Part shown: in pieces, positions 1-64,000 of the stretch
How the letters are laid out: the number at the start of each line of letters is the position of its first letter
Numbering within the stretch: the first letter of the stretch is position 1
NCBI GenBank assembly: GCA_002255585.1
Contig: NCBJ01000004.1
Span: 6,415-70,414, forward strand
DNA length: 64,000 bases
DNA from: Parcubacteria group bacterium 21-54-25
Lineage (GTDB): Bacteria; Patescibacteriota; Minisyncoccia; Phycocordibacterales; Phycocordibacteraceae
Reading direction: 5' to 3'
Notes under the pieces: generated by a model
What the model was told of the DNA's origin: nothing
Database searches by the model: none
The model's input: the letters and a program-made list of their open reading frames with translations, nothing else
Position numbers and translations under genes: made by a program

Positions 1-190
1 CATTTGAAATTTCTGTTAGTGCTGTGGCGAGACTATCCAGCGCTTTCGTTGATTCACGCACATTTTGTGTCGCGGCGACCACGGACAGGTAGCTCGCCGC
101 GGCAATGGTCATGACAATACTAAAAATCCCGAGCGCGACAATGAGCTCGATGAGCGTGAACCCTTTGGGTGTAGTGCGGTGATGTATCAT
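1..190 (-). CDS. Type IV pilin/pseudopilin-like protein, N-terminal part (runs off window start)
   Basis: Minus-strand translation from ATG (revcomp of 188-190) gives MIHHRTTPKGFTLIELIVALGIFSIVMTIAAASYLSVVAATQNVRESTKALDSLATALTEISN..., with the class III prepilin motif G|FTLIEL. Its start overlaps the upstream pilin stop in an ATGA arrangement. No in-frame stop before position 1. Confidence 0.7.
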   Translation of the reverse strand, partial: MIHHRTTPKGFTLIELIVALGIFSIVMTIAAASYLSVVAATQNVRESTKALDSLATALTEISN

Positions 191-858
191 GGGCAGGTTC
201 CTTGGTCAACCGATATAATATTGGCGGTCGTCACGGTAATGCACGCATGCGCCGCTTTATCAGAGGAAGCAAGCTCTATGTGTGCGGTTGTAAAAGACGG
301 CGGATTCGGCGCCAACGTCCCGCCGCCACTTTGAGTGGCAGACATCTTGTTGGTTACTTCTCCGCGCGCAAAGACGATGTCTAGTTTGCTAAGTGATGTT
401 CCTGCTGAGTCATCTATCTTTGAAATGGTAATCCCATTATTGATATTGAAAGTGCTTAGGGTGACGTCGAGCGGCGGCGGCTCAAAAACACAATCCCCAG
501 TTTTTTGGGCTGGCGAGTTTGATGGACCGGTGGACGATGAGGGGTAACAAGGGACGGAACTGGGAGAGGTGTAGGTGTCTGCAAAAAGCGTATACGTATT
601 GTTTGTGGCGATGTTGAAATCGATGCCCGTACCATATGAAACCGGAAAAGAGACAACTCCGCCACCGCCGGTTACTCCACGTCCAGCAAAGCCGTACGCT
701 TCTGCTTCGCGTATGGAAAGCGCCACGTCATAGGCGGTGGTGGAAAGGATTATGGAATTATCAAACGAGCGCTGGTTCACAACCACAATCCCAATAATAA
801 CAGAGATAATAGCCAGCACGATGAGCATCTCAAGGAGCGTAAATCCCACTGAAGACAT
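187..858 (-). CDS. Type IV pilin-like protein (minor pilin/pseudopilin), 223 aa
   Basis: ORF 187..927 contains an internal ATG at 858 (verified: 'cat' at 856-858) giving MSSVGFTLLEMLIVLAIISV..., a prepilin peptidase cleavage/methylation motif. C-terminal Cys...Cys pair (CITVTT...QGTCP) is typical of a pilin disulfide loop. Confidence 0.75.
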   Translation of the reverse strand: MSSVGFTLLEMLIVLAIISVIIGIVVVNQRSFDNSIILSTTAYDVALSIREAEAYGFAGRGVTGGGGVVSFPVSYGTGIDFNIATNNTYTLFADTYTSPSSVPCYPSSSTGPSNSPAQKTGDCVFEPPPLDVTLSTFNINNGITISKIDDSAGTSLSKLDIVFARGEVTNKMSATQSGGGTLAPNPPSFTTAHIELASSDKAAHACITVTTANIISVDQGTCP

Positions 859-908
859 TCTCGAGTTTTTATTTCGAGCAAGCAACGGGACGAGGCGAGG
901 CGAGCGCA

Positions 909-1679
909 TTAGCGGGTGATAATCCATGTGATGAGTGAAAAAACGCTCCAGCCCGAGAAAAACGCAAGAAGGAACCCGGCTGCGAGGAAGGGCGCAAACG
1001 GCACCTCAATGCCCATTTTATGACCTTTGGGTGCGCGCGCCAAGATGACTACCCCGATGATTGCGCCGATCCAAAACGTGTACACAAACCCAGAAAACGC
1101 AAGTGGGCCGGCAAGAAGCGCAAGCGAAAAAGCAATCGGCGCGTCCGCAAGCCCCATGGCGCGGCCGCGCGAGACAAAGTGAAGAAACGCAAGCGAGAGG
1201 CCGATGAGCGCGGCTGTGAGGAATGAAAAACCGAAAGCAGCCGCGTCCGGCGCAACGAGCGCAGCAAAAGCAACAGACACGAGCGCAAACGGCAACGAAA
1301 ATACAGCGGGAACGACGGTGTGCCGCAGGTCATAGAGCACCAGCGCAGCAAGAAGCGAAAGCGCAATGAGGAAGAAAACTAGCGGGAGCGCAAGGCCGAG
1401 CTGCACGTATGCCAGCCAGAACAGCGTGCCGAGCACCGCTTCGGCAATCAAAGAGCACGGAGAGATGCGCGCGCCGCAGTGGCGACAATGCCCCAGTAGT
1501 ACCAACCACGAGAGGATTGGCGCAAGGTCGGTGGTCGTGAGTGCCGTGCCACAAGCGTCGCAGCGCGAGCGGCCGGAAAACCATGGCTCGCCAGTGTGAA
1601 GCCGCCCGGTAACGACGCCGAGGAAGCTCGCGATGACCGCTCCAAGCACAAAGAAAAAAATGCTAAGCGCAAGCAACAT
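909..1679 (-). CDS. pilD: Prepilin peptidase PilD (A24 family)
   Basis: 256 aa. N-terminal tetracysteine motif (CDACGTAL...CRHCGARI) followed by a polytopic membrane domain typical of the PilD/A24 peptidase family. ATG at 1679 verified. Confidence 0.85.
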   Translation of the reverse strand: MLLALSIFFFVLGAVIASFLGVVTGRLHTGEPWFSGRSRCDACGTALTTTDLAPILSWLVLLGHCRHCGARISPCSLIAEAVLGTLFWLAYVQLGLALPLVFFLIALSLLAALVLYDLRHTVVPAVFSLPFALVSVAFAALVAPDAAAFGFSFLTAALIGLSLAFLHFVSRGRAMGLADAPIAFSLALLAGPLAFSGFVYTFWIGAIIGVVILARAPKGHKMGIEVPFAPFLAAGFLLAFFSGWSVFSLITWIITR

Positions 1680-1726
1680 GTGCCTATAGTGTAGCGTACT
1701 TTTTGGCTACCTTGCCGGTTATAAAC

Positions 1727-1760
1727 ACAACAGCCCGCAAAAGCGGGCTGTTGTAAACAC
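1727..1760 (-). terminator. Perfect 12-bp stem hairpin immediately downstream of the major pilin gene
   Basis: acaacagcccgc-aaaa-gcgggctgttgt lies 21 nt past the pilin stop. No clear U-tract, so it may be a terminator or an mRNA-stabilising 3' hairpin. Confidence 0.4.
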
Positions 1761-1780
1761 TGTTGTGAGAAAGAACTCGA

Positions 1781-2311
1781 TTATGGACACGTGGCATCTG
1801 CACTTAGGCCACCGCCCAATCCTGCACCGCTAGCAACTTGTGTGGTCGAAATCAACGCACCCGTCCCGTTAGCGTCAACACAATACCAATTATTGGTAGC
1901 ACTGCTATTGAGCTCGACAGCAACGGCATAGGTTGAACCGTTTTGGCCTATAGCATAATATACTGTGCCAGCGCCGTCTTTTGCGGCTTGGTTCATAGCG
2001 TTCACGATGGTGTTGTCGAACGTAAACATATCCACCCCAGTACTGGAGTAGGTAAGTGGTGAGGCCGGTGTTACTGACTTCGCTGTATATGCTGCACCTC
2101 CAGTTCCGTAGTAGGCATTATTGTTGCTGTAATAAATGGCCGCTTCAGTGCGAACACTACCGATATCAGTTTGAGCTGCCGCGTCAGAGCCTTTCTGTCG
2201 CGCCGTGTTCAGAGACGCGAGCACAACAGCCGAGAGGATGCCGATGATGGCGATAACCACGAGAAGTTCGATAAGAGTAAAACCGCGTGATGCGGAAAGC
2301 TTTTTCTGCAT
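1781..2311 (-). CDS. pilA: Type IV major pilin (PilA-like)
   Basis: 176 aa. MQKKLSASRGFTLIELLVVIAIIGILSAV carries the canonical prepilin leader plus G|FTLIE. C-terminal Cys pair (CVDANG...ATCP). AT-rich promoter region upstream (2312-2429). Confidence 0.85.
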   Translation of the reverse strand: MQKKLSASRGFTLIELLVVIAIIGILSAVVLASLNTARQKGSDAAAQTDIGSVRTEAAIYYSNNNAYYGTGGAAYTAKSVTPASPLTYSSTGVDMFTFDNTIVNAMNQAAKDGAGTVYYAIGQNGSTYAVAVELNSSATNNWYCVDANGTGALISTTQVASGAGLGGGLSADATCP

Positions 2312-2429
2312 AAGAATATATAGTAAGGATTATGAACCGGAATAATGCATTATTGGTAAATATTCCGTTACTCTCATTGTACGCCCCCGCCAATGGTGTT
2401 TCCCAGGAGGGTGTGGATAACTGGTACCG

Positions 2430-3641
2430 TTAAAATGCGTTTGCGAGATTGTAAATTGGCACGAGCACCGAGGCAAGCAAAACGCCGACCCCAACACCCA
2501 AGAGCACAATCATCATTGGCTCAATGAGGTCCACGAGCGTGTCTACTGCTGTCATAACTTCTCGTGAGTAGAACTTTGAAAGCGTCGTGAGAATGCTGCC
2601 GAGCTCGCCGGTTTCCTCGCCCACCTTAATCATGGCAGTCATGATGCCTGGTATGACTTCTGGGTGTGCGGCAAGCGCCGCTGAAATAGTCGAGCCGCCG
2701 CGCACCGCATCGCGCGTCTGGTGGAGAACGTCCTGGTACACGGCGTTGTCGATAACATTTGCGGTAATGTCGATGACGTCCACGACCGGCACGCCGGAGA
2801 GCAGCATGGTTGATAAGTTGTCCGCGATGCGCGACAAATAGAGCTTTTGATACAGGTCACCCAGGTAGGGCAGCGAGATCTTGAAATGATCATACGCATA
2901 ACGCCCGTGGCTCGTCCGCAGCGAACGCCAGCCGAGAATGCCGCCACCAATAAGCACGATGAGTGCAAGAAGGCCGTAGTGAATGAGGAAGTTCGAGAGG
3001 TTGAGGATGATTTGTGTGTACACTGGAATTGGCTGGCCAGAGTCCACAAGAATGGCGCTCACGCGCGGAATGACGAATGTGAGCATGAGTATCATAACCG
3101 CAAAGAACGTAAAAATAACGAACGCAGGATATATGAGTGCGTTTTGCGCCTTGCTCACGAGCGCATAGGTGCGGTCGAGATAATCGGCGAGATAATTGAA
3201 GGTGTCGGAAAGCTTGCCGGATTCCTCACCGGCGCGCACCATGTTTACGTAAAACGTGCTAAATACCTTCGGATGTCGCGCGAGTGCCTGCGAAATGGCA
3301 CTCCCCCCCTGCAAATCGTCTGCAACCTTGGTCAAAATGTCGGCAAGAAGTTTGTTGTCCATCTCGCTTGCGAGGAGTCGGAATACGCGAAGCGCTGAAA
3401 CCTGCGCGGTAAAAAGTGTCGAGATCTGCCGCGAGAGAATAACGACCTCCTTATTGGACACGTGCTGAAAAATAGCGATGTCGGCAGTAAGAAGCGACCC
3501 CTTCTTCTTCGTAGGCTCAATCGAAGAAATGATGAGTTCGCGGCGCTGCAGCGCGGAAACGGCCACGTCCATCGAGAGCGCGTCTATGGTGCCTTCGCGT
3601 TCGTGGCCGTCTTTATCGAGTGCGTGATAGGTAAAAAGCAT
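2430..3641 (-). CDS. pilC: Type IV pilus assembly platform protein PilC (GspF family)
   Basis: 403 aa polytopic membrane protein with duplicated T2SS-F-type domains. Sits between the pilin and pilT. Confidence 0.85.
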   Translation of the reverse strand: MLFTYHALDKDGHEREGTIDALSMDVAVSALQRRELIISSIEPTKKKGSLLTADIAIFQHVSNKEVVILSRQISTLFTAQVSALRVFRLLASEMDNKLLADILTKVADDLQGGSAISQALARHPKVFSTFYVNMVRAGEESGKLSDTFNYLADYLDRTYALVSKAQNALIYPAFVIFTFFAVMILMLTFVIPRVSAILVDSGQPIPVYTQIILNLSNFLIHYGLLALIVLIGGGILGWRSLRTSHGRYAYDHFKISLPYLGDLYQKLYLSRIADNLSTMLLSGVPVVDVIDITANVIDNAVYQDVLHQTRDAVRGGSTISAALAAHPEVIPGIMTAMIKVGEETGELGSILTTLSKFYSREVMTAVDTLVDLIEPMMIVLLGVGVGVLLASVLVPIYNLANAF

Positions 3642-3658
3642 AGAAAGCGAGAGGTCTA

Positions 3659-4723
3659 CTATAGGTACCGCTCAAAGGTTTTTGGATCGAAGGCGTGCTC
3701 GTATGCGTGCTCAACGGTAACTTCGCCGCGGCGCACGAGTTCGGCCAGCGTGCGATCCATGTCAATCATCCCGTCCTGTGAGGAGGTTTGAATAATCGTG
3801 GGTATTTCGCTCGTGCGGCCCTCGCGAATGAGGTTTGCTACCGCGCTGTTGTTGAGCAGGAGTTCATAGGCCGGTATGAGACCGCCGGCGATGCGCGGCA
3901 CCAATCGCTGAGAAAAAATACCTGCGAGTGAACCGGCAAGCTGCATACCCACCTGCTTTTGTTGGCTTGCAGGAAACATGTCTATGATACGGTCGATGGT
4001 CTGCGCCGCATTGTTGGTGTGTAGGGTTGAAAGAACAAGATGGCCAGTTTCCGCAGCCGTGACTGCCGAAGCGACGGTTTCGGGATCGCGCATTTCACCT
4101 ACCATAATCACGTTTACGTCTTCTCGAAATGCTGCTTGAAGTGCCGAGTGAAAATTTGGTGCATCCACATACACTTCACGTTGGTGGATGAGCGATTTCC
4201 CCTGCTCAAAAAGATACTCGATCGGATCTTCGATAGTCACAATGTGATCGGTGCGTGTTTTGTTTATGCGGTCGATAATAGCGGCAAGTGTGGTGGACTT
4301 CCCTTGTCCCACCGGCCCCACCACCAAAAAGAAGCCCTGTGCGTGCTGGGTAAAAACATCGAGTACGGGCGGCAGACTGAGATCGGCAAAGGTGCGAATT
4401 TCGCGCGGAATAAGGCGCAGTGCGATGGCTACCGCCCCCTGCACGACGTAGCCATTGATACGAAAACGACCCTGATCTTTGTGCGCGTAGGAAAAGTCGA
4501 CTGATTGGTTCTTCTCAAACGTCTCCCAGCGTGACTCGGGCAAAATGCTCTTGAGCATTGTCTCTGTGTCGCTTGATGAAAGTACGGGCTGCTGCGTCAG
4601 CGGGATAAGCGAGCCGGTCATGCGAATAATCGGGCGCTGCCCGGCGGTAATATGCAAGTCTGAACCGCCTTCTGCGATAACAATGTCGAGTAAATCAGTA
4701 ATGTGTGATGTGGTGGGGCTCAT
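3659..4723 (-). CDS. pilT: Twitching motility ATPase PilT
   Basis: 354 aa. Walker A (VVGPVGQGKSTTLAAIID) and a PilT-type secretion ATPase core. ATG at 4723 verified. Confidence 0.85.
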   Translation of the reverse strand: MSPTTSHITDLLDIVIAEGGSDLHITAGQRPIIRMTGSLIPLTQQPVLSSSDTETMLKSILPESRWETFEKNQSVDFSYAHKDQGRFRINGYVVQGAVAIALRLIPREIRTFADLSLPPVLDVFTQHAQGFFLVVGPVGQGKSTTLAAIIDRINKTRTDHIVTIEDPIEYLFEQGKSLIHQREVYVDAPNFHSALQAAFREDVNVIMVGEMRDPETVASAVTAAETGHLVLSTLHTNNAAQTIDRIIDMFPASQQKQVGMQLAGSLAGIFSQRLVPRIAGGLIPAYELLLNNSAVANLIREGRTSEIPTIIQTSSQDGMIDMDRTLAELVRRGEVTVEHAYEHAFDPKTFERYL

Positions 4724-5109
4724 GGTGCGTTGTTTTCAATAATGCGAACCGTTTTTTCAAGCACTTCGGAGGGAATCGCGGACGCTTTTATGATATAGCC
4801 GTCAACGTGAAATTGTTTGGCTTTTTCAATATCGGGGTCCTGACCTTGGTTGGAAAGAACGATAATCTTTGCTCCTTCTGCAAGACCATCCTTACGAATC
4901 GTTTCGAGCACTTCAAAACCGTCAAGCTCTGGCATTATCAGATCGAGAAGCAGGGCGTCAAACGTTGGTTTTTCGCGCAATGCAGCGAGCAGCTCTCGCC
5001 CAGAGGTGAATGATTCGACCGTGTTACCAGCGTTCCTAAACTTCGCTGCGTACATGTTGAGCAGAAAACGATCGTCGTCTAACAGAAATATCGTGTGCGG
5101 GGCCGCCAT
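4720..5109 (-). CDS. Single-domain CheY-like response regulator (receiver only)
   Basis: 129 aa. Receiver-domain signature (LLDDD...DALLLDLIMPELDGFEV...K). Its stop overlaps the pilT start by 4 nt, and it lies between pilT and pilB. Confidence 0.8.
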   Translation of the reverse strand: MAAPHTIFLLDDDRFLLNMYAAKFRNAGNTVESFTSGRELLAALREKPTFDALLLDLIMPELDGFEVLETIRKDGLAEGAKIIVLSNQGQDPDIEKAKQFHVDGYIIKASAIPSEVLEKTVRIIENNAP

Positions 5110-5126
5110 AAGTCGAATAAGTTATT

Positions 5127-6887
5127 TTAGGATGTACGCTCTCCATCTCCGTCCTCTGCTAAAAAGTCACCGCCAAGCGCATTCACCTCTTCAAATGGAA
5201 TCTCGCCCGCGAGAGCTTTTATGATAGCATCTTCGTGCAGAGTCAACATGCCTTTTTGTCGTGCAGCAGCGTACACCTTTTCGGCAGCCGGGTTTGTAAG
5301 CACGATATGTTCGAGATCTTTGTCCATAGTGAGAATCTCAAACACGCCGGTGCGGCCTGCGGTACCAGTCGGACACTCCGGAGTGGATGAGGCGTGGTAG
5401 AACTCTTTGAACGGCGGAAGGCGCGGGTGATATTCCTCCGGCAAGTCGGAAAACTCCTTCTCCAAGAGGAGACGGAGGCTTTCGCTCACCGGGAATGGCT
5501 TCCCCGCTTTCGGACACAGTTTGCGCACAAGGCGCTGGGCAATGACGGCAATCAACGTCGGCGCAATAAGGTATGGGTCGACTCCCATATCGATAAGGCG
5601 CGGAAGCGCATCGGCAGCGGTGTTCGTGTGGATGGTCGAAAATACCAAGTGGCCGGTGAGTGCCGCCTGCACCGCAAGCTGCGCGGTCTCTTTGTCGCGA
5701 ATTTCGCCGACCATGATGATGTCCGGGTCCTGGCGCAAGATAGAGCGGAGCCCTGTGGCAAACGTGTAGCCAATTTCTGGACGCACTTGCGATTGCGCAA
5801 CACCTTGCACGTCATATTCAACGGGGTCTTCAAGCGAGACGACGTTGCGCGTTTCTCGGTCAAGCTCGGAAAGCATGGCGAACAATGTCGTTGATTTACC
5901 TGAGCCAGTGGGGCCAGAAATAAGAACGATGCCGTAGGGTTTTTGGATAATACTATGCACTGCATCGAGCTTTTCACCGACCAGCCCCAGCGAGGTAAGC
6001 GTCGCCTTTGATTTTGTCTGATCAAGAATACGCATCACGACCTTTTCGCCGTATTGCGTCGGAAAGGTTGAAACACGAAAATCGATGCGCCGTCCAGAGA
6101 CCGTTGCGGAAAAACGCCCGTCCTGTGGCTTGCGCTTCTCGTCAAGCCGCATTTGAGAAAGTATTTTGATGCGCGCAACGACTGATTGGTGAATCTTGGG
6201 CGGCAATGAAAGTGATGTGTGCAGGTCGCCATCCATGCGAAAACGCACACGGGTTCCTTTTGCAGTGGGTTCAATGTGCACGTCAGAGGCCTCTCCTTCA
6301 ACGGCGTATCGCAAAATAGTCGCAACGATTTTCGTCACCGGCGCATCAGTTTTAATATCTGATTCCTCGACGGCCTGTGGTTCCGCTACGTCTTGTTCGA
6401 GCTCACGCTGCGCAGTGCTCGCCGCGGTATCAAACTCGGAAAGCGCCTCATCGACCTCGCCCGTAATATTCTGATATTCATCGAGTACCGTCTTGAGGTC
6501 GGCTTCAGAAATAATATAGAGTTTGTACGGTATGCCGACTTTCGTTGAGATAAATTGTAGTGCGTCGAGCGCCTCGATGTTGTCCGGGTCGGTGATACCC
6601 ACCTCAAGCGCGCCCTCAACGAGTTTGAGCGGAACGAATTGATAGTGTCGAGCGGACTCTTCGGGCACATAGGCAAGCACGTCCGAAGGAATTTTTGTGT
6701 GACCAAGAACACGATGCGGTAGGCGGTAGTATTCACCGAGTGCGGTGAGCATTGCCTCCGCTGTAACGTTATGTTTGGCAAGCACCGCTTCCACTGAAGC
6801 ACTGCTCGTTCGCGCTTCAGCCTCGATAGCCGACCGGTCCTCGATCGTTATGACCTGCTGCTTGATGAGTACGTCGAGAATATTCAT
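5127..6887 (-). CDS. pilB: Type IV pilus assembly ATPase PilB (GspE family)
   Basis: 586 aa. N-terminal T2SSE_N-like domain and Walker A (GPTGSGKSTT) in a GspE-type ATPase core. Confidence 0.85.
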   Translation of the reverse strand: MNILDVLIKQQVITIEDRSAIEAEARTSSASVEAVLAKHNVTAEAMLTALGEYYRLPHRVLGHTKIPSDVLAYVPEESARHYQFVPLKLVEGALEVGITDPDNIEALDALQFISTKVGIPYKLYIISEADLKTVLDEYQNITGEVDEALSEFDTAASTAQRELEQDVAEPQAVEESDIKTDAPVTKIVATILRYAVEGEASDVHIEPTAKGTRVRFRMDGDLHTSLSLPPKIHQSVVARIKILSQMRLDEKRKPQDGRFSATVSGRRIDFRVSTFPTQYGEKVVMRILDQTKSKATLTSLGLVGEKLDAVHSIIQKPYGIVLISGPTGSGKSTTLFAMLSELDRETRNVVSLEDPVEYDVQGVAQSQVRPEIGYTFATGLRSILRQDPDIIMVGEIRDKETAQLAVQAALTGHLVFSTIHTNTAADALPRLIDMGVDPYLIAPTLIAVIAQRLVRKLCPKAGKPFPVSESLRLLLEKEFSDLPEEYHPRLPPFKEFYHASSTPECPTGTAGRTGVFEILTMDKDLEHIVLTNPAAEKVYAAARQKGMLTLHEDAIIKALAGEIPFEEVNALGGDFLAEDGDGERTS

Positions 6888-6917
6888 GATTCATAGCCGA
6901 GGTCTACACGATAAAAT

Positions 6918-7208
6918 TTAAAGAGGCGCGAAAGGATTCGTGCGACCAATCGGTTCTTGCGTGATTGGTGTCGTTATGTCCTGGAGCACCGTAAAACGCG
7001 GATCGGAAAAAAGGGATACGGAGAACGAAATGGACGAGAGCTGACCTGCCGTTTGTTCGAACTGTCCAGCGGTCGAACTTGCCGTACTAGAAGCTGTGAG
7101 CGGCGGCGCCGTAGACCCGGCGCTCTGCATATACACATACCCTCCAACCATCGCAACAACTACGATAAAGGCAATAACGGCAGGTGTGAGTGAAGAGTCT
7201 TTGTTCAT
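6918..7208 (-). CDS. Small membrane-anchored protein in pilus locus (function unknown, possible PilP-like)
   Basis: 96 aa. One N-terminal TM helix followed by a Ser/Thr/Ala-rich tail. Positioned between pilO and pilB, with a 4-nt overlap with the pilO stop. Confidence 0.45.
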   Translation of the reverse strand: MNKDSSLTPAVIAFIVVVAMVGGYVYMQSAGSTAPPLTASSTASSTAGQFEQTAGQLSSISFSVSLFSDPRFTVLQDITTPITQEPIGRTNPFAPL

Positions 7209-7795
7209 ACGTGTGAAGAGTCTCCTAACCAGTATACCTTGAGTGTCATACTATATGTCGCATTTTGCGCAGCATTCTTATTGGCTGAGCTGCCAGACGC
7301 GGTGCCGGCCGTCACTTTTATCGATTGCACGTCAATCAAACGCAAGCTGTGCTCAAGACCAGTAAGGAACGTGCGGAAGCTCTGGTAAGAACCGGTGCCG
7401 GAAAGATCAACCGTGAAAGATTGAACGGACGGCGCCGTAGCGGCGCGACCGTTTTGCGCGGTAGCCGGGGTCTGTGTATTTGCACTAAATTTCGAAAGCG
7501 TGAACCCCGCATTAGCCGCAAGCGTATTGAGATCATAGAGGAAATGCACGCTATGCGCGGTGGCAGGCAGAAATTGGTCGAGGCGCGTGCGGTTTGCGGT
7601 AGAGATCTGGTTAAATTGATTCTGTAGCTGAGACTCCTTGCTTGTGTATTGTTTTGCTGCTATTTGAGCGGCCTCGGTCGCGGTAATTTGCGCGTTAAGT
7701 GGTACAATCGTGTCGCTGTACGTTGGCTGTATGTAAACAAAATACAGACCGACAACAAAGAGTAATTCTATGAGGATGACGAGGCGGTTGTTCAT
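7205..7795 (-). CDS. pilO: Type IV pilus assembly protein PilO-like
   Basis: 196 aa. N-terminal TM helix plus a coiled-coil/periplasmic domain. Gene order pilM-pilN-pilO, with 4-nt overlaps. Confidence 0.65.
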   Translation of the reverse strand: MNNRLVILIELLFVVGLYFVYIQPTYSDTIVPLNAQITATEAAQIAAKQYTSKESQLQNQFNQISTANRTRLDQFLPATAHSVHFLYDLNTLAANAGFTLSKFSANTQTPATAQNGRAATAPSVQSFTVDLSGTGSYQSFRTFLTGLEHSLRLIDVQSIKVTAGTASGSSANKNAAQNATYSMTLKVYWLGDSSHV

Positions 7796-8460
7796 GGTGT
7801 GGTGCTGGTAGCGGTCGCAGCAGTGCTGGTTGCGGCCGCACCGGTCGAAGAGGCCGTGGTCGGATTTGCTACAGCAGCAAAGTTGTCAACGATTGATTGA
7901 TTAACGGTGGCCGATACGGAGAAATTAATTTCGGTACTTTTTTGCGAATTTGGTGTGATGTCAGAGAAAATGACATTTGTGAGGTCGGTATTTTGCATAA
8001 GCGCCTGCGATTCACTCACGAGCGCGTTAAAATCACGTGCCACTCCCTGCGCGTCCAGCGTAGCGGTGTTGTCTTTTTGTGTAGTGAGAGAAAGTGAGGT
8101 AATTTGTATATTCTGAACAGTTGTTTTTTCGAGCAAATCAAAGAGACGTGAGAATGTGCTGTGTTGACTTAGCAGGGTCTGCGCAGTCGCGAGCTGGTTG
8201 CTGACGTATGAAAACTGGGTCACGGTTGTTTGGTCGAGCGCGTGCTGAGTTTCTTGGAGTGTCGTCTGCTTACTCGCAAGCTGAGAGGTGAGGTACTGCC
8301 CATACAAAAACAACCCCCCCGTGACGACGAGCGCAACAACAAAAAATAGCGTTGCCGCAAAAGCAACCGCGCCCGCCAGATCGAATCGCGCGCGTCGCTG
8401 CGGCGTGTGCGTGGGCGGGCGCGGTACGAAAGAGGTTGGTACCCCGGAAGGAATTGGCAT
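7792..8460 (-). CDS. pilN: Type IV pilus assembly protein PilN-like
   Basis: 222 aa. Short cytoplasmic N-terminus, a TM helix and a coiled-coil periplasmic region. Immediately downstream of pilM. Confidence 0.65.
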   Translation of the reverse strand: MPIPSGVPTSFVPRPPTHTPQRRARFDLAGAVAFAATLFFVVALVVTGGLFLYGQYLTSQLASKQTTLQETQHALDQTTVTQFSYVSNQLATAQTLLSQHSTFSRLFDLLEKTTVQNIQITSLSLTTQKDNTATLDAQGVARDFNALVSESQALMQNTDLTNVIFSDITPNSQKSTEINFSVSATVNQSIVDNFAAVANPTTASSTGAAATSTAATATSTTP

Positions 8461-8537
8461 AGAATACTTATAGTATACGCGAGTACCGACGTTGCAGGAC
8501 TAGTTATACACAGGCCGCGCTGGAGGCGCACACGGCG

Positions 8538-9629
8538 CTATGTATGCTCAGTAAGTTTGCGTAACGCAATACCAACCGCAACGGAAAACTCCGGACCGAT
8601 TTCTTTCAACACTGGCCGCATGAATGCGGGTGCCTGTGTTTTTGCAAACGGATCGGCAATGCGTGTTGCGATAGAGAAAAATTTCTCGGCATAGTCGGCA
8701 AGCCCTTTGGTAACACCACCGCCACCGGTAAGGATGATAGCCGATACGGAGCGGTGGTGTTCCGCTTCAAACTGTGCAAGCACGCGCCTAGCTTCGCCAA
8801 AGATGCCCGAGAAAACGCTCTCCATGGACTCGCGTAGCGATCGTTCGGCATCGACAAAACCGGTCTTTTTCTTTGTTTGTTCGGCATGCACGATGTCAGA
8901 ACTCGAAGATACCGCGATAGCTTGCGTAACGTCCTGGCCACCGTGTGGGATAGCGTGTGAGACGCCCACAACGTTTTGCTCGACCACGTACACTTTGGTA
9001 GAACCCGCACCAATATCGATAATCATGACCGGCTTTGCTGGTTCGTCCACTACCGAACGGATGGTGCTGAAAATCTCAATTTCATAAAACGAGGCTACCA
9101 ACCCCGCTGTTGCAATTACGTTTTCAAGTAGTTTAATCTCGTCATTATGCACCGCAACGAGCAGCACATTGACATTTTGTGCGCGTTCACCATTTTCCGA
9201 CGTAGGCTCAGGCAGAATGAACCAGTCGAGCTGTACTTCAGAAACAGGAACAGGGATATATTTTCGTGCTTCTAGTTCTATAACGGTTTTTTGCTCTGCA
9301 GGATTGTCCCGGCGCGGTAATTCAACAAACGCAAGCAGCGAGCGCGACGAGGGAATAGAGACACCGCAATTAGTTGTGGTCACGCTTGCTTCGCGAAGCA
9401 GGTCAGTGAGTGTTTTAGCCATCGTGTCGGCCGGTAAATTGGTCGCCTGGCCAACTTCGGCACCGCCGTACGGACCGAGCGCTAGTTCGCCATACGTCTC
9501 AAGCACAACGACGCCGCGTTCTTTGCGCAGCTGCACTACCTTAAGCGACGATGAGCCGATGTCGATTCCCAACACGCTCGCGCCTTTCTTCTTTCCGAAA
9601 AAGTTCGTCAGAAAACTCATGTGCGCCAT
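8538..9629 (-). CDS. pilM: Type IV pilus assembly protein PilM (actin-like ATPase fold)
   Basis: ORF 8538..9767 contains an internal ATG at 9629 (verified) giving MAHMSFLTNFFGKKKGASVLGIDIGSSSLKVVQL..., a typical PilM N-terminus. The upstream extension overlaps the divergent gene. Confidence 0.8.
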   Translation of the reverse strand: MAHMSFLTNFFGKKKGASVLGIDIGSSSLKVVQLRKERGVVVLETYGELALGPYGGAEVGQATNLPADTMAKTLTDLLREASVTTTNCGVSIPSSRSLLAFVELPRRDNPAEQKTVIELEARKYIPVPVSEVQLDWFILPEPTSENGERAQNVNVLLVAVHNDEIKLLENVIATAGLVASFYEIEIFSTIRSVVDEPAKPVMIIDIGAGSTKVYVVEQNVVGVSHAIPHGGQDVTQAIAVSSSSDIVHAEQTKKKTGFVDAERSLRESMESVFSGIFGEARRVLAQFEAEHHRSVSAIILTGGGGVTKGLADYAEKFFSIATRIADPFAKTQAPAFMRPVLKEIGPEFSVAVGIALRKLTEHT

Positions 9630-9661
9630 TTTACCACGGGGCGATGCGGTACCATACCAAC

Positions 9662-10285
9662 ATGAGGATAGCTGAGTGGTTAGTAGACCTGCTCTTTCCC
9701 CCGCGCGCGAGCGAGCAGCGCATGCGACGCGGTGACACGAATGCGGTGTTGGCACTTCTTTCGCCAACCGTCATCGACACGTGCACGCCGCCAGCAATCG
9801 GCTTACTTCCCTTTCGAGATCCACTGGTGCGCGCACTCATACACGAAGCAAAATACCACGAGCACGAGCGTGCATTTGCGCTCTTGGGCGGCGCGTTGCA
9901 TGAGTACCTTGCTGAATGGACTGCTGACGTTGGCTTTGGCGATGTGTGCGTGGTGCCCGTACCGCTTTCGGCCGCGCGCCAAAAGACGCGCGGCTACAAC
10001 CAGGTGGAGCGCGTGCTGGCATACGCCATGCGCGGTGTGTCAATCACCGTGCATAGCGACTTGCTTGTTCGCCTTCGCGATACCCCCTCACAAACGACAC
10101 TCTCGGGGAGCGCGCGGCAAGAAAATGTGCACGGCGCCTTCGGCGCTGTGCACCCACTCTCACCTGAGAGCACCTACATACTGCTCGATGATGTCCTCAC
10201 CACCGGGGCCACCATGCAGGCAGCTATCGACGCGCTCACCCAGGCCGGTGCGGCACGCATCATCCCGATCGCGCTTGCACATTGA
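9662..10285 (+). CDS. ComF-family phosphoribosyltransferase-domain protein (competence protein ComFC-like)
   Basis: PRTase motif ILLDDVLTTGATM near the C-terminus. Start set to the ATG at 9662 (alternative 9644) to avoid pilM. Divergent from pilM. Confidence 0.65.
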   Translation: MRIAEWLVDLLFPPRASEQRMRRGDTNAVLALLSPTVIDTCTPPAIGLLPFRDPLVRALIHEAKYHEHERAFALLGGALHEYLAEWTADVGFGDVCVVPVPLSAARQKTRGYNQVERVLAYAMRGVSITVHSDLLVRLRDTPSQTTLSGSARQENVHGAFGAVHPLSPESTYILLDDVLTTGATMQAAIDALTQAGAARIIPIALAH

Positions 10286-10306
10286 TTTCACAACACTGCC
10301 GCTCGG

Positions 10307-11041
10307 TCACTGCTTCTCCTCTTTTCGTATAATAAAGAATGGCGTCATCTCGTCGGCCTGACCGGCGGGATTATCTTTAAGCACCGCTCGCACGAATGCC
10401 TCGGTGATGCGACGAGTCGATTTGCCAAGTGTGAATGCACCAATGTAGTTTGCGTCCACGATCGCCGCCTCCGCACCAAACGCAGCGCGGATCTTTCGCG
10501 CAACACCAGGAGAATCTAGTGGCGGCAATTTCGCATAGTGCGTGTACGGTTCAATATCAAACGACATCGGGCAATCCACCGATTTAGCGCGTTTGCCAAC
10601 GAGAAAGTAGAACGCGCCCTTGATACCAAGCGAGCGCGTGAGCGCCGCAACGGCCGCAGCAAACAGTACGCGCGGCACACCGGCCTCGTCAATGAGAAGC
10701 TGCATCGCCGGCGCAGTACCGTGCCCATAGCCTTTGAATTTCTCTGTGCCCACATGATTATGCACGCGCTTTGAAAGGAATCGCGCGAGCGCCGAAGTCT
10801 GCACGTCAGCAATGCGCACCAGCCGCCTCTGCGTGAGTGCCACTATTTTCTCGCTTACGAAAATGTAGTCACCGGGCTCTACGTGCGGCGCCACGTATTC
10901 TTTGAGTAGCGCCATGAGATCATCGTGCTCACTGATGCGACGCGTGCGTACCGGCAGCCGTAGATACGACACACCGCCCACCGCCATCATAAGCGTGCGT
11001 GTACCGTTTGGAGTAAAAGTGTCTGCCGCGGTGTTGCTCAT
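10307..11041 (-). CDS. CofE-like (F420-0:gamma-glutamyl ligase family, PF01996-like) protein
   Basis: 244 aa. Pattern ...EPGDYIFVSEKIVALTQRRLV... and ...IVDANYIGAFTLGKS... resembles the CofE/FbiB N-domain fold. Assigned from motif memory only. Confidence 0.45.
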   Translation of the reverse strand: MSNTAADTFTPNGTRTLMMAVGGVSYLRLPVRTRRISEHDDLMALLKEYVAPHVEPGDYIFVSEKIVALTQRRLVRIADVQTSALARFLSKRVHNHVGTEKFKGYGHGTAPAMQLLIDEAGVPRVLFAAAVAALTRSLGIKGAFYFLVGKRAKSVDCPMSFDIEPYTHYAKLPPLDSPGVARKIRAAFGAEAAIVDANYIGAFTLGKSTRRITEAFVRAVLKDNPAGQADEMTPFFIIRKEEKQ

Positions 11042-11044
11042 GCG

Positions 11045-12064
11045 TTAATCGTGCGCGCGAAAGTCCTCCGGATCAAGGTGGGTCGAGTACTTCTCCAGAT
11101 ACAGGAGCGCGGTGTCCGGACACACGAACGCCGCGACCACGTCGCCGCGGGCGTTGCGTAGCGCGTCGAGTGTCCCCGCGTTATGTTGCGCCTTAAGCAC
11201 CTGCACCAGCCCCGCAAGTGCCATGCCCGAGCTCGGCCCTGCGAGCAGGCCAACACGGCACAGTTCGAGACTCTGTTTGAACGCGTCTTTTGTCTCTACT
11301 TCTGCATGAAAATCAAGCGTGCCCTCCCACTTGAAACCGACTTCTCTGAGTCTACGTTCGCTCCTGACGCCCGGCACAGAATCTTGGCGGGGCACGACGC
11401 CAACAATCGTTATGCGCGGCGACTGTTTCTTGAAATAGCGCGCCGACCCAACAAGCGTGCCGGTGGTGCCGAGTCCCGCGCAAAATACCGTGAGTGTGCC
11501 GTCAGTTTGTTTCCAGATTTCTGGTGCGAGATACTTCTCATATGCGCTGGGGTTTGCGTCGTTTTCATACTGCCCGAGATTGTACCAACCATCTTGTGCA
11601 CCAAGTTCCTTAGCGCGCGCAATGCCGCTTGCACCACCGGGCGAGGTACTGCTGAACTCGACATCAATACCGAAAAGTCTTAACAGCTCTAATTTGCTCG
11701 CTGGAATGTCACGCGGCACCACCGCTACCATGCGCGGTATGCCATAGTGCCGCGCCAGTACCGCAAGCCCGAGCGCCATATTTCCTGACGAATTCTCCAC
11801 GAGCGTGTGCACCCCTTTGAGTTTCCCGGCATCGTATGCCGTTTGCAATAAATTGTGCGCGGCGAGCTGTTTTATGTTAAAGAGTGGCGAAAGAAATGAC
11901 GCCTTGGCAAAAAGACGCACGCGCTCACCCGCAAGCGGATTGAGCGATGCGGGCAACTCAACGAGTGGAGACGGCGTGTTGTCTCCCGGGTTTAAAAATG
12001 CAGTGAGCGCTCTAGACCCAGAAAACATGTTGTGCTCATGCGCCGCCATGCTCGTTTGTTGCAC
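11045..12064 (-). CDS. PLP-dependent cysteine synthase/CBS-family (Trp-synthase beta superfamily) enzyme
   Basis: 339 aa. Motif VENSSGNMALGLAV matches the SSGNTG PLP-binding region of CysK/CysM-like enzymes. Confidence 0.7.
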   Translation of the reverse strand: MQQTSMAAHEHNMFSGSRALTAFLNPGDNTPSPLVELPASLNPLAGERVRLFAKASFLSPLFNIKQLAAHNLLQTAYDAGKLKGVHTLVENSSGNMALGLAVLARHYGIPRMVAVVPRDIPASKLELLRLFGIDVEFSSTSPGGASGIARAKELGAQDGWYNLGQYENDANPSAYEKYLAPEIWKQTDGTLTVFCAGLGTTGTLVGSARYFKKQSPRITIVGVVPRQDSVPGVRSERRLREVGFKWEGTLDFHAEVETKDAFKQSLELCRVGLLAGPSSGMALAGLVQVLKAQHNAGTLDALRNARGDVVAAFVCPDTALLYLEKYSTHLDPEDFRAHD

Positions 12065-12440
12065 CGAGCGGGATTGCTCGATGCTTTTTTACTTCGGTTA
12101 TCCGATTTTTTTCATCCACAAACACTACAATCGGATTGAGGTCTCCCAATTCTGCTGGATCTACGGCTGCTTCAGCAAGCACGATTATTTTGTCGCCTGG
12201 CTGAAAGTGACGCGCGGGCGGGCCATTCAGACACATCTCGCCCCTGTGTTTCTCTCCGGCCAGTACGTACGTCTGCCAGAGGGTGCCGTTGGAGAGGTTC
12301 GTAATCTGTACCATTTGAAACGGCAGGATGCCGCTCGCGTCAAGAATTGCTTGATCGATGGTGATAGAGCCGATGTAGTTTAAATCTGCCTTAGTGACAG
12401 TTGCGCGGTGAATTTTTGCGGTGCAGACACGAATTTGCAT
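12036..12440 (-). CDS. panD: Aspartate 1-decarboxylase (pyruvoyl-dependent)
   Basis: 134 aa. MQIRVCTAKIHRATVTKADLNYIGSITIDQ is near-identical in pattern to E. coli PanD, including the Gly-Ser self-cleavage site. Overlaps the upstream PLP enzyme by 29 nt. Confidence 0.85.
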   Translation of the reverse strand: MQIRVCTAKIHRATVTKADLNYIGSITIDQAILDASGILPFQMVQITNLSNGTLWQTYVLAGEKHRGEMCLNGPPARHFQPGDKIIVLAEAAVDPAELGDLNPIVVFVDEKNRITEVKKHRAIPLGATNEHGGA

Positions 12441-12472
12441 ATAAAAATGACACTAGATGATAAACGCTCCAC

Positions 12473-12486
12473 GATTCACGTGAATC
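12473..12486. promoter_or_regulatory. 14-bp perfect palindrome gattcacgtgaatc about 30 nt upstream of the panD start
   Basis: Perfect inverted repeat with a CACGTG core in the panD/msrB intergenic region. Candidate operator. Confidence 0.3.
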
Positions 12487-12513
12487 TATCATAGCACTTT
12501 CGCTGCTCGCATT

Positions 12514-12921
12514 CTACTGTGTGTTCTTATACGGGCCGTCCTCCACATCAAGGCACACGGCGTTCATGCAGTAACGCTTCCCGGTCGCGGTTGGTCCGTC
12601 CTCAAATACGTGGCCTAGGTGCGAGCCACACCTGGCGCACACTATCTCCGTGCGCTGCGCATCGTGCGAGTCGTCTGGCACTTCCTTAACTGCACCCGGA
12701 AGCGCCTGATCAAAACTTGGCCAGCCGGTGCCGGAATCAAATTTGGCGTCAGCGGCAAAGAGCGGGTTGCCACACGCCGCGCATAGGTACGCGCCATGTG
12801 CACTGTTCTCGAGAAGTTTTCCGGAAAACGGTGCTTCGGTGCCTTTCTCACGAAGCGCGCGATACTGCTCAGGTGTAAGCTCCTCTTTCCACTCCTCTTC
12901 TGTTTTTGAGATATTTTTCAT
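12514..12921 (-). CDS. msrB: Peptide methionine sulfoxide reductase MsrB
   Basis: 135 aa. Two CxxC pairs (CAACGNPLF...CARCGSHLGHVF) and the RYCMN motif typical of zinc-containing MsrB. Confidence 0.85.
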   Translation of the reverse strand: MKNISKTEEEWKEELTPEQYRALREKGTEAPFSGKLLENSAHGAYLCAACGNPLFAADAKFDSGTGWPSFDQALPGAVKEVPDDSHDAQRTEIVCARCGSHLGHVFEDGPTATGKRYCMNAVCLDVEDGPYKNTQ

Positions 12922-13030
12922 AAAGAAATACTATGTAGTGTTGCTAAGCGCGCCGGTGCAGTGAAAAAGTCCGTAGGACTTGGCCAAGCGGCCCGGAGCG
13001 TGGACTTCTTTCGCTGCACCGGCCCGCGCC

Positions 13031-13582
13031 TTAGTCATGCTCCTGTTTCAATAAGTCAGCGAATTGCTTTTTCACTTTCTCAAGCTTTGGGTTTATGACC
13101 AGCTCGCAGTACGGCGCGCCCGGATTTACAGCGAAGTAGTCGTGATGATACTGCTCGGCTTCGTAGAAATTCGTGAGCGGTTCTACCTCCGTCACGACCG
13201 GCGCGCCCTCCGCGTTTGACGTGTTTATTTCCGCGAGGCACTGTTCTGCGGCTTCTTTCTGTTCGGGCGTCGTATAGAAAATCACCGAACGGTACTGTGT
13301 ACCTACGTCTGCACCCTGCTTGTTGCGCGTCGTCGGATCGTGACTACCAAAGAAGATGGTAAGGAGCGTGCGGTAGTCGACGCGCGCCGGATCGTACTCA
13401 ACGCGCACCACTTCGGCGTGGCCCGTCTCCCCTGTCGACACCTGCTCGTACGTGGGGTTCTCCGTCGTACCGCCAGCGTAACCGGGCACTACACGCGAGA
13501 CGCCGTTGAGCATATTGAATACCGCTTCCGTGCACCAAAAACACCCGCCTCCGAACACCGCCACGGCTTTATGAGGATGCAT
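13031..13582 (-). CDS. msrA: Peptide methionine sulfoxide reductase MsrA
   Basis: ORF 13031..13864 has an internal ATG at 13582 (verified) giving MHPHKAVAVFGGGCFWCTEAVF..., which carries the MsrA GCFWC active site. The upstream 94 codons are an ORF-finder extension. Confidence 0.85.
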   Translation of the reverse strand: MHPHKAVAVFGGGCFWCTEAVFNMLNGVSRVVPGYAGGTTENPTYEQVSTGETGHAEVVRVEYDPARVDYRTLLTIFFGSHDPTTRNKQGADVGTQYRSVIFYTTPEQKEAAEQCLAEINTSNAEGAPVVTEVEPLTNFYEAEQYHHDYFAVNPGAPYCELVINPKLEKVKKQFADLLKQEHD

Positions 13583-13939
13583 ACGCGTATGAGTATACAG
13601 TAATAAACAAGGTACGGACGAGATTAGGAGGAACGTTTCTGTATACTTACGGTATACTACGTGTACCTTATGCAACCGCGTACTGGTATAGATAAAAGCA
13701 CTCTTGAAAAGGCGTTGCGTGCCGCCGAAAAGGCGCACGGCGTCTACGAAAAAAGACTTGGGCGACGAGACTCCCGGTGGCCGCGTTGGTATGCAGCGTT
13801 TATGGTGAAATGGCTCCAAAAGAAACACCCTACACGACCGCGCGCAACGCAACGAAACCTCCACAAAAAATAAAACAGCAGCCCGCTAATGTAATTATTT
13901 TGCGACGTGCCACCTCCTGTCACTTCTAGCGAAAAAGCT

Positions 13940-14029
13940 TGGCGGAGACGGTGGGATTCGAACCCACGAGCGCTTTTATACGCTGGCACGTTAGCAGTGT
14001 GCTGGTTTCAACCACTCACCCACGTCTCC
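13940..14029 (-). tRNA. tRNA-Ser (anticodon GCT), type II with long variable arm, CCA encoded
   Basis: Revcomp is GGAGACG-TG-GGT-GAGTGGTTGAA-ACC-A-GCACA-CTGCTAA-CGTGC-[CAGCGTATAAAAGCGCT]-CGTGG-GTTCGAATC-CCAC-CGTCTCC-G-CCA. T-loop GTTCGAATC and G73 are present. Confidence 0.85.
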
Positions 14030-14037
14030 GTACGGCA

Positions 14038-15048
14038 CTATCCTATCGTACTTTTGTATCTTCTCAAATGTTTCGGGTTATGACTCCCGATTACTGAAAA
14101 ATAACGCTTCACATCCGCGATACGATCCAGACGCACGTCATCGTGCGAACCGAGCCGTGGATGAAATCCGTGCGCACACAGTGCATCGCATATAGACCGG
14201 CGCAGTGGTTCCGAAGCGCTCGTGAACGAGAGTTTCTTATATGTGTAAGTTTTGCCTTTAACACGATACCGGTGCGTGAAAACACTTCCGTCAGTATCAA
14301 AGAGTCCGCGTAGACACGCGCTCGAGAATGCCTCGTTTTTCTTTACCCACGGCGGCATATCAAATCGCTGCTTGATTTTATTTCCTATCGGCAGACCTAG
14401 CCCGTGCAGATAATCGACCAAGTGCTTCCTTGAAACGACGATGTTGCACACCGACTTCTTCGGCGTGTGATATGTGCTTGGCGCAATTTCAAAAAGACTC
14501 TCGATGAGCGATTCGACAAAAGAAGTGTATTCGCGATCATCGATGTGGTGAAGCGTGACGGCAACCTGGTATGTGCTCATGCCGCCGTCACCCATCATAA
14601 TGCCGATGAACTCTGCAAGCATGGCGCTCCTTGCTGGTTTGTGGATGATTTTTGGTGCAAGGATCGAATGTTGCTTATGCTTCCCTACCTTGTTCCACCA
14701 CGCGCGCCACCGTGCACTTCGACATGCCTCATCGTGCGGGATGCATCCGTATTTTTGTATCGTTGCGGCAGCGCCCGTCTTACCAGCCCGCGCGGTGTGC
14801 GCATACGCATCGCGAACACGCATACGCGCGGGCACGGAAACACCGGTTTTTGCAGAGAGCGCCTGCACAGCAAAAAGCGGCATTGAAAATTTCTCCCGCC
14901 GCCAGTCTCGAACGGTACGTTCTGAGCACTGGCACAGGTGCGCCATGTCTGCAACCGTCAGTCTATCGCTGATGTGTTTGAAAAACGCTTCTTGTACACC
15001 TTTCTGGAACACGACTCTCTTAAATAAACGATTCCGCCATGCCTCCAT
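14038..15048 (-). CDS. HTH domain fused to a double-motif LAGLIDADG homing-endonuclease-like protein
   Basis: Two LAGLIDADG-type motifs (FIGIMMGDGGMS and LRGLFDTDGSVF) about 100 aa apart. The N-terminal ~100 aa are HTH-like (LTVADMAHLCQCSERTVRDWRREK). Start set to the ATG at 15048 (MEAWRNRL...); the ORF track extends to 15141. Abuts tRNA-Ser with a 9-nt gap. Confidence 0.7.
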   Translation of the reverse strand: MEAWRNRLFKRVVFQKGVQEAFFKHISDRLTVADMAHLCQCSERTVRDWRREKFSMPLFAVQALSAKTGVSVPARMRVRDAYAHTARAGKTGAAATIQKYGCIPHDEACRSARWRAWWNKVGKHKQHSILAPKIIHKPARSAMLAEFIGIMMGDGGMSTYQVAVTLHHIDDREYTSFVESLIESLFEIAPSTYHTPKKSVCNIVVSRKHLVDYLHGLGLPIGNKIKQRFDMPPWVKKNEAFSSACLRGLFDTDGSVFTHRYRVKGKTYTYKKLSFTSASEPLRRSICDALCAHGFHPRLGSHDDVRLDRIADVKRYFSVIGSHNPKHLRRYKSTIG

Positions 15049-15091
15049 TTTATCACGACCACATTCGAATCGCGTGCGCGACCGCTGGCCT

Positions 15092-15313
15092 CTAGAGCCC
15101 AAGTCTCGACGCGAGTTTGAAGCCGACCCAAATGCCGACAAAACCGCCCACCGCAGTGAGTAGCACCGAGCTCATGGAGAAAAACATATTGCCGCCCCAG
15201 AGGCCCGGCGTCATGCTGCCAAGCGTGGAGCCAATGAAAAGTCCAGCCCAAATAAATTTCTTGCGCGTAAACATTAGTAATAAGTATGCCATATAAAACA
15301 CGCAAACCGACAA
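15092..15313 (-). CDS. Small GlsB/YeaQ/YmgE-family-like membrane protein
   Basis: 73 aa. Gly-rich double-TM pattern (IWAGLFIGSTLGSMTPGLWGGNMFFSMSSVLLTAVGGFVGIWVGF) resembling transglycosylase-associated/YeaQ proteins. The larger overlapping ORF 14958..15407 is judged spurious. Confidence 0.45.
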   Translation of the reverse strand: MSVCVFYMAYLLLMFTRKKFIWAGLFIGSTLGSMTPGLWGGNMFFSMSSVLLTAVGGFVGIWVGFKLASRLGL

Positions 15314-15342
15314 AAGTCGGCCTGTGGATTGTGCAGCAGAAT

Positions 15343-15525
15343 CTAGTGGGCAACGGGCGCAAGCTGGGTTGCGGCGACTGCAAAATGCGACGCGGCAAGC
15401 AGTGCAACTCGAATGCCGTGTAGTGCTACGAGAATCGTCTGCGTAAGTGACGTAAAGATCTCGGGGACGAGCGCTTTGAGAATGAGTATCGTCAGTCCGA
15501 GACCGAGCGCGCCGAATATTTTCAT
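15343..15525 (-). CDS. Small hydrophobic hypothetical protein (60 aa)
   Basis: Single predicted TM-like segment. No recognisable motif. Weak call. Confidence 0.2.
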   Translation of the reverse strand: MKIFGALGLGLTILILKALVPEIFTSLTQTILVALHGIRVALLAASHFAVAATQLAPVAH

Positions 15526-15657
15526 AGGCGTGGACGGTGATGGCTAAGCGGTGCTCTGTGCGAACGCCGCAAGACGAGTGAGTCGTCTCAGTGCTCGTGC
15601 CCGTGCGTCGCGAAGCGGCGCACGCAAGGTGCTTCCTATGTATGTAAACCCCGAGAA

Positions 15658-16113
15658 ATGTATACTGGTTACACGATGGAAACTTCGCGTTCAGCAGGCG
15701 GCGTCGTTCTTGGTGATCAAGGCACCATTGTGCTTGTGCGCGTGCGCGAGGGTGACGGTGCGCTGCTGTTCCCCAAAGGCCACGTAGAGCCAGGCGAAAC
15801 GGACGAAGAGGCGGCGCGACGGGAAATCCAAGAAGAGACGGGGCTCGCTAATATTGAATTTATCGACGACTTGGGCAGCTACACGCGCCCGCACATACGG
15901 AAAGACGGCTCTCTGAATGAGAACGAGCAAAAGGAAATTCATATGTTCCTCTTTGCTGCACCGCCGGGCGCCACGCTCGCGCCCACGATGGAAATTGAAC
16001 ACGTCGAGTGGGTTCCCTACCGCGAAGTCGCCGCGCGCCTTGGCAACACAGCAGACCGCGCCTGGTTCGCCACCATCTTCGACCGTGTCCGAGAGGCCGT
16101 GCAACGGGATTAA
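15658..16113 (+). CDS. NUDIX hydrolase
   Basis: 151 aa with Nudix box GHVEPGETDEEAARREIQEETGL (GX5EX7REUXEEXGU). Confidence 0.85.
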   Translation: MYTGYTMETSRSAGGVVLGDQGTIVLVRVREGDGALLFPKGHVEPGETDEEAARREIQEETGLANIEFIDDLGSYTRPHIRKDGSLNENEQKEIHMFLFAAPPGATLAPTMEIEHVEWVPYREVAARLGNTADRAWFATIFDRVREAVQRD

Positions 16114-16121
16114 TACGTTAC

Positions 16122-17222
16122 ATGAAGAAGAACATCAACGCGGTCTATCTGATGCATTCCTTGAACAGTCTCGCTGGCTCGTTCATCGGTATCTTCATCC
16201 CGATTTACCTCCTTACACTGCACTACCCCGTGAGCACAGTATTTGAATATTACCTTGGACTGTATGTTGCCATATTTTTCCTCTTCATATTTGCGAGCTT
16301 CATTGCGCGACGGCTCGGGTTGAAACGCACCCTGCTCGTCTATTTCCCGTTCCAACTTCTCTATCTCGGCCTCCTCTACACGCTCCCGCACACGACCATA
16401 CCGCTTTGGATAATCGCGGGCGTAAACGCGATTGCCGTTGCGTTCTATTGGTACCCGCTCCATCTTTTTTTCGTCACCCAAGCACAAAAGAAAGAAATGG
16501 GCGAATCTGTCGGCAAACTCTATGCTCTACCGAAACTCGTTACTATCGCGTCACCACTTATCGGTGCATTCATAGCGATTCAGGGCGGCTTTCCCCTCCT
16601 GTTCGCAATCACCATAGTGCTCTATCTCATCGTATCCATATCTCTTCTATACTTGCCCGATAGTCGCCCGGCTATACAATTCCAATTCGGCAAATTTGTC
16701 GCGTTGGCGCGCCGCTATCCACGCTATATCCTCGCAGAAATTGGTGAGAATATACGCGAAGAGGTAGGAGGTCTTGTGCTGCCTATCGTGATATTCCTTA
16801 CGTTCGACAGCATTCTTTCCGTCGGTGTTGTAGGTGTGCTTACAAAAATAGGTAGTGCTTTGTTCATTCTTCTCATCGGTCGCTATGCCGATCGGCTGAA
16901 GCGCACGAGCATCCTGCGCGTCGGTGCGATTATCACCATGGCCATCTGGGCTGTGTTCTTTTTTGCTCACCGTGAGGTGTCCTTCTATGCCCTGACCTTG
17001 TTCGTGGGATTTTTTGGCGCGCTACTACTTATTCCGTTTAATGCGCTTGTGTATGATTACGCGCAAGAGAGCGCGGCGCCAGCAGAGTTCATCGTCTTCC
17101 GCGAGGTGCCTGTGACGCTCGCGCGGGTGTTTGTGTACGGTACCGGCCTGCTGTTTGTAAGCTCGCTTAACTACCTCTTTCTCCTCCCCGTCTTTGGCAG
17201 TTTGTTCTTTTGGGTGCTGTAG
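16122..17222 (+). CDS. MFS-type transporter (about 12 TM)
   Basis: Start set to the ATG at 16122 (MKKNINAVYLMHSL...), directly after the NUDIX stop at 16111-16113. Polytopic membrane protein with MFS-like helix pattern. The ORF-finder start at 16008 overlaps NUDIX. Confidence 0.6.
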   Translation: MKKNINAVYLMHSLNSLAGSFIGIFIPIYLLTLHYPVSTVFEYYLGLYVAIFFLFIFASFIARRLGLKRTLLVYFPFQLLYLGLLYTLPHTTIPLWIIAGVNAIAVAFYWYPLHLFFVTQAQKKEMGESVGKLYALPKLVTIASPLIGAFIAIQGGFPLLFAITIVLYLIVSISLLYLPDSRPAIQFQFGKFVALARRYPRYILAEIGENIREEVGGLVLPIVIFLTFDSILSVGVVGVLTKIGSALFILLIGRYADRLKRTSILRVGAIITMAIWAVFFFAHREVSFYALTLFVGFFGALLLIPFNALVYDYAQESAAPAEFIVFREVPVTLARVFVYGTGLLFVSSLNYLFLLPVFGSLFFWVL

Positions 17223-17243
17223 TTGCGCGCGTATACTGTCCCC

Positions 17244-19409
17244 ATGAACGCCGACGACCTGCTCATCCAGCATTTCCCGCGGTTGCGCGCGGACCAGAAA
17301 ATCGCGCTAAAGAAGCTTGGTATCTTGAGCGTGCGCGACCTGCTCTATCACTTCCCGGCTCGCTATGAAAACGCGGGGCCAACGGGCACTATTGCGAGCG
17401 CCGCCGCCGGTGCAGACGTCACACTCTATGGCACCATTAGAAAGCCTGCCGCAAGGAAGGCGTGGAAGAGCCGACGACCCATCGCCGAGGCGTGGCTCGA
17501 GGACGCCTCTGGTCGCGTGAAAGTCATGTGGTTTTCGCAGCCCTACATTGCTAAGAGTTTAGCTGATGGCATGGTGGTCAAAGCAACAGGGCGCATGGCG
17601 GGCGCCGCTGAAAAGCCGTACCTCGCCAACCCTGACATTGAGCGCACGCCGGTCTCGCCCGAAGACGTGCACGACACACTCTTTGCCGACGCGACAGAAT
17701 CTGGTGACCAGACACTCTACCCGGTGTATTCAGAAAGTAAAGGTATCTCCTCACTTTGGCTCTATCATGCGGTAAAAAAATGTATTGCAAGTGGTGTGCA
17801 CGAGCGCATGGAGGACGCAGTACCGCCAGAACTTCTTGAGCGATACAACCTCCCTACACTTGCCACCGCGCTCGTGTGGATGCACCTACCGCGCACACGC
17901 GGGAACAGCGAGGCGGCACGCAAGCGTTTCGCCTTTGAAGAGGTATTCACCATTCAACTCATGATGGCGCGCCGGCGTGCCAAGGCGGCGCGTGACAATG
18001 CCCTTTCGGTCACGGTCAATCGCGAGGCACTCACCGACTTTGTAAGTTCATTTCCATTTCCACCAACCGATGCGCAGCAAAAAGCAATCAACACTATTGC
18101 CAACGACTTTGAGCACCCGCACCCGATGATGCGGCTCCTCGAAGGCGATGTGGGGAGCGGTAAGACCGCGGTCGCCGCAGCGACGGCATACCTTGTCGCT
18201 ACTTCGCGCCCACCAGGGAGAATCGCTGGCACGCTCCAAGTGGCGTACCTCTGCCCTACGGAGATCCTCGCCAAACAGCACTTCGAGACGTTCGTCTCGT
18301 TCTTTAAGGACCACCCGATCCAGATCGGCCTCATTACCGGCAGCGAGTGCCGCAAGTTCCCGTCAAAAATCACGCGCGAAAAGTCCACACATATTTCACG
18401 TTCGCAGTTTCAAAAGTGGGTCGCAAATGGTGAGATTCCTATCGTCATCGGCACGCACGCGCTCGTGCAGAAATCACTCAATTTCAAAACACTCGCGTAC
18501 GCAATCATCGACGAGCAGCACCGTTTCGGAAAGGTGCACCGCCAAGAGCTCGCACACAAAGACGGCCTCGCCCCACATCTCCTTTCCATGACCGCGACAC
18601 CCATCCCACGCACGCTCGCGCTCACCATCTATGGTGATCTTGACCTCACACTCCTCGACCAGATGCCGCTCGGCCGAAAGCCGATTATCACCGAGGTGCT
18701 CGGTCCCGAAAAACGCGAGCGAGCATATGGGCGCGCACGAGAGGAGCTTGCTGCTGGACGCCAAGCATACGTCATCTGCCCGCGCATCGATGAACCAGAC
18801 CCAACAAAAGAGCTTGCCCTCCAAGCCAAATCGGTCAAAGCAGAAGCCGCACGGCTAAAAAAAGAAGTTTTTGTCGAAGCGAGCATCGGCATGCTCCACA
18901 GCAAGATGAAGCCGATAGAAAAAGAAGAGGCGATGCGGAAATTTTCTACTGGCGAGACCCAGATACTCGTGGCCACGTCGATGGTCGAGGTTGGTGTGAA
19001 CGTACCAAACGCCACCGTGATTTTAATAGAAGGTGCGGAGCGCTTTGGCTTAGCACAACTCCACCAGTTGCGTGGACGCGTGATTCGCTCCACGCATCAG
19101 GCGTACTGTTTTGCGCTCCCTGAATCGTACGGACAGGCGACCAAAGACCGTCTGACTGCACTCACAAAAGCAAAGAACGGATTCGAACTCGCGGAGTACG
19201 ATTTGTCACTGCGCGGCGCGGGCGAACTCTATGGCAAGCGTCAGTGGGGTATTTCAGATGTGGCGATGGAGGCGCTCCGGAATGTGAAGCTCGTCGAAGC
19301 AGCGCGCACGGAAGCGGCAAGACTCATACAAAAAGATCCTGATCTCGCCGCCCACCGCGCGCTAGCCGAGCTCGCGCGCACTCGGCAAGCCGAGCTGCAT
19401 GGGGAGTAG
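17244..19409 (+). CDS. recG: ATP-dependent DNA helicase RecG
   Basis: 721 aa from the ATG at 17244 (MNADDLLIQHFPRLRADQKIALKKLGILSVRDLLYHFPARYE). Wedge/OB domain followed by a DEAD/DEAH helicase core (GDVGSGKT, DEQHRFG). Confidence 0.85.
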   Translation: MNADDLLIQHFPRLRADQKIALKKLGILSVRDLLYHFPARYENAGPTGTIASAAAGADVTLYGTIRKPAARKAWKSRRPIAEAWLEDASGRVKVMWFSQPYIAKSLADGMVVKATGRMAGAAEKPYLANPDIERTPVSPEDVHDTLFADATESGDQTLYPVYSESKGISSLWLYHAVKKCIASGVHERMEDAVPPELLERYNLPTLATALVWMHLPRTRGNSEAARKRFAFEEVFTIQLMMARRRAKAARDNALSVTVNREALTDFVSSFPFPPTDAQQKAINTIANDFEHPHPMMRLLEGDVGSGKTAVAAATAYLVATSRPPGRIAGTLQVAYLCPTEILAKQHFETFVSFFKDHPIQIGLITGSECRKFPSKITREKSTHISRSQFQKWVANGEIPIVIGTHALVQKSLNFKTLAYAIIDEQHRFGKVHRQELAHKDGLAPHLLSMTATPIPRTLALTIYGDLDLTLLDQMPLGRKPIITEVLGPEKRERAYGRAREELAAGRQAYVICPRIDEPDPTKELALQAKSVKAEAARLKKEVFVEASIGMLHSKMKPIEKEEAMRKFSTGETQILVATSMVEVGVNVPNATVILIEGAERFGLAQLHQLRGRVIRSTHQAYCFALPESYGQATKDRLTALTKAKNGFELAEYDLSLRGAGELYGKRQWGISDVAMEALRNVKLVEAARTEAARLIQKDPDLAAHRALAELARTRQAELHGE

Positions 19410-19424
19410 CAGGGCGAGTCGTTA

Positions 19425-19934
19425 TTAGCCGCACACCCCGCGTTCAGCGTACACAACTTGTTTGGCGTTTTGCCAGACAGTATACAAAAGAAAAATGATA
19501 ATGAGCACGTAGAGCGGTATTTCATAGGTTGCGAGAAGTCCTTGTAAAAAACCGCTTATCCCAAACGCTGCGGGTAGCACGCCTGCAAACACCGCGGCAA
19601 TGCTGGGCAATAAAGGTGAGCAACACATAAGAGGTAGGAGAATTCCTCCAAGAGCGCCTCCCACCACGCCGCGGGTACGAGCGTGCTGCTTTTTCTGCAC
19701 AGCATAGAATGCGTAGACGGTTGAGAGTGTAAGGGGAAAAGAAAATAATATGGCAAATAGTATGATGAGCGGCGTAATGAAATGTAATGAAACGAGTCCG
19801 ATGCTACCGCCCGTGTAACGCGCTGGAAGAATAAATACATACAGCGTAAAGAAAATGGCAAATAGAAGCGCGGCTGCCCCCCGGTAGCGGCGATGCGTAA
19901 ATACAATGCGGTTTGCGTCCAGAAGAAACGTCAT
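19425..19934 (-). CDS. Small polytopic membrane protein with intramembrane vicinal Cys-Cys (MerT/MerF-like putative Hg(II) transporter)
   Basis: 169 aa, about 4 TM. LLPLMCCSPLLPS places a CC(x)P motif inside a helix, as in MerT (ACCLGP) and MerF. C-terminal GVCG. Last gene of the arsR-merA-trx cluster. The function is inferred from context. Confidence 0.4.
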   Translation of the reverse strand: MTFLLDANRIVFTHRRYRGAAALLFAIFFTLYVFILPARYTGGSIGLVSLHFITPLIILFAILFSFPLTLSTVYAFYAVQKKQHARTRGVVGGALGGILLPLMCCSPLLPSIAAVFAGVLPAAFGISGFLQGLLATYEIPLYVLIIIFLLYTVWQNAKQVVYAERGVCG

Positions 19935-19940
19935 ACGAGA

Positions 19941-20498
19941 CTATGAGTTTGCAAAAGCTCTAATGGTAGCAGTGGTCGCTGCGGGTGAACCACTTATTGC
20001 TCGCACCACACCCTGTGCGTCAATCAGATAGTAAATATCTGCATAGTGATCGGGGTTATATATAGATGACGTCGTGCTGGCTGTAACGCGACCCCATACC
20101 CACTGTGGGTTGGTAAGCGTGGCAGGGGCGCTTGTTTGTATGAAAGAGTTAATGCTCGGGCCAGGGTATCCGTCGTTGTGGTACGTCTCGACGGGAATGA
20201 TGGTGAGATTGCCGAGCGTGCTTTCGTTTTGCGCGAGTACGCGCGCGCCTTCAGAACAGCTTGAACACCACGTAGATATGAACCAAAACAGCACCTTCTT
20301 CCCCTTGAAGCTGGAGAGTTTTACTGTGGTGCCTTGAAGATTTATAAAAGAAGCCGCCGGAGCTGGCGCATTGAGCGCCACGTGTCCCTGCGCAGTTGGT
20401 GAAGTTGATGGCGCAGACGACTGATGGCGCGCCGCAAACCACACGACTCCGCCGATGACAATAGCGATACTCACAAAGCCGACGACTCTGTTTTTCAT
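19941..20498 (-). CDS. Thioredoxin-fold thiol-disulfide oxidoreductase (TlpA/ResA-like), membrane-anchored
   Basis: 185 aa. N-terminal TM anchor, then a thioredoxin fold with the WCSSC (CxxC) active site. Confidence 0.7.
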   Translation of the reverse strand: MKNRVVGFVSIAIVIGGVVWFAARHQSSAPSTSPTAQGHVALNAPAPAASFINLQGTTVKLSSFKGKKVLFWFISTWCSSCSEGARVLAQNESTLGNLTIIPVETYHNDGYPGPSINSFIQTSAPATLTNPQWVWGRVTASTTSSIYNPDHYADIYYLIDAQGVVRAISGSPAATTATIRAFANS

Positions 20499-20501
20499 AT
20501 C

Positions 20502-21905
20502 TTAGATACAGCAGCTAAGCTGTGAAATATCCTTTGTAAACGAAAGCGCGGCGTATTTTATTGCTTCCGAAAGCGTGGGAAATACTGGTTCCATAGCCAG
20601 TACGTCGTCAATGGTATTTTTATTTTTAATAAGCGGAACAGCGGCAGCGATAAGATCAGCGGCGTCTGGCGCGAGAATGTGCACACCGACGATGACGCCC
20701 GTTTTTGGATCAACGCCCATTTTTATAAGTCCTTCTGTTCTACGAATGATGCCAGCCTTGGGTATCTGCGTAAAGGGCACCGTGCGACACGCACACACGC
20801 CCGCCTCTTTCATTTGCTCGTCTTCGGTAACGCCCACACTCGCGTACCCAGGATCAGTGAAAATAGCGTAGGGTACGGTACGGTAGTCAATGCTGTTGTG
20901 CTTTCCCTGCACAATGTTTTCAATCGCGAGCGTCCCCTCGTGTCCGGCCGTTGTTTCTAATCGCTTCGGTAAGCTAGTCACGTCTCCCACCGCATAGATA
21001 AAAGGCACAGTTGTCTGAAACGTATTACTCACCACAACCGCACCTCTCTCATTCACCGTTACGCCAGAAATATCGAGGCGTAAATCTTTGGTATTGGGTG
21101 TTTTACCAGCAGCAAGAAGAATCTCGTCTGTAGTAATTTCTTCGATATGGCCTTCGGTGCTATACGTCAACACTTTTCTTCCGTTTTCTATTCTGGCGCG
21201 CTGCACCAAAACGTTTGTCTTAATAGTAATGCCTTCCTTCTCTAAAACGGAAACCAACCGGTCTATAAGCTCGCTTTCGCCATGCGGAAAGATACGGGTA
21301 CCGCGTTGCAGTATGGTTACCTTTGTGCCAAACCGTGCGTACACTTGCGCAAGCTCAAGCGCTACTGGCCCGCCGCCAATACAAACCATTTCTTTTGGAA
21401 GCTTTTTTAGCGCTAATGCTTCAATGTGGGTGAGGTACCCCACCTCATGGATCCCGTCTATCGGCGGCACCGTTGCTTTTGAACCGGTAGCGATGATGAA
21501 ATTGTCAGCGGAAAGCACTTCGCCATCAACCGTAATTTCTTTCTGTGCGCTAAAAACCGCCCCTCCTTCCTTGTAGGTTACGTTGGGGAGGCGTGCGAGC
21601 ACTTTTTCATATTTTTCATCTCGAAATGTTTGTACTGTCGCGAGTTCGTCTTGTATTATTTTTTCAAAGTCTATCTTTTCTACAGTCGTGTGGATGCCAG
21701 GAACACCATGCGCGCGTACCATGTGCACAACGTGCGCAGCATGCACGAGCACCTTGGAGGGCACGCAACCGACATTGACGCACGTTCCGCCGGCGGGAAG
21801 GTCGTAGTTACTCATGGCAGTAGCGAGCCCAAGCTCGTTTGCTTTAATCGCTGCGGCAAACGCACCGGCACCGCCGCCGATTATGATGAGATCATATTTT
21901 TTCAT
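20502..21905 (-). CDS. merA: Mercuric reductase MerA (core enzyme, no NmerA/HMA domain)
   Basis: 467 aa. FAD-binding GGGAGA; redox-active GGTCVNVGCVPSK identical to the MerA signature; C-terminal vicinal cysteines ...KDISQLSCCI matching MerA ...KDVKQLSCCAG. Confidence 0.85.
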   Translation of the reverse strand: MKKYDLIIIGGGAGAFAAAIKANELGLATAMSNYDLPAGGTCVNVGCVPSKVLVHAAHVVHMVRAHGVPGIHTTVEKIDFEKIIQDELATVQTFRDEKYEKVLARLPNVTYKEGGAVFSAQKEITVDGEVLSADNFIIATGSKATVPPIDGIHEVGYLTHIEALALKKLPKEMVCIGGGPVALELAQVYARFGTKVTILQRGTRIFPHGESELIDRLVSVLEKEGITIKTNVLVQRARIENGRKVLTYSTEGHIEEITTDEILLAAGKTPNTKDLRLDISGVTVNERGAVVVSNTFQTTVPFIYAVGDVTSLPKRLETTAGHEGTLAIENIVQGKHNSIDYRTVPYAIFTDPGYASVGVTEDEQMKEAGVCACRTVPFTQIPKAGIIRRTEGLIKMGVDPKTGVIVGVHILAPDAADLIAAAVPLIKNKNTIDDVLAMEPVFPTLSEAIKYAALSFTKDISQLSCCI

Positions 21906-22225
21906 AGAGACGATTGCATTCTTTTACGTAATAAATCTGAAAAAGGTGAGCTCCCGAAACGGTAGTACACATGTCGGAAGTCTCGTCGGTCCTCCACCAA
22001 CCCAGCCTGTTTCAGTTTGGTAAGAGTGTGTGATACCGCAGAAACCGAAACACCGACGGCCGAGGCTATTTCCCCGACAGAGAGTTCACTATGTCGGCAT
22101 AATAGATAGCATATTTTCAAACGTGTCGGGTCTCCCACCACGCGAAACTCCTCCGCGCATTTCTGCACCTCTTTTTCGTTTTGTAGTTCTTTCTTGAGGC
22201 TGCGCTTTCTCATTTGCATGTACAT
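21902..22225 (-). CDS. ArsR/SmtB-family metalloregulatory transcriptional repressor
   Basis: 107 aa. wHTH region (DPTRLKICYLLCRHSELSVGEIASAVGVSVSAVSHTLTKLKQAGLV) has the ArsR-type Cys in the HTH vicinity. Overlaps the merA start by 4 nt. Confidence 0.8.
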   Translation of the reverse strand: MYMQMRKRSLKKELQNEKEVQKCAEEFRVVGDPTRLKICYLLCRHSELSVGEIASAVGVSVSAVSHTLTKLKQAGLVEDRRDFRHVYYRFGSSPFSDLLRKRMQSSL

Positions 22226-22326
22226 TCAAATGTACCCGGCCCCGCCGATAGGCGCAACATCTTTTCCACAGCTTCCTTGCGCTCCACGTAGCTCGCTCGC
22301 CATGCCGGGAGGTCATGGGCCGCCAG

Positions 22327-22351
22327 GTGTATCAAACGGAGTTTGATACAC
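22327..22351. promoter_or_regulatory. 11-3-11 perfect inverted repeat (GTGTATCAAAC-GGA-GTTTGATACAC) upstream of the arsR-merA operon
   Basis: Perfect palindrome about 100 nt upstream of the ArsR-family gene start and 33 nt downstream of the tRNA-Ile 3' end. Candidate autoregulatory operator or tRNA terminator hairpin. Confidence 0.4.
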
Positions 22352-22383
22352 CACCGATCGATTGGAGTATATGGTCGTTTTTG

Positions 22384-22457
22384 TGGGCGTACCAGGACTC
22401 GAACCTGGAACCGCTGAGGTATAAGCTCAGTGCTCTAACCAATTGAGCTATACGCCC
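22384..22457 (-). tRNA. tRNA-Ile (anticodon UAU), 74 nt, CCA not encoded
   Basis: Revcomp is GGGCGTA-TA-GCTC-AATTGGTTA-GAGC-A-CTGAG-CTTATAC-CTCAG-CGGTT-CCAGG-TTCGAGT-CCTGG-TACGCCC-A. Anticodon loop CUUAUAC gives anticodon UAU. Confidence 0.8.
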
Positions 22458-22481
22458 GTATCCTATCTCGCTCCGCTCGTG

Positions 22482-22510
22482 GTAAGCTCAGTGCTCTAAC
22501 CAATTGAGCT
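22482..22510 (-). pseudogene. 29-nt exact duplicate of the 5' portion (positions about 8-35) of tRNA-Ile(UAU), embedded in a hairpin
   Basis: Minus-strand TAGCTCAATTGGTTAGAGCACTGAGCTTA is identical to the adjacent tRNA. It is flanked by complementary GCTCGT/ACGAGC arms (22471-22520). No T-arm or acceptor 3' strand follows, so it is not a functional tRNA. Confidence 0.6.
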
Positions 22511-22547
22511 ACGAGCGAACATACCGCTTAACGCGGATGTCCCAATA

Positions 22548-22889
22548 CTAAACCCGCATAAAGCGAACGCCAAATAGGGTATTGACGAGCGCGAGGAGAA
22601 GTGCGAAAAGAAACGCGGTGCCAAAACCAGAAACCGAGAAGCCCGGCACAAGCGCCGCGGCACCCAGTATGATGAGTGCGTTTATGACGAGTGAGAAAAG
22701 CCCGAGCGTGAGAATCGTGAACGGTAGGGTGAGCACCGTAATGATTGGCCGAATAAATAGGTTGATGAGCGCAAGCACCGCAGCGAGCACTAGCGCGCCC
22801 ACGAGCGTCACCTGGACGCCGGGCACGAGGTACGCCGCAATGCCAATCGCAAGTGCTGCAACGAGCCAGTGGAGAAGCGTATGAATCAT
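22548..22889 (-). CDS. Phage_holin_4_2 (PF04020)-like 4-TM membrane protein
   Basis: 113 aa from the ATG at 22889 (MIHTLLHWLVAALAIGIAAYLVPGV...LTLPFTILTLGLFSLVINAL...), matching the conserved PF04020 pattern. The upstream ORF extension is discarded. Confidence 0.6.
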   Translation of the reverse strand: MIHTLLHWLVAALAIGIAAYLVPGVQVTLVGALVLAAVLALINLFIRPIITVLTLPFTILTLGLFSLVINALIILGAAALVPGFSVSGFGTAFLFALLLALVNTLFGVRFMRV

Positions 22890-22956
22890 GCGCGTAGCAT
22901 AGCATGGAGCAACCGCTCGTGCCGTCTGCTCGTGTTGCCTGCAAAGGTATGCTCTA

Positions 22957-23583
22957 ATGGGGCACATGCTGCACTTTTTACAGGAGCTTGTGTTTAATCC
23001 CGCCGCGGTTGTGACTGCGGCGGGATACTTGGGTGTCTCGCTCATCATTTTCGCCGAAACAGGCATTCTGCTTGGCATTTTCTTACCGGGCGATAGCCTG
23101 CTTTTTGCTGCGGGGCTCGTGGCTTCACAAGGCGTGTTGGACCCTGTCGCACTTGCAGCACTCGTCGCGCTCGCGGCAATTGCGGGAGACGCAACCGGCT
23201 ACTGGATCGGCCGCGCTGGAGGCGAGGCCGTACTTGGTCGCTATCCGCGCCTCATAAAGCCAGAACATATCGAGCGAACAGAACAGTTTTACGCGCGCTG
23301 GGGGGCGCGCGCGGTTGTGCTTGCGCGGTTCGTGCCAATCGTGCGTACGATCGTGCCCGTTCTGGCCGGCGTCGGCCGCATGCGCTACGATCGTTTCTTT
23401 CCGTTCAACGTCATTGGTGGCATTTTGTGGGGGCCGCTTGTGATCGCGCTTGGCTACTTTCTAGGACGCAGCATTCCTAATGCCGCACATTATCTGTTGC
23501 CCTTAAGCCTCCTTATCGTCCTCATTTCTTTCCTGCCCTTTTTCATACGCCTCGTACGCAATCGGCGAATGCGCAGCAGCTAG
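22957..23583 (+). CDS. DedA-family membrane protein (SNARE-associated/VTT domain)
   Basis: 208 aa. Hallmark motifs GYLGVSLIIFAETGILLGIFLPGDSLLFAAG and RFVPIVRTIVPVLAGV. Confidence 0.8.
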   Translation: MGHMLHFLQELVFNPAAVVTAAGYLGVSLIIFAETGILLGIFLPGDSLLFAAGLVASQGVLDPVALAALVALAAIAGDATGYWIGRAGGEAVLGRYPRLIKPEHIERTEQFYARWGARAVVLARFVPIVRTIVPVLAGVGRMRYDRFFPFNVIGGILWGPLVIALGYFLGRSIPNAAHYLLPLSLLIVLISFLPFFIRLVRNRRMRSS

Positions 23584-24008
23584 CGCGGTTGTGGCATAAC
23601 AACGCAGTTTTTATACGTCGTCGTAGAGCCTTCGGTGATGAACGCCGTATTCCCTTTGTTCCAGAATACGAATGCATCGTTCTGTGTTGCGTAGCGCGCG
23701 CCGGATGCTGCTATTGCCTGGGGTACAAGAAGGTTGCGCCCGTCGCTCAAAAGTAACTGCACTTCGTTGTTGCGAAATATGGCGCGTATCGTCTTGCCAC
23801 CATCGCACGAGAATGTGACATCGTTACTAATCGGCTCGCCGAGCTGGGTCGGTATCGATGAAGCTGCAGAAGTTGTCTGTGCCGGCGGTGCCACAGTCAG
23901 CGGCACCGAAGCACGTCCAAGAAAAAACCCAACCGCAAAAATACCGAGCGCGAGCACGATTGCGGTTATCTGCGAATACCATGTCACTTTGTCCCAAACA
24001 ATTGCCAT
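23580..24008 (-). CDS. MliC-family (membrane-bound lysozyme inhibitor of C-type lysozyme)-like protein with N-terminal TM anchor
   Basis: 142 aa. FSCDGGKTIRAIF...LLLSDGRNLLVPQAIAASGARYATQNDAFVFWNKGNTAFITEG...KNC matches the MliC pattern (Cys pair, SGARY, WxKG). Confidence 0.6.
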   Translation of the reverse strand: MAIVWDKVTWYSQITAIVLALGIFAVGFFLGRASVPLTVAPPAQTTSAASSIPTQLGEPISNDVTFSCDGGKTIRAIFRNNEVQLLLSDGRNLLVPQAIAASGARYATQNDAFVFWNKGNTAFITEGSTTTYKNCVVMPQPR

Positions 24009-24017
24009 ACCTCTACC

Positions 24018-26387
24018 TTACACCACAATGTTCAAAATGCGGCCGGGGACGTAGATAACGCGCGTGGGAGCGCCGGCAGAAAGTGCGTTGTTGATGGCGG
24101 GTATCGCGCGAGCGGCGGCGAGCGCATCGTCCTTGGACGCGTCGGGCGCAAGCCGCACTTCCCCGCGGCGCTTGCCGTTTATCTGCACCGCGAGCGTTAC
24201 CGTCTGCGTCGCGATCAGTGACTCATCGTATGTAGGCCACTTTGAAAGGTGTATTGATCCCTCGGCTTCAATGCGTTCCCAGAGCGCCTCGGTCACGTGC
24301 GGTGCAAATGGTGCCAGGAGTTGAAGGAATATCTTCATCTGTCTTTTTCCTATCGCGCTTTCTTTCTCGACCGCGTTAAGGAAAATCATCATTTGGCTCA
24401 CTGCGGTATTGAACTTGAACGCTTCAATATCGCTGCTTACTTTTTTAATGGTTTTGTGAAGCAGTGGCTCAAGTGCTGCGTGTGCTTCATCTATTACTTT
24501 TTCTTGCATGTTCCACACGCGCTCGATGAAGCGTGCCGTACCCGCGATAGAATCGGTGCTCCACGCGACCGTATTTTCAAACGGTCCCATAAACATTTCG
24601 TACGTGCGGAATGCGTCCGCGCCGTACGCCGCAACGACCTCATCCGGATTAATGACGTTGCCAAAACGCTTACTCATTTTGCGGCCGTCTTCAGCCAAAA
24701 TAAATCCCAGGAACTCGAGCCGCGCAAACGGCTCTGACGTGCTTACCACACCAATGTCATAGAGAAATTTATGCCAAAAACGCGCGTAAATGAGGTGCCG
24801 CACCGCGTGGTCGCCACCGACGTAGACATCAACCGGCGCCCAGTACTTTTCTGCTGCGGAAGAAACAAGCTCGTGGTCGTTTTCTGGATCCATGAAACGC
24901 AGATAGTACCAGGAAGAGCCGGCCCACTGCGGCATCGTGTTGGTTTCGCGCTTGCCAGCGCCACCACACTTCGGACAGGTGGTATGCACCCATGAGTCGA
25001 TGGCCGCCAGAGGCGACTCGCCCGTGCCGGTAGGCTCGTAGTGATCAACCTCGGGGAGCGTCACTGGCAGGTCTTCGTATGGCACCGGCACGACGCCGCA
25101 TTGTGCGCAATGAATAACTGGTATCGGTTCTCCCCAGTAACGCTGGCGCGAGAACACCCAATCATGCAACTTGTAGCGCACGACTTTCCTGCCACCTACA
25201 GATTCAGTAATGGCGAGCTTTGCGGTTTCGTTGTCCTGCCCAGTAAACGCGCCAGAGTGTATTAGTCTGCCGGAGCCTGTGTAGCAGTCCTCGCCGCTTT
25301 GTATAACTTGCCGCATTGGCAAATTAAACTTCTGTGCAAAATCGAAGTCGCGCTCGTCGTGCGCAGGCACCGCCATGATGGCACCGGTACCATAGGAACT
25401 CAGCACGTAATCGGCGACAAAAATCGGCACCTCCTCCTTAGTCGCTGGGTTGACTGCCATGATGCTTTCAAGCCGCACCCCGGTCTTCTCTTTTCCTTCT
25501 GCGCCGCGCTCGACCTCGGTCTTTTTTGCCGCCGCAGCAACGTACGTACGCACCTCTTTTGCATTTCTCGCCTCTGCCGTGAGTGTGCTAACGAGTGGGT
25601 GCTCCGGCGCAAGCACGAGATACGTCGCGCCGTACAGGGTATCAGGACGCGTAGTAAAGACCATGATCTTCTCGTCGCGCCCCACGAGAGGAAAGCCCAG
25701 CTCCGCGCCCTCCGAGCGACCAATCCAGTTGCGCTGTGCTTCTTTGATGTGCTCGGGCCAGTCGAGCGTGTCGAGGTCCGCGAGCATGCGGTCAGCGTAG
25801 TCGGTAATTTTTAAGACCCACTGGGGGAGTTTTTTCTTTTCAACCGGGGTACCACATCGCTCGCACGCAGTACCGTCGAGATCCTCGTTGGCAAGCCCGG
25901 TCTTGCAGGATGGACACCAGTTAATAGGCTCGTCTGACTGAAACGCGAGCCCATGCTCAAGCATTTTGAGGAAAATCCATTGCGTCCAGTGGTAATAGCG
26001 CGGATCAGTGGTCTGTATCTCGCGCGACCAATCGTAATCAAAACCAATATGTGCGAGCTGCGCCTTAAAATTTGCAATGTTGCGCTTAACCGCTTCACGC
26101 GGGTGCACCTTGTGCTTGATGGCGAAGTTCTCGGCCGGCAGGCCAAACGCATCCCACCCCATCGGGTGAAGCACTGAGTACCCGCGCATGCGTGAGAAAC
26201 GCGAATAAATATCGGTCGCGATGTAGCCTTTTGGATGACCGACGTGCAGCCCTTCTCCCGAAGGATACGGAAACATGTCGAGTACGTATTTTTTCGGCTT
26301 CTTTTTGTCTTCCTGTGCACGATAGAGCTTCGTAGCCTCCCACTTTTTTTGCGCGTCTTCTTCTATTTTGCGGTGATCATAGGCCAT
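24018..26387 (-). CDS. leuS: Leucyl-tRNA synthetase
   Basis: 789 aa. HVGH (HIGH) motif in PYPSGEGLHVGHPKGY; KMSKR (KMSKS) motif; CP1 editing domain; zinc motif CPKCGG. Shorter than the canonical ~860 aa. Confidence 0.9.
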   Translation of the reverse strand: MAYDHRKIEEDAQKKWEATKLYRAQEDKKKPKKYVLDMFPYPSGEGLHVGHPKGYIATDIYSRFSRMRGYSVLHPMGWDAFGLPAENFAIKHKVHPREAVKRNIANFKAQLAHIGFDYDWSREIQTTDPRYYHWTQWIFLKMLEHGLAFQSDEPINWCPSCKTGLANEDLDGTACERCGTPVEKKKLPQWVLKITDYADRMLADLDTLDWPEHIKEAQRNWIGRSEGAELGFPLVGRDEKIMVFTTRPDTLYGATYLVLAPEHPLVSTLTAEARNAKEVRTYVAAAAKKTEVERGAEGKEKTGVRLESIMAVNPATKEEVPIFVADYVLSSYGTGAIMAVPAHDERDFDFAQKFNLPMRQVIQSGEDCYTGSGRLIHSGAFTGQDNETAKLAITESVGGRKVVRYKLHDWVFSRQRYWGEPIPVIHCAQCGVVPVPYEDLPVTLPEVDHYEPTGTGESPLAAIDSWVHTTCPKCGGAGKRETNTMPQWAGSSWYYLRFMDPENDHELVSSAAEKYWAPVDVYVGGDHAVRHLIYARFWHKFLYDIGVVSTSEPFARLEFLGFILAEDGRKMSKRFGNVINPDEVVAAYGADAFRTYEMFMGPFENTVAWSTDSIAGTARFIERVWNMQEKVIDEAHAALEPLLHKTIKKVSSDIEAFKFNTAVSQMMIFLNAVEKESAIGKRQMKIFLQLLAPFAPHVTEALWERIEAEGSIHLSKWPTYDESLIATQTVTLAVQINGKRRGEVRLAPDASKDDALAAARAIPAINNALSAGAPTRVIYVPGRILNIVV

Positions 26388-26417
26388 GTCGCGTTAGTTT
26401 CATTAATCCACACTAGC

Positions 26418-27404
26418 CTATTTCACGGGTGCTGAACGACTCGCGTCAATCGTGCGCTTAAAGCAGGTCTGACCTGCACCATGCGTCCACACGTCCCCAA
26501 CAACCCCTACTGTTTTCACAGAACCTAAAGGAACAGGGAGCGCACGCTCGCCAAGCGTGTGTGTGGCTTGTGTAGGCGCGTTAAACGTCGCACAAAGAGT
26601 GAACGCAAGTGCCCCGGTGACATGATATTCATATGATTCTCCCGTCTGGGGGTCGGTCGGTACGGTGTACCCAACTATGGTGTAGTTCAGGTCGGAGAGT
26701 GCTGCAGGGAGCACCTGTTTTGCCTGCCAGTAGCTCACGATTTCCGACTGGATATTTTGCAGGTCACTCACTTTCTCGGCATCATAGCGATAGAGCCGCA
26801 CTTGCCAGGGAGTACCGATGATGAGGAACCCCGCGACGATAGTGAGCACAACGAGGGCGCTCGTCATCCAGCCAAGGACTCGCGCTTTTGCTGGATTATT
26901 CTTCCAGTAGCCGCGCAGGTCGGCAAGGAAGTGCAGAAAACCACCGCCGGTAACCAGCAGTATTACGAGCACTTTAAGTGCAAAACGTAGCGTCACGTCG
27001 CCATTAAAGAAGTACATGACGAGCGTCACCATGTCGCCTGCGATGGTGGCGCCTGCAATAAAGAGCGTGAGGTACAGTGCCCAACGCCGCACCCACACGT
27101 CCGCGCGTGTGTCGTCTCGCTCGATACTTTTGTGAATGAGTCGCATGAGCACGAGAAACAACGGGAAAAGCACGATGAGCGACGCCATTTCATAACTCAC
27201 GCCGGAGAGGTATGGATCGGGTGCGTAGTACTGGAGCGGGTCGGGGAACGCGTAATTAAAGTAATCGAAGACGAGCGAGATAAATGAAAACACGCTCACG
27301 TAGAGCGCAATCATTGCTCCTGCCCAAAGGAAGAAATCTTTCGGTGTTGCTTTGGACCGTACGGCCTGCCGGGTGTTGTTTTCCATATGCGGATTATAGT
27401 ACAC
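26418..27404 (-). CDS. Polytopic membrane protein (DUF5671-like) with C-terminal extracytoplasmic domain
   Basis: 328 aa. About 6 TM in the N-terminal 200 aa, then a soluble Cys-containing domain. No enzymatic motif recognised. Confidence 0.5.
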   Translation of the reverse strand: MYYNPHMENNTRQAVRSKATPKDFFLWAGAMIALYVSVFSFISLVFDYFNYAFPDPLQYYAPDPYLSGVSYEMASLIVLFPLFLVLMRLIHKSIERDDTRADVWVRRWALYLTLFIAGATIAGDMVTLVMYFFNGDVTLRFALKVLVILLVTGGGFLHFLADLRGYWKNNPAKARVLGWMTSALVVLTIVAGFLIIGTPWQVRLYRYDAEKVSDLQNIQSEIVSYWQAKQVLPAALSDLNYTIVGYTVPTDPQTGESYEYHVTGALAFTLCATFNAPTQATHTLGERALPVPLGSVKTVGVVGDVWTHGAGQTCFKRTIDASRSAPVK

Positions 27405-27485
27405 CTTCGTAAAAAGACGTAGACACCCTGTTTGTGTTGCAATGAGAGCCTGCGTTTTTGACGCAGGCTCTCGTGGAAGGAACGA

Positions 27486-28001
27486 TCAGATGTTTTGGAC
27501 GGTTGGCGTATCGGAAAGAGAGTTGCGTAAGTGTTCTTTCCCGCTATCTATCAACTTTCGCAGTTTGCTCTTGCCAGGCCGTTTTGGAACGCATATCTCG
27601 AAATATACACGCGCCACATTGAACATACACCAGACAGCAAAAGCGTACGAAAACATCCACGCACTAAGAAATCCGAGCGCTATGTAAAAGCCCGTGCGTC
27701 CTCTGCGTACGACATGATTGTGCATTATGCTCACATACAACCTACCCCGAGAAAGGAAATCTCTTTCCTCAAACTCGATAGTAACAACAGTAAGAGACCC
27801 GATGAGCAGCATCATTAATGCGAACACACCAAAAATCCAAAGTGTGGTCTGAATGTAGACTACAATCAGTGATACTACTGCACCTATAAGACTCCATTTC
27901 TCCAACCAGAACTTCGTAAGTCCAGTCCATTCGGTGAAACAGTCGCTAAACCTCTGCGCCCGGGTGAGTAGGAAGTTATCAACGTGCATCAGTATCATCA
28001 C
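27486..28001 (-). CDS. Hypothetical 4-TM membrane protein in a low-GC islet
   Basis: 171 aa. Local GC is clearly lower (~45% by eye) than the flanks. A very AT-rich 100 nt lies upstream (28001-28100). No recognisable family. Confidence 0.45.
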   Translation of the reverse strand: MMILMHVDNFLLTRAQRFSDCFTEWTGLTKFWLEKWSLIGAVVSLIVVYIQTTLWIFGVFALMMLLIGSLTVVTIEFEERDFLSRGRLYVSIMHNHVVRRGRTGFYIALGFLSAWMFSYAFAVWCMFNVARVYFEICVPKRPGKSKLRKLIDSGKEHLRNSLSDTPTVQNI

Positions 28002-28099
28002 GATTCTCCTTGACGTTGTTCAATTTTTTGCGTGAATCCGATGGCACCAAACGTATTCAACCTAGAAAATACTTTAGATTATAAAAAGAGATTTGTCAA

Positions 28100-29197
28100 C
28101 TAGCTATGCAGAAAAACCATCACGTCGCCGTCTTGAACGATGTACTCCTTGCCTTCGGTACGCAGGATTCCCTGCTCGCGCGCCGCGGCCCAAGAGCCGA
28201 CAGCAAGAAGCTTGTCGGTGGGCACGACCTCCGCGCGGATAAACTTGTCTTTAAAATCAGTGTGGATGGCGGCACCGGCTGCCGGTGCCGTGGCACCCCG
28301 CGTAATCGTCCATGCGCGGCTCTCCTTTGGACCCGTGGTGAAAAAAGTAATGAGTCCAAGCGCCGCGTATGCGCCGCGTATGAGATCCGCTACACCATCT
28401 GCCTGCACGCCAAGCTCCTGGCGAAACACTGACTTGTCCTCATCAGCCACATCATTTAATTCATGTTCAGTCGCGGCATCCACGTGCACGTACCTGGAAC
28501 CGAGCGATTCGACGAGTTCGTATGCTTTCTTCGCGCGTCCGTCTGCGAGCTCATGGAGATTGTGTCCGCCTGACTTGCCGTTGAAGCAGTACAGTATCGG
28601 TTTCAATGTGAGGAGGTTCAGATGCACTATCGTGCGTTGTTCTTCCTCGGAAAGTGTTGTGGTGAGGGCGAGTTTCCCCGCCGAAAGAGTCTGCTCGATT
28701 TTTGCGAGTGCGGCGTCTTCTACCCTTGCTTCTTTATTGCCCGCGCGCGTGTCGCGCACAAGTTTCTCACGACGCTTCCCCACCTGCTCGCGGTCTGCCA
28801 ACACGAGCTCAAGATTGATGATTTCAATATCACGTACCGGGTCTACCTCGCCATGCACGTGCGAAATGTCCGGATCGTCAAAAAAGCGCACCATCTCCAA
28901 AATAGCGTCCACTTCCCGGATATGCGAAAGAAATTGGTTGCCCAGTCCCTCGCCCTCGGCCGCACCTTTTACAAGCCCCGCAATATCAACAAACTCGATG
29001 GCCGCGGGAATGACTTTTTCACTTTGCGAGAGCGTGGCGAGTTTTGTGAGACGCTCATCCGGCACACCCACAACGCCAACTGACGGATCAATGGTGCAAA
29101 AAGGGTAGTTTTCTGCTGGTACCGAGGCCTTGGTGAGCGCGTTAAAAAGTGTGGACTTCCCCACGTTCGGAAGACCGACGATACCGATTTTCAACAT
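28100..29197 (-). CDS. ychF: Ribosome-binding ATPase YchF (Obg-family, OLA1)
   Basis: 365 aa from the ATG at 29197 (MLKIGIVGLPNVGKSTLFNALT...NYPFCTIDP...GLGNQFL), near-identical in motif order to E. coli YchF. C-terminal TGS domain. Confidence 0.9.
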   Translation of the reverse strand: MLKIGIVGLPNVGKSTLFNALTKASVPAENYPFCTIDPSVGVVGVPDERLTKLATLSQSEKVIPAAIEFVDIAGLVKGAAEGEGLGNQFLSHIREVDAILEMVRFFDDPDISHVHGEVDPVRDIEIINLELVLADREQVGKRREKLVRDTRAGNKEARVEDAALAKIEQTLSAGKLALTTTLSEEEQRTIVHLNLLTLKPILYCFNGKSGGHNLHELADGRAKKAYELVESLGSRYVHVDAATEHELNDVADEDKSVFRQELGVQADGVADLIRGAYAALGLITFFTTGPKESRAWTITRGATAPAAGAAIHTDFKDKFIRAEVVPTDKLLAVGSWAAAREQGILRTEGKEYIVQDGDVMVFLHS

Positions 29198-29216
29198 ACG
29201 ATACAGGGAGTGTGTG

Positions 29217-29738
29217 TTATGCGCGCAACGAGCTGCTGCGCACCAAGAACCGCACATAGCCAAACAACGCCGCTAGCACAATAACGCTCACAGCAAAACC
29301 AAGCGCGGCCGCGGCAAAATCTGTGACGGGAACAAACCCAAGATCCATACCCGCGAGGTACCACCATCCAACAAACGCAATGGACGACCCCGCCCAAAAC
29401 GGAATGCGCCCATGGAAACGGAGCCATGAAGTTGTAATAAGCACAAGAATGATACCCATTTCAAACCAATACGCCGTGGTGAGCCCTGGAACAAACGAGC
29501 TTCCGGCCGCGGCAAGCACAAACCCAAGCAGGATATTTACTAGAAGCACCATAATGAGTGCAAAACGCAATGAGAAGAATAGGGTCACTAAATGGGCGCG
29601 CTCACCCGCCTCAATGCGGCCGTCAACAATCGCATGAAAATATTGCCATTCGGCAAACGTGATGCTGCTCGCGCCGAGAAACGTCGCGAGCATGTGAGCA
29701 ACAAAAAGTGCCACGGCGATAGGTACGAGCACCGACAT
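29217..29738 (-). CDS. Hypothetical polytopic membrane protein (about 5 TM)
   Basis: 173 aa. Hydrophobic helices throughout. No motif recognised. Confidence 0.4.
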   Translation of the reverse strand: MSVLVPIAVALFVAHMLATFLGASSITFAEWQYFHAIVDGRIEAGERAHLVTLFFSLRFALIMVLLVNILLGFVLAAAGSSFVPGLTTAYWFEMGIILVLITTSWLRFHGRIPFWAGSSIAFVGWWYLAGMDLGFVPVTDFAAAALGFAVSVIVLAALFGYVRFLVRSSSLRA

Positions 29739-29742
29739 AGTA

Positions 29743-29994
29743 TTAGGATTTTCCCATAAGCACCGCGAGCTCCGCGCGGTATTTTTTCATGACCTCCATG
29801 GTTGCTTTCATTTGTGGCTCGCCTCCTTTCGTACGGCGTTCTATTTCCTCGCCGATTTTCTTGAAAAGTGCTGGGTCTTTTTCCACCATAGTGAGCATCT
29901 GCTCACGCTGGGCTTCCGGCACATCCTTCATTTTAAAAGATGCGTACTTGCGAAGGAGAAATCCTTGTATTGACATGCGATTACTGTAGCACAC
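29743..29994 (-). CDS. Small hypothetical protein (about 77-83 aa)
   Basis: Charged helical protein (MSIQGFLLRKYASFKMKDVPEAQREQMLTMVEKDPALFKKIGEEIERRTKGGEP...). No motif recognised. Confidence 0.35.
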   Translation of the reverse strand: MCYSNRMSIQGFLLRKYASFKMKDVPEAQREQMLTMVEKDPALFKKIGEEIERRTKGGEPQMKATMEVMKKYRAELAVLMGKS

Positions 29995-30032
29995 ACGTCG
30001 CTTCCCAGCACGCCCACCAGCTCAAATGAAAC

Positions 30033-30458
30033 CTATTCCGCGGGCGGGTGTGTGCGAACATGAAAGAGGCGTACTCCGCGAAGCGTCTTGGTCGCAAAAT
30101 AGAGTGTGAGAATACCGATAAGCGCGAGTATTTCGTTTGTCAACGCGCCTGGATCATGTAGTGCGAAACCCTCAGTAAGAGCAGCATTACCGAATAAGAA
30201 GGTGCTCCCCGCAGCGAGCAGGACGTTCAGGTAGTGAATCCACACTGCGTTTGGATTGGTGAGACCTGCGGCAACCGCAAATACAATGACCAGCGCGATA
30301 GTAACAGGAACGGCAAGCGGTAGTGCACGCCAGAAAGTTTCTGCGACGAGCATCACTACCGCAGCGCTCACCATGAGTGAACGCACCGCATCGCCGTGAT
30401 AGTGCGGAATCGAACGACGAAGACGCATCGGCGTACTACGATCGATCTCATCTTCCAT
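30033..30458 (-). CDS. Hypothetical membrane protein (3-4 TM)
   Basis: 141 aa from the ATG at 30458 (MEDEIDRSTPMRLRR...). The ORF-finder GTG start at 30638 would overlap atpC. Confidence 0.35.
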   Translation of the reverse strand: MEDEIDRSTPMRLRRSIPHYHGDAVRSLMVSAAVVMLVAETFWRALPLAVPVTIALVIVFAVAAGLTNPNAVWIHYLNVLLAAGSTFLFGNAALTEGFALHDPGALTNEILALIGILTLYFATKTLRGVRLFHVRTHPPAE

Positions 30459-30534
30459 GGCTATAGTATAGTCCTTTTTGACAACTACGAATACGGGTTG
30501 TGTATAACAACAATATCCCGCGTGTGTCTGAGAT

Positions 30535-30783
30535 TTATAACAAAATAGTCGCCTGATTCTGCGATATTTCTGCAATACCACCTTTTTGTACTGGTACGTG
30601 ATAGTGTTTGCCGTCAGATGCTTCAAAACGTACGGCACCGTCTTTGAGTTCTGAAACGAGCGGTTCGTGGTTCGAGAGGACAGTAAACATACCTTCCGTC
30701 CCCGGCACAGTGAGCATGGTCACCTCACCATCGAAGACATTCTCGCCGATACGTGCGACCGTAAGATGAAAAGTTTTTGCCAT
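30535..30783 (-). CDS. atpC: F1 ATP synthase epsilon subunit, beta-sandwich domain only
   Basis: 82 aa. MAKTFHLTVARIGENVFDGEVTMLTVPGTEGMFTVLSNHEPLVSELKDG aligns with the AtpC N-terminal domain. The C-terminal helical hairpin is absent. Last gene of the atp operon. Confidence 0.8.
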   Translation of the reverse strand: MAKTFHLTVARIGENVFDGEVTMLTVPGTEGMFTVLSNHEPLVSELKDGAVRFEASDGKHYHVPVQKGGIAEISQNQATILL

Positions 30784-30820
30784 ACGTTGTGTTAGTTATG
30801 CAGTCCATGCATGCGCATGC

Positions 30821-32233
<1,413 letters not shown>

Positions 32234-32280
32234 CTATGTAAGTAAATGTAAGTAAATTGTGCCAAATGAAACAGTATTCC

Positions 32281-33195
32281 TCACGTGGCTAATGCTTCTC
32301 GCCCACTCACGATTTCTGAAACCTCGCGGGTAATGGCGGCCTGGCGTACTTTGTTGTACGTGCGCGTCAGGTTGTGCACCATTTCTTTCGACTTGTCACT
32401 CGCGTTCTTCATTGCCACCATGCGCGCCGAGTGCTCCGAAGCCTTCGCCTCAAGCAGCATGTGGTAGAGTGATGCCGTGACAAGCCGTGGCACGACGGCG
32501 CTCAGAAGGTCGGCCGAATCTGACTCCATGACGTATGCGCTGGGCGCAACAGATGTGTCTTTGGTGTCGCTCCACTTTCCTTTGGCCGGTACGATATCTT
32601 CAACGAGCTGCGATACGCTCACCAGCGAGAGCGGCAAGAGACGGTTAACGGTGGGTGCTTGCTCGAAGGTCGAGCGAAACCGGCTATAGGCAACAAGCAC
32701 TTCATCGTATACCCCCTCCGTAAACGCTGCAGTCAGGCGGCTTGCAAGCTGATCCACCACATCAAGCGGCACATTGTCAGATGCGTTTTCAAATGCCTCA
32801 GCAAGGCGATAGCCACGGTGCGTGAAGTATGCTTCCCCTTTTTTCCCAAGTGCGTAGATAGTTACTTCTTCGCGCGGGAGGCTCTCAGCAACCGCCTCGA
32901 CCGCGGCCTTGACGACACCACTGTTGACCGAGCCGGCAAGACCCTTATCGCTCGTGATGATAATCAGCGCGGCACGCTTCACGTCACGCACAGCTGCAAG
33001 CGGGTGGCTCGCAAGCTCGGTGGTTCCGGAAAGCCGAGCGAGGATCGCAAGTGCCGCACGTGCGTAGGGACGCCCGGCAAGTGCCGCCTGCTGCGTGCGG
33101 CGCATCTTCACCGCCGAAACCGCTTCCATCGCACGTGTCACCTTGTGCGTACGATTTGTGGAGCTAATCTTTGCTTTAATATCTTTTAGTGCCAT
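32281..33195 (-). CDS. atpG: F1 ATP synthase gamma subunit
   Basis: 304 aa. MALKDIKAKISSTNRTHKVTRAMEAVSAVKMRR N-terminus and the conserved C-terminal helix. Confidence 0.9.
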   Translation of the reverse strand: MALKDIKAKISSTNRTHKVTRAMEAVSAVKMRRTQQAALAGRPYARAALAILARLSGTTELASHPLAAVRDVKRAALIIITSDKGLAGSVNSGVVKAAVEAVAESLPREEVTIYALGKKGEAYFTHRGYRLAEAFENASDNVPLDVVDQLASRLTAAFTEGVYDEVLVAYSRFRSTFEQAPTVNRLLPLSLVSVSQLVEDIVPAKGKWSDTKDTSVAPSAYVMESDSADLLSAVVPRLVTASLYHMLLEAKASEHSARMVAMKNASDKSKEMVHNLTRTYNKVRQAAITREVSEIVSGREALAT

Positions 33196-33198
33196 ACA

Positions 33199-34785
33199 TT
33201 ATGATGCGGTGCGTGCCCTAAACACGTCGAAGGCGGTGCGCAGTTTCTGCTCTATTTCCTCGCTAATTGTTTTCGATTCGCGAATTACCGCGAGCACATC
33301 CTGTCCTTCACGCAACAAAAAGTCCTGCAGCTTCGCTTCGGCACCGCTGGCCGCCTCAGGCGCAACATGGTCGAAGTAGCCGTTTGTGGCCGCAAACATA
33401 ACTGCCGCTTCCATCTCAAAAGGCAGCGGGGCGCCGTTTCGCTGCTTGAGTACTTCGGTCATGCGGCGGCCTGCGTCAATCTGCGTCTTAGTATCCGCAT
33501 CGAGATCCGACGCGAACTGCATAAACGCTTCGAGCTCACGAAATTGCGCCAGCTCGAGCTTGATTTTCCCGGAGACTTTCTTCATCGCTTTTGTTTGTGC
33601 CGCAGAACCAACGCGCGAAACAGAAATACCGACGTCAATCGCTGGACGCATCCCTTTGTTGAAAAGATCGGTTTGTAAGAAAATCTGTCCATCGGTAATC
33701 GAAATGACGTTTGTGGGAATATACGCCGAAACATCGCCTTCTTGCGTCTCAATAATTGGGAGCGCGGTGAGTGACCCACCCCCTTTTTCTTTTGATAGCT
33801 TGGCTGAGCGTTCCAAGAGACGCGAGTGTAGGTAGAAAATATCGCCCGGATACGCCTCGCGGCCTGGCGGGCGGCGGAGCAAAAGCGAGAGTTGGCGATA
33901 CGCGACTGCCTGCTTGGACAAATCGTCAAATACAACCAGCGCGTCTTTGCCTTGATCCATAAAATACTCGCCGATGGTCGCCCCGGTAAACGGAGCGAGA
34001 AATTGGAGCGCTGCTGGCGCAGAAGCGGGCGCCGTAACGACAATCGTGTAGTCCATGGCCCCCTTCTCGGCAAGTTCGGCGACAAGCTTAGCCGTCTTCG
34101 ATTCTTTTTGACCTATTGCTACATAAATACAGATTGGTCGTGTCGCCTCGGGTTCACTCTTTTGATTCAAAATAGTGTCAATCGCTATCGTTGTTTTCCC
34201 CGTACCACGATCCCCAATGATGAGCTCACGTTGACCGCGACCAATCGGAATCATTGCGTCCACTGCTTTGATGCCGGTATGGAGCGGTGTATCGACTGGT
34301 GCGCGATCAATCACCCCATACGCGGCGCGCTCGATCGGGCGCGCAATCGTGCCATCAATCGGCCCCTTCCCATCAACGACCTCACCGAGCGTGTTCACCA
34401 CACGGCCTATCATCGCCTCACCTACGGGAATGGAGAGCAAGCGTCCAAAACCTGCTGGCGCAGCAGCCCCGAGCGTGACAGGCAGACGGCGCACGAGCAT
34501 GCTCTCGTACACCTTGGCGGTGTCGCCGAGAATAACCGCGCGCACGCCATCTTCTTCGAGGTTGAGGACGAGACCGTACACGGGTGACGGATCTCTGAGT
34601 GCTTCTTCAAGCGTACGGTCGAACGTAGGATCAAAGAGTACCATCTCATTTAATACCGCGTTTTCAAGACCGTCGATCTCCGCGATAGCATCGCCGACCG
34701 CCCGTACGGTGCCCACTTGGTCCACGATTGCCAACGGCTCCAGTGCTGCAATTTCTTTTTCGATTCTCTTGATAAGACTCTCCAT
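33199..34785 (-). CDS. atpA: F1 ATP synthase alpha subunit
   Basis: 528 aa. P-loop GDRGTGKTTIAIDTILNQ. Confidence 0.95.
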   Translation of the reverse strand: MESLIKRIEKEIAALEPLAIVDQVGTVRAVGDAIAEIDGLENAVLNEMVLFDPTFDRTLEEALRDPSPVYGLVLNLEEDGVRAVILGDTAKVYESMLVRRLPVTLGAAAPAGFGRLLSIPVGEAMIGRVVNTLGEVVDGKGPIDGTIARPIERAAYGVIDRAPVDTPLHTGIKAVDAMIPIGRGQRELIIGDRGTGKTTIAIDTILNQKSEPEATRPICIYVAIGQKESKTAKLVAELAEKGAMDYTIVVTAPASAPAALQFLAPFTGATIGEYFMDQGKDALVVFDDLSKQAVAYRQLSLLLRRPPGREAYPGDIFYLHSRLLERSAKLSKEKGGGSLTALPIIETQEGDVSAYIPTNVISITDGQIFLQTDLFNKGMRPAIDVGISVSRVGSAAQTKAMKKVSGKIKLELAQFRELEAFMQFASDLDADTKTQIDAGRRMTEVLKQRNGAPLPFEMEAAVMFAATNGYFDHVAPEAASGAEAKLQDFLLREGQDVLAVIRESKTISEEIEQKLRTAFDVFRARTAS

Positions 34786-34794
34786 ACGTATTAC

Positions 34795-35181
34795 TTAGCG
34801 AGTGAGATTCTGATAAAGCTCTGTGAGCGCGCGTTTTGCTGAACGATCGACGAGCACCCCTGCCACCTGTGCGCGCCACCCGCGAATAAGCGTTTCGTTC
34901 ACAACAACGTCCGGTGTAGACAACCCCGCTTGTGCGGCCGCCCGCATGGTTTCCTGACGATCTTCTACGCGCGCCGTTTCAAGAAGTGGTCGCGTGTGTG
35001 CCGTTTGTGCAGCGTGTTTCTTGAGTGCGCGCACGATACTAGGCAGAAGCCCAAGCCGACCCTTCGCACGCAAGTGTGTGATCAATCTCTTGGTGAGCGT
35101 GGCTTCATTTGCGCCCGGGAGCGCACCTAAGCGCATGAGTGCAGCGGCGTACTGTCGTGAAAGCTGTTGGGTGGTACTCAT
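34795..35181 (-). CDS. atpH: F1 ATP synthase delta (OSCP) subunit, short form
   Basis: 128 aa helical protein between atpF and atpA (operon position). About 50 aa shorter than typical delta subunits. Confidence 0.7.
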   Translation of the reverse strand: MSTTQQLSRQYAAALMRLGALPGANEATLTKRLITHLRAKGRLGLLPSIVRALKKHAAQTAHTRPLLETARVEDRQETMRAAAQAGLSTPDVVVNETLIRGWRAQVAGVLVDRSAKRALTELYQNLTR

Positions 35182-35187
35182 GGTGAT

Positions 35188-35631
35188 TTATTGATTGCGC
35201 AACACTCGCTCCGCGGCGAGAATCGCCAGACGCGCAATTTCTTTCTCGCTGTCTCGCTGTGTCTTAGCGGCAACTTCCTCGGCGCGCGCCTGCGCGTCAG
35301 CAGCAATAGCTGCGGCGCGTGCTTCGGCTTCTTTCACTAGACGCGAGCGTTCGGTACCCGCTTCCTCGCGGGCCGCCTTCAGAATATGTCCTGCCGCTAC
35401 TTCTGCCTCGGCGACGTGCGCGGCGGCAAGCGTATCAGCGGAAGCAAGCTTCTCGGCAGCGCGTGCGGCGTCATCAACACCCTTAGTAACAATGTTGCGA
35501 CGTTCTTCGAGTATGCGCATCAGCGGCCGGTAAAAGAAGTACGTCAGCACCACAAGGAGCAGCCCGAAGTTAACCGCCTGCGCGATCAGAAGTTTTCCGT
35601 TGATACCGAATGCCGCGAGAAGTTGTTGCAT
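35188..35631 (-). CDS. atpF: Fo ATP synthase subunit b
   Basis: 147 aa. Single N-terminal TM helix followed by a long Ala/Glu/Arg-rich helix. Confidence 0.85.
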   Translation of the reverse strand: MQQLLAAFGINGKLLIAQAVNFGLLLVVLTYFFYRPLMRILEERRNIVTKGVDDAARAAEKLASADTLAAAHVAEAEVAAGHILKAAREEAGTERSRLVKEAEARAAAIAADAQARAEEVAAKTQRDSEKEIARLAILAAERVLRNQ

Positions 35632-35766
35632 CGTAGATTTCCTTAGAAATGCGGTGGGTTAGTAACTCTTAGACCGGGCACTATGCAATTACGCAATTGC
35701 ATACCGATAGATAGTGCGGCACGGTGCTCGGTTAAGGATATTTTAATCGCATTACTCTTTGACGTT

Positions 35767-36003
<237 letters not shown>

Positions 36004-36061
36004 CTAAGCGTACGTTACGAATAAAGGTGCTCCGGGCATCCCGGAGCCGCATGGGAACGCG

Positions 36062-36811
36062 CTATGCGTGTGCCCCATGCGGCTCCATGATTGCAAGCTT
36101 AATGAAAAATAGCGTTAACATGGCAAATACGAGCGCCTGAATGATTCCGATGAACATTTCAAATCCCATGAGTGGTGCCGGCAGTATGTATGGCAGAAAA
36201 TAACCCGCAACGAGTACGAGTATTTCCCCAGCAAAAATATTGCCGAACAAACGAAACGAAAATGACACGAGCCGGCCGAGATTGCTCACGAGCTCGATGA
36301 GACCAACAACAAATCCCAGTGGCGAGGCAAAATTGATAAACTTCTTTCCGTACTTCAACACCCCAAAAGTTAGAATGCCCGTCACTTCTATCGTTAAGAA
36401 CGAAATAATTGCAAGTGCCAGCGTGACATTGAGATCGGTAGTCGGCGTACGCAACAGTGGCACGAAGACCGTTCCCTGCATAAGTCCGATAGAGCCCACG
36501 CCGGGGAAAAACTCCAGCTCATTAGCAATCAGCACAAAAAGAAAAATAGTTGCGAGAAGCGGGAAAAATCGTCGGGCCAGTTCCTCACTCTCAAACAAAT
36601 CAGCAGTGTACGCAAATGATCGTTCGAACACCCACTCGACACCTGCCTGCAATTTTCCCGGACGAAGCGCGAGGCGGCGGCGAAAGAAATACGCGCCCGC
36701 AATGAGAAGCGCCATAAGCACCCAGGTCATCAAAAGACTGTTGGTGATGGGCAGCCCAAAGAAGGACCCGAGCTGTTCAGCCTTGAGAATGACGTGAATA
36801 CCTGAATTCAT
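36062..36811 (-). CDS. atpB: Fo ATP synthase subunit a
   Basis: 249 aa from the ATG at 36811 (verified). Conserved LFGNIFAGEILV region with the essential Arg. Confidence 0.9.
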   Translation of the reverse strand: MNSGIHVILKAEQLGSFFGLPITNSLLMTWVLMALLIAGAYFFRRRLALRPGKLQAGVEWVFERSFAYTADLFESEELARRFFPLLATIFLFVLIANELEFFPGVGSIGLMQGTVFVPLLRTPTTDLNVTLALAIISFLTIEVTGILTFGVLKYGKKFINFASPLGFVVGLIELVSNLGRLVSFSFRLFGNIFAGEILVLVAGYFLPYILPAPLMGFEMFIGIIQALVFAMLTLFFIKLAIMEPHGAHA

Positions 36812-36870
36812 ACTACGTAGAAAATGCACGCGTATACGCCCCTCCACGCGCTACCGAAAAAAAACGGCGC

Positions 36871-36909
36871 GAAAGTACCCTCTCGCGTGCCTGATCATGA
36901 TACCACACT
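36871..36909 (-). terminator. Rho-independent terminator (minus strand) between the small TM protein gene and atpB
   Basis: Minus strand reads GGCACGCGA-GAGGGTACTT-TCGCGCC followed by a U8 tract. It separates the 36952..37692 gene pair from the atp operon. Confidence 0.6.
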
Positions 36910-36951
36910 CGAAGTTGTGTGGTGAAGTCTCTCTCGGTCTGGCACGTGATG

Positions 36952-37221
36952 CTACGGCGCCGTAATCGGAGTTACTGGTGCCAAACCAAACGTAGCAGTA
37001 GCAATATTCAAAATGCCATAGGCACCAAAAATGATAACGAGACCAATGATTCCCCACAAAATCGCGCTTTGCGCCGTTGCGCGCTCGGCATCATCACCGG
37101 CATTTTTTATGAGCATGAAAACTCCCCAAAGAAACACCACAAATGCGCCGCCCGCGAGCAATGTAATGAGCGGGTTCACAATCTGCGTCACGACACCTGT
37201 CAACAACACACTGAAGCTCAT
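36952..37221 (-). CDS. Small two-helix membrane protein, paralog 1 (TrbC/VirB2-pilin-like architecture)
   Basis: 89 aa. helix-LWG-loop(D/E-rich)-helix: IVNPLITLLAGGAFVVFLWGVFMLIKNAGDDAERATAQSAILWGIIGLVIIFGAYGI. Clear paralog of the next gene. ATG at 37221 verified. Confidence 0.5.
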   Translation of the reverse strand: MSFSVLLTGVVTQIVNPLITLLAGGAFVVFLWGVFMLIKNAGDDAERATAQSAILWGIIGLVIIFGAYGILNIATATFGLAPVTPITAP

Positions 37222-37320
37222 AGCAGCAGTATATCAGACCATGGCACCACACCGCGGCCTCAGGGACCGCGGTGTGCAATGTAAGAACGAATGGAAGCGC
37301 GTGGCCTGCTTCACGCCGCG

Positions 37321-37692
37321 TTATCCTCCGATGTTCACCCCAGCGCTCGGCAGCTGCCCAGGACCTGAATTTTGAGTGCTAAAAGAACCGGTGAAAATAT
37401 GCACAATACCCCAAATGGTGAGCATCACTACCAAGCCACCAATGCCATACATGATGACGTTTTTCCCTTCGCCTTTTGCTTCCTCATCATTAGCACCAAG
37501 AACGAATGCTTTGAACAAACCCCAAAGCAGCACGATGAACGCAACAGCAAAAAGCACCGGTACGAGAATACCGTTAATAGTGTTGATAATAAATTGTCCG
37601 GCACCTGATATGTTGTTAATGGACGTCTGCGCAAACGCGAGAACCGGAGTGACGAGCGCAAGCATCGTAATCGCAGCGATATTTTTTTTCAT
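37321..37692 (-). CDS. Small Sec-signal two-helix protein, paralog 2 (TrbC/VirB2-pilin-like architecture)
   Basis: 124 aa from the ATG at 37692. Signal peptide MKKNIAAITMLALVTPVLAFA|QTS, then INTINGILVPVLFAVAFIVLLWGLFKAFVLGANDEEAKGEGKNVIMYGIGGLVVMLTIWGIV, which aligns residue-by-residue in pattern with paralog 1. Confidence 0.5.
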   Translation of the reverse strand: MKKNIAAITMLALVTPVLAFAQTSINNISGAGQFIINTINGILVPVLFAVAFIVLLWGLFKAFVLGANDEEAKGEGKNVIMYGIGGLVVMLTIWGIVHIFTGSFSTQNSGPGQLPSAGVNIGG

Positions 37693-37847
37693 AGATGTGG
37701 GAGATTGATAATATCCCGAAGCAGGCCGAGATATGTTTATTGTACGTCTCGACGGCCCAAGGTCAATGAACCGCAGTGCTCTTTGTGGATAAGTAGACAC
37801 GCAATATAGGCAATGCAGCAGCGCCGCCATAGTGCTATAGTCGCGCT

Positions 37848-38396
37848 ATGACATCTTCTATAGTACAGGCCGATACGGCCCCTATTCTGCGCCAGAAAGC
37901 TACTGCGGTACCAGAAACGCTTTTTGGCACACCGGAGCTCGCGCGTATTATTGCCGCCATGACTAGCGCACTTGATGCCGAACTTGATGGCGTTGCGCTT
38001 GCCGCACCGCAAGTTGGGTTGCCACATCGACTGTTTGTCGTGCGCTATGACCGAATACTTCCACGCGAAGAAGGCGCGCCGGTACCGGCGGCAAATATCG
38101 GCGTGTATATCAACCCTGAGATTATAAAAACGGCGCGGCGCACCGAAGTCGTGGACGAGGGGTGCTTGTCCGTACGCGGTATCTACGGAAAAACAACACG
38201 CCACAGCCGCGCAACCGTACGGGCACGCGATGCGGCAGGCCGCATGTTTGTGCGCGGTGCCGGTGGCCTCCTTGCGCAAGTGTTCCAACATGAGATCGAT
38301 CATTTGGAGGGCATCCTGTTTATCGACCATGCAATTGATCTCTACACCTTGCGCGACAAAACTGCAGACAACCATGACTCCGAATCCCCATCCTAA
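37848..38396 (+). CDS. def: Peptide deformylase
   Basis: 182 aa. Motifs GVALAAPQVG, EGCLS and HEIDHLEG. TATAGT lies 7 nt upstream of the ATG, so the transcript may be leaderless. Confidence 0.9.
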   Translation: MTSSIVQADTAPILRQKATAVPETLFGTPELARIIAAMTSALDAELDGVALAAPQVGLPHRLFVVRYDRILPREEGAPVPAANIGVYINPEIIKTARRTEVVDEGCLSVRGIYGKTTRHSRATVRARDAAGRMFVRGAGGLLAQVFQHEIDHLEGILFIDHAIDLYTLRDKTADNHDSESPS

Positions 38397-39243
38397 TATC
38401 GCATTTTTCGGCACCCCGTACGCAGCACGCGATACGCTTGCGTTTCTTGTAGCGCACGGTATTACGCCATCAGTCGTCGTAACCAATCCAGATCAACCAA
38501 AAGGACGCGGTCTCGTGCAGTCACCCTCTGAAACAAAGGCGTGGGCGCTCGCGCACGCGCTCCCTGTGCAAACGCCGCACACGCTCGACGACGACGCGAT
38601 TGCCGCGCTTCGCGCCTACCGAGCCGATTTTGCGATAGTTGTTGCCTATGGGAAAATTTTTCCAAAAACACTCATTGATGCGTTTCCGAAAGGTGTTATC
38701 AACGTGCATTATTCGCTATTGCCCAGCTACCGCGGCGCTTCCCCTGTGGAAGAAGCGCTAAAACGAGGAGATGCCATGACCGGCGTCACCATACAGAAAA
38801 TGGCAGCAGCGCTCGACACAGGCGATGTGTTGGCTGCGCAAAGCACTCCGATACACCCGGAGGAAACTGCACGCGAACTGCGACCACGGCTCATCGCGCT
38901 CGGCGCAGCTCTCCTTGTCGAGAGTATACCGGCGATTACCGCCGGAACACTCACCGGCACCCCACAGGACGCACGGCGCGCTACCTATGCGAAAAAAATA
39001 AAAAAAGAAGATGGAAAAATATCGCTTGCCGACAACGCCACTCACAACTGGAACCTCTACCGTGCATACGCTGAGTGGCCTGGTACGTATTTTTTTGCAC
39101 GGCGCGACAACGCGCGTGTCCGCGTTAAAATTGTACGTGCAGCGTATGCCTCAGACGCATTTATTATTGAGCGTGTCATACCGGAAGGTAAGCGCGAACA
39201 ACCGTACGCTGCGTTTTTGGACGCGGGATGGGTGGCGGAGTAA
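38374..39243 (+). CDS. fmt: Methionyl-tRNA formyltransferase
   Basis: 289 aa from the ATG at 38374 (MTPNPHPNIAFFGTPYAARDTLAFL...). Formyltransferase core (INVHYSLLPSYRGASP) plus a C-terminal domain. Overlaps the def 3' end by 23 nt. Confidence 0.85.
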   Translation: MTPNPHPNIAFFGTPYAARDTLAFLVAHGITPSVVVTNPDQPKGRGLVQSPSETKAWALAHALPVQTPHTLDDDAIAALRAYRADFAIVVAYGKIFPKTLIDAFPKGVINVHYSLLPSYRGASPVEEALKRGDAMTGVTIQKMAAALDTGDVLAAQSTPIHPEETARELRPRLIALGAALLVESIPAITAGTLTGTPQDARRATYAKKIKKEDGKISLADNATHNWNLYRAYAEWPGTYFFARRDNARVRVKIVRAAYASDAFIIERVIPEGKREQPYAAFLDAGWVAE

Positions 39244-39254
39244 CGCGCCCACTG

Positions 39255-39629
39255 TTACGAACGGCCAAAACGCAGTAGTGCTTTTAGTGCGGCGCCGCCT
39301 TTACGCATGAGCCGCGCACTGCGTCCGCGCGACTTTTTCACTTCGCGCACAAGCTCATCGCGCATACGATCGAGCGCGAGTTCCGCGCTATTTGCTACGG
39401 CACTTGCATGATACGTATACTTATGTCCCTCGATAGTCAAGTTACCTGAAACACGAAAGAGTAGCGTACGGCCCGTCGATTGTTTTGCTTCCTCTTCCAC
39501 TTCAATGGCAAGCCGCGCGGAAGCGGAACGGTCGGCGAGTACGCGTTCAAGAGACCCAAACCGTTCGTCAACAAGCGTGCGCATTTCATCAAGAAGTTCG
39601 TTATTTGTTGTTTTGAATGTGGTGTACAT
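39255..39629 (-). CDS. hpf: Ribosome hibernation promoting factor / RaiA (YfiA family)
   Basis: 124 aa with a short-HPF beta-alpha-beta-beta-beta-alpha pattern. Confidence 0.7.
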   Translation of the reverse strand: MYTTFKTTNNELLDEMRTLVDERFGSLERVLADRSASARLAIEVEEEAKQSTGRTLLFRVSGNLTIEGHKYTYHASAVANSAELALDRMRDELVREVKKSRGRSARLMRKGGAALKALLRFGRS

Positions 39630-39640
39630 ACGAGAGCAAG

Positions 39641-39865
39641 TTAGATGCTGGTAACTGCAATTAGTTTAGACCGTCGATGATGTCCTGTCATGATGCGCAC
39701 TTGTGCAAACGGCACCCCGACGTGCGCTGCAATGATATTGCGCACGCGGACATTGGCGCGGTTTTCAGTAGATGGTTCACGCACGAACACGCGCAATGAA
39801 CCATTCTCCATGGTTTCAATCCGCTCTTTGCGCGCGTTGGCTGTCACGATAACCCGTAAGTGCAT
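39641..39865 (-). CDS. DUF167 (YggU/UPF0235) family protein
   Basis: 74 aa. ...LRVFVREPSTENRANVRVRNIIAAHVGVPFAQVRIMTGHHRRSKLIAV matches the DUF167 pattern (GKAN...G..SR.K). Confidence 0.6.
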   Translation of the reverse strand: MHLRVIVTANARKERIETMENGSLRVFVREPSTENRANVRVRNIIAAHVGVPFAQVRIMTGHHRRSKLIAVTSI

Positions 39866-39866
39866 A

Positions 39867-40574
39867 CTACTGTTGTAACTTCGGCATAACGAGCGAAAGA
39901 TGCTCTAAAATCATGCGCACGGGTGCTGCGCGATCGTATAGATACCCGCGCAATATCTCAATATCGGAGAGCACCCGCAAAAGCACGCGACGCTTTTGCG
40001 GGTGCTGCTCGTGCTGAAATGCTTGATGTACAGCGCGTTCAATGTCATCAACAATGCGTATCGCCGCATCACGGCCACGTCGACGCGCGTCTTCGTCTTT
40101 GCCGCCCACCAGCTTCTTGATGAGCGTCGTGCGCTTTTCTTGCGTCGCATGAAGAAATACCTGCGCCTCTTCTGAAATTGGTGCGTCTACCGAGGACACG
40201 AGCGCGGCGTGTGACGACGGGAGCGATATCACGCGCGAACGTACGGTCGGCAAGAGCATAGAAAACTGTGGCACGACCAGTATAATGACGGTACCCGCAG
40301 ATGGCTCTTCAAGAAGTTTGAGAAGCGCGTTTTGCGCTTCGTGGTAGATGCGATCAAGCACAATGACGAGCGCCTTCGTCTCTCCCGCGACCGGCGCAAG
40401 TGTGGCAAAGGCAGAAAGCGCGCGCGCGTCCTCAACTGAAAAAAGCCCATACTGCCGCACCACCACGTCGGGGTTTGCGCGGGACGACAGTCCGTACGTT
40501 TCGGCAAGAAAAGCGAGCGCGTGGCGCGCGCCTGCTTCCCCCGCCCTGGCAACGACATATGCGTGATGCGCCAT
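39867..40574 (-). CDS. holB: DNA polymerase III delta-prime (HolB)-like clamp-loader subunit, degenerate
   Basis: 235 aa. LLKLLEEPSAGTVIILVVPQFSMLLPTVRSRV matches the clamp-loader sensor-1/SRC region. No Walker A is evident. Confidence 0.55.
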   Translation of the reverse strand: MAHHAYVVARAGEAGARHALAFLAETYGLSSRANPDVVVRQYGLFSVEDARALSAFATLAPVAGETKALVIVLDRIYHEAQNALLKLLEEPSAGTVIILVVPQFSMLLPTVRSRVISLPSSHAALVSSVDAPISEEAQVFLHATQEKRTTLIKKLVGGKDEDARRRGRDAAIRIVDDIERAVHQAFQHEQHPQKRRVLLRVLSDIEILRGYLYDRAAPVRMILEHLSLVMPKLQQ

Positions 40575-40610
40575 ACTAGCAGCATACTACGCTTTTGCTA
40601 CAATGCCGGC

Positions 40611-41210
40611 ATGAATCATCTGGCGACAGAGCAGCCGCTCAAAAATGCATATTTCGCAATGCGCCATGGTACGAGTGTGGCAAATGAGGAGGGCGTCATT
40701 GTAAGCGATCCGACCAAAGGTGTCGCTGGCTATGGTCTTTCCGAGAAAGGCCGCAAAGAAGTGCGTGCGGCTGCGCAACGTGCAAAAGAAACAGGGTTGC
40801 TCGATGCACATACGATTGTCATCTCGTCCGACTTTACTCGCGCGCGCGAGACTGCCGAAATGCTTGTCGATACACTTGATCTCGACATGGTTACAACGAC
40901 ACCGAAGCTGCGAGAACGTTTTTTCGGTGCGTGGGATGGTACGCATAACGACAACTACCAGAAGGTGTGGGCTGACGATGCGCACAATGCTACCCATACC
41001 GCCAACGGCGTCGAGAGCGTCGCAGCAGTGCTCGACCGCGCAACGAAACTAATCGCGGAACTTGAGCAGAATTACGCTGGGAAACCTATCGTACTCGTAT
41101 CGCATGGCGATACGCTCCAAATACTTCAGACCGCGTTTGCAGATGTGTCCCCTGAAACACACCGTTCACTGACACCCCTCCATACCGCCGAGATTCGCAA
41201 ACTGAATTGA
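40611..41210 (+). CDS. Histidine phosphatase family protein (phosphoglycerate mutase-like)
   Basis: 199 aa from the ATG at 40611. Catalytic RHG motif (YFAMRHGTSVANE) plus downstream His (LVSHGDTL). Confidence 0.75.
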   Translation: MNHLATEQPLKNAYFAMRHGTSVANEEGVIVSDPTKGVAGYGLSEKGRKEVRAAAQRAKETGLLDAHTIVISSDFTRARETAEMLVDTLDLDMVTTTPKLRERFFGAWDGTHNDNYQKVWADDAHNATHTANGVESVAAVLDRATKLIAELEQNYAGKPIVLVSHGDTLQILQTAFADVSPETHRSLTPLHTAEIRKLN

Positions 41211-41220
41211 CGCAGAAACA

Positions 41221-41257
41221 AAAACCATGCGATTGCTTAGAGCAATCGCATGGTTTT
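41221..41257 (+). terminator. Rho-independent terminator (perfect 13-bp stem) after the phosphatase gene, bidirectional
   Basis: aaaaaccatgcgattgc-ttag-agcaatcgcatggtttttg. An A-run precedes and a T-run follows the perfect stem. Confidence 0.8.
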
Positions 41258-41263
41258 TGTTTA

Positions 41264-41465
41264 CTGGGCGGGCCGCCGAGAATCGAACTCGGGTTATACC
41301 CCTTCGAGCCTCGGCAGTCCCCCGGACTACCGGTCGAGCCGAAAGTCGGGCCGCCGAGAATCGAACTCGGGTTATACGCACCCGAAGCGTACGTAATACC
41401 ACTATACCACGGCCCGACTTTCGGCTCGACCCCAAGGCGCACGTACTACCACTATACCACGGCCC
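41264..41465 (-). tRNA. Split tRNA-Pro(UGG)-like gene with a 128-nt insertion at position 37/38 (possibly intron-containing or a pseudogene)
   Basis: The 5' part (41430..41465: TGGGCCG-TG-GTA-TAGTGGTAG-TAC-G-TGCGC-CTTGGG) and the 3' part (41264..41301: G-GGGTA-TAAC-CCGAG-TTCGATT-CTCGG-CGGCCCG-C-CCA) together make one full-length tRNA. Anticodon UGG, CCA encoded. It has a U1-G72 wobble and one G-G mismatch in the anticodon stem. The two parts are separated by 41302..41429, which contains a complete tRNA-Pro(CGG). Confidence 0.45.
41345..41415 (-). tRNA. tRNA-Pro (anticodon CGG), 71 nt, CCA not encoded; nested inside the split tRNA-Pro(UGG)-like gene
   Basis: CGGGCCG-TG-GTA-TAGTGGTAT-TAC-G-TACGC-TTCGGGT-GCGTA-TAAC-CCGAG-TTCGATT-CTCGG-CGGCCCG-A. 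All stems are Watson-Crick, with C1-G72, G37 and the T-loop TTCGATT. It is flanked by a perfect 15-nt inverted repeat (GGTCGAGCCGAAAGT / ACTTTCGGCTCGACC) that extends the acceptor helix. Confidence 0.8.
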
Positions 41466-41592
41466 AAATGCGAGTAGCGTACCATACCGAGCTGCTCGTG
41501 TATGGTGCGCCCGCCAACGAGGAGACGTATCCCACAGGGTGTGGATACAGCCCGGTTTTGGAACACACACAGCGGCAGCAGTGCGTATCCCG

Positions 41593-41666
41593 GTGGGTAG
41601 TACAGGATTCGAACCTGTGACCTCACGCGTGTGAAGCGTGCGCTCTAACCAGCTGAGCTAACCACC
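41593..41666 (-). tRNA. tRNA-Val (anticodon CAC), 74 nt, CCA not encoded
   Basis: GGGTGGT-TA-GCTC-AGCTGGTTA-GAGC-G-CACGC-TTCACAC-GCGTG-AGGTC-ACAGG-TTCGAAT-CCTGT-ACTACCC-A. Confidence 0.85.
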
Positions 41667-41712
41667 CGAATGACCGGAGCATAGCAGAAAAAACACCAAA
41701 ACAAAATGTGCT

Positions 41713-41786
41713 GTGGACCTTACCGGATTCGAACCGGTGACCTCCGCATTGCAAATGCGGCGCTCTAACCAACTGAGCTAAAGGCC
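41713..41786 (-). tRNA. tRNA-Ala (anticodon UGC), 74 nt, CCA not encoded
   Basis: GGGCCTT-TA-GCTC-AGTTGGTTA-GAGC-G-CCGCA-TTTGCAA-TGCGG-AGGTC-ACCGG-TTCGAAT-CCGGT-AAGGTCC-A. The G3-U70 Ala identity pair is present. Confidence 0.85.
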
Positions 41787-41822
41787 CGCAAGAAGGAGCA
41801 TACCCGGTTTTAGCTTTTCTGG

Positions 41823-42152
41823 CTACCCAAGCGCATCAATTTTTGCTGCGAGAATGAAATCGTTCAGCGAGAGTCCCTGCACCGCGTGGGTAGAAAGCGT
41901 AACGCCGACCCTACCCCACGACACTGAAAGGTCTGGATGGTGCCCTTCTTTCTCGGCGAGCGCAGCAATCTGATTGGTAAGTGCAATGGCGCTCATAAAA
42001 TCCTTACATGAGTACTCTTTCGCGATGGACTTTGTGTCTAACGCAAGCGTCCAACCGGAGAGATCGCGCATGAGCTTTTCCGCCTCGGCGCGTGTAAGAG
42101 GAGCGCCACCGACTTCACAGGGAACACATTGTTGTTTATTCAAGTCAGTCAT
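41823..42152 (-). CDS. Pterin-4a-carbinolamine dehydratase (PCD/DCoH)
   Basis: 110 aa from the ATG at 42152. Signature EGHHPDLSVSWGRV ([E]xHHP motif). Confidence 0.75.
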   Translation of the reverse strand: MTDLNKQQCVPCEVGGAPLTRAEAEKLMRDLSGWTLALDTKSIAKEYSCKDFMSAIALTNQIAALAEKEGHHPDLSVSWGRVGVTLSTHAVQGLSLNDFILAAKIDALG

Positions 42153-42171
42153 TGTGTTGTACCGTAGCAGT

Positions 42172-43137
42172 TCATCGCGCACGCGCAAGGTTCACGAGGT
42201 GCTCGAAAAAGTACGGTAGAGAAATACCCGCTGCTGCGAGCGATTTTGGTAGTATCGATTCATTAGTAAGACCGGGAGATGTGTTGGTTTCAAGATAGTA
42301 CACACCATTCGGTGCTACGATAAAATCGGAGCGCGAGTAGTGGCGCGCGCCAAGCGCTGTATGCACCGTACGCGCCGCCTGCATAAGTTCGTTTGAAATG
42401 GCGCGCGTAAACGGTGCGGGGCACACTTCGCGCGCGCCGCCAGAATACTTTGCGCTATATGAAAAAAATTCTTCTTTTTCCGGCGGCACAATTTCGACTG
42501 GTGGTGGCGTATATAGTTCCTCTCCGCGCAGATTCTCCACAACGCCTACCGTTGCTTCCCTGCCACGAATATATTCTTCTACAAGGACGCCGCCGGCGCC
42601 GCGCGCAAGCAAATCCACGACTGCCTCATAGAGCTTGGCGTACCCCGTCACCACCGAGACGCCTATCGATGATCCCCAGCGCAGCGGTTTTACAACCATC
42701 GGCTGAGAAAACGAACGGACTGATTCGACGATATGGCGATCGTCACCGGTGCGCGCTTCAATAAGTGTATATCGCGGTGTCTTGAGACCCACCTCGCGCG
42801 CCCGCTCCTTGGCGAGTGCTTTATGCGCCGCCAGATAGGACGCGAATGAGTCGGCACCGGTATACGGAACGCCGTTGCGCTCAAGCACTTTTTGTACTTC
42901 TCCATCTTCTCCATACTCACCATGCAGTGCGTTTAGTACGACGTCGACTTGTCTGAGTGCACGGTGCGGCTCGACAGGGCGCCCAGCCACGTGCCATGTG
43001 CCTTGCTTGTCTATGAAAATATCGCGCGCGGTGTAGCGCTCGGGCGAGAGATTCGAGAGAATAGAATGTCCGCTTGCAAGCGATACCTCATGTTCGCGCG
43101 ATGGTCCGCCCCGTAACACGCCAACGATGGTCTGCAT
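42172..43137 (-). CDS. ddl: D-alanine--D-alanine ligase
   Basis: 322 aa from the ATG at 43137 (MQTIVGVLRGGPSREHEVSLASG...). ATP-grasp fold with conserved Ddl N-terminal and C-terminal motifs. Confidence 0.85.
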   Translation of the reverse strand: MQTIVGVLRGGPSREHEVSLASGHSILSNLSPERYTARDIFIDKQGTWHVAGRPVEPHRALRQVDVVLNALHGEYGEDGEVQKVLERNGVPYTGADSFASYLAAHKALAKERAREVGLKTPRYTLIEARTGDDRHIVESVRSFSQPMVVKPLRWGSSIGVSVVTGYAKLYEAVVDLLARGAGGVLVEEYIRGREATVGVVENLRGEELYTPPPVEIVPPEKEEFFSYSAKYSGGAREVCPAPFTRAISNELMQAARTVHTALGARHYSRSDFIVAPNGVYYLETNTSPGLTNESILPKSLAAAGISLPYFFEHLVNLARAR

Positions 43138-43355
43138 GCGTACAGTATACATAAAAAGATCGGGGGTGTTGCTAATCCGTCGTGGCGATGGTGCTGCTTG
43201 GTTCAATGGAAAACCGCAATGAGCATTGGCCGCGCGGGTAATGAGGAGCAACGACCGAAAACATTGCCCATTACTGTATCCTCCTTTCCGAGGACGGCCA
43301 CTGGCACCGTAGTTGTGCAGTTCGTAGTTTTACGAATGAGTTCATTACTCTGGTG

Positions 43356-44582
43356 CTATCTTGCCAGGTTCTTGCGCCGAGCGGCGCGGTGGCGAGAGAT
43401 GGCAAACCGGTGCGCCTCGCTGTTAGCGAGCACGGCGTCTACTTCGGATACGCCCGCACGACGCGCGCCAATGACTTCGCGTGGGCGATGTTTTTCGTCC
43501 TTCACAACTGCTACTACCGGAATTGCCACACCCGCCTCTTTGAGCACTTCCTCGGCGGCTTTTTTGTGCGTTGTACCACCATCTATCACGAATGCCACTG
43601 GCAGCGGCCACTCTGTGTGCGGTAGGCGGCGCGAGAGCACTTCTTTGAGTGACGCGATGTCGTCGTTGCCCGCCCCGCGTATGCGGAACGTGCGGTAGTC
43701 TTTTTTGCTCGGTGCACCGTCCTCTGTCACCGTCATCACCGCAATGGCGTTTGTGCCAGAAAGATGCGCGGTGTCATACGCTTCGATGCGTGGACTCGCC
43801 TTCGCGCGATCGTGTTCTTCTTTAATGAGCGACACATCTTGCACATGATCGAGCGCAAAGAGCTCGCGACGGATTTCTGCAGCATCTTCAAATCGCTCAT
43901 CTTTCGCGGCTTTTTTCATGTCGCGTGCGAGCGTCTTCCGGAGCTCCTTCGCGCGGCCCGAAAGAAACAACGCGATACTGCGAATAGAGTGACGGTACGC
44001 TGCTTTATTGAGCTCGCGCGGATACTGTCCAATCTGACGATTAAACTCGATCTTAGCGCGCTGGTGCTTGCCCGACATCGTTACGGGCTTAGTCGTGTCA
44101 TAGAACGGAAAGATGCGGCGAATGAGTCGCAGCGCTTCGCGCAGCTGTGGCCCCGAAGGGAACGGGCCAAATACGTAGCGTATGCCCACGCCACCAGCAC
44201 TTGTGCGCGTCTCGTTCAAATCTTTTCCGCGGACCATGAGTACGCGCGGCCATTCTTCTTTTGTAATCACTGCATAGAGAAACGTTTTGTCGTCCTTTCC
44301 CTCGACGTTCGCTTTGGGTAGATATTTTTTAATGAGCACGGCCTCACGCACCAACGCTTCAAGCACTGTTGGTGTCGTTTCGAACGCCACGCGGTCGGCC
44401 TGCGTCACCATGTCCACAATGCGCGGCCCACGTGTCGCGATGAGGTCATAATCAAAATAACTCCGCACCCTGTCGCGCAAGCTGGTTGCCTTCCCCACGT
44501 AGAGCACGGTGCGACCTTTCTTAAACAGGTACACGCCCGGCACGTCGGGCAGCTTATGTTTTGCGAGATCGTTTTGTTGCAT
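43356..44582 (-). CDS. uvrC: Excinuclease ABC subunit C, short form lacking the C-terminal (HhH)2 domain
   Basis: 408 aa. GIY-YIG (GVYLFKKGRTVLYVGKATSLRDRVRSYF), UvrB-interaction region and RNase H-like endonuclease domain. Ends without HhH motifs. Confidence 0.8.
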   Translation of the reverse strand: MQQNDLAKHKLPDVPGVYLFKKGRTVLYVGKATSLRDRVRSYFDYDLIATRGPRIVDMVTQADRVAFETTPTVLEALVREAVLIKKYLPKANVEGKDDKTFLYAVITKEEWPRVLMVRGKDLNETRTSAGGVGIRYVFGPFPSGPQLREALRLIRRIFPFYDTTKPVTMSGKHQRAKIEFNRQIGQYPRELNKAAYRHSIRSIALFLSGRAKELRKTLARDMKKAAKDERFEDAAEIRRELFALDHVQDVSLIKEEHDRAKASPRIEAYDTAHLSGTNAIAVMTVTEDGAPSKKDYRTFRIRGAGNDDIASLKEVLSRRLPHTEWPLPVAFVIDGGTTHKKAAEEVLKEAGVAIPVVAVVKDEKHRPREVIGARRAGVSEVDAVLANSEAHRFAISRHRAARRKNLAR

Positions 44583-47229
44583 GCCGCTTCACGAGGACGC
44601 GTTTTAGATACTCGCCCGTGTGTGATCCCTTACTATTCGCAACCTCTTCTGGTGTACCTTTGGCCACTACCTTGCCGCCGCCCACGCCACCTTCGGGACC
44701 GAAATCTATCAGGTAGTCAGCACTTTTAATAACGTCGAGATTGTGTTCGATTACGACGACTGTATTGCCACGATGAACAAGTTCCTGGAGAATGTCCAAC
44801 AGTTTACGCACGTCCTCGAAATGGAGCCCGACCGTTGGTTCGTCGAGCAAATAAATTGTTTTCATGGTAAGGGGTCGATACAGCTCGCTTGATATTTTTA
44901 CACGCTGCGCCTCGCCGCCTGAGAGCGTGGTTGCACTTTGCCCGAGTGTCAGATATCCCAAGCCGGTCGAGGCAAGCGCGGCGAGTCGATCGTGCACCGC
45001 CGGCACGTCTTTGAAGAACTCAATACCCTCCTCTACCGTCATCTTGAGCACGTCGTGAATGTTCTTACTGTGATACGTCACCGCAAGCGTTTCTTTCATA
45101 AAACGTGTCCCGTTGCACACGTCGCACACGACGTAGACCGTTGGTAAAAAGTGCATTTCGACCGCAATCAAACCATTCCCTTGACAGGCTTCGCATCGAC
45201 CGCCGGGCACGTTAAATGAAAAACGTCCCGGTTTCCAACCACGAGCGCGCGCTTCGCTTGTGGCCGCAAACAGCTGTCGAATGTGTGTGAAGGCGCCCGT
45301 GTACGTTGCGGGGTTAGAGCGCGGCGTACGTCCAATGGGTGACTGATCGATCATTACCACGCGGCCAGCGTACTCGGTACCAGTAATTGATGCACAGTGC
45401 TCTGGTTTTGCTTGCCGCTTGGTAAAACGTGCGGCGAGATTGCGGTTGAGGATGTCGTAGAGGAATGTGGATTTGCCGGACCCCGACACTCCGGTCACGC
45501 ACACAAGCTTGCCAAGCGGCACATCCACGTTCACGTTTTCTAGATTATGGAGTGTCGCCCCGTGTATATGCACTGCTCCCTTGTCGGCAGTGCGGCGCAT
45601 CACCGGTATGGGAATCTCCGCATCGCCACGCAGGTACGGAAGCGTACGTGACTCCTGCGTATCCGCGGTTTCTTTCAAGAGATCGGCAAGCCATCCTGCG
45701 GCAACCACACGACCACCATGAACGCCCGCTCCCGGCCCAATATCAATCAAATAATCCGCTGCAAAAATAGTATCTTCATCGTGTTCAACGACAATGATGG
45801 TATTGCCGAGATCTTTGAGCGTGAGCAATGTTTTGATGAGTCGGTCGTTGTCGCGTTGATGAAGACCAATCGTCGGTTCATCAAGCACATAAAGTGCCCC
45901 CGTAAGACCACTCCCCAATTGCGAAGCAAGCCGGATGCGTTGCGCCTCGCCGCCCGAAAGGGTTGCGGCCGAGCGATCGAGCGTCAGATACTCAAGGCCG
46001 ACGTCGAGCATAAAACGGAGACGGCTTTCTATTTCACGAACAACCGAGAAGGCAATCTCAAGCTGCATATCAGAAAGTTCAAGATGATCGATGTACGCCT
46101 TGGCGTCGGCGATTGATAGACGGGTAAAATCGACAATATTCTTGCCAAGCCCTTTGTCTGCTTCGCTTTTGAGGTACACGCGCAGCGCCTCGGGCCGCAA
46201 GCGCGCGCCAGTACATACCGGGCAAACCGTCTCTGAAAAGAGTGTTTCAGTGCCAAGGCCGTTACACGCCGGACACGCGCCATACGGTGAATTAAATGAA
46301 AACAGGCGTGGTTCGACCTCGGGAAATGAAGCACCGTCGTCAGGACAAATGAACTTCGAGGAGAGCGTCTCGGTCGTGCCATCGGCGTGCGCAATTTTTA
46401 CGAGACCATCGGTTTCTTTGAGTGCGAGCTCGAGTGCTTCGGAGAGACGCTCACGCGCAGCATCTGGTGATCGTTCAAACTCTGACACAAAAAGGCTGTC
46501 GACAACGGCATCAATGTCGTGTCGTTTATTTCGATCGAGTACTATTTTTTCACGTAGTGACTGTGCCTTGCCGTCGACGACAACTTTTTCATATCCTTTG
46601 CCGAGCAGGTCGTAGAGAAGTTGGTAGTATTCGCCTTTTCTCCCAACTACGACCGGTGCGTATAGCACGACCGTACGGCGGTCGTAGGGTACGCCCATGA
46701 CGGTCTTTGCTTTTGCTTCGCCGCCACGTGGCGCCTGCGAAGCAGTGCGCGCCGCTACTTTTTCAAGTACGAGCTGTATCATTTCTTCTTTCGAGAGTTT
46801 AGAAATGGGCACATCGTGATGAACACAGTACGGCTGCCCGACGCGCGCATAGAGCACGCGCAGATAGTCATATATTTCAGTCACGGTTGCGACCGTCGAG
46901 CGCGGGTTGTTTGAACGGCTTTTTTGATCAATGGCAATGGCTGGCGACAAACCGGTAATATCTTCAATATCGGGCTTAGCCATGTGATTCAAGAACTGAC
47001 GCGCGTAGGCGCTAAGCGACTCCACGTAACGGCGCTGCCCTTCGGCGAAAATGGTGTCGAATGCAAGCGAAGACTTGCCTGAGCCAGAGAGACCGGTAAT
47101 AACGGTCATAGCGCCGCGTGGCAGCTTGACCGAGAGATTCTTCAAGTTGTGCGTGCGTGCACCAACGACCGCGAGCCAATCGCTCCCGTGCTGATGCCCA
47201 TGTGCGTGTGTTTTCTTGGAAGTAGTCAT
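44554..47229 (-). CDS. uvrA: Excinuclease ABC subunit A
   Basis: 892 aa from the ATG at 47229. Two ABC ATPase modules (GLSGSGKSSLAF, GVSGSGKSTFLYD), zinc-finger CxxC pairs and LSGGEAQR signatures. Overlaps uvrC by 29 nt. Confidence 0.95.
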   Translation of the reverse strand: MTTSKKTHAHGHQHGSDWLAVVGARTHNLKNLSVKLPRGAMTVITGLSGSGKSSLAFDTIFAEGQRRYVESLSAYARQFLNHMAKPDIEDITGLSPAIAIDQKSRSNNPRSTVATVTEIYDYLRVLYARVGQPYCVHHDVPISKLSKEEMIQLVLEKVAARTASQAPRGGEAKAKTVMGVPYDRRTVVLYAPVVVGRKGEYYQLLYDLLGKGYEKVVVDGKAQSLREKIVLDRNKRHDIDAVVDSLFVSEFERSPDAARERLSEALELALKETDGLVKIAHADGTTETLSSKFICPDDGASFPEVEPRLFSFNSPYGACPACNGLGTETLFSETVCPVCTGARLRPEALRVYLKSEADKGLGKNIVDFTRLSIADAKAYIDHLELSDMQLEIAFSVVREIESRLRFMLDVGLEYLTLDRSAATLSGGEAQRIRLASQLGSGLTGALYVLDEPTIGLHQRDNDRLIKTLLTLKDLGNTIIVVEHDEDTIFAADYLIDIGPGAGVHGGRVVAAGWLADLLKETADTQESRTLPYLRGDAEIPIPVMRRTADKGAVHIHGATLHNLENVNVDVPLGKLVCVTGVSGSGKSTFLYDILNRNLAARFTKRQAKPEHCASITGTEYAGRVVMIDQSPIGRTPRSNPATYTGAFTHIRQLFAATSEARARGWKPGRFSFNVPGGRCEACQGNGLIAVEMHFLPTVYVVCDVCNGTRFMKETLAVTYHSKNIHDVLKMTVEEGIEFFKDVPAVHDRLAALASTGLGYLTLGQSATTLSGGEAQRVKISSELYRPLTMKTIYLLDEPTVGLHFEDVRKLLDILQELVHRGNTVVVIEHNLDVIKSADYLIDFGPEGGVGGGKVVAKGTPEEVANSKGSHTGEYLKRVLVKRHATKRSRKT

Positions 47230-47280
47230 GATGAAACGCTGCGCGTGGGGGCGCAGAATCGAGTACATTATACCACTTTT

Positions 47281-47670
47281 TTACTTCGCGGGAAGTGTGC
47301 TGAGCACTTCGTTTATTTTCGCCGTAATCTCATCAATAGAGACTTCTGCTTTGACAAGATACGCGCTCACCCCCAATGCTTTGACGCGGTCAATGTCTTT
47401 TTGCTGTCCGAGATTAGACACGACAATGATAGGTGTTGATTTAACCGCATCATTACGCGCGCGCACTTTCTCTAAAAAAGTAAACCCGTCCATGTCGGGC
47501 ATCAATAAATCAAGCAGTATGAGTGTTGGCGTCTGTGTATCCAAAAGCGCAAGCGCTTCTGCACCGTTGTTGGCGTAGAGCATGTTGTATTGATCGGCAA
47601 ACGCGCGGCTAAGCAGTTTCTTAAGGATGATGTCGTCCTCTACGACCAAGATAACGGTATCAGATTCCAT
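47281..47670 (-). CDS. Response regulator, receiver domain only (CheY-like)
   Basis: 129 aa from the ATG at 47670 (MESDTVILVVEDDIILKK...LLDLLMPDMDGF...K). The ORF-finder N-terminal extension overlaps the kinase gene. Confidence 0.8.
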   Translation of the reverse strand: MESDTVILVVEDDIILKKLLSRAFADQYNMLYANNGAEALALLDTQTPTLILLDLLMPDMDGFTFLEKVRARNDAVKSTPIIVVSNLGQQKDIDRVKALGVSAYLVKAEVSIDEITAKINEVLSTLPAK

Positions 47671-47707
47671 AGTAGTGAGTGGTATATGCAGTATAGCAAG
47701 CGATATG

Positions 47708-48769
47708 CTATCCCGCCACCGGAAGCGAGAGCGTGAACGTGGTACCAACCTTAGTGTCATTCGCCGAGAACGACAGGTCGCCACCATGGTCAGCCGCGAT
47801 GGTGCGAGCGATGTAAAGCCCAAGACCGTTGCCGGCGTTTTCCTTTGAGACTGCGTTGCTCGCGCGATAAAACCGTTCGAATATGCCTGAGCGGTCTGTC
47901 TCGGGGATGCCGATGCCGGTATCACGTACGTGCACACAAAGGGTAAGCGAGTCCCGCATATCTGCCCACGCAGTGACGGAGCCGCCGCTTGGCGTATATC
48001 GAATCGCGTTTTCAATGATGTTATTCAACACCCAACGAACTTGTTCACGATCGGCCCTGACTGGCGGGAGCGCGTGCGGATTTTCTTTGTACGAAAGCGT
48101 GACGCTCCGTTCACGCGCCATGTGATCAAAATCGGCGACCACTGTTTTGAGAAATGCTGGCATGTCGACGGCTTCAAAATGATACTGGTGTTTCCCCGAC
48201 TCTATGGACGACATGTTGAGCAGTGTACCGACAATGCTAACGAGTTGATGACTTTTTTCGGCTGCGTTTTCAATGAGTGCGCGCTGCTCTTCTGAAACCG
48301 TATCGCTTTTTTCGAGTGCTTCGAGTGCCCAGCGAATGCCGGTGAGCGGCGTGCGGAGCTGATGCGCGGCCGTCGTGATGAAGTCTGACTTCACGTGTGA
48401 AATTTCGGTATCCCGTGCGTGTGAATGCTCAACGCGCTCAGAAAGATCCACGAAAGTAACGATGAGCATGCGGATCTCGCGTGGTGTCAGTCGAGAAATT
48501 TTAATAGGCACGCGTACGCCCTGCTTCGCAAACGCATTCATCGCGGTAGTGAGGTTCCTAATTGGCACCCCTACTAAACGAAAAAACAAAAATGCTAGCA
48601 ACGCAATGAGTCCTAAAAAGAGTGTTGCGAAGATGAGAAGGTTGAGGAGCGCAGACTCGGGAGTTGCTGGGTCTGTTGCAACCAGAAGGCGAAAGAAAAG
48701 CAGCGCGGCACCATACCCCACCACAGCAAAACTCCCGAGAATGATGAGTAGGGTATTACGAAGTTTCAT
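47708..48769 (-). CDS. Sensor histidine kinase (2 TM, HisKA + HATPase_c)
   Basis: 353 aa from the ATG at 48769 (MKLRNTLLIILGSFAVVGY...). H-box ITTAAHQLRTPLTGI; N/G boxes (GSVTAWADMRD..., DTGIGIP, GNGLGLYIARTIA). Confidence 0.85.
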   Translation of the reverse strand: MKLRNTLLIILGSFAVVGYGAALLFFRLLVATDPATPESALLNLLIFATLFLGLIALLAFLFFRLVGVPIRNLTTAMNAFAKQGVRVPIKISRLTPREIRMLIVTFVDLSERVEHSHARDTEISHVKSDFITTAAHQLRTPLTGIRWALEALEKSDTVSEEQRALIENAAEKSHQLVSIVGTLLNMSSIESGKHQYHFEAVDMPAFLKTVVADFDHMARERSVTLSYKENPHALPPVRADREQVRWVLNNIIENAIRYTPSGGSVTAWADMRDSLTLCVHVRDTGIGIPETDRSGIFERFYRASNAVSKENAGNGLGLYIARTIAADHGGDLSFSANDTKVGTTFTLSLPVAG

Positions 48770-48791
48770 ATGTGTAGCATACCACCCCGCC

Positions 48792-50861
48792 TCAGCGTCG
48801 CCGAGGTCGGTGCGTGGTTTTTGTCGCATGCGCTGCTGGAGCCGCTTCCTCGAGCGTGTAGATCTCATCACGAATGAGTGCCGCGGTTTCAAAATCGAGC
48901 TGCGCGACAGCTTCGGCCATTTGCGTGCGTTTCTCCTTGATAAATTTTTTCGGGTTCTGCGTATAAAGCGCTGCGTCGACCACGAGCAACGAGTGCACCG
49001 TCTTATCATGCTCACTGCGCATTGACTCGGCAATGTCGCGAATCTCCTTATGCACCGTCTTGGGCGTTATGCCGTGTTCTTTGTTGTACGCAACCTGTTT
49101 TGCGCGCCGGCGATTCGTCTCATCAATGGCGCGGGTGAGTGAACCGGTCATGACATCCGCGTAGAGGAGCACGCGCCCCAGCACATTTCGCGCCGCGCGG
49201 CCGATGGTCTGAATAAGCGAAGTCTCACTCCGTAAAAATCCTTCTTTATCTGCGTCGAGGATGCCGACCAACTCAACCTCGGGCAAGTCGAGCCCTTCTC
49301 GAAGCAAGTTCACGCCAATGAGCACGTCGAACACGCCCTTGCGGAACTCGGTGAGGATTGTGATGCGATCGATGGTTTTCACATCCGAGTGCAGGTACTC
49401 GGCCTGCATGCCGCGCTGCTTCAAAAACTCGGCGAGGTCCTCGGCCATCACTTTCGTGAGTGTGGTTGCAAGTACGCGACCGCCATTCGCGATGACTGCC
49501 TCCGCCTCACGTATAAAATCCGCTACCTGTCCAGGGTACGCACCCTGCTCGACGACGCCGCGCACGTCGAGTTCAGGGTCGATGAGCCCCGTCGGACGAA
49601 TTATTTGTTCGACCACCTGACCAGCAGGTGGTGCCGAGTGCTCACGCTCGTAGGGACCGGGTGTTGCGCTCGTGTAAATAACCTGCCCCACGCGCTCTTC
49701 AAACTCTTCAAAAGTGAGCGGCCGATTGTCGCGCGCTGATGGCAAACGGAACCCGAACTCGACCAGTACGTCTTTACGCGAACGGTCGCCCGCATACATA
49801 CCAGCGATTTGCGGCACTGTTACGTGCGACTCGTCAATGATGGTGAGGAAATCTGCTGTGCCGTCTCTAGTGTGTGGAAAATACGAAAGCAGCGTGTGGG
49901 GCGGCTCGCCCGGAGTACGCCCATCAAAGTGGCGTGAGTAGTTCTCGATGCCGGTGGTGTAGCCGACTTCGCGTATAAGCGAGAGGTCGTGGAGCGTGCG
50001 ACGCTTCAAACGCTCTGCTTCGAGATTTTTCTCCTCGCGCTTCAGTTTGACAAGTTGCTCGTCGAGCTCGGCCTTGATATCAATAATCGCGCGGGCGCGC
50101 TCATCCCCACTCGTCACGAAGTGCTTGGCTGGAAATATGAAGAGCGATTCTGGTGAGGCAATACGCGCGCGCGAAATTGCATCCAGTGTGTCGATTACGG
50201 TGATGCGGTCTTCGTCGTCGAAGGCGACTCGGTAGAGTACTTTTTCGTTGACCGGCATCACCTCCACGCTGTTGCCGATGGCGCGAAACTGTCCAGGAGA
50301 AAGGTCGGCATTGGTACGTTCAAAGTAAATGCCCACGAGCTTGCGCACCAGTTGCGCGCGCGAGAGCTCTTCCCCCACGGCGAGCTTCACGTGCACTTTC
50401 TCATATTCTTCAGGTGAGCCGAGACCATAAATAGCAGACACGGACGCCACGATGATGACGTCTTTGCGGGTGAGCAGTGCCTGCGTCGCTGCGTGGCGCA
50501 GGCGATCAATCTCGGCGTTAATCTGTGCCTCCTTCTCTATGTACGTATCCGAATGCGCGATATATGCTTCTGGCTGATAGTAGTCATAGTAAGAAACGAA
50601 GTAGTGCACTGCGTGCGTAGGGAAAAACTCTCGGTACTCCTGCGCCAGCTGCGCCGCGAGCGTTTTATTGTGCGCCATAACAAGCGTCGGTTTATCGAAA
50701 TGCGCAATGACATTTGCTGCGGTGAACGTTTTGCCGGAACCCGTCACGCCGAGAAGCGTTTGGTGACGTATGCCGGTATCCAAACCCTCTGAAAGAGCTT
50801 TGATTGCTTCCGGCTGGTCACCTGCCGGCTGGTAGGGCGTGTGAAGCTTAAATGTTGCCAT
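48792..50861 (-). CDS. uvrB: Excinuclease ABC subunit B
   Basis: 689 aa from the ATG at 50861 (MATFKLHTPYQPAGDQPEAIKAL...GVTGSGKTFT). Helicase motifs, and a C-terminal UVR domain (AEAVAQLDFETAALIRDEI). Confidence 0.95.
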   Translation of the reverse strand: MATFKLHTPYQPAGDQPEAIKALSEGLDTGIRHQTLLGVTGSGKTFTAANVIAHFDKPTLVMAHNKTLAAQLAQEYREFFPTHAVHYFVSYYDYYQPEAYIAHSDTYIEKEAQINAEIDRLRHAATQALLTRKDVIIVASVSAIYGLGSPEEYEKVHVKLAVGEELSRAQLVRKLVGIYFERTNADLSPGQFRAIGNSVEVMPVNEKVLYRVAFDDEDRITVIDTLDAISRARIASPESLFIFPAKHFVTSGDERARAIIDIKAELDEQLVKLKREEKNLEAERLKRRTLHDLSLIREVGYTTGIENYSRHFDGRTPGEPPHTLLSYFPHTRDGTADFLTIIDESHVTVPQIAGMYAGDRSRKDVLVEFGFRLPSARDNRPLTFEEFEERVGQVIYTSATPGPYEREHSAPPAGQVVEQIIRPTGLIDPELDVRGVVEQGAYPGQVADFIREAEAVIANGGRVLATTLTKVMAEDLAEFLKQRGMQAEYLHSDVKTIDRITILTEFRKGVFDVLIGVNLLREGLDLPEVELVGILDADKEGFLRSETSLIQTIGRAARNVLGRVLLYADVMTGSLTRAIDETNRRRAKQVAYNKEHGITPKTVHKEIRDIAESMRSEHDKTVHSLLVVDAALYTQNPKKFIKEKRTQMAEAVAQLDFETAALIRDEIYTLEEAAPAAHATKTTHRPRRR

Positions 50862-52068
50862 AATACGTACGACGAAAGCTCTCATGGTACTCCTCAAACC
50901 GGCCCGCGACTATTGCCTCTCGGGCACCGTCGACCAATGAGAGAATGAAACCGAGGTTGTGCATGGAGGCGATGGTTTGTCCGAGCATTTCGTTTGCGCG
51001 CAGTAGATGCGAAATGTATGCGCGCGTAAACGGCTCTGTACCAGGCACGCGCATCTCTGGATCAAGCGGCGTGAAATCATTTTTGTATTGCTCGTTCTTC
51101 AGGTGTACAGGCCCGCGATGCGTATAGATAGTGCCGTGGCGCCCCATGCGTGTTGCCGCGACGCAGTCAAACAGATCCATACCGTGCGCAATACCCGCAA
51201 GCACGTCGCCGGGTTCACCGATGCCAAGAAAATGACGCGGTTTCTCTTCTGGCAATTCCTGGGCAGCGGCTTGGAGCGCGCCCTGCATGTCCTCCTTGCT
51301 GAACGACCCGCCAATGCCGAAACCGTCAAAGTCAATACTCGCGATTTCGCGCGCACTTTCCCGACGCAGGTCTTCGTAGCGGCCACCCTGCACAATACCG
51401 AAAATAGCTTGTGCGTTGTTTGCAGCGAGGTTCTGGCGATGCGCCTTGAGTGATCGCGCCGCCCATCGATGCGTGCGCTCCATTGCCTCGCGTTGATACT
51501 CCTTTCCCTCCGTCGGTGCCGTGCACTCGTCAAATACAAAGAAAATATCAGCGCCCAGCGCATGCTGAATTTCGACCGAGCGCTCCGGCGTGAAGCGGTG
51601 GAGCGAACCGTCGATGTGCGATGTGAACGTCACGCCCTCGTCGTCGATAACCGCGAGCTGCCCGTGTTGACTTGCGACACCTTCGTCGTAGACAGCCACG
51701 CCGTGCTCGCGCGGTGCCTCTTGCCCATGCGCAATCTTCGTAATGTTTTTGCCGTATGCCGCACCAAGTGAAAACACCTGAAAGCCGCCCGAATCAGTCA
51801 ATGTCGGCCCGTCCCAACCCATGAATGTCCCTACACCGCCGGCCGCTTTAACTATGTTCTCGCCGGGCCGTAGGTAGAGGTGGTACGTGTTGGCAAGCAC
51901 CACCTGCGCACCAAGTGCTGGGAGAAGCCCGGGCAACACGCCCTTCACACTCGCCTGGGTTGCCACGGGGATAAACGCAGGCGTTTTGATAACGCCATGC
52001 GGTGTAGTGAGTGTGCCCGCGCGCGCATGGTGCTCCCGGGCTTCTATAGAAAAAATCAACGCACCCAT
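50848..52068 (-). CDS. tgt: Queuine tRNA-ribosyltransferase (tRNA-guanine transglycosylase)
   Basis: 406 aa. TIM-barrel Tgt motifs (PAFIPVATQASVKG, LANTYHLYLRPG, catalytic Asp region) and a C-terminal zinc site (C..C..C..H pattern). Overlaps the uvrB start by 14 nt. Confidence 0.85.
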   Translation of the reverse strand: MGALIFSIEAREHHARAGTLTTPHGVIKTPAFIPVATQASVKGVLPGLLPALGAQVVLANTYHLYLRPGENIVKAAGGVGTFMGWDGPTLTDSGGFQVFSLGAAYGKNITKIAHGQEAPREHGVAVYDEGVASQHGQLAVIDDEGVTFTSHIDGSLHRFTPERSVEIQHALGADIFFVFDECTAPTEGKEYQREAMERTHRWAARSLKAHRQNLAANNAQAIFGIVQGGRYEDLRRESAREIASIDFDGFGIGGSFSKEDMQGALQAAAQELPEEKPRHFLGIGEPGDVLAGIAHGMDLFDCVAATRMGRHGTIYTHRGPVHLKNEQYKNDFTPLDPEMRVPGTEPFTRAYISHLLRANEMLGQTIASMHNLGFILSLVDGAREAIVAGRFEEYHESFRRTYYGNI

Positions 52069-52154
52069 GCGCTGACGATACCAGCAAAACGTGCCGTGCG
52101 CATCTGCTAGAAAAACTCCCGCAAGGATACCGATATCCCGCGGGAGAGTTACCT

Positions 52155-52769
52155 CTACTTCTGATACGGCGGCCAGAACGCCTGACCACCGTTTTCCATC
52201 TCCGTCATTCCTTTGCGGAAGGCCCTTTGGAACGCGGCGTATTTAGCAGGGTCATGAAGGAGTCGCTTAACCTCCTCCGGCGAATACCAGACAATCCTTT
52301 TGCTGCTTTCTCCATCACGAACGCACGTGAGGTCGAGGTTCATGTTTTCATCCCTATAACTGAACTCCCAGGAGGGGACCATGGTGACGCCGGTAATCGC
52401 CGCATACATCGCCATGAGCGGCTTGATCAGCATACTGGCCCCATCGGAGGTTATGTTGTAGAGATATCCACCGAAACCGCCACCGGCGCCACCGGCAACA
52501 GCCGAAAAAAATGCCCTACGTACACCTCCCTTGACGGCGCTGCCGCGAATGTCGTTAACTACGAGCCTGCACTGGTCGAAGATCTTTCGGTGCATCGCTT
52601 GATCGGTCCTTGTCACCGGACCATCGACCAGTGGTTTCATGATTGGTATCTCACTCACCCGCACCGGGCCAAACTCATGATTACCTCCCATCATCGCACA
52701 CCCGTTGGAAGAAAAGATTGCGAAGAAAATGAGTAGCGCAACCATCCCACGCACGATTCTTTTGGCCAT
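52155..52769 (-). CDS. Hypothetical lipoprotein
   Basis: 204 aa. Signal peptide plus lipobox-like FSSNGC. Gly-rich segment (AGGAGGGFGGY). No family recognised. Confidence 0.5.
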   Translation of the reverse strand: MAKRIVRGMVALLIFFAIFSSNGCAMMGGNHEFGPVRVSEIPIMKPLVDGPVTRTDQAMHRKIFDQCRLVVNDIRGSAVKGGVRRAFFSAVAGGAGGGFGGYLYNITSDGASMLIKPLMAMYAAITGVTMVPSWEFSYRDENMNLDLTCVRDGESSKRIVWYSPEEVKRLLHDPAKYAAFQRAFRKGMTEMENGGQAFWPPYQK

Positions 52770-52885
52770 AGACTGGCCCTCCTTTTTTGTGGCCGCCCTT
52801 GGCGGCGTTCAAGTGAGTGCGAGAAGATTCCTCGCACCTCTGGCATCCTTATAGCACACGTCCTACGATTTGTAAATACGCGCGA

Positions 52886-53401
52886 CTATTGGGCTGGAGT
52901 CGTCGTTGCTGGTGTCACACTTACAAGCTGCACCTTGAAAATAAGTGTCGAGTTCGGAGGGATGGGGCCATTACCTTGTGCGCCGTAGCCAAGTGCCGGC
53001 GGAATGGTGATTGTGCGTTGCCCGCCGACTTTCATACCAATGACGCCCTCCTCCATACCTGGGATGACATTGTGTGCTCCAATGGTGAACGGAAGCGGCT
53101 TATTGCCGTGTGCTTGTGAGGAATCAAAAACCGTGCCGTTGGAAAGCATGCCCTCGTAGAGAATGGAAATTTGATCGCCTGGTTGGGCAACTGCGCCCGT
53201 ACCCACTACCGTATCCACGACAGAGAGGCTCCCTGGTGTCGCGGACGTTGTCGTACCGGTGGTCGAAGCCACGGATACTGCCTGATTGATGGACGACTGG
53301 GTACCTACGCCGGTAAAAAACGCAAAGATTGACTGGCCAAAGAAACCAAAGACGACCACGACAATCGCAAGAGCAACGGCAATTCCAGTAGAAGTGTTCA
53401 T
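52886..53401 (-). CDS. FKBP-type peptidyl-prolyl cis-trans isomerase, membrane-anchored
   Basis: 171 aa. N-terminal TM, then an FKBP domain (GDQISILYEGMLSNGTVFDSS...PLPFTIGAHNVIPGMEEGVIGMKVGGQRTITIPPALGYG). Confidence 0.85.
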   Translation of the reverse strand: MNTSTGIAVALAIVVVVFGFFGQSIFAFFTGVGTQSSINQAVSVASTTGTTTSATPGSLSVVDTVVGTGAVAQPGDQISILYEGMLSNGTVFDSSQAHGNKPLPFTIGAHNVIPGMEEGVIGMKVGGQRTITIPPALGYGAQGNGPIPPNSTLIFKVQLVSVTPATTTPAQ

Positions 53402-53425
53402 AGATGATGAGTGTATGTTAACAAA

Positions 53426-53752
53426 TTATGATGTGGGCCCTGGCTCGCCAAGCGCAGCAACATCTTTGGTAATAGCGCGTACGGTTTCAAGCATAATCTC
53501 GTCGGCGTCCGGAACGTGCTCGGTAAGAAACGTCGAAACCTCTTCTTCGGACGCATCGCGTTCCATAAGCTTCTCGAAGTCATCGCGAGTTTTCTGGTCC
53601 ATGCGCTCAATGAGCCGTATGAGCGTACCCTCGAATATTGTATCAGAGAGATCGAGCAAAATCTGCTCTTGTTCCGCGGGTGGGTATTCTGAAAGGTCCA
53701 GTGTGGAAAAAAGCGTTTCAATTGAGGAGTGGTGTGGTGTGGAAGTGGTCAT
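53426..53752 (-). CDS. Small acidic hypothetical protein
   Basis: 108 aa, strongly acidic and helical. Lies between the giant protein and the FKBP gene. Confidence 0.4.
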   Translation of the reverse strand: MTTSTPHHSSIETLFSTLDLSEYPPAEQEQILLDLSDTIFEGTLIRLIERMDQKTRDDFEKLMERDASEEEVSTFLTEHVPDADEIMLETVRAITKDVAALGEPGPTS

Positions 53753-53775
53753 GGCTTGAAATTATACTTATAAAA

Positions 53776-56661
53776 CTATTTTGATTGCGTGAACTTAGAT
53801 ATATCAATAGGTGGAACAGGGTTCCCCGAGGCATCAAGCATTGGTCTAAGTGATTGTAGCGGCGGACCATCTTTCGCGGTCTGTATGAATGAATAATTAG
53901 CTACAGTCATGCGCCCATTACTCATTTGATAGGGAACTAACGCCTGATCTTTGGGATGTTTGAGTAAATGCTCATACGCGACGAGTCGTTGCGCATCGAT
54001 ATCGCCACCATATACGACGATACGATGTGGAGCGTTCGAGTACACACGCGTCGGATCAAGCCCGCGTTGTGACGCAGTGTGGTTTACTCGTTCTAAGAAA
54101 TGCGCGAGTGTCTCGTTGCTCTCCGGACCCACACCGGATTGTGCCACAACATTTACCAGTTCTTTGTGAAGTTCGGGCGAAACATGTGGAGAATGATAGA
54201 GCACCGCAAACGCGGGAGTGTGCGCATAGTTCCCAAGCTCGCTCGGATCCAGCAGTTTAGCAATTTCGTGGTGGATTAATGCGGGACTTGGCGATACCTG
54301 AGCTGCCGCCTCTGTCACATGGTGGGTCGGTGCAACCCAAGAACCGGTATGCACCGGATTCCCCGACGAATCGCGCACAATTTCCCCTTCTTGGTTATAC
54401 AAGACACCCGGCTGGTGCTGTGGTGCATTTGCGGTATGGTGACCGGCGGTTTCTGCTGCATGTTGCGGCGCGGATGCCGCGGCTTCTGCGTGCGCTGTGG
54501 CACCAGGAGCAACTTGTTCTGTCGCATGCCCCGCACCGCTGGGCGCGTGATCGGTGTGGTACGATCCGCTAAATTGACTGATTTTCTCTATGTGGCCGCT
54601 CGCATCACTTGCGAGAACGTGGTTGTTGAAAACCAAATGTCCGCTCGTCGGGTCATACTGCAGGGTGTCTCCGGCATGCATTACACTGCTTTGGCCGAGC
54701 ATGCGAGCGGCTGACGGTGCTTTTGCGAACCCATACTCTTCTGAGAGATCGTGCAGGCGTGTGTGTAAAATATACTGCACTTCCGGCGGCGCCTTGCTCG
54801 GATCCGGATAGAGTTCACGCAGCTGGTGCTTCAGATCTCCAAAGAGCGCGTCTGCGCCCTCGTCCGACCTATCTATGTGCGCAACGGCCGCACGGGCATC
54901 GAGGTGGTGTTCTCCAGCGGTGTGCGGAACGGTGGCTTCCTGCGCAGGTCGAATGGGGGCTTCGTGCACAGCCGGTGCGTGGGCTGCGTGCTCAACGGGT
55001 GGCAGCAAACTGCTGTTTGAATGCACGTGTTCAACAGGTGCAGGAGCGGCAAGTGTTACGGTGTGTTCGGCAGGCATAGTCGCGACACCTTCAGGAGCGT
55101 GTGGGATCGGCGCGGCAGAATGAGTGGCCTGCTCGATTCCTGTAGTGGCACTAGCCGCGTGATCCAACACTGAGGCAGCAGACATGATTTCATGGGCAGC
55201 AGCGCCAGAGACACCAGCCGCAAACAGCGCCGCGGACGCCCGCTCCCAGAAACGGGCACCGCGTTCGATCGCCTCTTTCGATCCTTTTTTCCATGCACGT
55301 GTTTGCGCGTCGAGCTCTTCTCTACTTGAAATATCTTGCGTACGCGCCTTCGCCAACGCTGCTTCGCGACGCTTGCCAACCGTTGCTCGGTATCCTTTCC
55401 CGCCAGCGGCACCTGCCGCCGCGCCAAGCGGTGTGGAGGCGACGGTCGCACCGACAAGACCGCGGCCAGCACGCAACCCAAACGCCGAAAGCGCAGCAAT
55501 TGGCGCGGCAATACCCGCCACCGCACCCACCACAGTCCCTGCGGCGGTACCAAGAAAGGCAAACGCGACGACACGTCTTGCGCGTGCCACACGCTTGCCG
55601 TAGCGCGCCTCCTGCGCTTCGGTTTTTTGCTGCATCCAACGCACCGCTTTCCGAAAAGTAAGGTGGCTGGCTTCATCGAGTCCGCGCTCTTTGGCAGCGA
55701 TACGCGCACGTTCTCCTCGTCCGATAGTGTGGTGCGAGACCATACTGTTATAACGCGCGTGAATGGCCCGTCGATCGTCCGCGTCATGTATGACATTACT
55801 TTTTCTAAACCGAGCGCGGAGTGCGGCGCGCTCTATTTCAAACTGCTCTTTTTCCTCCTGCGAAATTTCTTTACTTTCAATTTTGTCGGTGAGCGCGTGA
55901 ATGTCTTCAATAAGTTCCATGCGATCAACGGACGATGTGTTGCGCGAGATGAGCTTTCGTGTCTCCCGTTGAACTTTCGTATCCGCATCATCTCCGTGCC
56001 GAGCCCTTTCCTGCTCCAGCGCTCCTTCTTCAGTAGCTAGTATCGCATTGTTCCGTGTGAAAAAATCCTGGTGTTTTTTCGCTAAGGCAAGATCGTCTTC
56101 AGGAGCGGACACAAAACGTTTAGCGGCGCGTTGCGCGACCGATTCATTTATTGCCTCTCGTAAAGCTAGCTGTGCGTCCTGATATTCCTCGTGCAGCTGC
56201 GTCACCCGTTCTCGTGCGAGCCGCTCTGGGCTGTTGCGTCCGGCAAGTCGACTTAAAAACCCGTGTTCTTTGTGCAGGGCGCGGTACGCGCCCAGGTATG
56301 CCGCTTCAGCTTTGAGCATTTTTCTACGTGCGTCTGCAACACCAGCGCGCTCGGCTAATGTATCAGCGATATTTGTCTGCGGCGCAACCCCCAGAGCGCG
56401 AGCGGGCGGACGATTAAGCTCGCTGGAATCAGCGACTCGCCCGCTTGGTATATCAGATCTGAGCAGCCCAGTTTTTCTGAGCTTTTCCTCCGCAACAGCA
56501 AGCTCCGCTTCGGAAGGGTTCTTAAACCCTGGGACTGATATGGAATCCGTGAGTTTCGTGTCGTGGGGTGCGACATCAGACAATTCTTTTACCGTCGCAC
56601 GCAGCTGCTCTCTCTTATCGTGCGGGGTTTCTCCCGTATTTCTTGTGGGACCTTCGCTCAT
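53776..56661 (-). CDS. Giant (961 aa) hypothetical protein: N-terminal coiled-coil, two central Gly/Ala-rich TM helices, C-terminal His/Ala-rich extracytoplasmic domain
   Basis: ATG at 56661 verified. About 390 aa of charged coiled-coil. TM pair near residues 400-450 (VVAFAFLGTAAGTVVGAVAGIAAPIAALSAFGL...). The C-terminal half is rich in His. No known domain recognised. Confidence 0.55.
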   Translation of the reverse strand: MSEGPTRNTGETPHDKREQLRATVKELSDVAPHDTKLTDSISVPGFKNPSEAELAVAEEKLRKTGLLRSDIPSGRVADSSELNRPPARALGVAPQTNIADTLAERAGVADARRKMLKAEAAYLGAYRALHKEHGFLSRLAGRNSPERLARERVTQLHEEYQDAQLALREAINESVAQRAAKRFVSAPEDDLALAKKHQDFFTRNNAILATEEGALEQERARHGDDADTKVQRETRKLISRNTSSVDRMELIEDIHALTDKIESKEISQEEKEQFEIERAALRARFRKSNVIHDADDRRAIHARYNSMVSHHTIGRGERARIAAKERGLDEASHLTFRKAVRWMQQKTEAQEARYGKRVARARRVVAFAFLGTAAGTVVGAVAGIAAPIAALSAFGLRAGRGLVGATVASTPLGAAAGAAGGKGYRATVGKRREAALAKARTQDISSREELDAQTRAWKKGSKEAIERGARFWERASAALFAAGVSGAAAHEIMSAASVLDHAASATTGIEQATHSAAPIPHAPEGVATMPAEHTVTLAAPAPVEHVHSNSSLLPPVEHAAHAPAVHEAPIRPAQEATVPHTAGEHHLDARAAVAHIDRSDEGADALFGDLKHQLRELYPDPSKAPPEVQYILHTRLHDLSEEYGFAKAPSAARMLGQSSVMHAGDTLQYDPTSGHLVFNNHVLASDASGHIEKISQFSGSYHTDHAPSGAGHATEQVAPGATAHAEAAASAPQHAAETAGHHTANAPQHQPGVLYNQEGEIVRDSSGNPVHTGSWVAPTHHVTEAAAQVSPSPALIHHEIAKLLDPSELGNYAHTPAFAVLYHSPHVSPELHKELVNVVAQSGVGPESNETLAHFLERVNHTASQRGLDPTRVYSNAPHRIVVYGGDIDAQRLVAYEHLLKHPKDQALVPYQMSNGRMTVANYSFIQTAKDGPPLQSLRPMLDASGNPVPPIDISKFTQSK

Positions 56662-56718
56662 ATATTATGTATTATCAACGACAAGCATGCGAACGCCAAA
56701 CCCTTCTGTGCACAGGGG

Positions 56719-59499
56719 CTACCCGCCGGTAAGATAGCGTGCATGAATAGTTTCTTCCACCATCGTGCGGTCGCGCCCATAGGTGAGGTAGGAAAGCTGG
56801 CGCAAATCATCCACTTGCGCCAAGTGTCTTTGAGGCGGCGGTAGTGTCTCTATATTAAACGGTTTTTGTGGTACGCCGCGTGCAAGAATCTTCACATACG
56901 CGCGATAGTTCTCGATACTAATGAAATCTGACGTCTCGAACGTCGGTGCAAACTGCTTGGCGAAGAACTCACCATCTTCTTCTCCCACACGGAATACTGC
57001 CATGGAGCCCACGTTGCCGAAAATCGCATCACGAATCTTCTCATCCACCTGATCGAGGTACTGGTGCGCGATATTGAGCGAAAGCTTGTACTTGCGCGCC
57101 TCGGAAAGAATACCAGGAATTGAATCGGTGGTGATGTTCTGAAACTCATCGATGTAGAGGTAAAACGGCGGGAAATCAGTACCTGGTGAGTCGGCGCGCG
57201 AAAGTGCGGCCATGAAAATCTTACCGACCAGGACGAGACCGATGAGGTTCGCGTTTCGCTCGCCCAAGCGGCCCTTGGAGAGATTCACGAGCAATATCTT
57301 TTTCTGGTCCATGATCTGCCGGAAATCGAACGATGACTCCTGCTGTCCGACGATGGGACGCATGAAATCGTTTGCGGTAAAGTCATCAAATTTGTTCGTG
57401 ATGTAGGGCACGATGTTCTCGAGCGATGCTTCCCCGCCGGCTTGCGTGGCAATCTCTGTCCAAAACTGGTTCACCACCGGATTTCTACTACGCGAGAGTT
57501 TCATATTGCGGAACGCAGTGTTCGAAAGTACGCGAGGAATGTCGAGCATGGTCGATCCACTTCCCGGGTCTTCCATGACAAGCTGCGTCGCGTTTCTAAA
57601 GTACTGCTCAAACGCCGGTCCCATACTCTCGGGCACATCGCCATACAGGCGACGAAAGATCGCGAGGAGTTCGTTCACGATAAAGGTTTTCTGCTCGGGA
57701 CGCTTCGGGTCGTATTCAAGCAAATTCAAGCCAAACGGTCGCTCGATGTATGCGGGATCAAAATAAATAACGTCTTCGTAACGCTCGGGCGGAATCATTG
57801 CGAGAATGTCGAGAATGTCATTACCGTGCGGATCGATGAAACAGGCACCGGCGCCCGCTTTTATGTCTTGCGCGATGAGTGTTTTCAAGAAAACTGTTTT
57901 ACCCGTGCCAGTCTGACCGATAACATAGAGGTGTCGGAGCCGGTCTTCCTCCGCAATACGTACCTTAGTTTCTTTTCCGCGAAACAAATTGGTCCCGAGC
58001 ACGGTTCCCGATTGCGGCAGATCGAGCGGCGCAGGTGCGGCGGTGAAGCGTGTTTGTTTCAAATGTGGCGAGGATTCGATACCTTCTGGCGGGAAGTGAT
58101 ACAGCGTGGTGAGCTCACGGAGCGAAAGTGGCATGGCGGCGGCACTCGGCGTGCGGAATGAAAATTCGTCCATGAACGCACGTGCGCGGCTTCCTGTCGC
58201 GCGCGTAAATATAAGCCGGTTTCCAAACGTGTTGTCAAACTGGTTAAACGCCGCCTCGAGGTCCGAGAGCACTTGGTCGGTACGTGCGGCCTGCGGCGAA
58301 GAAACCAGCAGCCGCAGCGTAATTCCCACGACCGGCGCAGAAATCTTTTTCTCCACCTGTTCGATGTCGTTTTTATTTGCTTCGGCCTGTCGCATTTCTG
58401 CCTCACGCGCCTTCTCTTCATCTTTTGGCTTGTTCCTAAAGAAAAGTTTCCCGAAATCATGCGCCACTTCGCCGAGCGTTGTCTCGGGAGTCTTAAATGC
58501 CTCTTCGCGCTTGACGCCCTTCCTGAGCGCCGAGAGTATTTTGCGATAGTGCGCCGTATAACGCTGTCCCTGTGGCTCAAAAATTATCTGCAGCGCAGCC
58601 CCCTCGCCCTCGGTCTCAATTTTCGCAAATGCATTGAGAATGGTGTTCAGTGGGTCGTAATCAAAATCTGTATAGTCTTTGAGCGGCAGCATCGCTGGCG
58701 CAGCGAGACGCGCGGTCGAAACAAGTGATGCGCCGTTCTCGACAAAAATGTTGTAATCGTTTGGCTGCGGTTCTATGTGCGCGTCTGGAAAGACCGCGAG
58801 AAGCTGTTTTTCAAAAAGGTCGCGGCGGCTGTTCGGAATCGCTACGTAAAAGAAAAGATGTGCGCTCTCAACGGGTACCGCAAGCTCAAGCGCTACGTAC
58901 GGTGGTTCTTTTTGGGCGACTGCCCCCACAGCGAGCATGCCTGAGTAAAATTGCTCCATTGCAGAGACGAGTTCTTTGAGCGTTTTACCGCGCGTTTCCG
59001 GCGCATCGCCCTTGTGCTCTGGCAGTGTTACTTCATACAGTGTCATATGAAGTGCCCTGAAGCGTGGGGCGTTCTCAACCATGCCGCGTATCGGTAATCC
59101 CGCCGCTACGTAGCGCACAAGAAAGCGATGGAAATCGTCAGTGATGTGTGGATTATTCAGTTTATCGAGCACGGCAAGCGAGTTCTTGATGCCGCGCGTT
59201 TCCATGATGCTGTAGAGCTCCGTCATCGTGTCGTCGTTATTGTCGGGATCCAGTCCCAACGAAAGTTCATGCACCTCAGACGCTGCCATCCGATAGGGCG
59301 GCGCAAGCACGGCTTCCTGCGGTGCCTGTCGGTGCGTCTGTATCGCCTCATGCGCCGCCGCTTCACGCTCTTGGCGAGCGGCCTCCGGCGCGAGCGGTAC
59401 CTGACGCAACGTTATGAGCTCTTGTTCTTTAGCGGCTACCTGTGCACGCAAGTGCGCGAGTTCCTCCTCTGGTGTCGAGAGCTGTGGCGTTCCTTCCAT
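56719..59499 (-). CDS. FtsK/HerA-superfamily ATPase with TraD/VirD4 (T4SS coupling protein)-like motor motifs and a large soluble N-terminal domain
   Basis: 926 aa. Walker A HLYVIGQTGTGKTVFLKTL followed about 20 aa later by FIDPHGNDI. Walker B/arginine region YLYIDEFQNITTDSIPGILSEARKYKLSLNIAHQYLDQV matches the TraD/VirD4 pattern DEF...AEARK...Q..sQL. No N-terminal TM segments. Confidence 0.6.
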   Translation of the reverse strand: MEGTPQLSTPEEELAHLRAQVAAKEQELITLRQVPLAPEAARQEREAAAHEAIQTHRQAPQEAVLAPPYRMAASEVHELSLGLDPDNNDDTMTELYSIMETRGIKNSLAVLDKLNNPHITDDFHRFLVRYVAAGLPIRGMVENAPRFRALHMTLYEVTLPEHKGDAPETRGKTLKELVSAMEQFYSGMLAVGAVAQKEPPYVALELAVPVESAHLFFYVAIPNSRRDLFEKQLLAVFPDAHIEPQPNDYNIFVENGASLVSTARLAAPAMLPLKDYTDFDYDPLNTILNAFAKIETEGEGAALQIIFEPQGQRYTAHYRKILSALRKGVKREEAFKTPETTLGEVAHDFGKLFFRNKPKDEEKAREAEMRQAEANKNDIEQVEKKISAPVVGITLRLLVSSPQAARTDQVLSDLEAAFNQFDNTFGNRLIFTRATGSRARAFMDEFSFRTPSAAAMPLSLRELTTLYHFPPEGIESSPHLKQTRFTAAPAPLDLPQSGTVLGTNLFRGKETKVRIAEEDRLRHLYVIGQTGTGKTVFLKTLIAQDIKAGAGACFIDPHGNDILDILAMIPPERYEDVIYFDPAYIERPFGLNLLEYDPKRPEQKTFIVNELLAIFRRLYGDVPESMGPAFEQYFRNATQLVMEDPGSGSTMLDIPRVLSNTAFRNMKLSRSRNPVVNQFWTEIATQAGGEASLENIVPYITNKFDDFTANDFMRPIVGQQESSFDFRQIMDQKKILLVNLSKGRLGERNANLIGLVLVGKIFMAALSRADSPGTDFPPFYLYIDEFQNITTDSIPGILSEARKYKLSLNIAHQYLDQVDEKIRDAIFGNVGSMAVFRVGEEDGEFFAKQFAPTFETSDFISIENYRAYVKILARGVPQKPFNIETLPPPQRHLAQVDDLRQLSYLTYGRDRTMVEETIHARYLTGG

Positions 59500-59568
59500 G
59501 TAGCAAGTATAAACTATCTCTCCGTAAATACGGGACCGGTGGCGGGGATTACCAATGCCGAGCGGTGT

Positions 59569-61524
59569 CTATGCAGCGACGACAGTCTTCTCTTCCTCTT
59601 CTTTTTTCTTTGGGGTAATGCCGTTTGCAATAAGCAGTTTCTCAAAATCATCGCGTTCGAGTGTCTCAACCTCGATAAGTCTTCCAGAAATCGCATCGAG
59701 TGCCCCACGATGCTTCTCAAGCAGTTTGTGGGCGCGGGTCTTCCCTTCCTCTATCATGCGAGAAATCTCTGCGTCGATTTTTGCCGCGACTTCCTGCGAA
59801 TACGGTTCGTGTATTGGCGGTGCTGACGTACGTTCTCCGGCAAAGGCAACCGGACCGAGCGCAGCACTCATGCCGTAGCGCACCACCATATCGCGCGCAA
59901 GCGCCGTCGCGACCGCTAAATCATTATGCGGACCGGTCGTTACATCATTGAAAATCATCTCTTCCGCAGCAAAACCACCGAGCGTTGAGGCAATGTCATC
60001 GAGAAACTCTTTTTTGCTCTGCATCTTTTTGTCTTCGAAAGGCAGCTTGAGCGTGTACCCGGCAGCGCGGCCACGGCTGATGATGGAAATTTTATGCACC
60101 GGGTCGGCATACGGCAACACCGAAGAAACGAGCGCGTGGCCTGCTTCATGGTAGGCCGTAATCTTTTTTTCTTTCGCTGAAAGCATGTGGCTCTTGCGCT
60201 CCGGACCGAGCATGACTTTTTCGATTGAGCGAATGAGATCATATTGGGTTACCTCCGTGCGACTTTCGCGCGCGGCAAGGATGGCGGCCTCATTCATGAG
60301 CGAATAGAGCTCTGCGCCAGAAAATCCTGGCGTTCGTTCGGCAATAACAGTGAGGTCTACATCGGGACCAAGTGGTTTTTTGCGCGCGTGAATCATGAGG
60401 ATTTCCTCGCGATCGCGCCGGTCTGGCAAGTCAATAACAACACGTCGGTCGAAACGACCGGGACGCAAAAGCGCCGGGTCAAGCACGTCCGGACGGTTAG
60501 AAGCCGCCATGACAATCACTTTTTCAGTCGGCTCGAAGCCATCCATCTCAACAAGTATTTGGTTCAGAGTCTGTTCGCGCTCGTCGTTGCCACCACCCAC
60601 GCCACTGCCACGCACGCGTCCAACCGCATCAATCTCATCGACAAAAATAATCGCGGGCGCTGCGCGCTTTGCCATTTGAAAAAGGTCACGCACGCGACTC
60701 GCCCCCACACCGACAAACATTTCTACAAATTCCGAACCAGAAATAGAAAAGAATGGCACGCCCGCCTCACCGGCGACTGCGCGCGCAAGAAGTGTCTTAC
60801 CAGTACCTGGCGCACCCATGAGGAGAATCCCTTTGGGAATGCGCGCACCGATATCAAGAAATTTCTTTGGATTTTTTAGAAAGTCGACAATCTCAACCAG
60901 TTCTTCCTTTGCTTCGCGGGCACCAGCAACGTCAGCAAACGTAACGCGCTGGGTGGTGTCGGCCGGGTCAGTCATACGTGCCTTTGATTGACCGAAAGAA
61001 AAGGCCTGCATACCAGCCCCTTTTACTTGGCGCGACAAGAACCAGAACAACAGCGCGAAAAACAAAAACGACAAGAGTACCGGGGCAAGCGTGGTGAGCC
61101 AGAAGTACCAACCAGACTCTCCTTCTATCGTGATAGCCGTTTTCGAAAGCTCGGTGGGCGTTACCCCGTAGGCGGTGAGTGTTTGCGCGAGCGCGGCAGC
61201 CGGATCTTTGCGTGAGGTACGCACCGTACCGTCGGTATACGTCAAATTCAGCCTGTCGCCCGAGACTTTTATTGCGGCCACCTTACCGGCAGAGACGTCT
61301 TGCGCAACCTGCGAGAGTGGAATGTCTTGTATCTTGGTCCCCGGCGAAGAAAAGAGAGTATACAAGCTCATGAGGAGCAGGAAAATGAGGATGGTTGAAA
61401 TGAGGTTGCCCGTGAACGAGGAGCCGAACTTCGGAAAGCGCGGTGGCTTTATCCCTGGTTTTTGTTTTTTGCCGCTGCCGCTGCGTGTAGAGCGACGCGC
61501 AAGACGTGGACGCGGGGTAGGCAT
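59569..61524 (-). CDS. ftsH: ATP-dependent zinc metalloprotease FtsH
   Basis: 651 aa. Two N-terminal TM helices; AAA+ module ([26 protein letters not shown]); zinc protease HEAGHA motif. Confidence 0.95.
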
Positions 61525-61621
61525 GATAATTCAAACTATAGCACACCCACACGCTAAATCACGCGTCGGCCCTTTGCTGCCGCCGCGCACACGTGCCACG
61601 CGGACGGGGTATACTCTCACC

Positions 61622-62068
61622 ATGTCGCTTATCGAGTATAAAAAGGCGGGACTGCGGTACGAAACGCTTGAAACCTTCGAGGCGGGCGTGGAACTCACGG
61701 GTGTGGAAGTGAAGGCGCTCCGCAAAAAAATGGGCTCACTCGACGGTGCGCGCGTGGTGGTGCGCGGTGGCGAAGCGTTTATTAGTGGTATGACCATTCC
61801 GCCCTACCAAGCCGCAAACACCCCTAAAGGTTACGACCCCGAACGAGCGCGACGACTCCTTCTCACCAAACGCGAAATAGCAGAGCTCGCCGGGGCTGAC
61901 GCGAAAAAAGGTTTGACACTAGTGCCACTTTCAATGTATAATGCGCACAGATTAATCAAGGCGAAAATCGCAATCGTGCGCGGCAAAGGCAAGGCCGACA
62001 AGCGAGAAGATTTAAAAAAGCGCGAGGCGGCACGTGAAGCCGAGCGCGCCTTGAAAGGAAACCGGTAG
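61622..62068 (+). CDS. smpB: SsrA-binding protein
   Basis: 148 aa from the ATG at 61622 (MSLIEYKKAGLRYETLETFEAGVELTGVEVKALR...), a canonical SmpB fold sequence. Immediately upstream of tmRNA. Confidence 0.9.
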   Translation: MSLIEYKKAGLRYETLETFEAGVELTGVEVKALRKKMGSLDGARVVVRGGEAFISGMTIPPYQAANTPKGYDPERARRLLLTKREIAELAGADAKKGLTLVPLSMYNAHRLIKAKIAIVRGKGKADKREDLKKREAAREAERALKGNR

Positions 62069-62111
62069 TCCCGACGTCGGCATAAGCACTCCTGTTGCTT
62101 GTGCCGACATC

Positions 62112-62521
62112 GGGGGTGACCGGCTTTGACGGTCTGTACCTTGAGAATGCGCGACGCGGTGCACGCTCACTTACCACCTAAAACTAGTGAGCACCTAAAC
62201 GTGCCAAGAAATCTCTTGCACGCGCAGTGTCGCCATACTTCGGTATGAACGACTTTGCGTTCGCGGCAGTGACGGCTCGAGCGTAAGCTCGCCTCGCTCT
62301 CGCGACGTCTCCCTACCTTGCGTTTGCAGGGGGTAGTCGAGGCGGAATGTACTGCATACTCGACGTGCGCGCGCCCACGCGTACTGTCTAAATTTTGGGA
62401 TCCGACAGGAGTGATTTTGTTTCAGTTCCTCGCACCCTGTCCTAGCTTCAACTGAAACTACGCGTCGTAGAAGCACCTCATGGTCCGGATTCGGACGGGA
62501 GTTCGATTCTCCCCACCTCCA
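62112..62521 (+). ncRNA. ssrA: tmRNA (ssrA)
   Basis: 5' end GGGGGUGACCGGCUUUGACGG. 3' end GGACGGGAGUUCGAUUCUCCCCACCUCCA, i.e. T-arm plus acceptor with the G3-U70 Ala identity pair. CCA not encoded. A candidate tag reading frame ends at TAA 62284-62286 (...NDFAFAAVTARA); the resume codon is uncertain. Confidence 0.8.
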
Positions 62522-64000
62522 CATCTTGTGAATTCTTGGTAGCAAACTGCTCAAAAAGGCCGATAAATGGCGACTTTAGCGCGGTTTCAAATCCAAACTT
62601 TGGATGGAATGCCAATCGTTCCGCAAAGAGTAGTTTTAGAACTACTCTTTTTGCGTTTATGTCTCGCTTTTCCCAGATAACTAGCGGGTTTTCTAGGAAG
62701 TTGAGTACGACCTCTAGTGCGGTTTCAAAACTCACGGATGAGACGCCCAGCCCTTTCATCCGCTCTTGCAAGAGATCGCCTTCGCTTCGGTATTTCGCGA
62801 TCTGTTCCTCGTATGCGCTGATCACCCTTTCGTCTACCGCCTTCACGACACGTCCAGCGAGAACATCCACCTGACGCCGCGTTTCCTTCAGCTTCGTCTC
62901 CAAGGATCTTTGTTGCTGCTCAAGAGAACCCACCTTGTGTTCCCACAATTCCAGAACTACGGCTTTAGCGAGACGAATGGCCCCGGGCTTCGGGTAGATG
63001 GACTGGAGGAGTTTTACAAATTCTGCATCGACAAAGTCTCCGCTCACGCTTTTATTGAATCGAACGCAGGATGGGCTCTTGCAGCGATAGAAACGGTACA
63101 TCTTTGATCTGCCTCTCGACCAGCTTGCGGTGAGTGCGCCTTGGCAGAATGGGCACAGGAGGAATCCGCGAAGCGCGAAGTCGAGCGAATCACTTTTCCG
63201 CACAGCCACCCTGCACTTCCCATCCAGTTTTCCCTGCACTTTTTGGAATGTCTCGAGAGAAATGATCGCTTCATGTTGCCCTTTTCTTCTCGAAACTTCC
63301 CACTCCTCACGCTCGACGTATCCCGCGTACACAACTCGTCGAAGAAGACGTCTAACGCCTTCTTGGTAAATCGGTCCGTTGCTGTAGTCTGTAGCACGCA
63401 AGAATTTAACCACGTCCGCCTGCGACAAAAACTTGCCAGAGGCAAATCCTTCAAACACTTCTCTAATGAGGCTGGCCTGCGGTTCATGGGGTTGAAGTAT
63501 CTTCCCATGCGCCGGATCCTTGACCTGCTTGTATCCGGGCGGCGGATAGTGCGGCCAGTACCCTTTCTCTAGGCGAGCTTTCATTTTCTGAATTACCTGG
63601 CGTCTGTTGTTCTTGCGATGGTATTGATTTTGCAACGCCACCATTCCCTCGAACATCTCTCCTTCCGGCGAATCGTCGAAGTTGAAATTCAAACAGAGTG
63701 GTTTAATTCCTCTAGTCTCGAAGGCCTGTCTTAATTTGAAATGAAAAATAACGTCCCTAGCAAACCGGCTCAAATCGTCAAAAATAACCACGTAGTTTCT
63801 ATGGGGATGATTATCTGCATGAGCAAGTAGCCTTTGCATAGCAGGCCTCAGCATAAAATCGCCGCCGCCGGTGAAACTATCTCTAAAGACTTCCTCTACC
63901 TCGTAGCCGTTGGATCTAGCGAACTCTCGGCATCGGTGTTCTTGGCTGTCGAGTCCGTGCCCTTTGACCTGACCCCCAAATTTCAGACCACTCTCTAGAC
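62478..64000 (-). CDS. Large serine recombinase (resolvase/integrase), N-terminus beyond window end
   Basis: The reading frame stays open to position 64000. Upstream in-frame translation gives ...GQVKGHGLDSQEHRCREFARSNGYEVEEVFRDSFTGGGDFMLRPAMQRLL...VVIFDDLSRFARD (resolvase catalytic domain). It is followed by the recombinase domain, a zinc ribbon (CPFCQG...CKSPSC) and a coiled-coil. Its 3' end overlaps the tmRNA 3' end by 44 nt. Confidence 0.8.
   Translation of the reverse strand, partial: LESGLKFGGQVKGHGLDSQEHRCREFARSNGYEVEEVFRDSFTGGGDFMLRPAMQRLLAHADNHPHRNYVVIFDDLSRFARDVIFHFKLRQAFETRGIKPLCLNFNFDDSPEGEMFEGMVALQNQYHRKNNRRQVIQKMKARLEKGYWPHYPPPGYKQVKDPAHGKILQPHEPQASLIREVFEGFASGKFLSQADVVKFLRATDYSNGPIYQEGVRRLLRRVVYAGYVEREEWEVSRRKGQHEAIISLETFQKVQGKLDGKCRVAVRKSDSLDFALRGFLLCPFCQGALTASWSRGRSKMYRFYRCKSPSCVRFNKSVSGDFVDAEFVKLLQSIYPKPGAIRLAKAVVLELWEHKVGSLEQQQRSLETKLKETRRQVDVLAGRVVKAVDERVISAYEEQIAKYRSEGDLLQERMKGLGVSSVSFETALEVVLNFLENPLVIWEKRDINAKRVVLKLLFAERLAFHPKFGFETALKSPFIGLFEQFATKNSQDVEVGRIELPSESGP

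Follow-up and report, generated by a model that had tools for sequence, protein, structure and literature searches.

The described systems closest to the locus reported here are the tRNA fragments of integrating elements, the disrupted tRNA genes of archaea, the group I tRNA introns of Patescibacteria, small palindromic elements (e.g., the Rickettsia palindromic elements and the Correia elements) and the RNase III processing stalks of rRNA. tRNA gene fragments that derive from integrating elements are a recognised class (PMC9897764, PMC3293823). The group I introns of Patescibacteria reside in the anticodon loop (PMC13011429); tRNA-Pro is absent from the main text of that study. Two structural criteria were used in the comparison. 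A bulge-helix-bulge was taken as two 3-nt bulges with a 4-bp helix between them, at both junctions, and a group I intron as a catalytic core (P3–P9) of about 200 nt or more, represented in Rfam by RF00028.

The locus belongs to a Kaiserbacteria-like CPR bacterium and lies in a 64-kb window, i.e., the whole stretch of DNA that was analysed. It consists of an intact tRNA-Pro(CGG) gene enclosed by the two pieces of another tRNA-Pro gene, which is interrupted in its anticodon loop. We consider it probable (about 0.62) that a small insertion with a working tRNA of its own came to interrupt a resident tRNA-Pro gene, and that the outer pieces are a decaying relic. Loci used for comparison are designated by L numbers.

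Organization of the nested locus

The nested anatomy described in the earlier note for the minus strand (41265–41466) was recovered with all its elements. A 5' tRNA-Pro piece comes first, then a 15-nt arm, a 71-nt tRNA-Pro(CGG) and the exact complement of the arm; these are followed by two hairpins, one of 8 bp and a small one with GAA, and by a 3' tRNA-Pro piece (Table 1). The 15-nt arm together with the 7-bp acceptor stem forms a perfect 22-nt inverted repeat (41332–41353 with 41410–41431). The 3' halves of the two genes (41269–41299 and 41347–41377) are identical at 31 of 31 positions, and the 5' halves (41381–41415 and 41431–41465) at 89%. The region folds much better than shuffled sequences (z = -5.8), and the 8-bp hairpin GGTAGTCC-GGG-GGACTGCC is confirmed as well, with one occurrence in the window and 0 chance matches expected.

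Table 1. Features of the nested tRNA-Pro locus and its flanks (coordinates of the window)
Feature	Coordinates	Strand	Remarks
Upstream tRNA-Ala(UGC) and tRNA-Val(CAC)	41592..41787	-	ARAGORN/Rfam calls; order compared in relatives
Outer 5' piece	41430..41466	-	Acceptor 5' strand (U1), D-arm, anticodon-stem 5' strand, loop CUUGGGG; 89% repeat, fold with 3' piece
Stalk 5' arm GGTCGAGCCGAAAGT	41417..41431	-	Inverted repeat 22/22; stalk common to relatives, covarying
Inner intact tRNA-Pro(CGG), 71 nt	41346..41416	-	ARAGORN, Rfam, 60.4 bits
Stalk 3' arm ACTTTCGGCTCGACC	41332..41346	-	Inverted repeat; first base is discriminator A73
Module hairpin 2 GGTAGTCC-GGG-GGACTGCC	41313..41331	-	Near-identical copies in L121, L129, L131
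Linker GA and hairpin 3/junction segment GGCTCGAAGGGG	41299..41312	-	Junction geometry common to four genomes
Outer 3' piece, positions 41–72, discriminator C (41268) and CCA (41265–41267)	41265..41299	-	Exact 31-nt repeat of inner gene
22-bp perfect hairpin, A/T-rich flanks	41216..41262	.	Inverted repeat; convergent neighbour gene

Several details of the earlier description need correction. The 15-nt arm is present and has an exact complement; only four G follow CCTT, however, so that 41417–41431 shares two G with the end of the outer anticodon loop. The inner tRNA, whose stems were all said to be Watson-Crick paired, has U·U as the fourth pair of its D-stem. The split had been placed at 37/38; on the 3' side, tRNA homology restarts at position 41, not 38, and therefore the three nucleotides 38–40 have been replaced rather than merely separated. 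In segment GGCTCGAAGGGG, the final G is a stand-in for tRNA position 41, and the Gs before it for positions 39–40.

The inner gene is called Pro(CGG) by ARAGORN and scores 60.4 bits with Rfam RF00005, for which the gathering threshold is 29. Its discriminator A73 is at 41346, and CCA is not encoded. The same sequence constitutes the tRNA-Pro(CGG) of L017, L018 and L091 and is seen also at L099, L111 and L113; judged by score and matches, the inner tRNA-Pro(CGG) is the functional gene.

The outer tRNA-Pro

When the outer halves are joined in silico, ARAGORN at default settings calls a tRNA-Pro(UGG), while its intron-aware search makes zero calls of any outer gene. That the joined halves fold as a cloverleaf, as the earlier note had proposed, agrees with the ARAGORN call, but the UGG isoacceptor identity does not hold, the body being of the CGG type. 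The fold has U1 opposite G72, one G·G mismatch and one G·U pair in the anticodon stem, positions 38–40 of which come from the insert's GGG, and a discriminator C followed by CCA. In bacteria, C1-G72 and the discriminator A73 are identity elements for ProRS. This combination is present in 91 of 92 CPR tRNA-Pro genes, as against U1·G72 and C73 in the outer gene. The encoded CCA had been noted as a point against decay; it is uninformative, since 24 of the 92 CPR tRNA-Pro genes encode CCA, and here it is preceded by the mutated discriminator (C73).

The kinship of the outer pieces was assessed by comparison with the inner gene and with genes of relatives. The outer body is identical to the inner CGG gene at 58 of 62 positions, as against 46–49 of 62 for the UGG and GGG genes of relatives; for the 5' piece the corresponding values are 27/30 and 21–23/30. 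Tested for the body features of the UGG type in this clade (U8-A9, D-loop ACCGGUA, variable loop UAGA), the outer gene fails. On these comparisons it is a CGG-type paralogue in which C34 has changed to U, and not the tRNA-Pro(UGG) of the cell. CCA makes up 25% of proline codons, and therefore a UGG reader is required. In all loci that reach far enough (L134, L136, L137, L138, L140, L141, L143, L144, L145 and L146), the canonical Kaiserbacteria tRNA-Pro(UGG) has yraN on one side and the gene of a trypsin-like protease on the other. The yraN locus was not found in the 64-kb window. By analogy with these relatives, a separate tRNA-Pro(UGG) is expected elsewhere in the genome, 64 kb of which is covered here.

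Within the locus, the inner 3' half (UGCGC/GCGUA) is the better pairing partner of the outer 5' half; pairing with the outer 3' piece is poorer.

The stalk and the 35-nt module

The perfect 15-nt repeat begins at the 5' junction of the insert; on the 3' side, 33 more inserted bases (the module) follow it. Of 66 Pro(CGG/UGG) genes, 7 have an acceptor helix extended by at least 8 bp, as against 0 of about 90 other tRNAs; the stalk and acceptor stem of these seven tRNA-Pro genes together measure 15–22 bp. Double compensatory changes affect 12 of 15 stalk pairs, and un-nested tRNA-Pro genes of relatives (L017, L091) bear the same stalk with different sequences. Because of this covariation and the presence on un-nested genes, the inverted repeat is unlike a conserved transposon terminus; the pattern of change indicates that the stalk is under selection. 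A covarying 15–22-bp stalk of this sort, confined to some tRNA-Pro genes, suggests that these tRNAs mature by an unusual route.

The stalk is followed by a 35-nt two-hairpin module, which occurs at the same junction (37/41) in the disrupted tRNA-Pro genes of L121, L129 and L131. The resulting fold has three hairpins: GG-hairpin 1-CC, GGYAGUCC-GGG-GGACURCC and GGCYCGAAGGGG. The 5' arm of the stalk is the base of hairpin 1, whose 15-bp arms are unrelated in sequence between the window and L129. The lower stem of hairpin 2 shows compensatory changes among the copies of the window, L121, L129 and L131. The module is better conserved than the surrounding tRNAs. Thus, the copies of L129 and L131 are identical at 34 of 35 positions, whereas identity between their functional tRNA-Pro(UGG) genes reaches only about 70%. 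Its side relative to the working tRNA varies, being downstream in the window and L129 and upstream in L121 and L131.

Only four occurrences of the module emerged from exact-pattern scans. An nhmmer profile run over about 1 Mb of CPR loci revealed no diverged copies, viral contigs contained none, and Rfam gave no relevant match at E<=10 for the window, L129 or L121, self-cleaving ribozymes included. Metagenome matches in L127 and L130 proved to be chance matches in coding DNA, and those in L128 and L132 apparently fall in the variable arm of a different, unrelated tRNA encoded on the opposite strand. A REP- or MITE-like multicopy repeat was considered and rejected, the arm and hairpin being single-copy in the 64-kb window. 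A conserved helix between the outer loop and segment GGCUCGAAGG was likewise discarded: it is perfect in L121 (CUUCGGGG/CCCCGAAG) and uncompensated in the window, L129 and L131.

Nested tRNA genes in other CPR genomes

Nesting is recurrent. It was found in L048, L114, L088, L121, L129 and L131 (Pro), L064 (Ala) and L073 (Ser). In each case an intact tRNA is enclosed by two orphan halves of its own isoacceptor, the insertion point being the anticodon, D or T loop. Around the inner gene there is a perfect or near-perfect inverted repeat of 8–21 nt in the anticodon-loop and D-loop cases and in the T-loop case of L131; none was identified around the inner gene of L121. The shell has decayed around an intact inner gene in L129 (5' half), L121 (3' end) and L088 (5' half). 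Orphan pieces adjoin 15 of 82 tRNA-Pro genes.

Empty and filled forms of the same gene are observed as pairs. In L070 the resident Pro(CGG) is intact; in its sister L048 the same gene is split, 6 nt being replaced by an insert with terminal repeats of 18–21 nt and a Pro(CGG) of its own, whose acceptor stem differs. A tRNA-Pro(UGG) gene is polymorphic at the population level for a 227-nt insertion bounded by a 19-nt direct repeat (L145 compared with L143/L144). In L121, the outer halves match the resident gene of Moranbacteria and the inner gene does not. The arms of L048 and L073 share the 10-mer CCCGCACCAT/ATGGTGCGGG, which might hint at a common element family; the only further match, in L139, is coding DNA, and single chance copies of this 10-mer occur in six other loci.

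Genomic neighbourhood

The upstream tRNA-Ala(UGC) and tRNA-Val(CAC) presumably belong to one transcription unit with the nested locus, and the order of Val(CAC) followed by a Pro gene is kept in L012, L017, L099, L111, L113 and L114. The hairpin at 41216–41262 is a probable bidirectional terminator closing both the tRNA operon and the convergent His-phosphatase gene (His_Phos_1 by Pfam, 40521–41210, plus strand); it is absent from the output of a simple terminator scan. The flanking ORFs encode a pterin dehydratase, Ddl, the His phosphatase and DNA polymerase III delta', and no recombinase, integrase or transposase gene is among them. Synteny traced through the pterin dehydratase gene was uninformative as to the locus, the relatives L002–L007 and L133 having no tRNA cluster next to it. 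A phage origin was dismissed, matches to phage records reflecting generic tRNA similarity only.

Origin and maturation of the locus

The reading we prefer is a modified form of one proposed in the earlier note, that of a tRNA-bearing element flanked by inverted repeats. It is the better-supported reading; three of its particulars need changing, since the outer gene is not the UGG gene of this cell, the repeat is a covarying stalk, and the hairpin and GGCTCGAAGGGG are parts of a module found in four genomes. At the level of DNA, a second tRNA-Pro gene of the CGG type would have been split in its anticodon loop by an insertion of about 130 nt, composed of a stalked tRNA and the conserved two-hairpin module, which took the place of positions 38–40. 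The disruption would have come at no cost, a like working tRNA being supplied by the insert itself. The shell could then have drifted (C1 to U, C34 to U, A73 to C, with changes in the anticodon stem), and the change of C34 would account for the apparent UGG anticodon. The direction of this event in the present genome, as well as the loss of function of the outer gene, we infer from the comparisons given above.

The inner tRNA-Pro(CGG) would be co-transcribed with tRNA-Ala and tRNA-Val, the transcript ending at the hairpin at 41216–41262. The 15-bp pairing of leader and trailer lengthens the acceptor stem to a 22-bp helix, whose putative role is in processing. The stalk may be opened by RNase III or another nuclease specific for double strands, with RNase P and 3' trimming acting next. 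CCA would then be added, as it is not encoded.

Some observations do not favour this reading. It relies on a second tRNA-Pro(UGG) predicted from relatives, a UGG reader being indispensable given the share of CCA codons. The 3' outer piece matches the inner gene at 31 of 31 positions, while the 5' piece has body changes at 3 of 30 positions as well as loop changes; for this reason simple decay is insufficient, and gene conversion or a younger 3' copy is needed. The conservation of the module between L129 and L131 points to function or recent mobility, neither of which is explained by a relic. No enzyme that could mobilise the insert was found in the window, nor was a duplicated target site or another copy of the insert, and at the insert itself no unambiguous target-site duplication is seen (GG/GG only). 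Moreover, the CGG gene of relatives sits in the same place after tRNA-Val, so that either gene may have been the resident in this genome.

Other explanations have to be weighed against the preferred one. The locus could contain a functional intron, the outer gene being a real tRNA-Pro(UGG) from which the 130-nt intervening sequence is removed at the RNA level, e.g., by release of the inner tRNA through RNase P/Z or by another endonuclease, followed by ligation, so that one locus yields two tRNAs. We regard this as very unlikely. The insert does lie in the anticodon loop beside position 37, the joined halves do form a cloverleaf, and CCA codons are common. The geometry of the module junction and the three-hairpin fold are alike in four genomes and conserved above the neighbouring tRNAs, and the 15-bp arms of hairpin 1 are kept in the window and L129 despite unrelated sequence. 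In addition, tRNA introns are known to be numerous in Patescibacteria, albeit as group I introns (PMC13011429). The earlier suggestion of an intron-containing outer tRNA nevertheless finds no structural support. Folding of the insert gives three plain hairpins instead of a bulge-helix-bulge, the only alternative pairing having just one bulge, of 5 nt and confined to one strand; of the roughly 130 nt of the insert, 71 are tRNA, with no Rfam intron family at E<=10 and no group I or group II features; and the 5' piece ends in GGGG, not in the U, paired to G in P1, that closes a group I 5' exon. No EndA splicing endonuclease or ligase is encoded by the ten ORFs in 37.7–47.3 kb (Pfam), and we know of no protein-dependent tRNA splicing pathway in bacteria. 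Since positions 38–40 have been replaced, any product would retain the G30·G40 mismatch, in all four genomes; U1·G72 and C73 break an otherwise invariant tRNA-Pro pattern, and the body is of the CGG, not the UGG, type. Finally, no tRNA is possible from the shells of L129 (decayed 5' half), L121 (deleted 3' end) or L131 (a second insert in the T loop). Slightly less probable still is that the three-hairpin module itself is a new bacterial tRNA intervening sequence removed from RNA, with hairpin 1 colonised here by a complete tRNA. One precursor would then give tRNA-Pro(CGG) and a spliced second tRNA-Pro, in what would be the first protein-dependent or RNase P/Z-dependent tRNA splicing in Bacteria; splicing of the outer gene by whatever means would amount to a new RNA-processing pathway in this domain.

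The nesting could also be coincidental, the pieces being scars of separate integrase-type integrations at tRNA-Pro whose elements were later deleted, and the stalk being the tRNA's own pairing. We consider this unlikely. Direct repeats of the 3' part of tRNA bound small inserts in L119 (two tandem units), L126, L110, L008, L018, L134 and L143/L144, and the insertion points are anticodon and T loops, where, as Williams reportedly found in 2002, crossover by tyrosine integrases within tRNA genes preferentially takes place; fragments of this origin are, as mentioned, well recognised. However, the 5' arm begins exactly at the break in the outer loop and has its perfect complement after the inner gene, so that the flanks of the inner tRNA are one unit and not two scars. 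The same is true of L048, L064 and L073, with perfect inverted repeats of 16–21 nt. Integrase remnants are normally 3' orphans only, and no integrase gene is near the locus. Shell and module might instead form a functional non-coding RNA (a tRNA-Pro mimic) or a protein-bound DNA site, homogenised with tRNA-Pro by gene conversion. The very strong conservation of the module's primary sequence across distant genomes would fit, as would the similarity of the outer pieces to the local tRNA-Pro, which is closer than that shown by the shells of other genomes; but the parts lost differ from genome to genome, the module turned up only four times in exact-pattern scans, and its position relative to the working tRNA varies, so that we give this idea little credence. 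An assembly or chimera artefact arising from repeated tRNA halves we hold to be negligible. The genome is metagenome-assembled and the locus has repeats of 31–35 nt; these are shorter than reads and k-mers, however, and analogous nested loci occur in unrelated studies and genomes. An independent assembly (GCA_035427565.1, locus L001) is identical base for base across the entire tRNA cluster, and an assembly artefact is therefore excluded.

To return to the relic reading, if it is true, small insertions in CPR bacteria break a tRNA gene and supply their own copy, which would let selfish or accidental DNA persist in an essential gene of a minimal genome. It is quite possible that these inserts are self-compensating cassettes, which target tRNA loops and carry a replacement copy of the same tRNA; this is much more likely than removal of an intervening sequence from RNA. 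In the literature searched, insertions of this self-supplying sort are not described. For annotation, such loci can be miscounted as extra or missing isoacceptors, as with the false UGG here, and tRNA counts serve as a gauge of completeness for metagenome-assembled genomes.

Comparison with known systems

The group I tRNA introns of Patescibacteria (PMC13011429) occur in the same phylum and in the anticodon loop, and there, as here, the genes are missed by standard tRNA finders; the insert is, however, too short, it lacks a catalytic core as well as a U at the 5' splice site, and Rfam gives no match. Disrupted tRNAs of archaea also have the interruption beside position 37, with related inserts in different tRNA genes, and in the split tRNAs of Nanoarchaeum, as here, long GC-rich complementary segments flank the break. 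In contrast, the present case concerns a bacterium, and there is no bulge-helix-bulge, the outer tRNA has no identity elements, and a whole tRNA is inside.

MITEs and palindromic elements are, like the insert, small and non-coding, and they insert into genes, RNA genes included; they have terminal inverted repeats, as does the insert of L048. Unlike them, the insert described here carries a functional tRNA, and its repeat covaries among relatives, the sequence not being conserved. The stalk resembles the rRNA-type stalks processed by RNase III in that leader and trailer pair into a helix of about 22 bp enclosing a stable RNA; bacterial tRNA genes are not known to have such stalks regularly, and cleavage is putative here.

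Compared with the tRNA fragments of integrating elements (PMC9897764, PMC3293823), the locus differs in that 5' and 3' orphans enclose a complete tRNA, the insert is only about 130 nt long, an inverted-repeat stalk takes the place of an island, with no integrase, and function is restored by a whole cargo tRNA instead of an element-borne 3' end. There are also similarities. In both, partial copies stand beside an intact tRNA and the breaks fall in the anticodon or T loop; the exact 31-nt repeat of the 3' part (41269–41299 and 41347–41377) is of the same kind, and filled and empty forms segregate at the population level in relatives (L143/L144 as against L145).

Anatomy of the nested locus

The locus at 41466-41265 of the minus strand holds an intact inner tRNA-Pro(CGG) between the two pieces of a split outer tRNA-Pro (the shell); its elements are tabulated below, together with features of loci fetched from other assemblies and metagenomes (L numbers). 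Element-by-element reading of the minus strand confirms the nested arrangement described in the earlier note, and the tRNA cluster is identical in a second assembly of the organism (L001, GCA_035427565.1). At this locus ARAGORN and Rfam detect the inner gene alone. Joined to each other in silico, the outer pieces are recognised by ARAGORN as a tRNA-Pro(UGG) with U1+G72 and, in the anticodon stem, a G.G mismatch and a G+U, so that the likeness to tRNA-Pro(UGG) and both defects claimed from the sequence are recovered. The arms around the inner gene are exact reverse complements, as had been stated. Three other details require correction. The inner tRNA is complete, but its stems are not all Watson-Crick, the D-stem having a U.U pair. 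The split does fall in the anticodon loop, but not cleanly at 37/38: tRNA homology on the 3' side restarts at position 41, and positions 38-40 are thus replaced. The 15-nt arm is present but not separate from the outer loop, since the junction has only four G, two of which are shared. Folding of the region is much stronger than that of shuffled sequences (z = -5.8).

Features of the nested locus and of related loci
Feature	Position	Strand	Remarks
Outer 5' tRNA piece, 37 nt	first element of 41466-41265	minus	UGGGCCG UG GUAU AGUGGUA GUAC G UGCGC CUUGGGG
5' arm, 15 nt	after outer 5' piece	minus	GGUCGAGCCGAAAGU; first two G common to outer loop
Inner tRNA-Pro(CGG)	41416-41346	minus	complete, 71 nt
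3' arm		minus	ACUUUCGGCUCGACC, exact complement of 5' arm; first base is discriminator A73
8-bp hairpin	3' of second arm	minus	GGUAGUCC-GGG-GGACUGCC
GA, then GGCUCGAAGGGG	between 8-bp hairpin and outer 3' piece	minus	
Outer 3' tRNA piece, then C, CCA	up to 41265	minus	31/31 identity to inner gene's 3' part
22-bp hairpin	41216-41262		downstream of outer 3' piece and CCA
tRNA-Ile(UAU)	22383-22457	minus	ARAGORN and Rfam
Truncated tRNA-Ile-like piece	22458-22530	minus	~22 nt upstream of intact tRNA-Ile(UAU); tRNA-like sequence at about 22470-22515
tmRNA	62112-62524	plus	Rfam, 77 bits
Insertion polymorphism at tRNA-Pro(UGG) 3' end	L143 1969-2330; L144; L145 1509-1600		contigs from different samples
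Nested, L048 (Falkowbacteria)			Pro(CGG) inside Pro(CGG); 21-nt perfect inverted repeat
Nested, L114 and L088 (Paceibacterota)			Pro(CGG); 8-bp and 11-bp arms
Nested, L064	4220-4490	plus	intact tRNA-Ala(UGC) inside D loop of identical tRNA-Ala(UGC), split after GGTA
Nested, L073	2747-3012	plus	tRNA-Ser anticodon loop split (..ACAGCTTG / insert / AAAAACTGCAG..)
Tandem ~80-nt units	L119 1530-1700; also L126, L110, L008	plus (L119)	one or two, after tRNA-Pro(CGG)
Broken tRNA-Ala(CGC)	L020, pattern match 2348-2375	minus	~50-180 nt downstream of tRNA-Pro(CGG)
Hairpin core AGTCCGGGGGACT	L128 5242-5275; L132 12702-12735		
Abutting tRNA genes	L099 3691-3836; L111 2926-3069; L012 2333-2478; L113 1215-1362; L064 7311-7457		

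Identity of the outer gene

The proposal that the outer gene is a tRNA-Pro(UGG) is not supported by comparison. With the anticodon loop excluded, its body is identical to the genome's own CGG gene at 58/62 positions and to the UGG and GGG genes of relatives at only 46-49/62; it also carries U1.G72 and C73. C1-G72 and A73 occur in 91 of the 92 tRNA-Pro genes called in the fetched CPR loci. The outer gene has the body of a CGG-type paralogue and appears not to be the cell's tRNA-Pro(UGG); the simplest account of its UGG is a C34->U mutation in a gene of CGG type on which selection no longer acts.

In Kaiserbacteria, the body of the UGG gene differs, with U8-A9, the D-loop ACCGGUA and the variable loop UAGA, and all loci that extend far enough (L134, L136-L138, L140, L141, L143-L146) show the gene flanked by yraN on one side and a trypsin-like protease gene on the other. 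The 64-kb window has no yraN. Of 857 proline codons in ORFs of the window, 215 are CCA, which requires a UGG reader; we infer from relatives that this reader is probably encoded beside yraN on another contig.

The stalk and the junction module

A leader/trailer helix extending the acceptor stem (the stalk), defined as at least 8 contiguous pairs beyond that stem starting with U(-1)-A73, is present in 6/62 tRNA-Pro(CGG) and 1/4 tRNA-Pro(UGG) genes, and in none of ~90 Ala, Val, Leu and Pro(GGG) genes of the same loci. The proximal stalk is often CUCUGU/ACAGAG, and the distal stalk varies among genomes. When the seven genes are aligned without gaps, both sides have changed in 12 of 15 stalk pairs. 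Paired cells amount to 89.5%, against ~40% with the partner slid; it should be noted that these genes were picked for having a stalk, so that this percentage, unlike the diversity of pair types, is partly built in. Two of the seven (L017 and L091) bear the stalk without any outer shell. Thus, the stalk belongs to the tRNA unit, and the arms of the window would be such a stalk, not ordinary transposon ends. Stalk and acceptor stem together measure 15-22 bp, which would be the size of an RNase III substrate.

A genome scan (D-arm plus NGG anticodon) and a metagenome scan (hairpin) identified the 35-nt two-hairpin segment at the junction (the module) in three further genomes: L121 (Moraniibacteriota) and the Kaiserbacteria-like L129 and L131, which are syntenic with each other. 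All four have the layout NGG-GG / hairpin 1 / CC / GGYAGUCC-GGG-GGACURCC / GW / GGCYC(C)GAAGGGG / tRNA position 41 onward, and an identical three-hairpin fold is predicted for each; the 8-bp hairpin and GGCUCGAAGGGG belong to this one conserved module. In hairpin 2, replacements of G-C by A-U and of U.G by C-G are seen in the lower stem. Hairpin 1 is variable: L121 and L131 have a plain hairpin of 10 bp or 18 bp, and in the window and L129 a complete tRNA caps a 15-bp stalk whose arms are equal in length and unrelated in sequence between the two. In L131 and L121, an intact tRNA-Pro (on a 13-bp stalk in L131) occupies the shell's T loop and is followed by the shell end (AAUU CCCGG CAUCCCG A).

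L129 and L131 agree at 34/35 positions of the module, although identity between their working tRNA-Pro(UGG) genes is only ~70%. The module is single-copy in the 64-kb window, has no match in Rfam, and yielded no diverged copies in a profile search of ~1 Mb of CPR loci. Its strong conservation, and 15-bp arms that have stayed perfect next to a 5' piece that drifts, speak for a function of part of the insert. The hairpin core also occurs in L128 and L132, where the opposite strand appears to encode an unrelated tRNA-like gene with the reverse complement of this core as its long variable arm; this is probably a coincidence.

Recurrence and direction of nesting

Within 250 nt of called tRNAs, orphan tRNA pieces adjoin 15/82 tRNA-Pro genes and 13/112 other tRNAs, some of the latter cases perhaps being intron-containing genes missed by the caller. 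Nesting is a recurrent phenomenon in CPR. The L064 insert has a 16-nt perfect inverted repeat (CAAATGAAAGTAGTTG / CAACTACTTTCATTTG) around its inner tRNA-Ala(UGC), and the GTA seen at each junction is a possible 3-bp target duplication. That of L073 has a 20-nt perfect repeat (TCCCGCACCATTTTTCATTT / AAATGAAAAATGGTGCGGGA) around an intact tRNA-Ser(UGA) of different sequence; its arm and that of the L048 tRNA-Pro insert have CTTG-YCCCGCACCAT in common. In L064, L073, L121 and L114, whose shells still have a readable anticodon loop, the isoacceptor is the same inside and outside, and the insert lies in a cloverleaf loop. Only a 3' orphan, 60-130 nt downstream, is present in Moranbacteria loci L008, L110, L119 (where the unit occurs twice) and L126, and also in L018 and L134.

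Other broken arrangements were noticed. Each of the ~80-nt units of Moranbacteria has two GC-rich hairpins and closes with a repeat of the final 17 nt of the tRNA (GATTCCCGGCACTCCGA); downstream of the units is a small ORF, conserved and of unknown function. In L020, the 5' half of tRNA-Ala(CGC) (positions 1-31) is followed by a ~75-nt insert, ten more tRNA bases and a complete tRNA-Ala(CGC), matching the layout of L121 and L131 but with alanine. The truncated tRNA-Ile-like piece (CGCTCGT AGCTCAATTGGTTAGAGCA CTGAG CTTA CC ACGAGCG) is the window's second broken copy beside an intact gene: its 5' half, identical (29/29) to the D-arm and anticodon stem of the adjoining gene but with an acceptor strand of its own, runs straight into the complement of that acceptor strand.

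The direction of events can be read in several relatives. In L070, a sister genome of L048, the resident gene (acceptor CGGGCUG) is uninterrupted, directly after tRNA-Ala(CGC); in L048 it is split, the insert takes the place of six bases (GCTTCG), and the acceptor stem of the inner tRNA, CGGGGCG, differs from the resident one. The L121 shell matches the Moranbacteria resident gene (CGGAGUG...), whereas its inner gene (CGGGGCA...) does not. L145 and L143/L144 encode the same YraN protein and have identical flanks. What distinguishes them is 227 nt inserted after tRNA-Pro(UGG), enclosed by a direct repeat of the 19 nt that run from the tRNA's T loop to its end (CGATTCCC[A/G]GCAGCCCGAC); L134 has a shorter, related insert, and no recombinase gene is present in the fetched flanks of the L143/L144/L145 site. 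These cases indicate that small DNA insertions at tRNA-Pro genes are ongoing in the clade. Where polarity is readable, the shell is the old gene and the inner tRNA arrived with the insert. The same polarity may hold for the window; against it stands that relatives L012, L017, L099, L111 and L113 carry a Pro gene at the corresponding site behind tRNA-Val(CAC), and that the window's inner gene is identical to theirs.

Other RNA genes and genomic setting

The UAU anticodon is uncommon in bacteria, AUA usually being read by lysidine-modified CAU; ATA makes up 19% of Ile codons in the window's ORFs. The tmRNA tag predicted by ARAGORN, VPRNLLHAQCRHTSV*, is unlike the usual ...LAA degradation tag and may reflect a misplaced call or an unusual tag. 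In the tabulated Paceibacteria loci, Val(CAC)/Pro(CGG) and Pro(GGG)/Pro(CGG) genes either abut without spacer, so that the discriminator of the first directly precedes position 1 of the second, or overlap by one base.

The genes flanking the nested locus are bacterial housekeeping genes (UvrA, UvrC, Ddl, pterin-4a-carbinolamine dehydratase, His phosphatase, DNA polymerase III delta'). For the dehydratase, a protein of 'Parcubacteria group bacterium 21-54-25' matches at 100% identity, with Candidatus Kaiserbacteria as next relatives. The window is from a CPR/Patescibacteria genome and not from a phage.

Origin of the nested locus

The locus consists of one intact tRNA on a selected stalk, within a shell devoid of tRNA-Pro identity features and with a conserved module at the junction; homologous situations, including empty sites, exist in other genomes. 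In our opinion (probability about 0.6), it is the relic of a compensated insertion. A CGG-type tRNA-Pro gene would have received, in its anticodon loop, a small insert with stalked tRNA and module; as the same tRNA came with the insert, the event would have been neutral and the shell left to decay. In the Ala-Val-Pro transcript, a double-strand-specific nuclease would open the stalk and release the inner tRNA for RNase P, 3' trimming and CCA addition. Insertion might have proceeded by site-specific recombination at loop-centred palindromes, by recombination of taken-up DNA with tRNA halves as homology arms, or by an RNA-mediated route. Williams is said to have described in 2002 that tyrosine integrases recombine at loop-centred palindromes of tRNA genes. 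No enzyme able to insert cassettes was found among the genes near the locus.

Splicing of the outer pieces after removal of an intron, as the earlier note suggested, is improbable. Patescibacteria have many tRNA introns; the described ones are of the self-splicing group I kind and interrupt other tRNAs (PMC13011429). The present insert is shorter than a group I core, no bulge-helix-bulge exists at the window's junctions, and the outer 5' piece ends in G, not U. The proposed pairing of the 3' segment with TCGAGCC at the insert's 5' edge is possible, but this sole alternative (CCUU...UCGAGCC with GGCUCGAAGG) has one 5-nt bulge on a single strand and is unconserved in the other three genomes. Removal of the insert would leave G30.G40 in all four module genomes, and three of the four shells are incapable of yielding a tRNA. 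The two outer pieces have diverged unevenly, which calls for gene conversion or a difference in age. That they are separate integration scars is unlikely, though less so than splicing. The small remaining probability falls to a functional shell RNA or an artefact.

The literature searched contains no description of nested tRNA genes in bacteria. The nearest published cases are the disruption of a tRNA gene by a mobile element in an archaeon (PMC3293823) and the tRNA gene fragments derived from integrating elements (PMC9897764).

What the first reader, a model, noticed from the sequence alone, without database searches (positions are those of the whole stretch)
53426..59499. Candidate secretion or DNA-translocation module: TraD/VirD4-like FtsK-HerA ATPase with a large soluble N-domain, next to a 961-aa coiled-coil/2-TM/His-rich giant protein
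The 926-aa protein has Walker A GQTGTGKT followed by FIDPHG. Its Walker B/arginine block is IDEFQNIT...SEARKYKLSLNIAHQYLDQV, which mirrors the DEF...AEARKFG...QS..QL signature of conjugative coupling proteins (TraD/VirD4/TrwB). It lacks their N-terminal transmembrane anchor. Instead it carries about 480 aa of unrelated soluble sequence, as VirB4/HerA-like ATPases do. Immediately downstream, 57 nt past its stop, is a 961-aa protein with a long cytoplasmic coiled-coil, two Gly/Ala-rich TM helices and an approximately 500-aa His-rich extracytoplasmic domain. A small acidic protein and an FKBP isomerase follow, and FtsH lies upstream on the same strand. No classical VirB/Trb scaffold genes are present. 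This pair may be a minimal or uncharacterised membrane-translocation or surface-interaction system.
Basis: partly seen in the sequence, partly recalled or inferred. Interest (0 to 1): 0.6.

Follow-up and report, generated by a model that had tools for sequence, protein, structure and literature searches.

The report
Orphan conjugation-type motor with membrane partner
A tiny-genome Parcubacteria/Paceibacteria (candidate phyla radiation) bacterium keeps, as a highly conserved chromosomal gene, an anchor-less version of the ATP-driven "coupling" motor that plasmids use for conjugation, almost always followed by a fast-evolving giant membrane protein and a small acidic protein; the motor family was already noted in the literature, but the partnership and its job are not understood.

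Summary
The window comes from Parcubacteria group bacterium 21-54-25 (class Paceibacteria).

**ATPase (926 aa).** It is a type IV coupling protein (T4CP, VirD4/TrwB-type) with no membrane anchor. Its N-terminal domain is Pfam DUF8128. The same two-domain architecture sits next to relaxases and VirB4 in Bacillus and Embleya conjugative plasmids (hhalign probability 100%, E 5e-47). Here it is chromosomal, has no nearby relaxase, and is conserved almost as strongly as UvrB or TGT.

**Partner genes.**
- In 51 of 75 informative related loci, a homologous large protein starts a median of 6.5 nt after the ATPase stop codon. It has a charged helical N-part, Gly/Ala-rich membrane segments and an acidic His/Pro-rich C-part.
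- This protein evolves about ten times faster than the ATPase.
- DUF5663 was found only in loci that also carry it.
- FKBP, TGT and UvrB (and FtsH in the closest relatives) are ordinary neighbours by synteny.

**Interpretation.** Most likely this is a domesticated two-partner T4CP module at the cell membrane. Its substrate is unknown. It may feed the T4SS encoded elsewhere in this genome. It is a new variant of a known kind, of moderate interest.

The parts
56719..59499 (-). 926-aa TM-less type IV coupling protein (T4CP)-type ATPase with a DUF8128 N-terminal domain
   Evidence: ORF confirmed. Pfam DUF87 scores 27.5 bits and TraG-D_C 24.1 bits, both above their gathering thresholds. Precomputed PF26449 DUF8128. 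AF2 pLDDT 91.8. Foldseek hits TrwB, Cag-beta, DotL and VirB4. hhalign probability 100% to a plasmid T4CP-position protein.
59080..59499 (-). ATPase residues 1-140: N-terminal helical extension with long helices at 10-31 and 38-58; no TM segment
   Evidence: AF2 secondary structure. Hydropathy finds no N-terminal TM. This part is absent from the ~800-aa relatives, which match the query only from residue ~150-200 onward.
58024..59067 (-). ATPase residues ~145-492: alpha/beta DUF8128 domain
   Evidence: Confident AF2 alpha/beta domain. Aligned column by column with residues 55-330 of the B. subtilis plasmid homologue.
56722..58005 (-). ATPase residues 499-926: nucleotide-binding domain. Walker A is at 528-535 (nt 57895-57918) and Walker B IDEFQ at 783-787 (nt 57139-57153). 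An all-helical insertion lies at ~602-708.
   Evidence: Motif positions. K534, D784, E785 and R802 are invariant across 82 homologues. Superposes on TrwB with TM 0.67.
53776..56661 (-). 961-aa fast-evolving partner protein. Residues 1-355 are charged and helical (38% E/K/R/D/Q). Residues 356-500 form a Gly/Ala-rich membrane region with three hydrophobic segments. Residues 501-961 form an acidic, His- and Pro-rich C-part.
   Evidence: No Pfam or NCBIfam family. Homologous syntenic genes in 51 loci. Identity to the closest five relatives is 28-38%, against 69-78% for their ATPases.
55162..55596 (-). Partner residues 356-500: membrane region. Hydrophobic segments lie at 361-399, 401-420 and 470-493, with a K/R-rich loop at 421-472.
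   Evidence: Single-sequence and family-averaged hydropathy. The loop has 14 K+R against 7-8 D+E.
54562..54870 (-). Partner residues ~598-700: conserved block GEGADALF..LK..LR..YPDP..APPEVQ..L..EYGFA
   Evidence: Alignments A1 and A5. No PDB hit. Whole-protein Pfam and NCBIfam scans found no family. This block retrieved 7 metagenomic relatives.
53947..54294 (-). Partner residues ~790-905: conserved C-terminal block (..SGVGP..NETL..FL.RA....V.YGGD..AR..AYEYL..HP)
   Evidence: Alignments A1 and A4. No PDB or Pfam hit.
53426..53752 (-). 108-aa acidic (pI 4.2) DUF5663 protein. In related loci it was found only in loci that also carry the partner gene.
   Evidence: Pfam DUF5663 scores 29.8 bits against a 23.7-bit threshold. 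pI. A family profile hits 43 related loci; it gave no hit in the 11 loci without the big gene or in the eight ~51-54%-identity loci checked.
52886..53401 (-). 171-aa membrane-anchored FKBP-type prolyl isomerase. It is a syntenic neighbour and probably not specific to the module.
   Evidence: Pfam FKBP_C at 109 bits. N-terminal TM at residues 1-34. It follows the ATPase directly in 11 loci that lack the partner gene.

Best explanation
**What the 926-aa protein is.** It is a cytoplasmic, anchor-less member of the type IV coupling protein (T4CP, VirD4/TrwB/TraG) branch of the FtsK-HerA ATPases. More precisely, it belongs to the subfamily with a DUF8128 N-terminal domain. In conjugative elements of Bacillota and Actinomycetota, that subfamily occupies the coupling-protein position next to a replication-relaxation-type relaxase and a VirB4.

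**What changed in Paceibacteria.** The motor has been domesticated. It is chromosomal, has no nearby relaxase, appears vertically inherited and is under strong purifying selection. Its catalytic residues are intact.

**Proposed mechanism (inferred).**
1. The motor works as a two-partner T4CP. The soluble ATPase ring is held at the cytoplasmic membrane by the product of the tightly linked downstream gene.
2. That partner has a charged helical cytoplasmic N-part that would dock the ATPase, Gly/Ala-rich membrane segments, and a rapidly diverging acidic His/Pro-rich part with two conserved blocks that probably faces outward.
3. ATP hydrolysis would then drive a macromolecular substrate (protein or nucleic acid) to or across the membrane. 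It could pass through the partner itself, or be handed to the Patescibacteria-type T4SS that this genome encodes elsewhere.
4. The small acidic DUF5663 protein, found only in loci that also carry the partner, would act as an adaptor, chaperone or regulator of the motor.

**Shown versus inferred.** Shown: family assignment, fold, catalytic conservation, gene linkage and evolutionary rates. Inferred: physical docking, membrane topology, the DUF5663 role, and the nature and direction of the substrate.
For: **Family assignment**
- TraG-D_C and DUF87 score above Pfam thresholds.
- A profile of 82 homologues hits TrwB (E 4.5e-7) and DotL (6.8e-6); the only other PDB-sequence hit is a weak Walker-A match to a DnaA-related protein at E 0.004.
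- The AF2 model is confident (pLDDT 91.8, pTM 0.82). Its ATPase domain superposes on TrwB at TM 0.67, rmsd ~5 A, over ~436 columns.
- A helical insertion between Walker A and Walker B occupies the position of the T4CP all-alpha domain.

**Ancestry in conjugative elements**
- hhalign against the 913-aa protein of B. subtilis plasmid NRS6116_2 gives probability 100%, E 5.4e-47, 658 columns, covering query residues 199-913.
- That gene is followed by a replication-relaxation family gene, TcpD, TcpE and a VirB4-like ATPase.
- An Embleya plasmid has the order PrgI, ATP-binding protein, homologue, replication-relaxation, NlpC/P60.
- Against the plasmid's VirB4-like ATPase, only the Walker A region matches (probability 4.5%).

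**Domestication**
- No relaxase or T4SS gene was found in the window or in 83 related loci, using single-sequence phmmer.
- The surrounding genes are ordinary chromosomal genes.
- Score ratio to self is 0.65, against 0.75 for UvrB and 0.73 for TGT.
- K534, D784, E785 and R802 are invariant.

**Linkage to the partner**
- 58 of 75 informative loci have a same-strand ORF of at least 250 aa directly downstream. Of these, 51 fall in one homology network with the window protein.
- The median gap is 6.5 nt, and 46 of 58 gaps are 15 nt or less.
- From the partner's side, the ATPase is upstream in 4 of 4 complete metagenomic loci.
- Two distant relatives also have an adjacent giant charged protein with Gly/Ala-rich hydrophobic segments: L082 (51% identity) and L085 (33% identity). 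The L085 protein is also His-rich in its C-part. Gene order differs in both.

**Precedent**
- A recognised class of T4CPs lacks a TM domain and works with a separate membrane protein (TraJ/TraI of pIP501). A second class forms TraG-TraJ pairs (review PMC7434980).
Against: - Eleven relatives keep the ATPase with FKBP directly after it, and have no big gene or DUF5663 at the locus. The partner is therefore dispensable at that position, or is encoded elsewhere.
- Most linkage evidence comes from one clade (60% identity or more). There the housekeeping genes TGT and UvrB are equally syntenic, so part of the signal is shared ancestry.
- Outside that clade the neighbours vary (L084, L086-L088).
- No interaction was modelled.
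- Topology rests only on hydropathy and the positive-inside rule. Two of the three hydrophobic segments are weak.
- The related Saccharibacteria T4CP homologue was reported as non-essential (PMC12102498). It is not known whether that homologue is the DUF8128 type.
Confidence: 0.55

Rival explanations
1. The ATPase is simply the canonical coupling protein of the Patescibacteria-type (MPF-FATA-like) T4SS encoded elsewhere in this genome. The downstream giant protein is an unrelated, fast-evolving surface or membrane protein that is adjacent only through inherited gene order.
For: - The genome (GCA_002255585.1) is listed as VirB4-positive.
- T4CP genes are commonly far from virB4. In Patescibacteria only 148 of 5,713 are near it (PMC12102498).
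- Eleven loci lack the big gene while keeping the ATPase.
- TGT and UvrB are just as syntenic as the big gene.
Against: - T4CP homologues occur in 2,918 of 3,035 assemblies, while VirB4 occurs in 2,417. At least 500 assemblies therefore have a T4CP homologue with no detected VirB4.
- The ATPase has no membrane anchor of its own, so it needs some membrane receptor.
- Gaps of a few nucleotides, or overlapping stop and start codons, suggest co-translation.
- Giant charged Gly/Ala-segment proteins recur next to distant homologues in a different gene order.
- This rival is partly compatible with the best explanation, since the partner could be the docking site for the T4SS.
Confidence: 0.25
2. The ATPase is an FtsK/SpoIIIE-like housekeeping DNA pump for chromosome segregation or cell division. 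The coiled-coil membrane protein is a divisome or envelope scaffold.
For: - Housekeeping-level conservation.
- Core chromosomal context, with FtsH adjacent in the closest relatives, and FtsH and MreC near a distant homologue (L087).
- It belongs to the FtsK-HerA superfamily. FtsK_SpoIIIE scores 21.4 bits, just under the 24-bit threshold.
Against: - The match to FtsK_SpoIIIE covers only about 30 residues around Walker A.
- No FtsK gamma or winged-helix domain and no FtsK TM domain were found.
- Full-length homology is to plasmid coupling proteins next to relaxases.
- A divisome scaffold would not be expected to diverge to 28-38% identity while its motor stays at 69-78%.
- Whether the genome also has a true FtsK was not tested.
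Confidence: 0.1
3. The pair is part of a mobile element or an anti-phage defence system built on a HerA/DUF87-type ATPase.
For: - The ATPase core matches PADLOC mad8 (43 bits) and, weakly, HerA models.
- DUF87 is the HerA central domain.
- A serine recombinase lies about 3 kb upstream, next to tmRNA.
Against: - The gene sits in conserved chromosomal synteny across at least 567 species-level genomes.
- Composition is uniform.
- No NurA, Sir2 or other defence partner was found; the three neighbours scanned gave no PADLOC hit.
- No HerA HAS-barrel was detected, and HerA_C scores 13.7 bits, below its 22-bit threshold.
- SmpB, tmRNA and FtsH lie between the ATPase and the recombinase.
Confidence: 0.03

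Closest known systems
T4CPs lacking a transmembrane domain, which work with a separate membrane protein (TraJ/TraI of plasmid pIP501), and the related TraG-TraJ pairs, as classified in PMC7434980
   Same: - A coupling-protein ATPase with no N-terminal TM anchor, encoded next to a membrane protein that could hold it at the membrane.
- VirD4/TrwB-type nucleotide-binding domain with a helical insertion.
   Different: - The partner here is 650-1,360 aa across relatives (961 aa in the window), with a large cytoplasmic helical part and a large C-terminal part. It is not a small protein of ~200 aa or less.
- No relaxase or mating-pair genes are nearby.
- The gene is chromosomal and conserved like a housekeeping gene.
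- The N-terminus carries DUF8128 plus a helical extension.
- Sequence homology to TraJ of pIP501 itself was not tested.
DUF8128-type coupling proteins of monoderm conjugative elements (913-aa 'DUF87 domain-containing protein' WP_144625398.1 of B. subtilis plasmid NRS6116_2; WP_331738717.1 of an Embleya plasmid)
   Same: Homologous over both the DUF8128 domain and the ATPase domain (hhalign probability 100%, E 5.4e-47). The B. subtilis protein also has no N-terminal TM segment.
   Different: - The plasmid genes are followed by a replication-relaxation family gene and sit among PrgI, TcpD, TcpE and VirB4-like genes. The window gene has none of these nearby.
- Identity is only about 20-28%.
- The plasmid proteins lack the window protein's first ~150-200 residues.
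TrwB (R388), Cag-beta and DotL/IcmO: structurally solved VirD4-type T4CPs
   Same: They are the best structural superpositions of the ATPase domain (TrwB TM 0.67, Cag-beta 0.55, DotL 0.56). TrwB and DotL are also the only convincing PDB sequence-profile hits.
   Different: - Those proteins have N-terminal TM helices and no DUF8128 domain.
- They work with a relaxosome or with adaptor complexes in defined T4SSs.
Orphan T4CP homologues of Patescibacteria reported by Quinonero-Coronel et al. 2025 (PMC12102498)
   Same: Very probably the same population of genes: VirD4-type homologues in 96% of Patescibacteria assemblies, almost never near virB4, with exaptation suggested.
   Different: That study counted HMM hits. 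It did not describe the DUF8128 architecture, the lack of a TM anchor, the conserved giant partner or DUF5663. No paper in the searchable library mentions DUF8128 or DUF5663.
VirB4/TrwK
   Same: - Two-part layout, with an N-terminal alpha/beta domain and a C-terminal ATPase, and no TM anchor.
- Best Foldseek E-values (2e-13), with alignments spanning the whole model.
   Different: - TM-scores are only 0.26-0.31 at rmsd ~16 A.
- NCBIfam VirB4_CagE scores 19 bits against a 643-bit cutoff.
- Profile comparison with a plasmid VirB4-like protein matches only Walker A.

Membership tests
Type IV coupling protein (VirD4/TrwB/TraG) | FtsK-HerA-type nucleotide-binding domain with Walker A, Walker B and a conserved arginine | tested here: met
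   GQTGTGKT is at residue 528 and IDEFQ at 783. K534, D784, E785 and R802 are invariant in 82 homologues. Fold matches TrwB at TM 0.67.
Type IV coupling protein (VirD4/TrwB/TraG) | Match to curated T4CP models (Pfam TraG-D_C, T4SS-DNA_transf, TrwB_AAD_bind; NCBIfam TraD/VirD4) | tested here: inconclusive
   - TraG-D_C scores 24.1 bits, above its 22-bit threshold.
- TrwB_AAD_bind scores 15.3 bits, below its 20.5-bit threshold.
- T4SS-DNA_transf was not reported for the window protein.
- NCBIfam TraD and VirD4 models score 38-42 bits against cutoffs of 250-647.
- Relatives carry precomputed T4SS-DNA_transf and TrwB_AAD_bind hits.
Type IV coupling protein (VirD4/TrwB/TraG) | All-alpha domain inserted in the nucleotide-binding domain | tested here: inconclusive
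   The AF2 model has six helices at 602-708, between Walker A and Walker B. The equivalence with the TrwB all-alpha domain was not checked residue by residue.
Type IV coupling protein (VirD4/TrwB/TraG) | N-terminal transmembrane anchor | tested here: not met
   No hydrophobic segment lies before residue 177, and none is TM-like. Distant relatives P0178, P0179, P0182 and P0192 do have one. A recognised T4CP class also lacks it.
Type IV coupling protein (VirD4/TrwB/TraG) | Genetic association with a relaxase and/or mating-pair (VirB4, VirB6) genes | tested here: not met
   None was found in the 64-kb window or within +/-8 kb in 83 related loci. VirB4 is reported elsewhere in the genome. Plasmid homologues do show this association.
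Pfam DUF8128 (PF26449) | Match to the family model | not testable with these tools
   The local Pfam copy did not report it. The assignment is a precomputed annotation for the identical protein P0001 and all listed homologues.
VirB4/CagE/TrbE | Match to VirB4 models over the N-terminal and ATPase domains | tested here: not met
   TIGR00929 scores 19.4 bits against a 643-bit cutoff. hhalign to a plasmid VirB4-like ATPase gives probability 4.5%, Walker A only. Foldseek gives good E-values but TM below 0.32.
HerA (HerA-NurA) | HAS-barrel plus HerA ATPase domain, with a NurA nuclease partner | tested here: not met
   The DUF87 match covers only 53 residues around Walker A. HerA_C scores 13.7 bits, below its 22-bit threshold. 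HerA structure match is TM 0.50-0.53 at rmsd 13 A. No NurA-like neighbour.
FtsK/SpoIIIE | FtsK_SpoIIIE domain above threshold, N-terminal TM domain and gamma domain | tested here: not met
   FtsK_SpoIIIE scores 21.4 bits, below its 24-bit threshold, over about 30 residues. There is no TM segment.
Pfam DUF5663 (108-aa protein) | Match to the family model above threshold | tested here: met
   29.8 bits against a 23.7-bit threshold, covering profile positions 7-82 of 84.
FKBP-type peptidyl-prolyl isomerase (171-aa protein) | FKBP_C domain | tested here: met
   109 bits, E 1.5e-31. N-terminal TM segment at residues 1-34.
Type VII secretion (EssC plus WXG100) | Multi-domain FtsK-like EssC/EccC and a WXG100 small substrate | tested here: not met
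   T7SS_EccC_b scores 11.6 bits against a 346-bit cutoff. The 108-aa protein has no WXG100 hit at E<=0.1.

The most novel reading that the evidence does not exclude
The DUF8128 ATPase, the giant Gly/Ala-segment membrane protein and DUF5663 together form a self-contained translocon that does not depend on the T4SS. It would be near-universal in Paceibacteria. A soluble conjugation-derived hexameric motor would dock on a dedicated, host-facing membrane protein to move nucleic acid or protein across the single membrane at the contact site with the host. One example would be import of host nucleic acids, on which these nucleotide-auxotrophic episymbionts depend.
Probability: 0.15. Interest if true: 0.8.

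Novelty: new variant of a known kind. Interest (0 to 1): 0.45.

Why it matters
Patescibacteria make up a large share of bacterial diversity and live attached to host cells. How they exchange macromolecules with their hosts is largely unknown.

- **What was known.** A 2025 survey found VirD4-type coupling-protein homologues in 96% of their genomes, almost never next to the T4SS, and left their role open.
- **What this locus adds.** It gives one such orphan motor a concrete anatomy: no membrane anchor, a DUF8128 domain, and descent from monoderm conjugative elements. It also identifies a candidate membrane partner and a candidate small adaptor, neither of which has been described.
- **Evolutionary pattern.** A motor conserved like a housekeeping gene is paired with a partner diverging about ten times faster. 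That is the pattern expected of machinery whose outer face meets a changing host.
- **What follows.** If the pairing is functional, it defines a testable module for the few Patescibacteria that can now be cultured and genetically manipulated.

Tried and rejected
**Tools or searches that gave nothing**
- Homologue searches for the 961-aa protein in the 5.8-billion-protein index returned only itself, both as a single sequence and as a 12-sequence profile. Homologues had to be taken from syntenic loci.
The single-sequence model had pLDDT 45.8 and was not used for fold search.
- Profiles of the two conserved C-terminal blocks of the partner gave no PDB hit, and the second block (residues ~790-905) no Pfam hit either.
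- The promoter and terminator scan found no more sites than shuffled sequence, so it says nothing about operon limits.

**Hypotheses considered and rejected**
- HerA-NurA repair was rejected.
- Anti-phage defence was rejected. Only a generic mad8/HerA core match was found, and the gene is a core syntenic one.
- A type VII-like system was rejected.
- A ~110-aa three-TM protein lies just upstream of the ATPase in 55 relatives and was considered as a membrane anchor. It resembles DUF360/holin-family-4 proteins (judged from memory, not tested). In the window its homologue lies 34 kb away at 22548-23078, so it was not counted as part of the module.
- FKBP as a dedicated foldase for the Pro-rich partner was considered. 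FKBP stays in place when the partner is absent, so this was set aside.

Full report
**1. Observation**

| Gene | Coordinates | Size / note |
|---|---|---|
| FtsH | 59569-61524 | upstream, 69 nt gap |
| ATPase | 56719-59499 | 926 aa |
| Large protein | 53776-56661 | 961 aa, 57 nt gap |
| Small acidic protein | 53426-53752 | 108 aa, pI 4.2, 23 nt gap |
| FKBP isomerase | 52886-53401 | membrane-anchored, 24 nt gap |

The quoted motifs are at residues 528 (GQTGTGKT), 554 (FIDPHG), 783 (IDEFQNIT) and 799 (SEARKYKL...). The ATPase has no N-terminal hydrophobic segment.

The identical ATPase and large protein are on record for Parcubacteria group bacterium 21-54-25. This is an 840-kb Paceibacteria genome. 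The rest of the window is ordinary chromosome. It holds a type IV pilus cluster, ATP synthase, LeuRS, RecG, UvrA/B/C, tRNAs, SmpB and tmRNA. Base composition is even.

**2. The ATPase**

*Family models.* Pfam gives DUF87 (27.5 bits) and TraG-D_C (24.1 bits) just above threshold. FtsK_SpoIIIE, TrwB_AAD_bind and HerA_C fall below threshold. NCBIfam TraD, VirD4 and VirB4 models score far below their cutoffs. Precomputed annotation assigns the N-terminal half to Pfam DUF8128.

*Size and conservation of the family.* There are 20,934 50%-identity cluster representatives at E<=1e-3 and 5,481 at E<=1e-30. Within Paceibacteria-type genomes the protein is full-length and 66-81% identical in the top 120 hits. 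At least 567 species-level genomes encode a close relative. Its score ratio to self has a median of 0.65. That is close to UvrB (0.75) and TGT (0.73), and far above FKBP (0.35), DUF5663 (0.29) and the large protein (0.05). K534, D784, E785 and R802 are invariant in 82 aligned homologues.

*Structure.* An AF2 model from that alignment is confident (pLDDT 91.8, pTM 0.82). It shows:
- an N-terminal helical extension (1-140);
- an alpha/beta domain (~145-492);
- a nucleotide-binding domain (499-926) with a helical insertion at 602-708.

*Fold search against the PDB.*

| Target | E-value | TM-score | Comment |
|---|---|---|---|
| TrwK/VirB4 | 2e-13 | 0.26-0.31 | whole-length alignment, rmsd ~16 A |
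| TrwB | 1e-10 | 0.62-0.68 | best superposition, rmsd ~5 A |
| Cag-beta | ~2e-9 | 0.53-0.56 | |
| DotL | 7e-9 | 0.56 | |
| HerA | 6e-11 | 0.50-0.53 | rmsd ~13 A |

A sequence profile against PDB chains hits only TrwB and DotL convincingly.

*Plasmid relatives.* A tblastn search against plasmids found relatives covering both domains in Streptomyces and Embleya, Bacillus subtilis and haloarchaea.
- The B. subtilis NRS6116_2 protein aligns with probability 100%, E 5.4e-47, over query residues 199-913. It is followed by a replication-relaxation family gene, TcpD, TcpE and a VirB4-like ATPase.
- The Embleya plasmid has the order PrgI, ATP-binding protein, homologue, replication-relaxation, NlpC/P60.
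- Against the plasmid's VirB4-like ATPase, only the Walker A region aligns.

*Conclusion.* The protein is a coupling-protein-type ATPase of a DUF8128 subfamily used by monoderm conjugative elements. In this lineage it has no relaxase or mating-pair neighbours and no paralogue in the window.

**3. The large protein**

It has no Pfam or NCBIfam family. It found only itself in the indexed protein search. Syntenic genes in related loci are nevertheless homologous: 51 loci plus the window form one phmmer network.

Conserved blocks lie at residues ~100-180, ~300-345, the membrane region, ~598-700 and ~790-905.

Composition splits the protein into three parts:

| Residues | Character |
|---|---|
| 1-355 | 38% charged, predicted helical (low confidence) |
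| 356-500 | 40% Ala+Gly |
| 501-961 | acidic, 9.1% His, 9.1% Pro, no Cys |

Family-averaged hydropathy shows three conserved hydrophobic segments. One is strong (361-399) and two are weak (401-420, 470-493). A K/R-rich loop lies between the second and third, and the tail is K/R-poor. By the positive-inside rule this fits an N-in, three-span, C-out topology. This is inference only.

Profiles of the two C-terminal blocks match nothing in the PDB, and the second block nothing in Pfam.

**4. Linkage**

Of 79 related loci, 75 have enough downstream sequence to judge.

| Downstream of the ATPase | Loci |
|---|---|
| Same-strand ORF of 250 aa or more, in the homology network | 51 |
| Same-strand ORF of 250 aa or more, not in the network | 7 |
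| FKBP directly, no large gene | 11 |
| Undetermined or different | 6 |

- The median gap is 6.5 nt, and 46 of 58 gaps are 15 nt or less.
- A DUF5663 profile hits 43 related loci. It gave no hit in the 11 FKBP-direct loci or in the eight ~51-54%-identity loci checked. Eight loci have the large gene without DUF5663. The dependency therefore looks nested: ATPase, then large protein, then DUF5663.
- Searching metagenomes with the large protein's block at 598-700 gave 7 loci. The ATPase is immediately upstream in all 4 that extend far enough, and DUF5663 follows in all 5 that extend downstream.
- Two distant relatives again have a giant charged protein with Gly/Ala-rich hydrophobic segments next to the ATPase. 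These are L082 (51% identity) and L085 (33% identity, with two tandem DUF8128 ATPases). The L085 protein is also His-rich in its C-part. In both the giant gene is upstream of the ATPase and has no detectable sequence homology to the window protein.
- Other distant loci do not show this.
- FtsH is adjacent only in the closest relatives. The FKBP-TGT-UvrB order persists whether or not the large gene is present, so those genes are syntenic neighbours rather than parts of the module.

**5. Literature**

- Quinonero-Coronel et al. 2025 (PMC12102498) found 5,713 VirD4-type T4CP homologues in 2,918 of 3,035 Patescibacteria assemblies. Only 148 were near virB4. VirB4 itself was found in 2,417 assemblies. 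They noted that the Southlakia homologue was not essential and that exaptation cannot be ruled out. Their Table S1 lists this genome as VirB4-positive.
- Wang et al. 2023 (PMC10633639) reported no recognisable coupling protein or relaxase in the Southlakia T4SS cluster.
- A T4CP review (PMC7434980) recognises a class lacking the TM domain that works with a separate membrane protein (TraJ/TraI of pIP501), and a class of TraG-TraJ pairs.
- No paper in the searchable library mentions DUF8128 or DUF5663.

**6. Interpretation**

The best-supported reading is a domesticated two-partner coupling-protein module. A soluble, strongly conserved T4CP-type motor would be tethered at the membrane by the product of the tightly linked, fast-evolving downstream gene. 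DUF5663 would be an accessory adaptor or regulator.

Whether the module works alone or feeds the T4SS encoded elsewhere cannot be decided here. T4CP homologues are more widespread than VirB4, which leaves room for a T4SS-independent role. The substrate and its direction are unknown.

Rivals, in order of weight:
1. A plain distant coupling protein for the T4SS, with a merely adjacent surface protein (0.25).
2. An FtsK-like housekeeping DNA pump (0.1).
3. A defence or mobile-element origin (0.03). PADLOC gives only a generic mad8/HerA core match.

**7. Verdict**

The finding is a new variant of a known kind. The motor family and its orphan status in Patescibacteria are already published. The DUF8128 anchor-less architecture, the conserved giant partner, the DUF5663 dependency and the contrast in evolutionary rates are not. 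Interest is 0.45.

Noticed in passing
window 62112-62524 (+) and 62478-63854 (-): The tmRNA gene's 3' end overlaps by about 45 nt the longest ORF for a serine recombinase (Resolvase plus Recombinase domains; 458 aa here, called as 453 and 502 aa in the public records). This suggests an element integrated at tmRNA that begins near the window's end. ARAGORN's tag peptide (VPRNLLHAQCRHTSV) also looks atypical.
   Followed up: no
window 22383-22457 (-): A tRNA-Ile with anticodon TAT (UAU). This is an uncommon way for bacteria to read AUA, which is usually decoded by a lysidine-modified CAU tRNA.
   Followed up: no
window 22548-23078 (-); for example L032:7575-7913: A ~110-aa, almost entirely hydrophobic three-TM protein lies 30-1,900 nt (about a third within 70 nt) upstream of the ATPase in 55 related loci. 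It looks like the DUF360/holin-family-4 type (from memory, not tested). In this genome its homologue sits 34 kb away, and FtsH occupies the upstream position instead.
   Followed up: partly
window 187-9767 (-): A type IV pilus gene cluster lies in the same window: T2SSE/PilB-like ATPase at 5127-6887, T2SSF/PilC at 2430-3641 and PilM at 8538-9767. Type IV pili are the other envelope machine implicated in Patescibacteria host attachment.
   Followed up: partly
proteins P0178, P0179, P0182, P0185, P0192; locus L084: Distant DUF8128 ATPases carry a 450-1,200-aa Pro/Ala-rich low-complexity C-terminal tail ending in a conserved GEV(F/Y)VD..GNV motif. Four of the five (not P0185) also carry an N-terminal TM helix. 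This is a different solution from the separate partner gene seen here.
   Followed up: partly
L085:4909-11216; proteins P0168 and P0265: Other architectures exist in the family. L085 has two tandem DUF8128 ATPases (835 and 1,071 aa) after a giant coiled-coil protein. P0168 is a single 1,210-aa chain with two ATPase modules. P0265, from Chloroflexota, is a 1,438-aa protein with a ~970-aa N-terminal extension (TPR-like by eye, not tested).
   Followed up: no
L089 (B. subtilis plasmid NRS6116_2, NZ_OX419581.1): This 63.6-kb plasmid is typed 'non-mobilizable' by MOB-suite. It nevertheless carries a DUF8128-type coupling protein, a replication-relaxation family gene, TcpD, TcpE, a 'conjugal transfer protein' and a VirB4-like ATPase. 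It may be an unrecognised conjugative element.
   Followed up: no
window 52155-52769 (-): A 204-aa basic protein (pI 9.5) with an N-terminal hydrophobic segment and a possible lipobox (..SSNGC) lies between FKBP and TGT. It has no family hit. A homologue was found in only two related loci (L018, L073), on the opposite strand.
   Followed up: partly
L043:11343-12932, L052:6266-8086: In two loci that lack the large gene between the ATPase and FKBP, a 529-606-aa protein with 41% charged residues and no TM segment follows FKBP. It could be a displaced or alternative partner.
   Followed up: no

Follow-up and report, generated by a model that had tools for sequence, protein, structure and literature searches.

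A probable attL junction between ssrA and a large serine recombinase gene in a Parcubacteria-type genome, and a recombinase family found at tRNA and tmRNA gene ends

The window, which is the whole 64,000-nucleotide stretch of DNA analysed here, very likely ends on an attL junction between the host ssrA gene and a small integrative element in a MAG of Patescibacteria (Parcubacteria-type). On the host side of the junction is a complete tmRNA gene, and on the element side is the gene of a large serine recombinase (LSR) that reads antisense into the tmRNA 3' end. Homologues of this LSR adjoin tRNA and tmRNA gene ends in several phyla, and the attachment sites of integrated and free circular relatives can be compared directly.

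The host genes beside the junction are intact, as the preliminary description had stated. smpB, whose product is the host partner of tmRNA, lies at 61622..62068 on the plus strand and matches PF01668 from end to end (profile positions 3-142 of 143, E 1.3e-42). A protein look-up recovered an identical SmpB on contig DAOMBW010000003.1. The ssrA gene follows on the same strand from 62112 to 62521 or 62524 and is detected by ARAGORN and by Rfam RF00023, the latter at 77.3 bits against a gathering score of 47 and over the full length of the model (positions 1-374). Its acceptor stem (GGGGGTG/CACCTCC) keeps the G3:U70 pair, and the tRNA-Ala-like domain and T-arm are present. Position 62521 is the discriminator A, and the gene lacks an encoded CCA. 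Alignment to RF00023 places the resume codon, GCC, at 62203-62205, from which a tag frame of 27 codons (62203..62286, plus strand) runs to a TAA stop at 62284-62286 and yields AKKSLARAVSPYFGMNDFAFAAVTARA. This is the frame that had been read by eye in the preliminary description, and its ...SPYF..NDFAFA core is common to the window tag and the tags of relatives, both in the DNA alignment and in the relatives' own tmRNAs. The tag proposed by ARAGORN, VPRNLLHAQCRHTSV, is in the wrong frame and was discarded on the Rfam resume codon and the relatives' tags. The window tag is four residues longer than that of the closest tmRNA (L005, ending ...FAFASA) as ACG occupies the position of the ancestral stop. 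A perfect sigma-70-type promoter (TTGACA-18-TATAAT, 12/12 consensus match) is located at 61913..61942 on the plus strand, inside the 3' part of smpB and about 170 nt 5' of ssrA. It is the sole promoter-like site in 61400-64000 and probably serves ssrA.

The body of the LSR gene occupies 62523..64000 on the minus strand and has 1005 homologues, the closest being 72% identical. Pfam confirms the resolvase (PF00239, E 3.9e-19, profile positions 13-144 of 145) and recombinase (PF07508, E 1.3e-8) domains that had been read from the translation. The zinc ribbon read there scores slightly below the cut-off for Zn_ribbon_recom PF13408 (23 against 25.3 bits), but its four cysteines (C282, C285, C306 and C311) are invariant across the family alignment. 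A charged, heptad-like stretch is visible on inspection of the translation at about residues 340-420. The stop codon is at 62478-62480, and the open reading frame overlaps the tmRNA by exactly 44 nt, the length first noted. The overlap is real, but it does not belong to an intact integrase gene. Since attP is located at the 3' end of the LSR gene or within it, integration has carried the frame on into host ssrA, and its final 14 codons are read-through. This read-through tail (62478..62517, minus strand, ending in VGRIELPSESGP before the stop) is antisense to the tmRNA T-arm. Across the family the C-termini of the LSRs vary with the neighbouring tDNA and free forms carry other tails, and from these comparisons the window tail is taken to be a by-product of integration and not conserved protein.

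A chimeric assembly, in which a foreign element was joined to the host through the conserved tmRNA 3' end, would also bring the two genes together. The ends of MAG contigs are error-prone, and both the tDNA 3' end and the conserved LSR 5' stretch are repeat-like across community members. Nevertheless, the same sequence is present in two assemblies, the same junction occurs in independent samples that each have their own tmRNA sequence, and base pairing in the acceptor stem is perfect across the junction, which together leave such an artefact highly improbable.

At its other end the LSR gene is degraded (63950..64000, minus strand). The lesion falls exactly at the contig end, beside the family's most conserved stretch of DNA. 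In two assemblies alike, the gene lacks its start region and catalytic-serine motif and its frame is disturbed. DNA alignment indicates that about 29 nt are deleted from the window gene where homologues have their start codon, and the LSR frame contains no ATG, GTG or TTG start upstream of 63854. The nucleophile motif ALIYCRVSSERQ, invariant in homologues, is replaced and the catalytic YCRVSS is destroyed. The pattern (L/V/I)Y(C/N)RVSS is present in 20/20 aligned homologues, where the window LSR reads SRLESG in frame and LISSREWSE after a frameshift; a Y-x-R-x-S serine nucleophile was not found near its N-terminus. The frame had been described as continuing past position 64000, and it does so for two codons. 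An in-frame TAA then follows at the window equivalent of 64005-64007, 5 nt past the window, both in the same contig (L001) and in the second assembly (L085). The window LSR is thus a family member by descent that is probably inactive as assembled. With its start codon and catalytic serine lost, the element is therefore probably unable to excise on its own, and it may be an immobile remnant. The lesion itself may have arisen where the assembly joined the gene to a second, decayed copy. An inserted IS terminus was considered as the cause of the odd 5' end and rejected, as the window contains no second copy and the DNA aligns with homologues on either side of the deletion.

The cargo had been placed just outside the window. 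Look-ups by SmpB and by the called LSR show that both assemblies break off at the same point, 19-42 nt past the window, and the cargo is unassembled here. When metagenomes were scanned for exact matches to the upstream 33-mer, none was returned. The 64-kb window contains no copy of the tmRNA 3' end that could represent attR, and the only matches are 13-nt T-arm matches to tRNAs. The G+C content falls across the junction from about 0.55-0.57 to 0.49-0.51. Relatives give an indication of what the missing part would contain. In relatives of the window clade the cargo is 8-11 kb long and of restriction-modification and toxin type. It includes type III or type I restriction-modification systems, HigB, M78/HTH and Ltp, and these relatives also carry the LOOT RNA. 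In closely related hosts the LSR and ssrA side is common and the cargo differs. A small ORF (about 57 aa) just upstream of the LSR, which may encode a directionality factor, is kept in 15/25 loci, and a PHROGs search with the conserved upstream genes gave no match. By analogy with these loci, cargo would be present beyond the contig end. A different reading is that a solitary decaying recombinase remnant survives, consisting of an integrase pseudogene with or without a few hundred bases and no cargo. The lesion that removed the start codon and nucleophile motif in both assemblies would fit this reading, as would the contig end immediately upstream of the LSR. It is nevertheless unlikely. Past the lesion the ORF runs for 490 codons without a stop, and only 2/127 positions that are at least 95% conserved deviate in the window LSR, which is as good as any family member. 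The contig end still retains the last codons of the conserved small upstream ORF, every relative with sequence available holds several kb of cargo, and a contig break upstream of the conserved module is expected from variable cargo or repeated elements.

The arrangement seen in the window is typical of the family. Among 80 homologous loci, which range from Patescibacteria to Rhodobacterales, at least 65 have an LSR ORF that enters the 3' end of a tmRNA or tRNA gene in antisense; ARAGORN found a convergent overlapped tRNA or tmRNA in 59/80 loci and Rfam added six. T-arm motifs were seen in nine loci beyond ARAGORN's 59 (L004, L006, L010, L011, L014, L030, L040, L045 and L048). Of these nine, L004, L010, L014 and L040 are truncated at a contig end, and four belong to the six that Rfam added. 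The targets (tmRNA, Ala, Met, Tyr, Thr, Arg, Leu and Ser) cluster on the LSR tree, and the window LSR falls within a tmRNA clade. Since the family abuts tDNA ends and the ends of the elements are identifiable in relatives, the original proposal of integration at the ssrA 3' end by a serine and not a tyrosine recombinase finds strong support. Phage and plasmid collections contained no family member (best identity 21-26%), and a scan of IMG/VR gave only three loci. One of the IMG/VR loci, L082, was examined as an attP-like locus and rejected; it is more likely a tandem array because a tyrosine integrase gene ends beside its tRNA fragment. The order FtsH-SmpB-tmRNA-LSR recurs in several Parcubacteria contigs from independent samples, with differing cargo. 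Such repetition might suggest that the LSR is a domesticated, vertically inherited neighbour of ssrA with a host function, for example in tmRNA regulation. However, the family abuts eight tRNA kinds in Proteobacteria, Bdellovibrionales and others, it is found on circular extrachromosomal contigs, the cargo beside the LSR varies in close hosts, and attL/attR signatures are left. Domestication is accordingly given very little weight.

The attachment sites were traced in relatives. When attL, attR and attP of six integrated and two circular relatives are compared, GTGGA(C) alone is in common. The GTGGA core is the antisense of the tDNA terminus TCCAC. One of the circular forms (L089) is 12.3 kb long with a 55-nt terminal overlap and carries Prim-Pol and ParB genes, and the other (L091) is 4.2 kb long with a 77-nt overlap. 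In both, the LSR gene is uninterrupted and without tDNA. In integrated loci of the sister clades, the missing tail of the LSR (VDIVxxSWNQ..) lies 5.0-6.3 kb upstream, beside GTGGAC and the host terminator. When the LSR body of L018 is joined to its attR tail, it gives a 527-aa protein that aligns over residues 1-527 with the contiguous protein P0107 at 86.9%. Taken together, the sequences of the free circular and integrated forms place attP at the LSR gene's 3' end or within it. By analogy with the sister clades, the recombination core of the window is predicted to be TCCAC (62518..62522), which reads GTGGA in the LSR direction and sits at the very 3' end of ssrA, with host DNA predicted to its left and element DNA to its right. 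Within TCCAC, the CC is the predicted point of crossover.

In the window's clade the junctions have a somewhat different form. At the far end in L002, L086, L030 and L107, the host flank is followed by a 10-20 nt tmRNA 3' fragment and the element end CGG(T/A)CAC... The shared sequence is thus a 5-6 nt core in the sister clades and 10-20 nt in the window's clade, so that a direct repeat of the tmRNA 3' end, which the preliminary description had expected at the far side, exists in the window's clade and is reduced to the short core in the others. Because the identity spans 10-20 nt in the window's clade, the crossover there would be bounded only to 62502-62522. An attR-type junction of the order host terminator, GTGGAG(GTGGGGAGAATCG), GTCAC.. 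is predicted for the window element, and the LSR of this clade would exchange a few terminal codons, for example ..VEVEGIGHR before the stop in L002. A free circular form of the window's own clade was not found, including by a metagenome scan for the element-end motif, in which only one of 63 hits (L107) was genuine. The direct repeats of 15-20 nt had suggested that the crossover takes place at the CG of the T-loop and that the tDNA 3' end is restored from element DNA. This model was rejected, at least in the sister clades, as the circular forms and the SWNQ-tail junctions share only GTGGA(C). L013 and L018 have two kinds of distal junction 160-180 nt apart. The longer repeats are regarded as a property of a second junction type, and in L013 and L018 they are possibly tandem relics.

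These observations are consistent with the following scheme of integration. The LSR would recombine attP, which its own gene carries at or within its 3' end, with an attB centred on the tDNA-terminal TCCAC, that is, on the last acceptor-stem bases and the discriminator of a tRNA or tmRNA gene. The RNA gene would be left essentially host-encoded and its native terminator would be moved to the element's far end. The integrase ORF would become convergent with the RNA gene and read through its antisense, which would account for the 44-nt overlap. Elements of the window's clade would additionally bring a substitute ssrA terminator, placed antisense in the integrase coding sequence. A terminator scan detected a candidate for it, a Rho-independent-type hairpin and T-run at 62622..62660 on the plus strand (hairpin 62622-62655), which lies about 100 nt past the tmRNA 3' end and antisense within the LSR codons for KRVVLKLLF. 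Folding energies of the hairpin in 10 members of the clade are -15 to -20 kcal/mol. Its pairing reaches 94.8%, including 6 compensatory pairs, a level that 0/500 shuffles reach, and slid controls are 36-48% paired. The hairpin therefore covaries within the clade and is a putative terminator of ssrA.

Integration at tRNA and tmRNA genes is usually ascribed to tyrosine integrases, and Islander and similar finders were built on that. The elements described here resemble tyrosine-integrase tDNA islands of the Islander type in their tDNA 3' target, tDNA-proximal integrase gene, small size and defence or accessory cargo, and, in the window's clade, in a far end that is marked by a 10-20 nt tDNA 3' fragment. 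They differ in that the enzyme is an LSR, that the sister clades share a core of only 5-6 nt, and that the tDNA is not rebuilt from element DNA there. In SSV1-type viruses (fuselloviruses) and in Mx8 IntP, which are tyrosine recombinase systems, attP lies in the int gene and integration into a tRNA gene remodels int. As in those systems, free and integrated forms in the sister clades encode different integrase proteins. In this case, however, the enzyme is a serine recombinase, and integration costs the sister clades a conserved SWNQ tail of about 30 aa, whereas the window clade apparently swaps a few terminal codons. The integrases of phiC31, Bxb1, TP901-1, phiFC1 and A118/LI, together with CcrB/C and XisF, have the same domain order as the window LSR, and a short-core reaction between attP and attB may be another likeness. 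Characterised LSRs target protein-coding genes, whereas the window family targets tDNA termini and has its attP within or abutting its own ORF. The window LSR is 21-26% identical to phage LSRs. Its sequence matches in the PDB are catalytic-domain fragments only (TP901-1 integrase and a resolvase-family protein), and it falls far below the cut-offs of NCBIfam equivalog models.

A 2026 survey found that S-int proviruses favour coding sequences (PMC13626063). Serine recombinases have been reported at tRNA-Ser in phiRSM filamentous phages (PMC4471427) and at tRNA-Met in Paracoccus phage vB_PamS_Pami6 (PMC6536676), and an LSR is found in 27/937 tycheposons or cryptic elements (bioRxiv 10.1101/2020.12.28.424599). 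The phiRSM enzyme is of the small resolvase/invertase type, unlike the window LSR. As described, none of these three reports sets out a coherent multi-phylum LSR lineage, an overlap of ORF and tDNA, or an in-gene attP. The window integrase apparently belongs to a large, undescribed lineage specialised in tRNA and tmRNA gene ends. The fuller reading, to which we give slightly less than an even chance, is that of an undescribed multi-phylum LSR lineage dedicated to tRNA and tmRNA 3' termini, in which attP lies within or against the enzyme's own coding sequence and the C-terminus is rewritten on integration. Loss of the SWNQ tail in the sister clades could then be a directionality switch, and the tmRNA clade would hold an antisense ssrA terminator in its integrase codons. 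The lineage would comprise small circular replicons and integrated Patescibacteria defence islands, with the orphan LOOT RNA as a hallmark.

For the window itself, the junction is real, the body of the element is unassembled and the integrase looks inactive. If a tDNA-end LSR lineage is borne out, it would close a blind spot in mobilome annotation, chiefly in Patescibacteria, a group with few mobile elements and few genetic tools. It would also supply serine integrases with an attB in almost every bacterium; these enzymes are favoured for genome engineering because short sites suffice and host factors are unneeded. Additionally, it would provide a genomic context for the orphan LOOT RNA, and it would be a natural case of an integrase gene whose own reaction remodels it and of a dual-coded terminator within an ORF.

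The region carries one complete plus-strand copy of the tmRNA gene ssrA (62112-62521/62524), found by both ARAGORN and Rfam. Its acceptor stem, GGGGGTG / CACCTCC with a G3:U70 pair, closes over the entire gene. Position 62521 is the discriminator A, and CCA is not encoded. The smpB gene (61622-62068) is matched end to end by its Pfam model. Both genes are intact, as the preliminary description held. A sigma-70 consensus promoter, TTGACA-18-TATAAT (12/12), lies on the plus strand at 61913-61942, inside the 3' part of smpB and ~170 nt before ssrA. The gene of a large serine recombinase (LSR) runs on the minus strand, and its stop codon at 62478-62480 makes the previously described overlap with the last 44 nt of tmRNA exact. 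The last 14 LSR codons (VEVGRIELPSESGP) simply read the acceptor strand and T-arm of the tmRNA in antisense. Of the domains first assigned to the protein, Resolvase and Recombinase are matched in Pfam, and the recombinase zinc ribbon is matched more weakly. G+C is ~0.55-0.57 around smpB and ssrA and drops to 0.49-0.51 over the LSR gene (62250-64000), which is consistent with a foreign origin.

The proteolysis tag was read in two ways. ARAGORN chose the wrong tag frame for the window tmRNA (62112-62522) and reported VPRNLLHAQCRHTSV. In the Rfam alignment the resume codon is GCC 62203-62205, and this frame yields AKKSLARAVSPYFGMNDFAFAAVTARA, with a stop at 62284-62286. Tags of related Parcubacteria (AKNTFAKAIRSPFMANDFALAFA, GKSSASPYFTANDFAFA and ANNTVASAKNTVSPYFSKNSFNFAFASA) share with it the pattern A(K/N)..SPYF..(N/K)DF.FA. 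Hence, the tag frame originally proposed is correct. Compared to the closest tmRNA, from homologous locus L005, the ancestral stop position is ACG in the window, and translation is four codons longer, ending at a TAA that lies in the next hairpin's loop. The ending ...ARA is unusual, yet a small variation. ARAGORN also misses eight Patescibacteria tmRNAs (L006, L009, L011, L017, L030, L045, L086 and L088) that Rfam scores at 73-120 bits.

The LSR frame had been thought to stay open past 64000. It is closed by an in-frame TAA at window-equivalent 64005-64007, and no start codon exists in the LSR frame upstream of 63854. All 20 of 20 homologues start M..(A)L(I/V)Y(C/N)RVSSxRQ..EGHGLDSQEH, and the window copy is alignable only from GHGLDSQEH. 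Its 5' region aligns with homologue DNA on either side of a ~29-nt deletion in which the ATG is lost, and a DNA alignment to homologues finds substitutions and small indels in the nucleophile motif. In its assembled form, this integrase copy is defective. Downstream of the lesion, only two deviations, both conservative, occur at 127 positions that are >=95% conserved. Because the body of the gene is in such excellent condition, either the inactivation is very recent or the contig end has been joined to a decayed second copy via the family's most conserved DNA stretch. The very end of the contig carries the last codons (..VC*, TGTTAAC) of a conserved small ORF found ahead of the LSR in relatives, so the element extends at least slightly further. 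Its cargo, which was expected just outside the window, is unassembled: contig DAOMBW010000003.1 (GCA_035427565.1), which encodes the exact SmpB protein, ends 19 nt beyond the window, and a second assembly with the same sequence (GCA_027311325.1) ends 42 nt beyond it.

A protein search returned >1000 LSR matches at E<=1e-10. The best 120 listed are 44-72% identical and typically ~520 aa long. Their C-termini seem conserved, SQDVE(M/V)GGIEPP..., and this motif is the antisense of the acceptor and T-arms of a tRNA or tmRNA gene (tDNA). The analysis covered 80 genome loci. In 59 of them, a convergent tRNA or tmRNA gene called by ARAGORN has its 3' end inside the LSR ORF. Rfam detects tmRNAs in six further loci where ARAGORN had none, and four more loci end at a contig edge within a T-arm. 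Hosts include Patescibacteria, Rhodobacterales, Gammaproteobacteria, Bdellovibrionales and others, and targets include tmRNA and the tRNAs for Ala (three anticodons), Met, Tyr, Thr, Arg, Leu and Ser. In a neighbour-joining tree, target type tracks LSR clades and the window LSR falls in a tmRNA clade with L002, L003, L005, L006, L009 and L041. The FtsH-SmpB-tmRNA-LSR synteny is repeated in its closest relatives (70-72% identity), which come from independent samples. On the viral contig L082 (3100-4350), the LSR ORF ends on a 20-nt tRNA 3' fragment, the rest of the tRNA is absent, and a tyrosine-recombinase-like gene ends ~60 nt from the other side of the fragment; two different integrases probably share one tRNA site in tandem there. 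The flank of L016 (2005-2264) holds a group I intron (RF00028, 54.8 bits).

Sister clades reveal both free and integrated forms. The homologous proteins P0043, P0107 and P0111 end in a conserved tail, V(D/H)(I/L/M)..SWN(Q/H)(I/L)....(I/V)F(E/D).., that is not tDNA antisense (the SWNQ tail). The contigs of P0043 (12.3 kb, 55-nt terminal overlap, Prim-Pol/AAA_25 and ParB genes alongside) and P0111 (4.2 kb, 77-nt overlap) contain no tDNA, and we read them as circular free forms. The SWNQ-tail coding sequence also occurs in six integrated loci (L013, L016, L018, L021, L031 and L050), on the LSR strand and upstream; in the five with both junctions mapped, 5.0-6.3 kb separate it from the tDNA junction. 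It is immediately preceded by GTGGAC and a rho-independent-type hairpin. The L018 LSR body (499 aa) and distal tail (28 aa) add up to 527 aa, and the joined protein aligns with the contiguous P0107 over 1-527 of 527 at 86.9% identity. Read from these sequences, this is the classic pattern in which attP, the site on the free element, equals half attL plus half attR, the two element-host junctions. The attP site would lie within the LSR gene, with a common core GTGGA(C) that is the antisense of the tDNA terminus (G/C)TCCAC. Most simply, crossover would take place at the CC/GG of this core, and integration would move the native tDNA terminator to attR. In the circle L091 (~3460-3470), the core is inverted relative to the LSR gene (GTCCAC versus GTGGAC), which for a serine integrase predicts integration in the opposite orientation.

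The proposal of a serine-integrase element at the 3' end of ssrA thus stands in substance, since the family abuts tDNA ends and the attL, attR and attP halves are found in relatives. The overlap is not a property of the gene; integration left it as a scar. The LSR-tmRNA observation itself is real and far beyond chance.

Far-end junctions in the window's own clade (L002, L086, L030 and L107) consist of host flank (a terminator in L107, a hairpin in L002), 10-20 nt of tmRNA 3' end, and a conserved element end CGG(T/A)CAC(A/G)... Here attP and attB, the empty host site, share a longer block, so the crossover is bounded only to the last ~20 nt of ssrA (62502-62522). Homology with the sister clades favours TCCAC at 62518-62522 as the core. 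Free forms were not recovered for this clade; the LSR protein of such a form would end a few codons past DVE, for example ..VEVEGIGHR* in L002. Two distal junction types lie 160-180 nt apart in L013 (5397-5415 versus 5579) and L018 (5623 and 4753 versus 5784). The outer one is of the window-clade type, a 19-20 nt tDNA 3' fragment followed by conserved CGGTCACGA..., and in the other the LSR tail comes after the GTGGAC core. A third tDNA fragment is present in L018, another 0.9 kb outward. These double junctions are likely tandem or relic integrations.

A hairpin of 11-14 bp followed by a T-run lies on the ssrA (plus) strand at 62622-62655, ~100 nt past the tmRNA 3' end and antisense to the LSR codons KRVVLKLLF. 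It is also predicted in 10 other window-clade members (-15 to -20 kcal/mol) and, among the SWNQ-tail and other clades, is not predicted in most of the members checked. With 11 sequences compared, 94.8% of cells are paired, and six pairs have compensatory double changes; the window's amino acid swaps L3V/V8L preserve the stem. These values are attained by none of 500 shuffles, and pairing is 36-48% in slid controls. Because integration costs ssrA its native terminator, an element-borne replacement is a sensible function, and we infer that the hairpin serves as one. It would also limit convergent transcription to the integrase's last ~45 codons.

Delimited elements of window-clade relatives span 8-11 kb. 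The cargo comprises Type III restriction-modification, a HARE-HTH/PD-(D/E)XK protein and a nucleotidyltransferase in L002; Type III restriction-modification, an M78 peptidase/HTH and an Ltp lipoprotein in L086; Type I HsdR in L087; and HigB, M78/HTH and a P4-cII-like protein in L088. Related hosts have in common the ssrA side, the LSR and ~380 nt upstream, and nothing beyond. A ~57-aa ORF directly upstream of the LSR, co-oriented and overlapping its start, is kept in 15 of 25 Patescibacteria loci (L087 5268-5441, L088 9820-9993, L002 9784-9948, L041 9777-9932 and 11 more) and is apparently coupled to it. Its last codons are in L085 (1-33), just past the window end. The pattern ..ECR..LG.D...SD.Q...FRDALY...E.VLD.. 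has no match in Pfam, PHROGs or NCBIfam; speculatively, this ORF is a candidate for an accessory or directionality factor. Rfam finds the LOOT RNA (RF03000, 121 nt, 52-92 bits) inside LSR elements at >=10 loci, including the free circle L089 (4858-4978), L002 (8880-8998), L041 (8752-8883), L086 (4044-4165), L087 (4235-4359), L030 (8327-8447), L017 (9113-9234), L022 (8769-8879 and 16290-16410), L016 (7418-7530) and L009 (5621-5752). It is absent from the window, and the literature searched reports no function for it. LOOT appears to be a structured RNA characteristic of these elements. In Patescibacteria loci, small GIY-YIG nuclease genes are seen repeatedly right next to the targeted tDNAs or at the ends of elements (L086 11988-12263, L013 11506-11754, L002 693-959).

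The closest cultured-phage and plasmid sequences are only 21-26% identical to the LSR, which also stays far below the cut-offs of NCBIfam's curated LSR models (XisF, CcrB/C). Serine-family integrases were not known to target tDNAs (Islander; PMC4383910), and a 2026 provirus survey found that S-int elements prefer coding sequences (PMC13626063). In the literature searched, the exceptions include phiRSM, whose small resolvase-type integrase uses tRNA-Ser (PMC4471427), and one Paracoccus phage at tRNA-Met (PMC6536676). An LSR is noted in passing in 27 of 937 Prochlorococcus tycheposons or cryptic elements (bioRxiv 10.1101/2020.12.28.424599). The literature searched, which covered few subscription journals, held no description of this lineage, the ORF-tDNA overlap or an attP inside any LSR gene; large island databases may well hold members unremarked. 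It is the family that gives the finding its broader value: a lineage of serine integrases specific for tDNA termini, occurring both free and integrated, with a gene that remodels itself, a terminator embedded in antisense and an associated orphan RNA.
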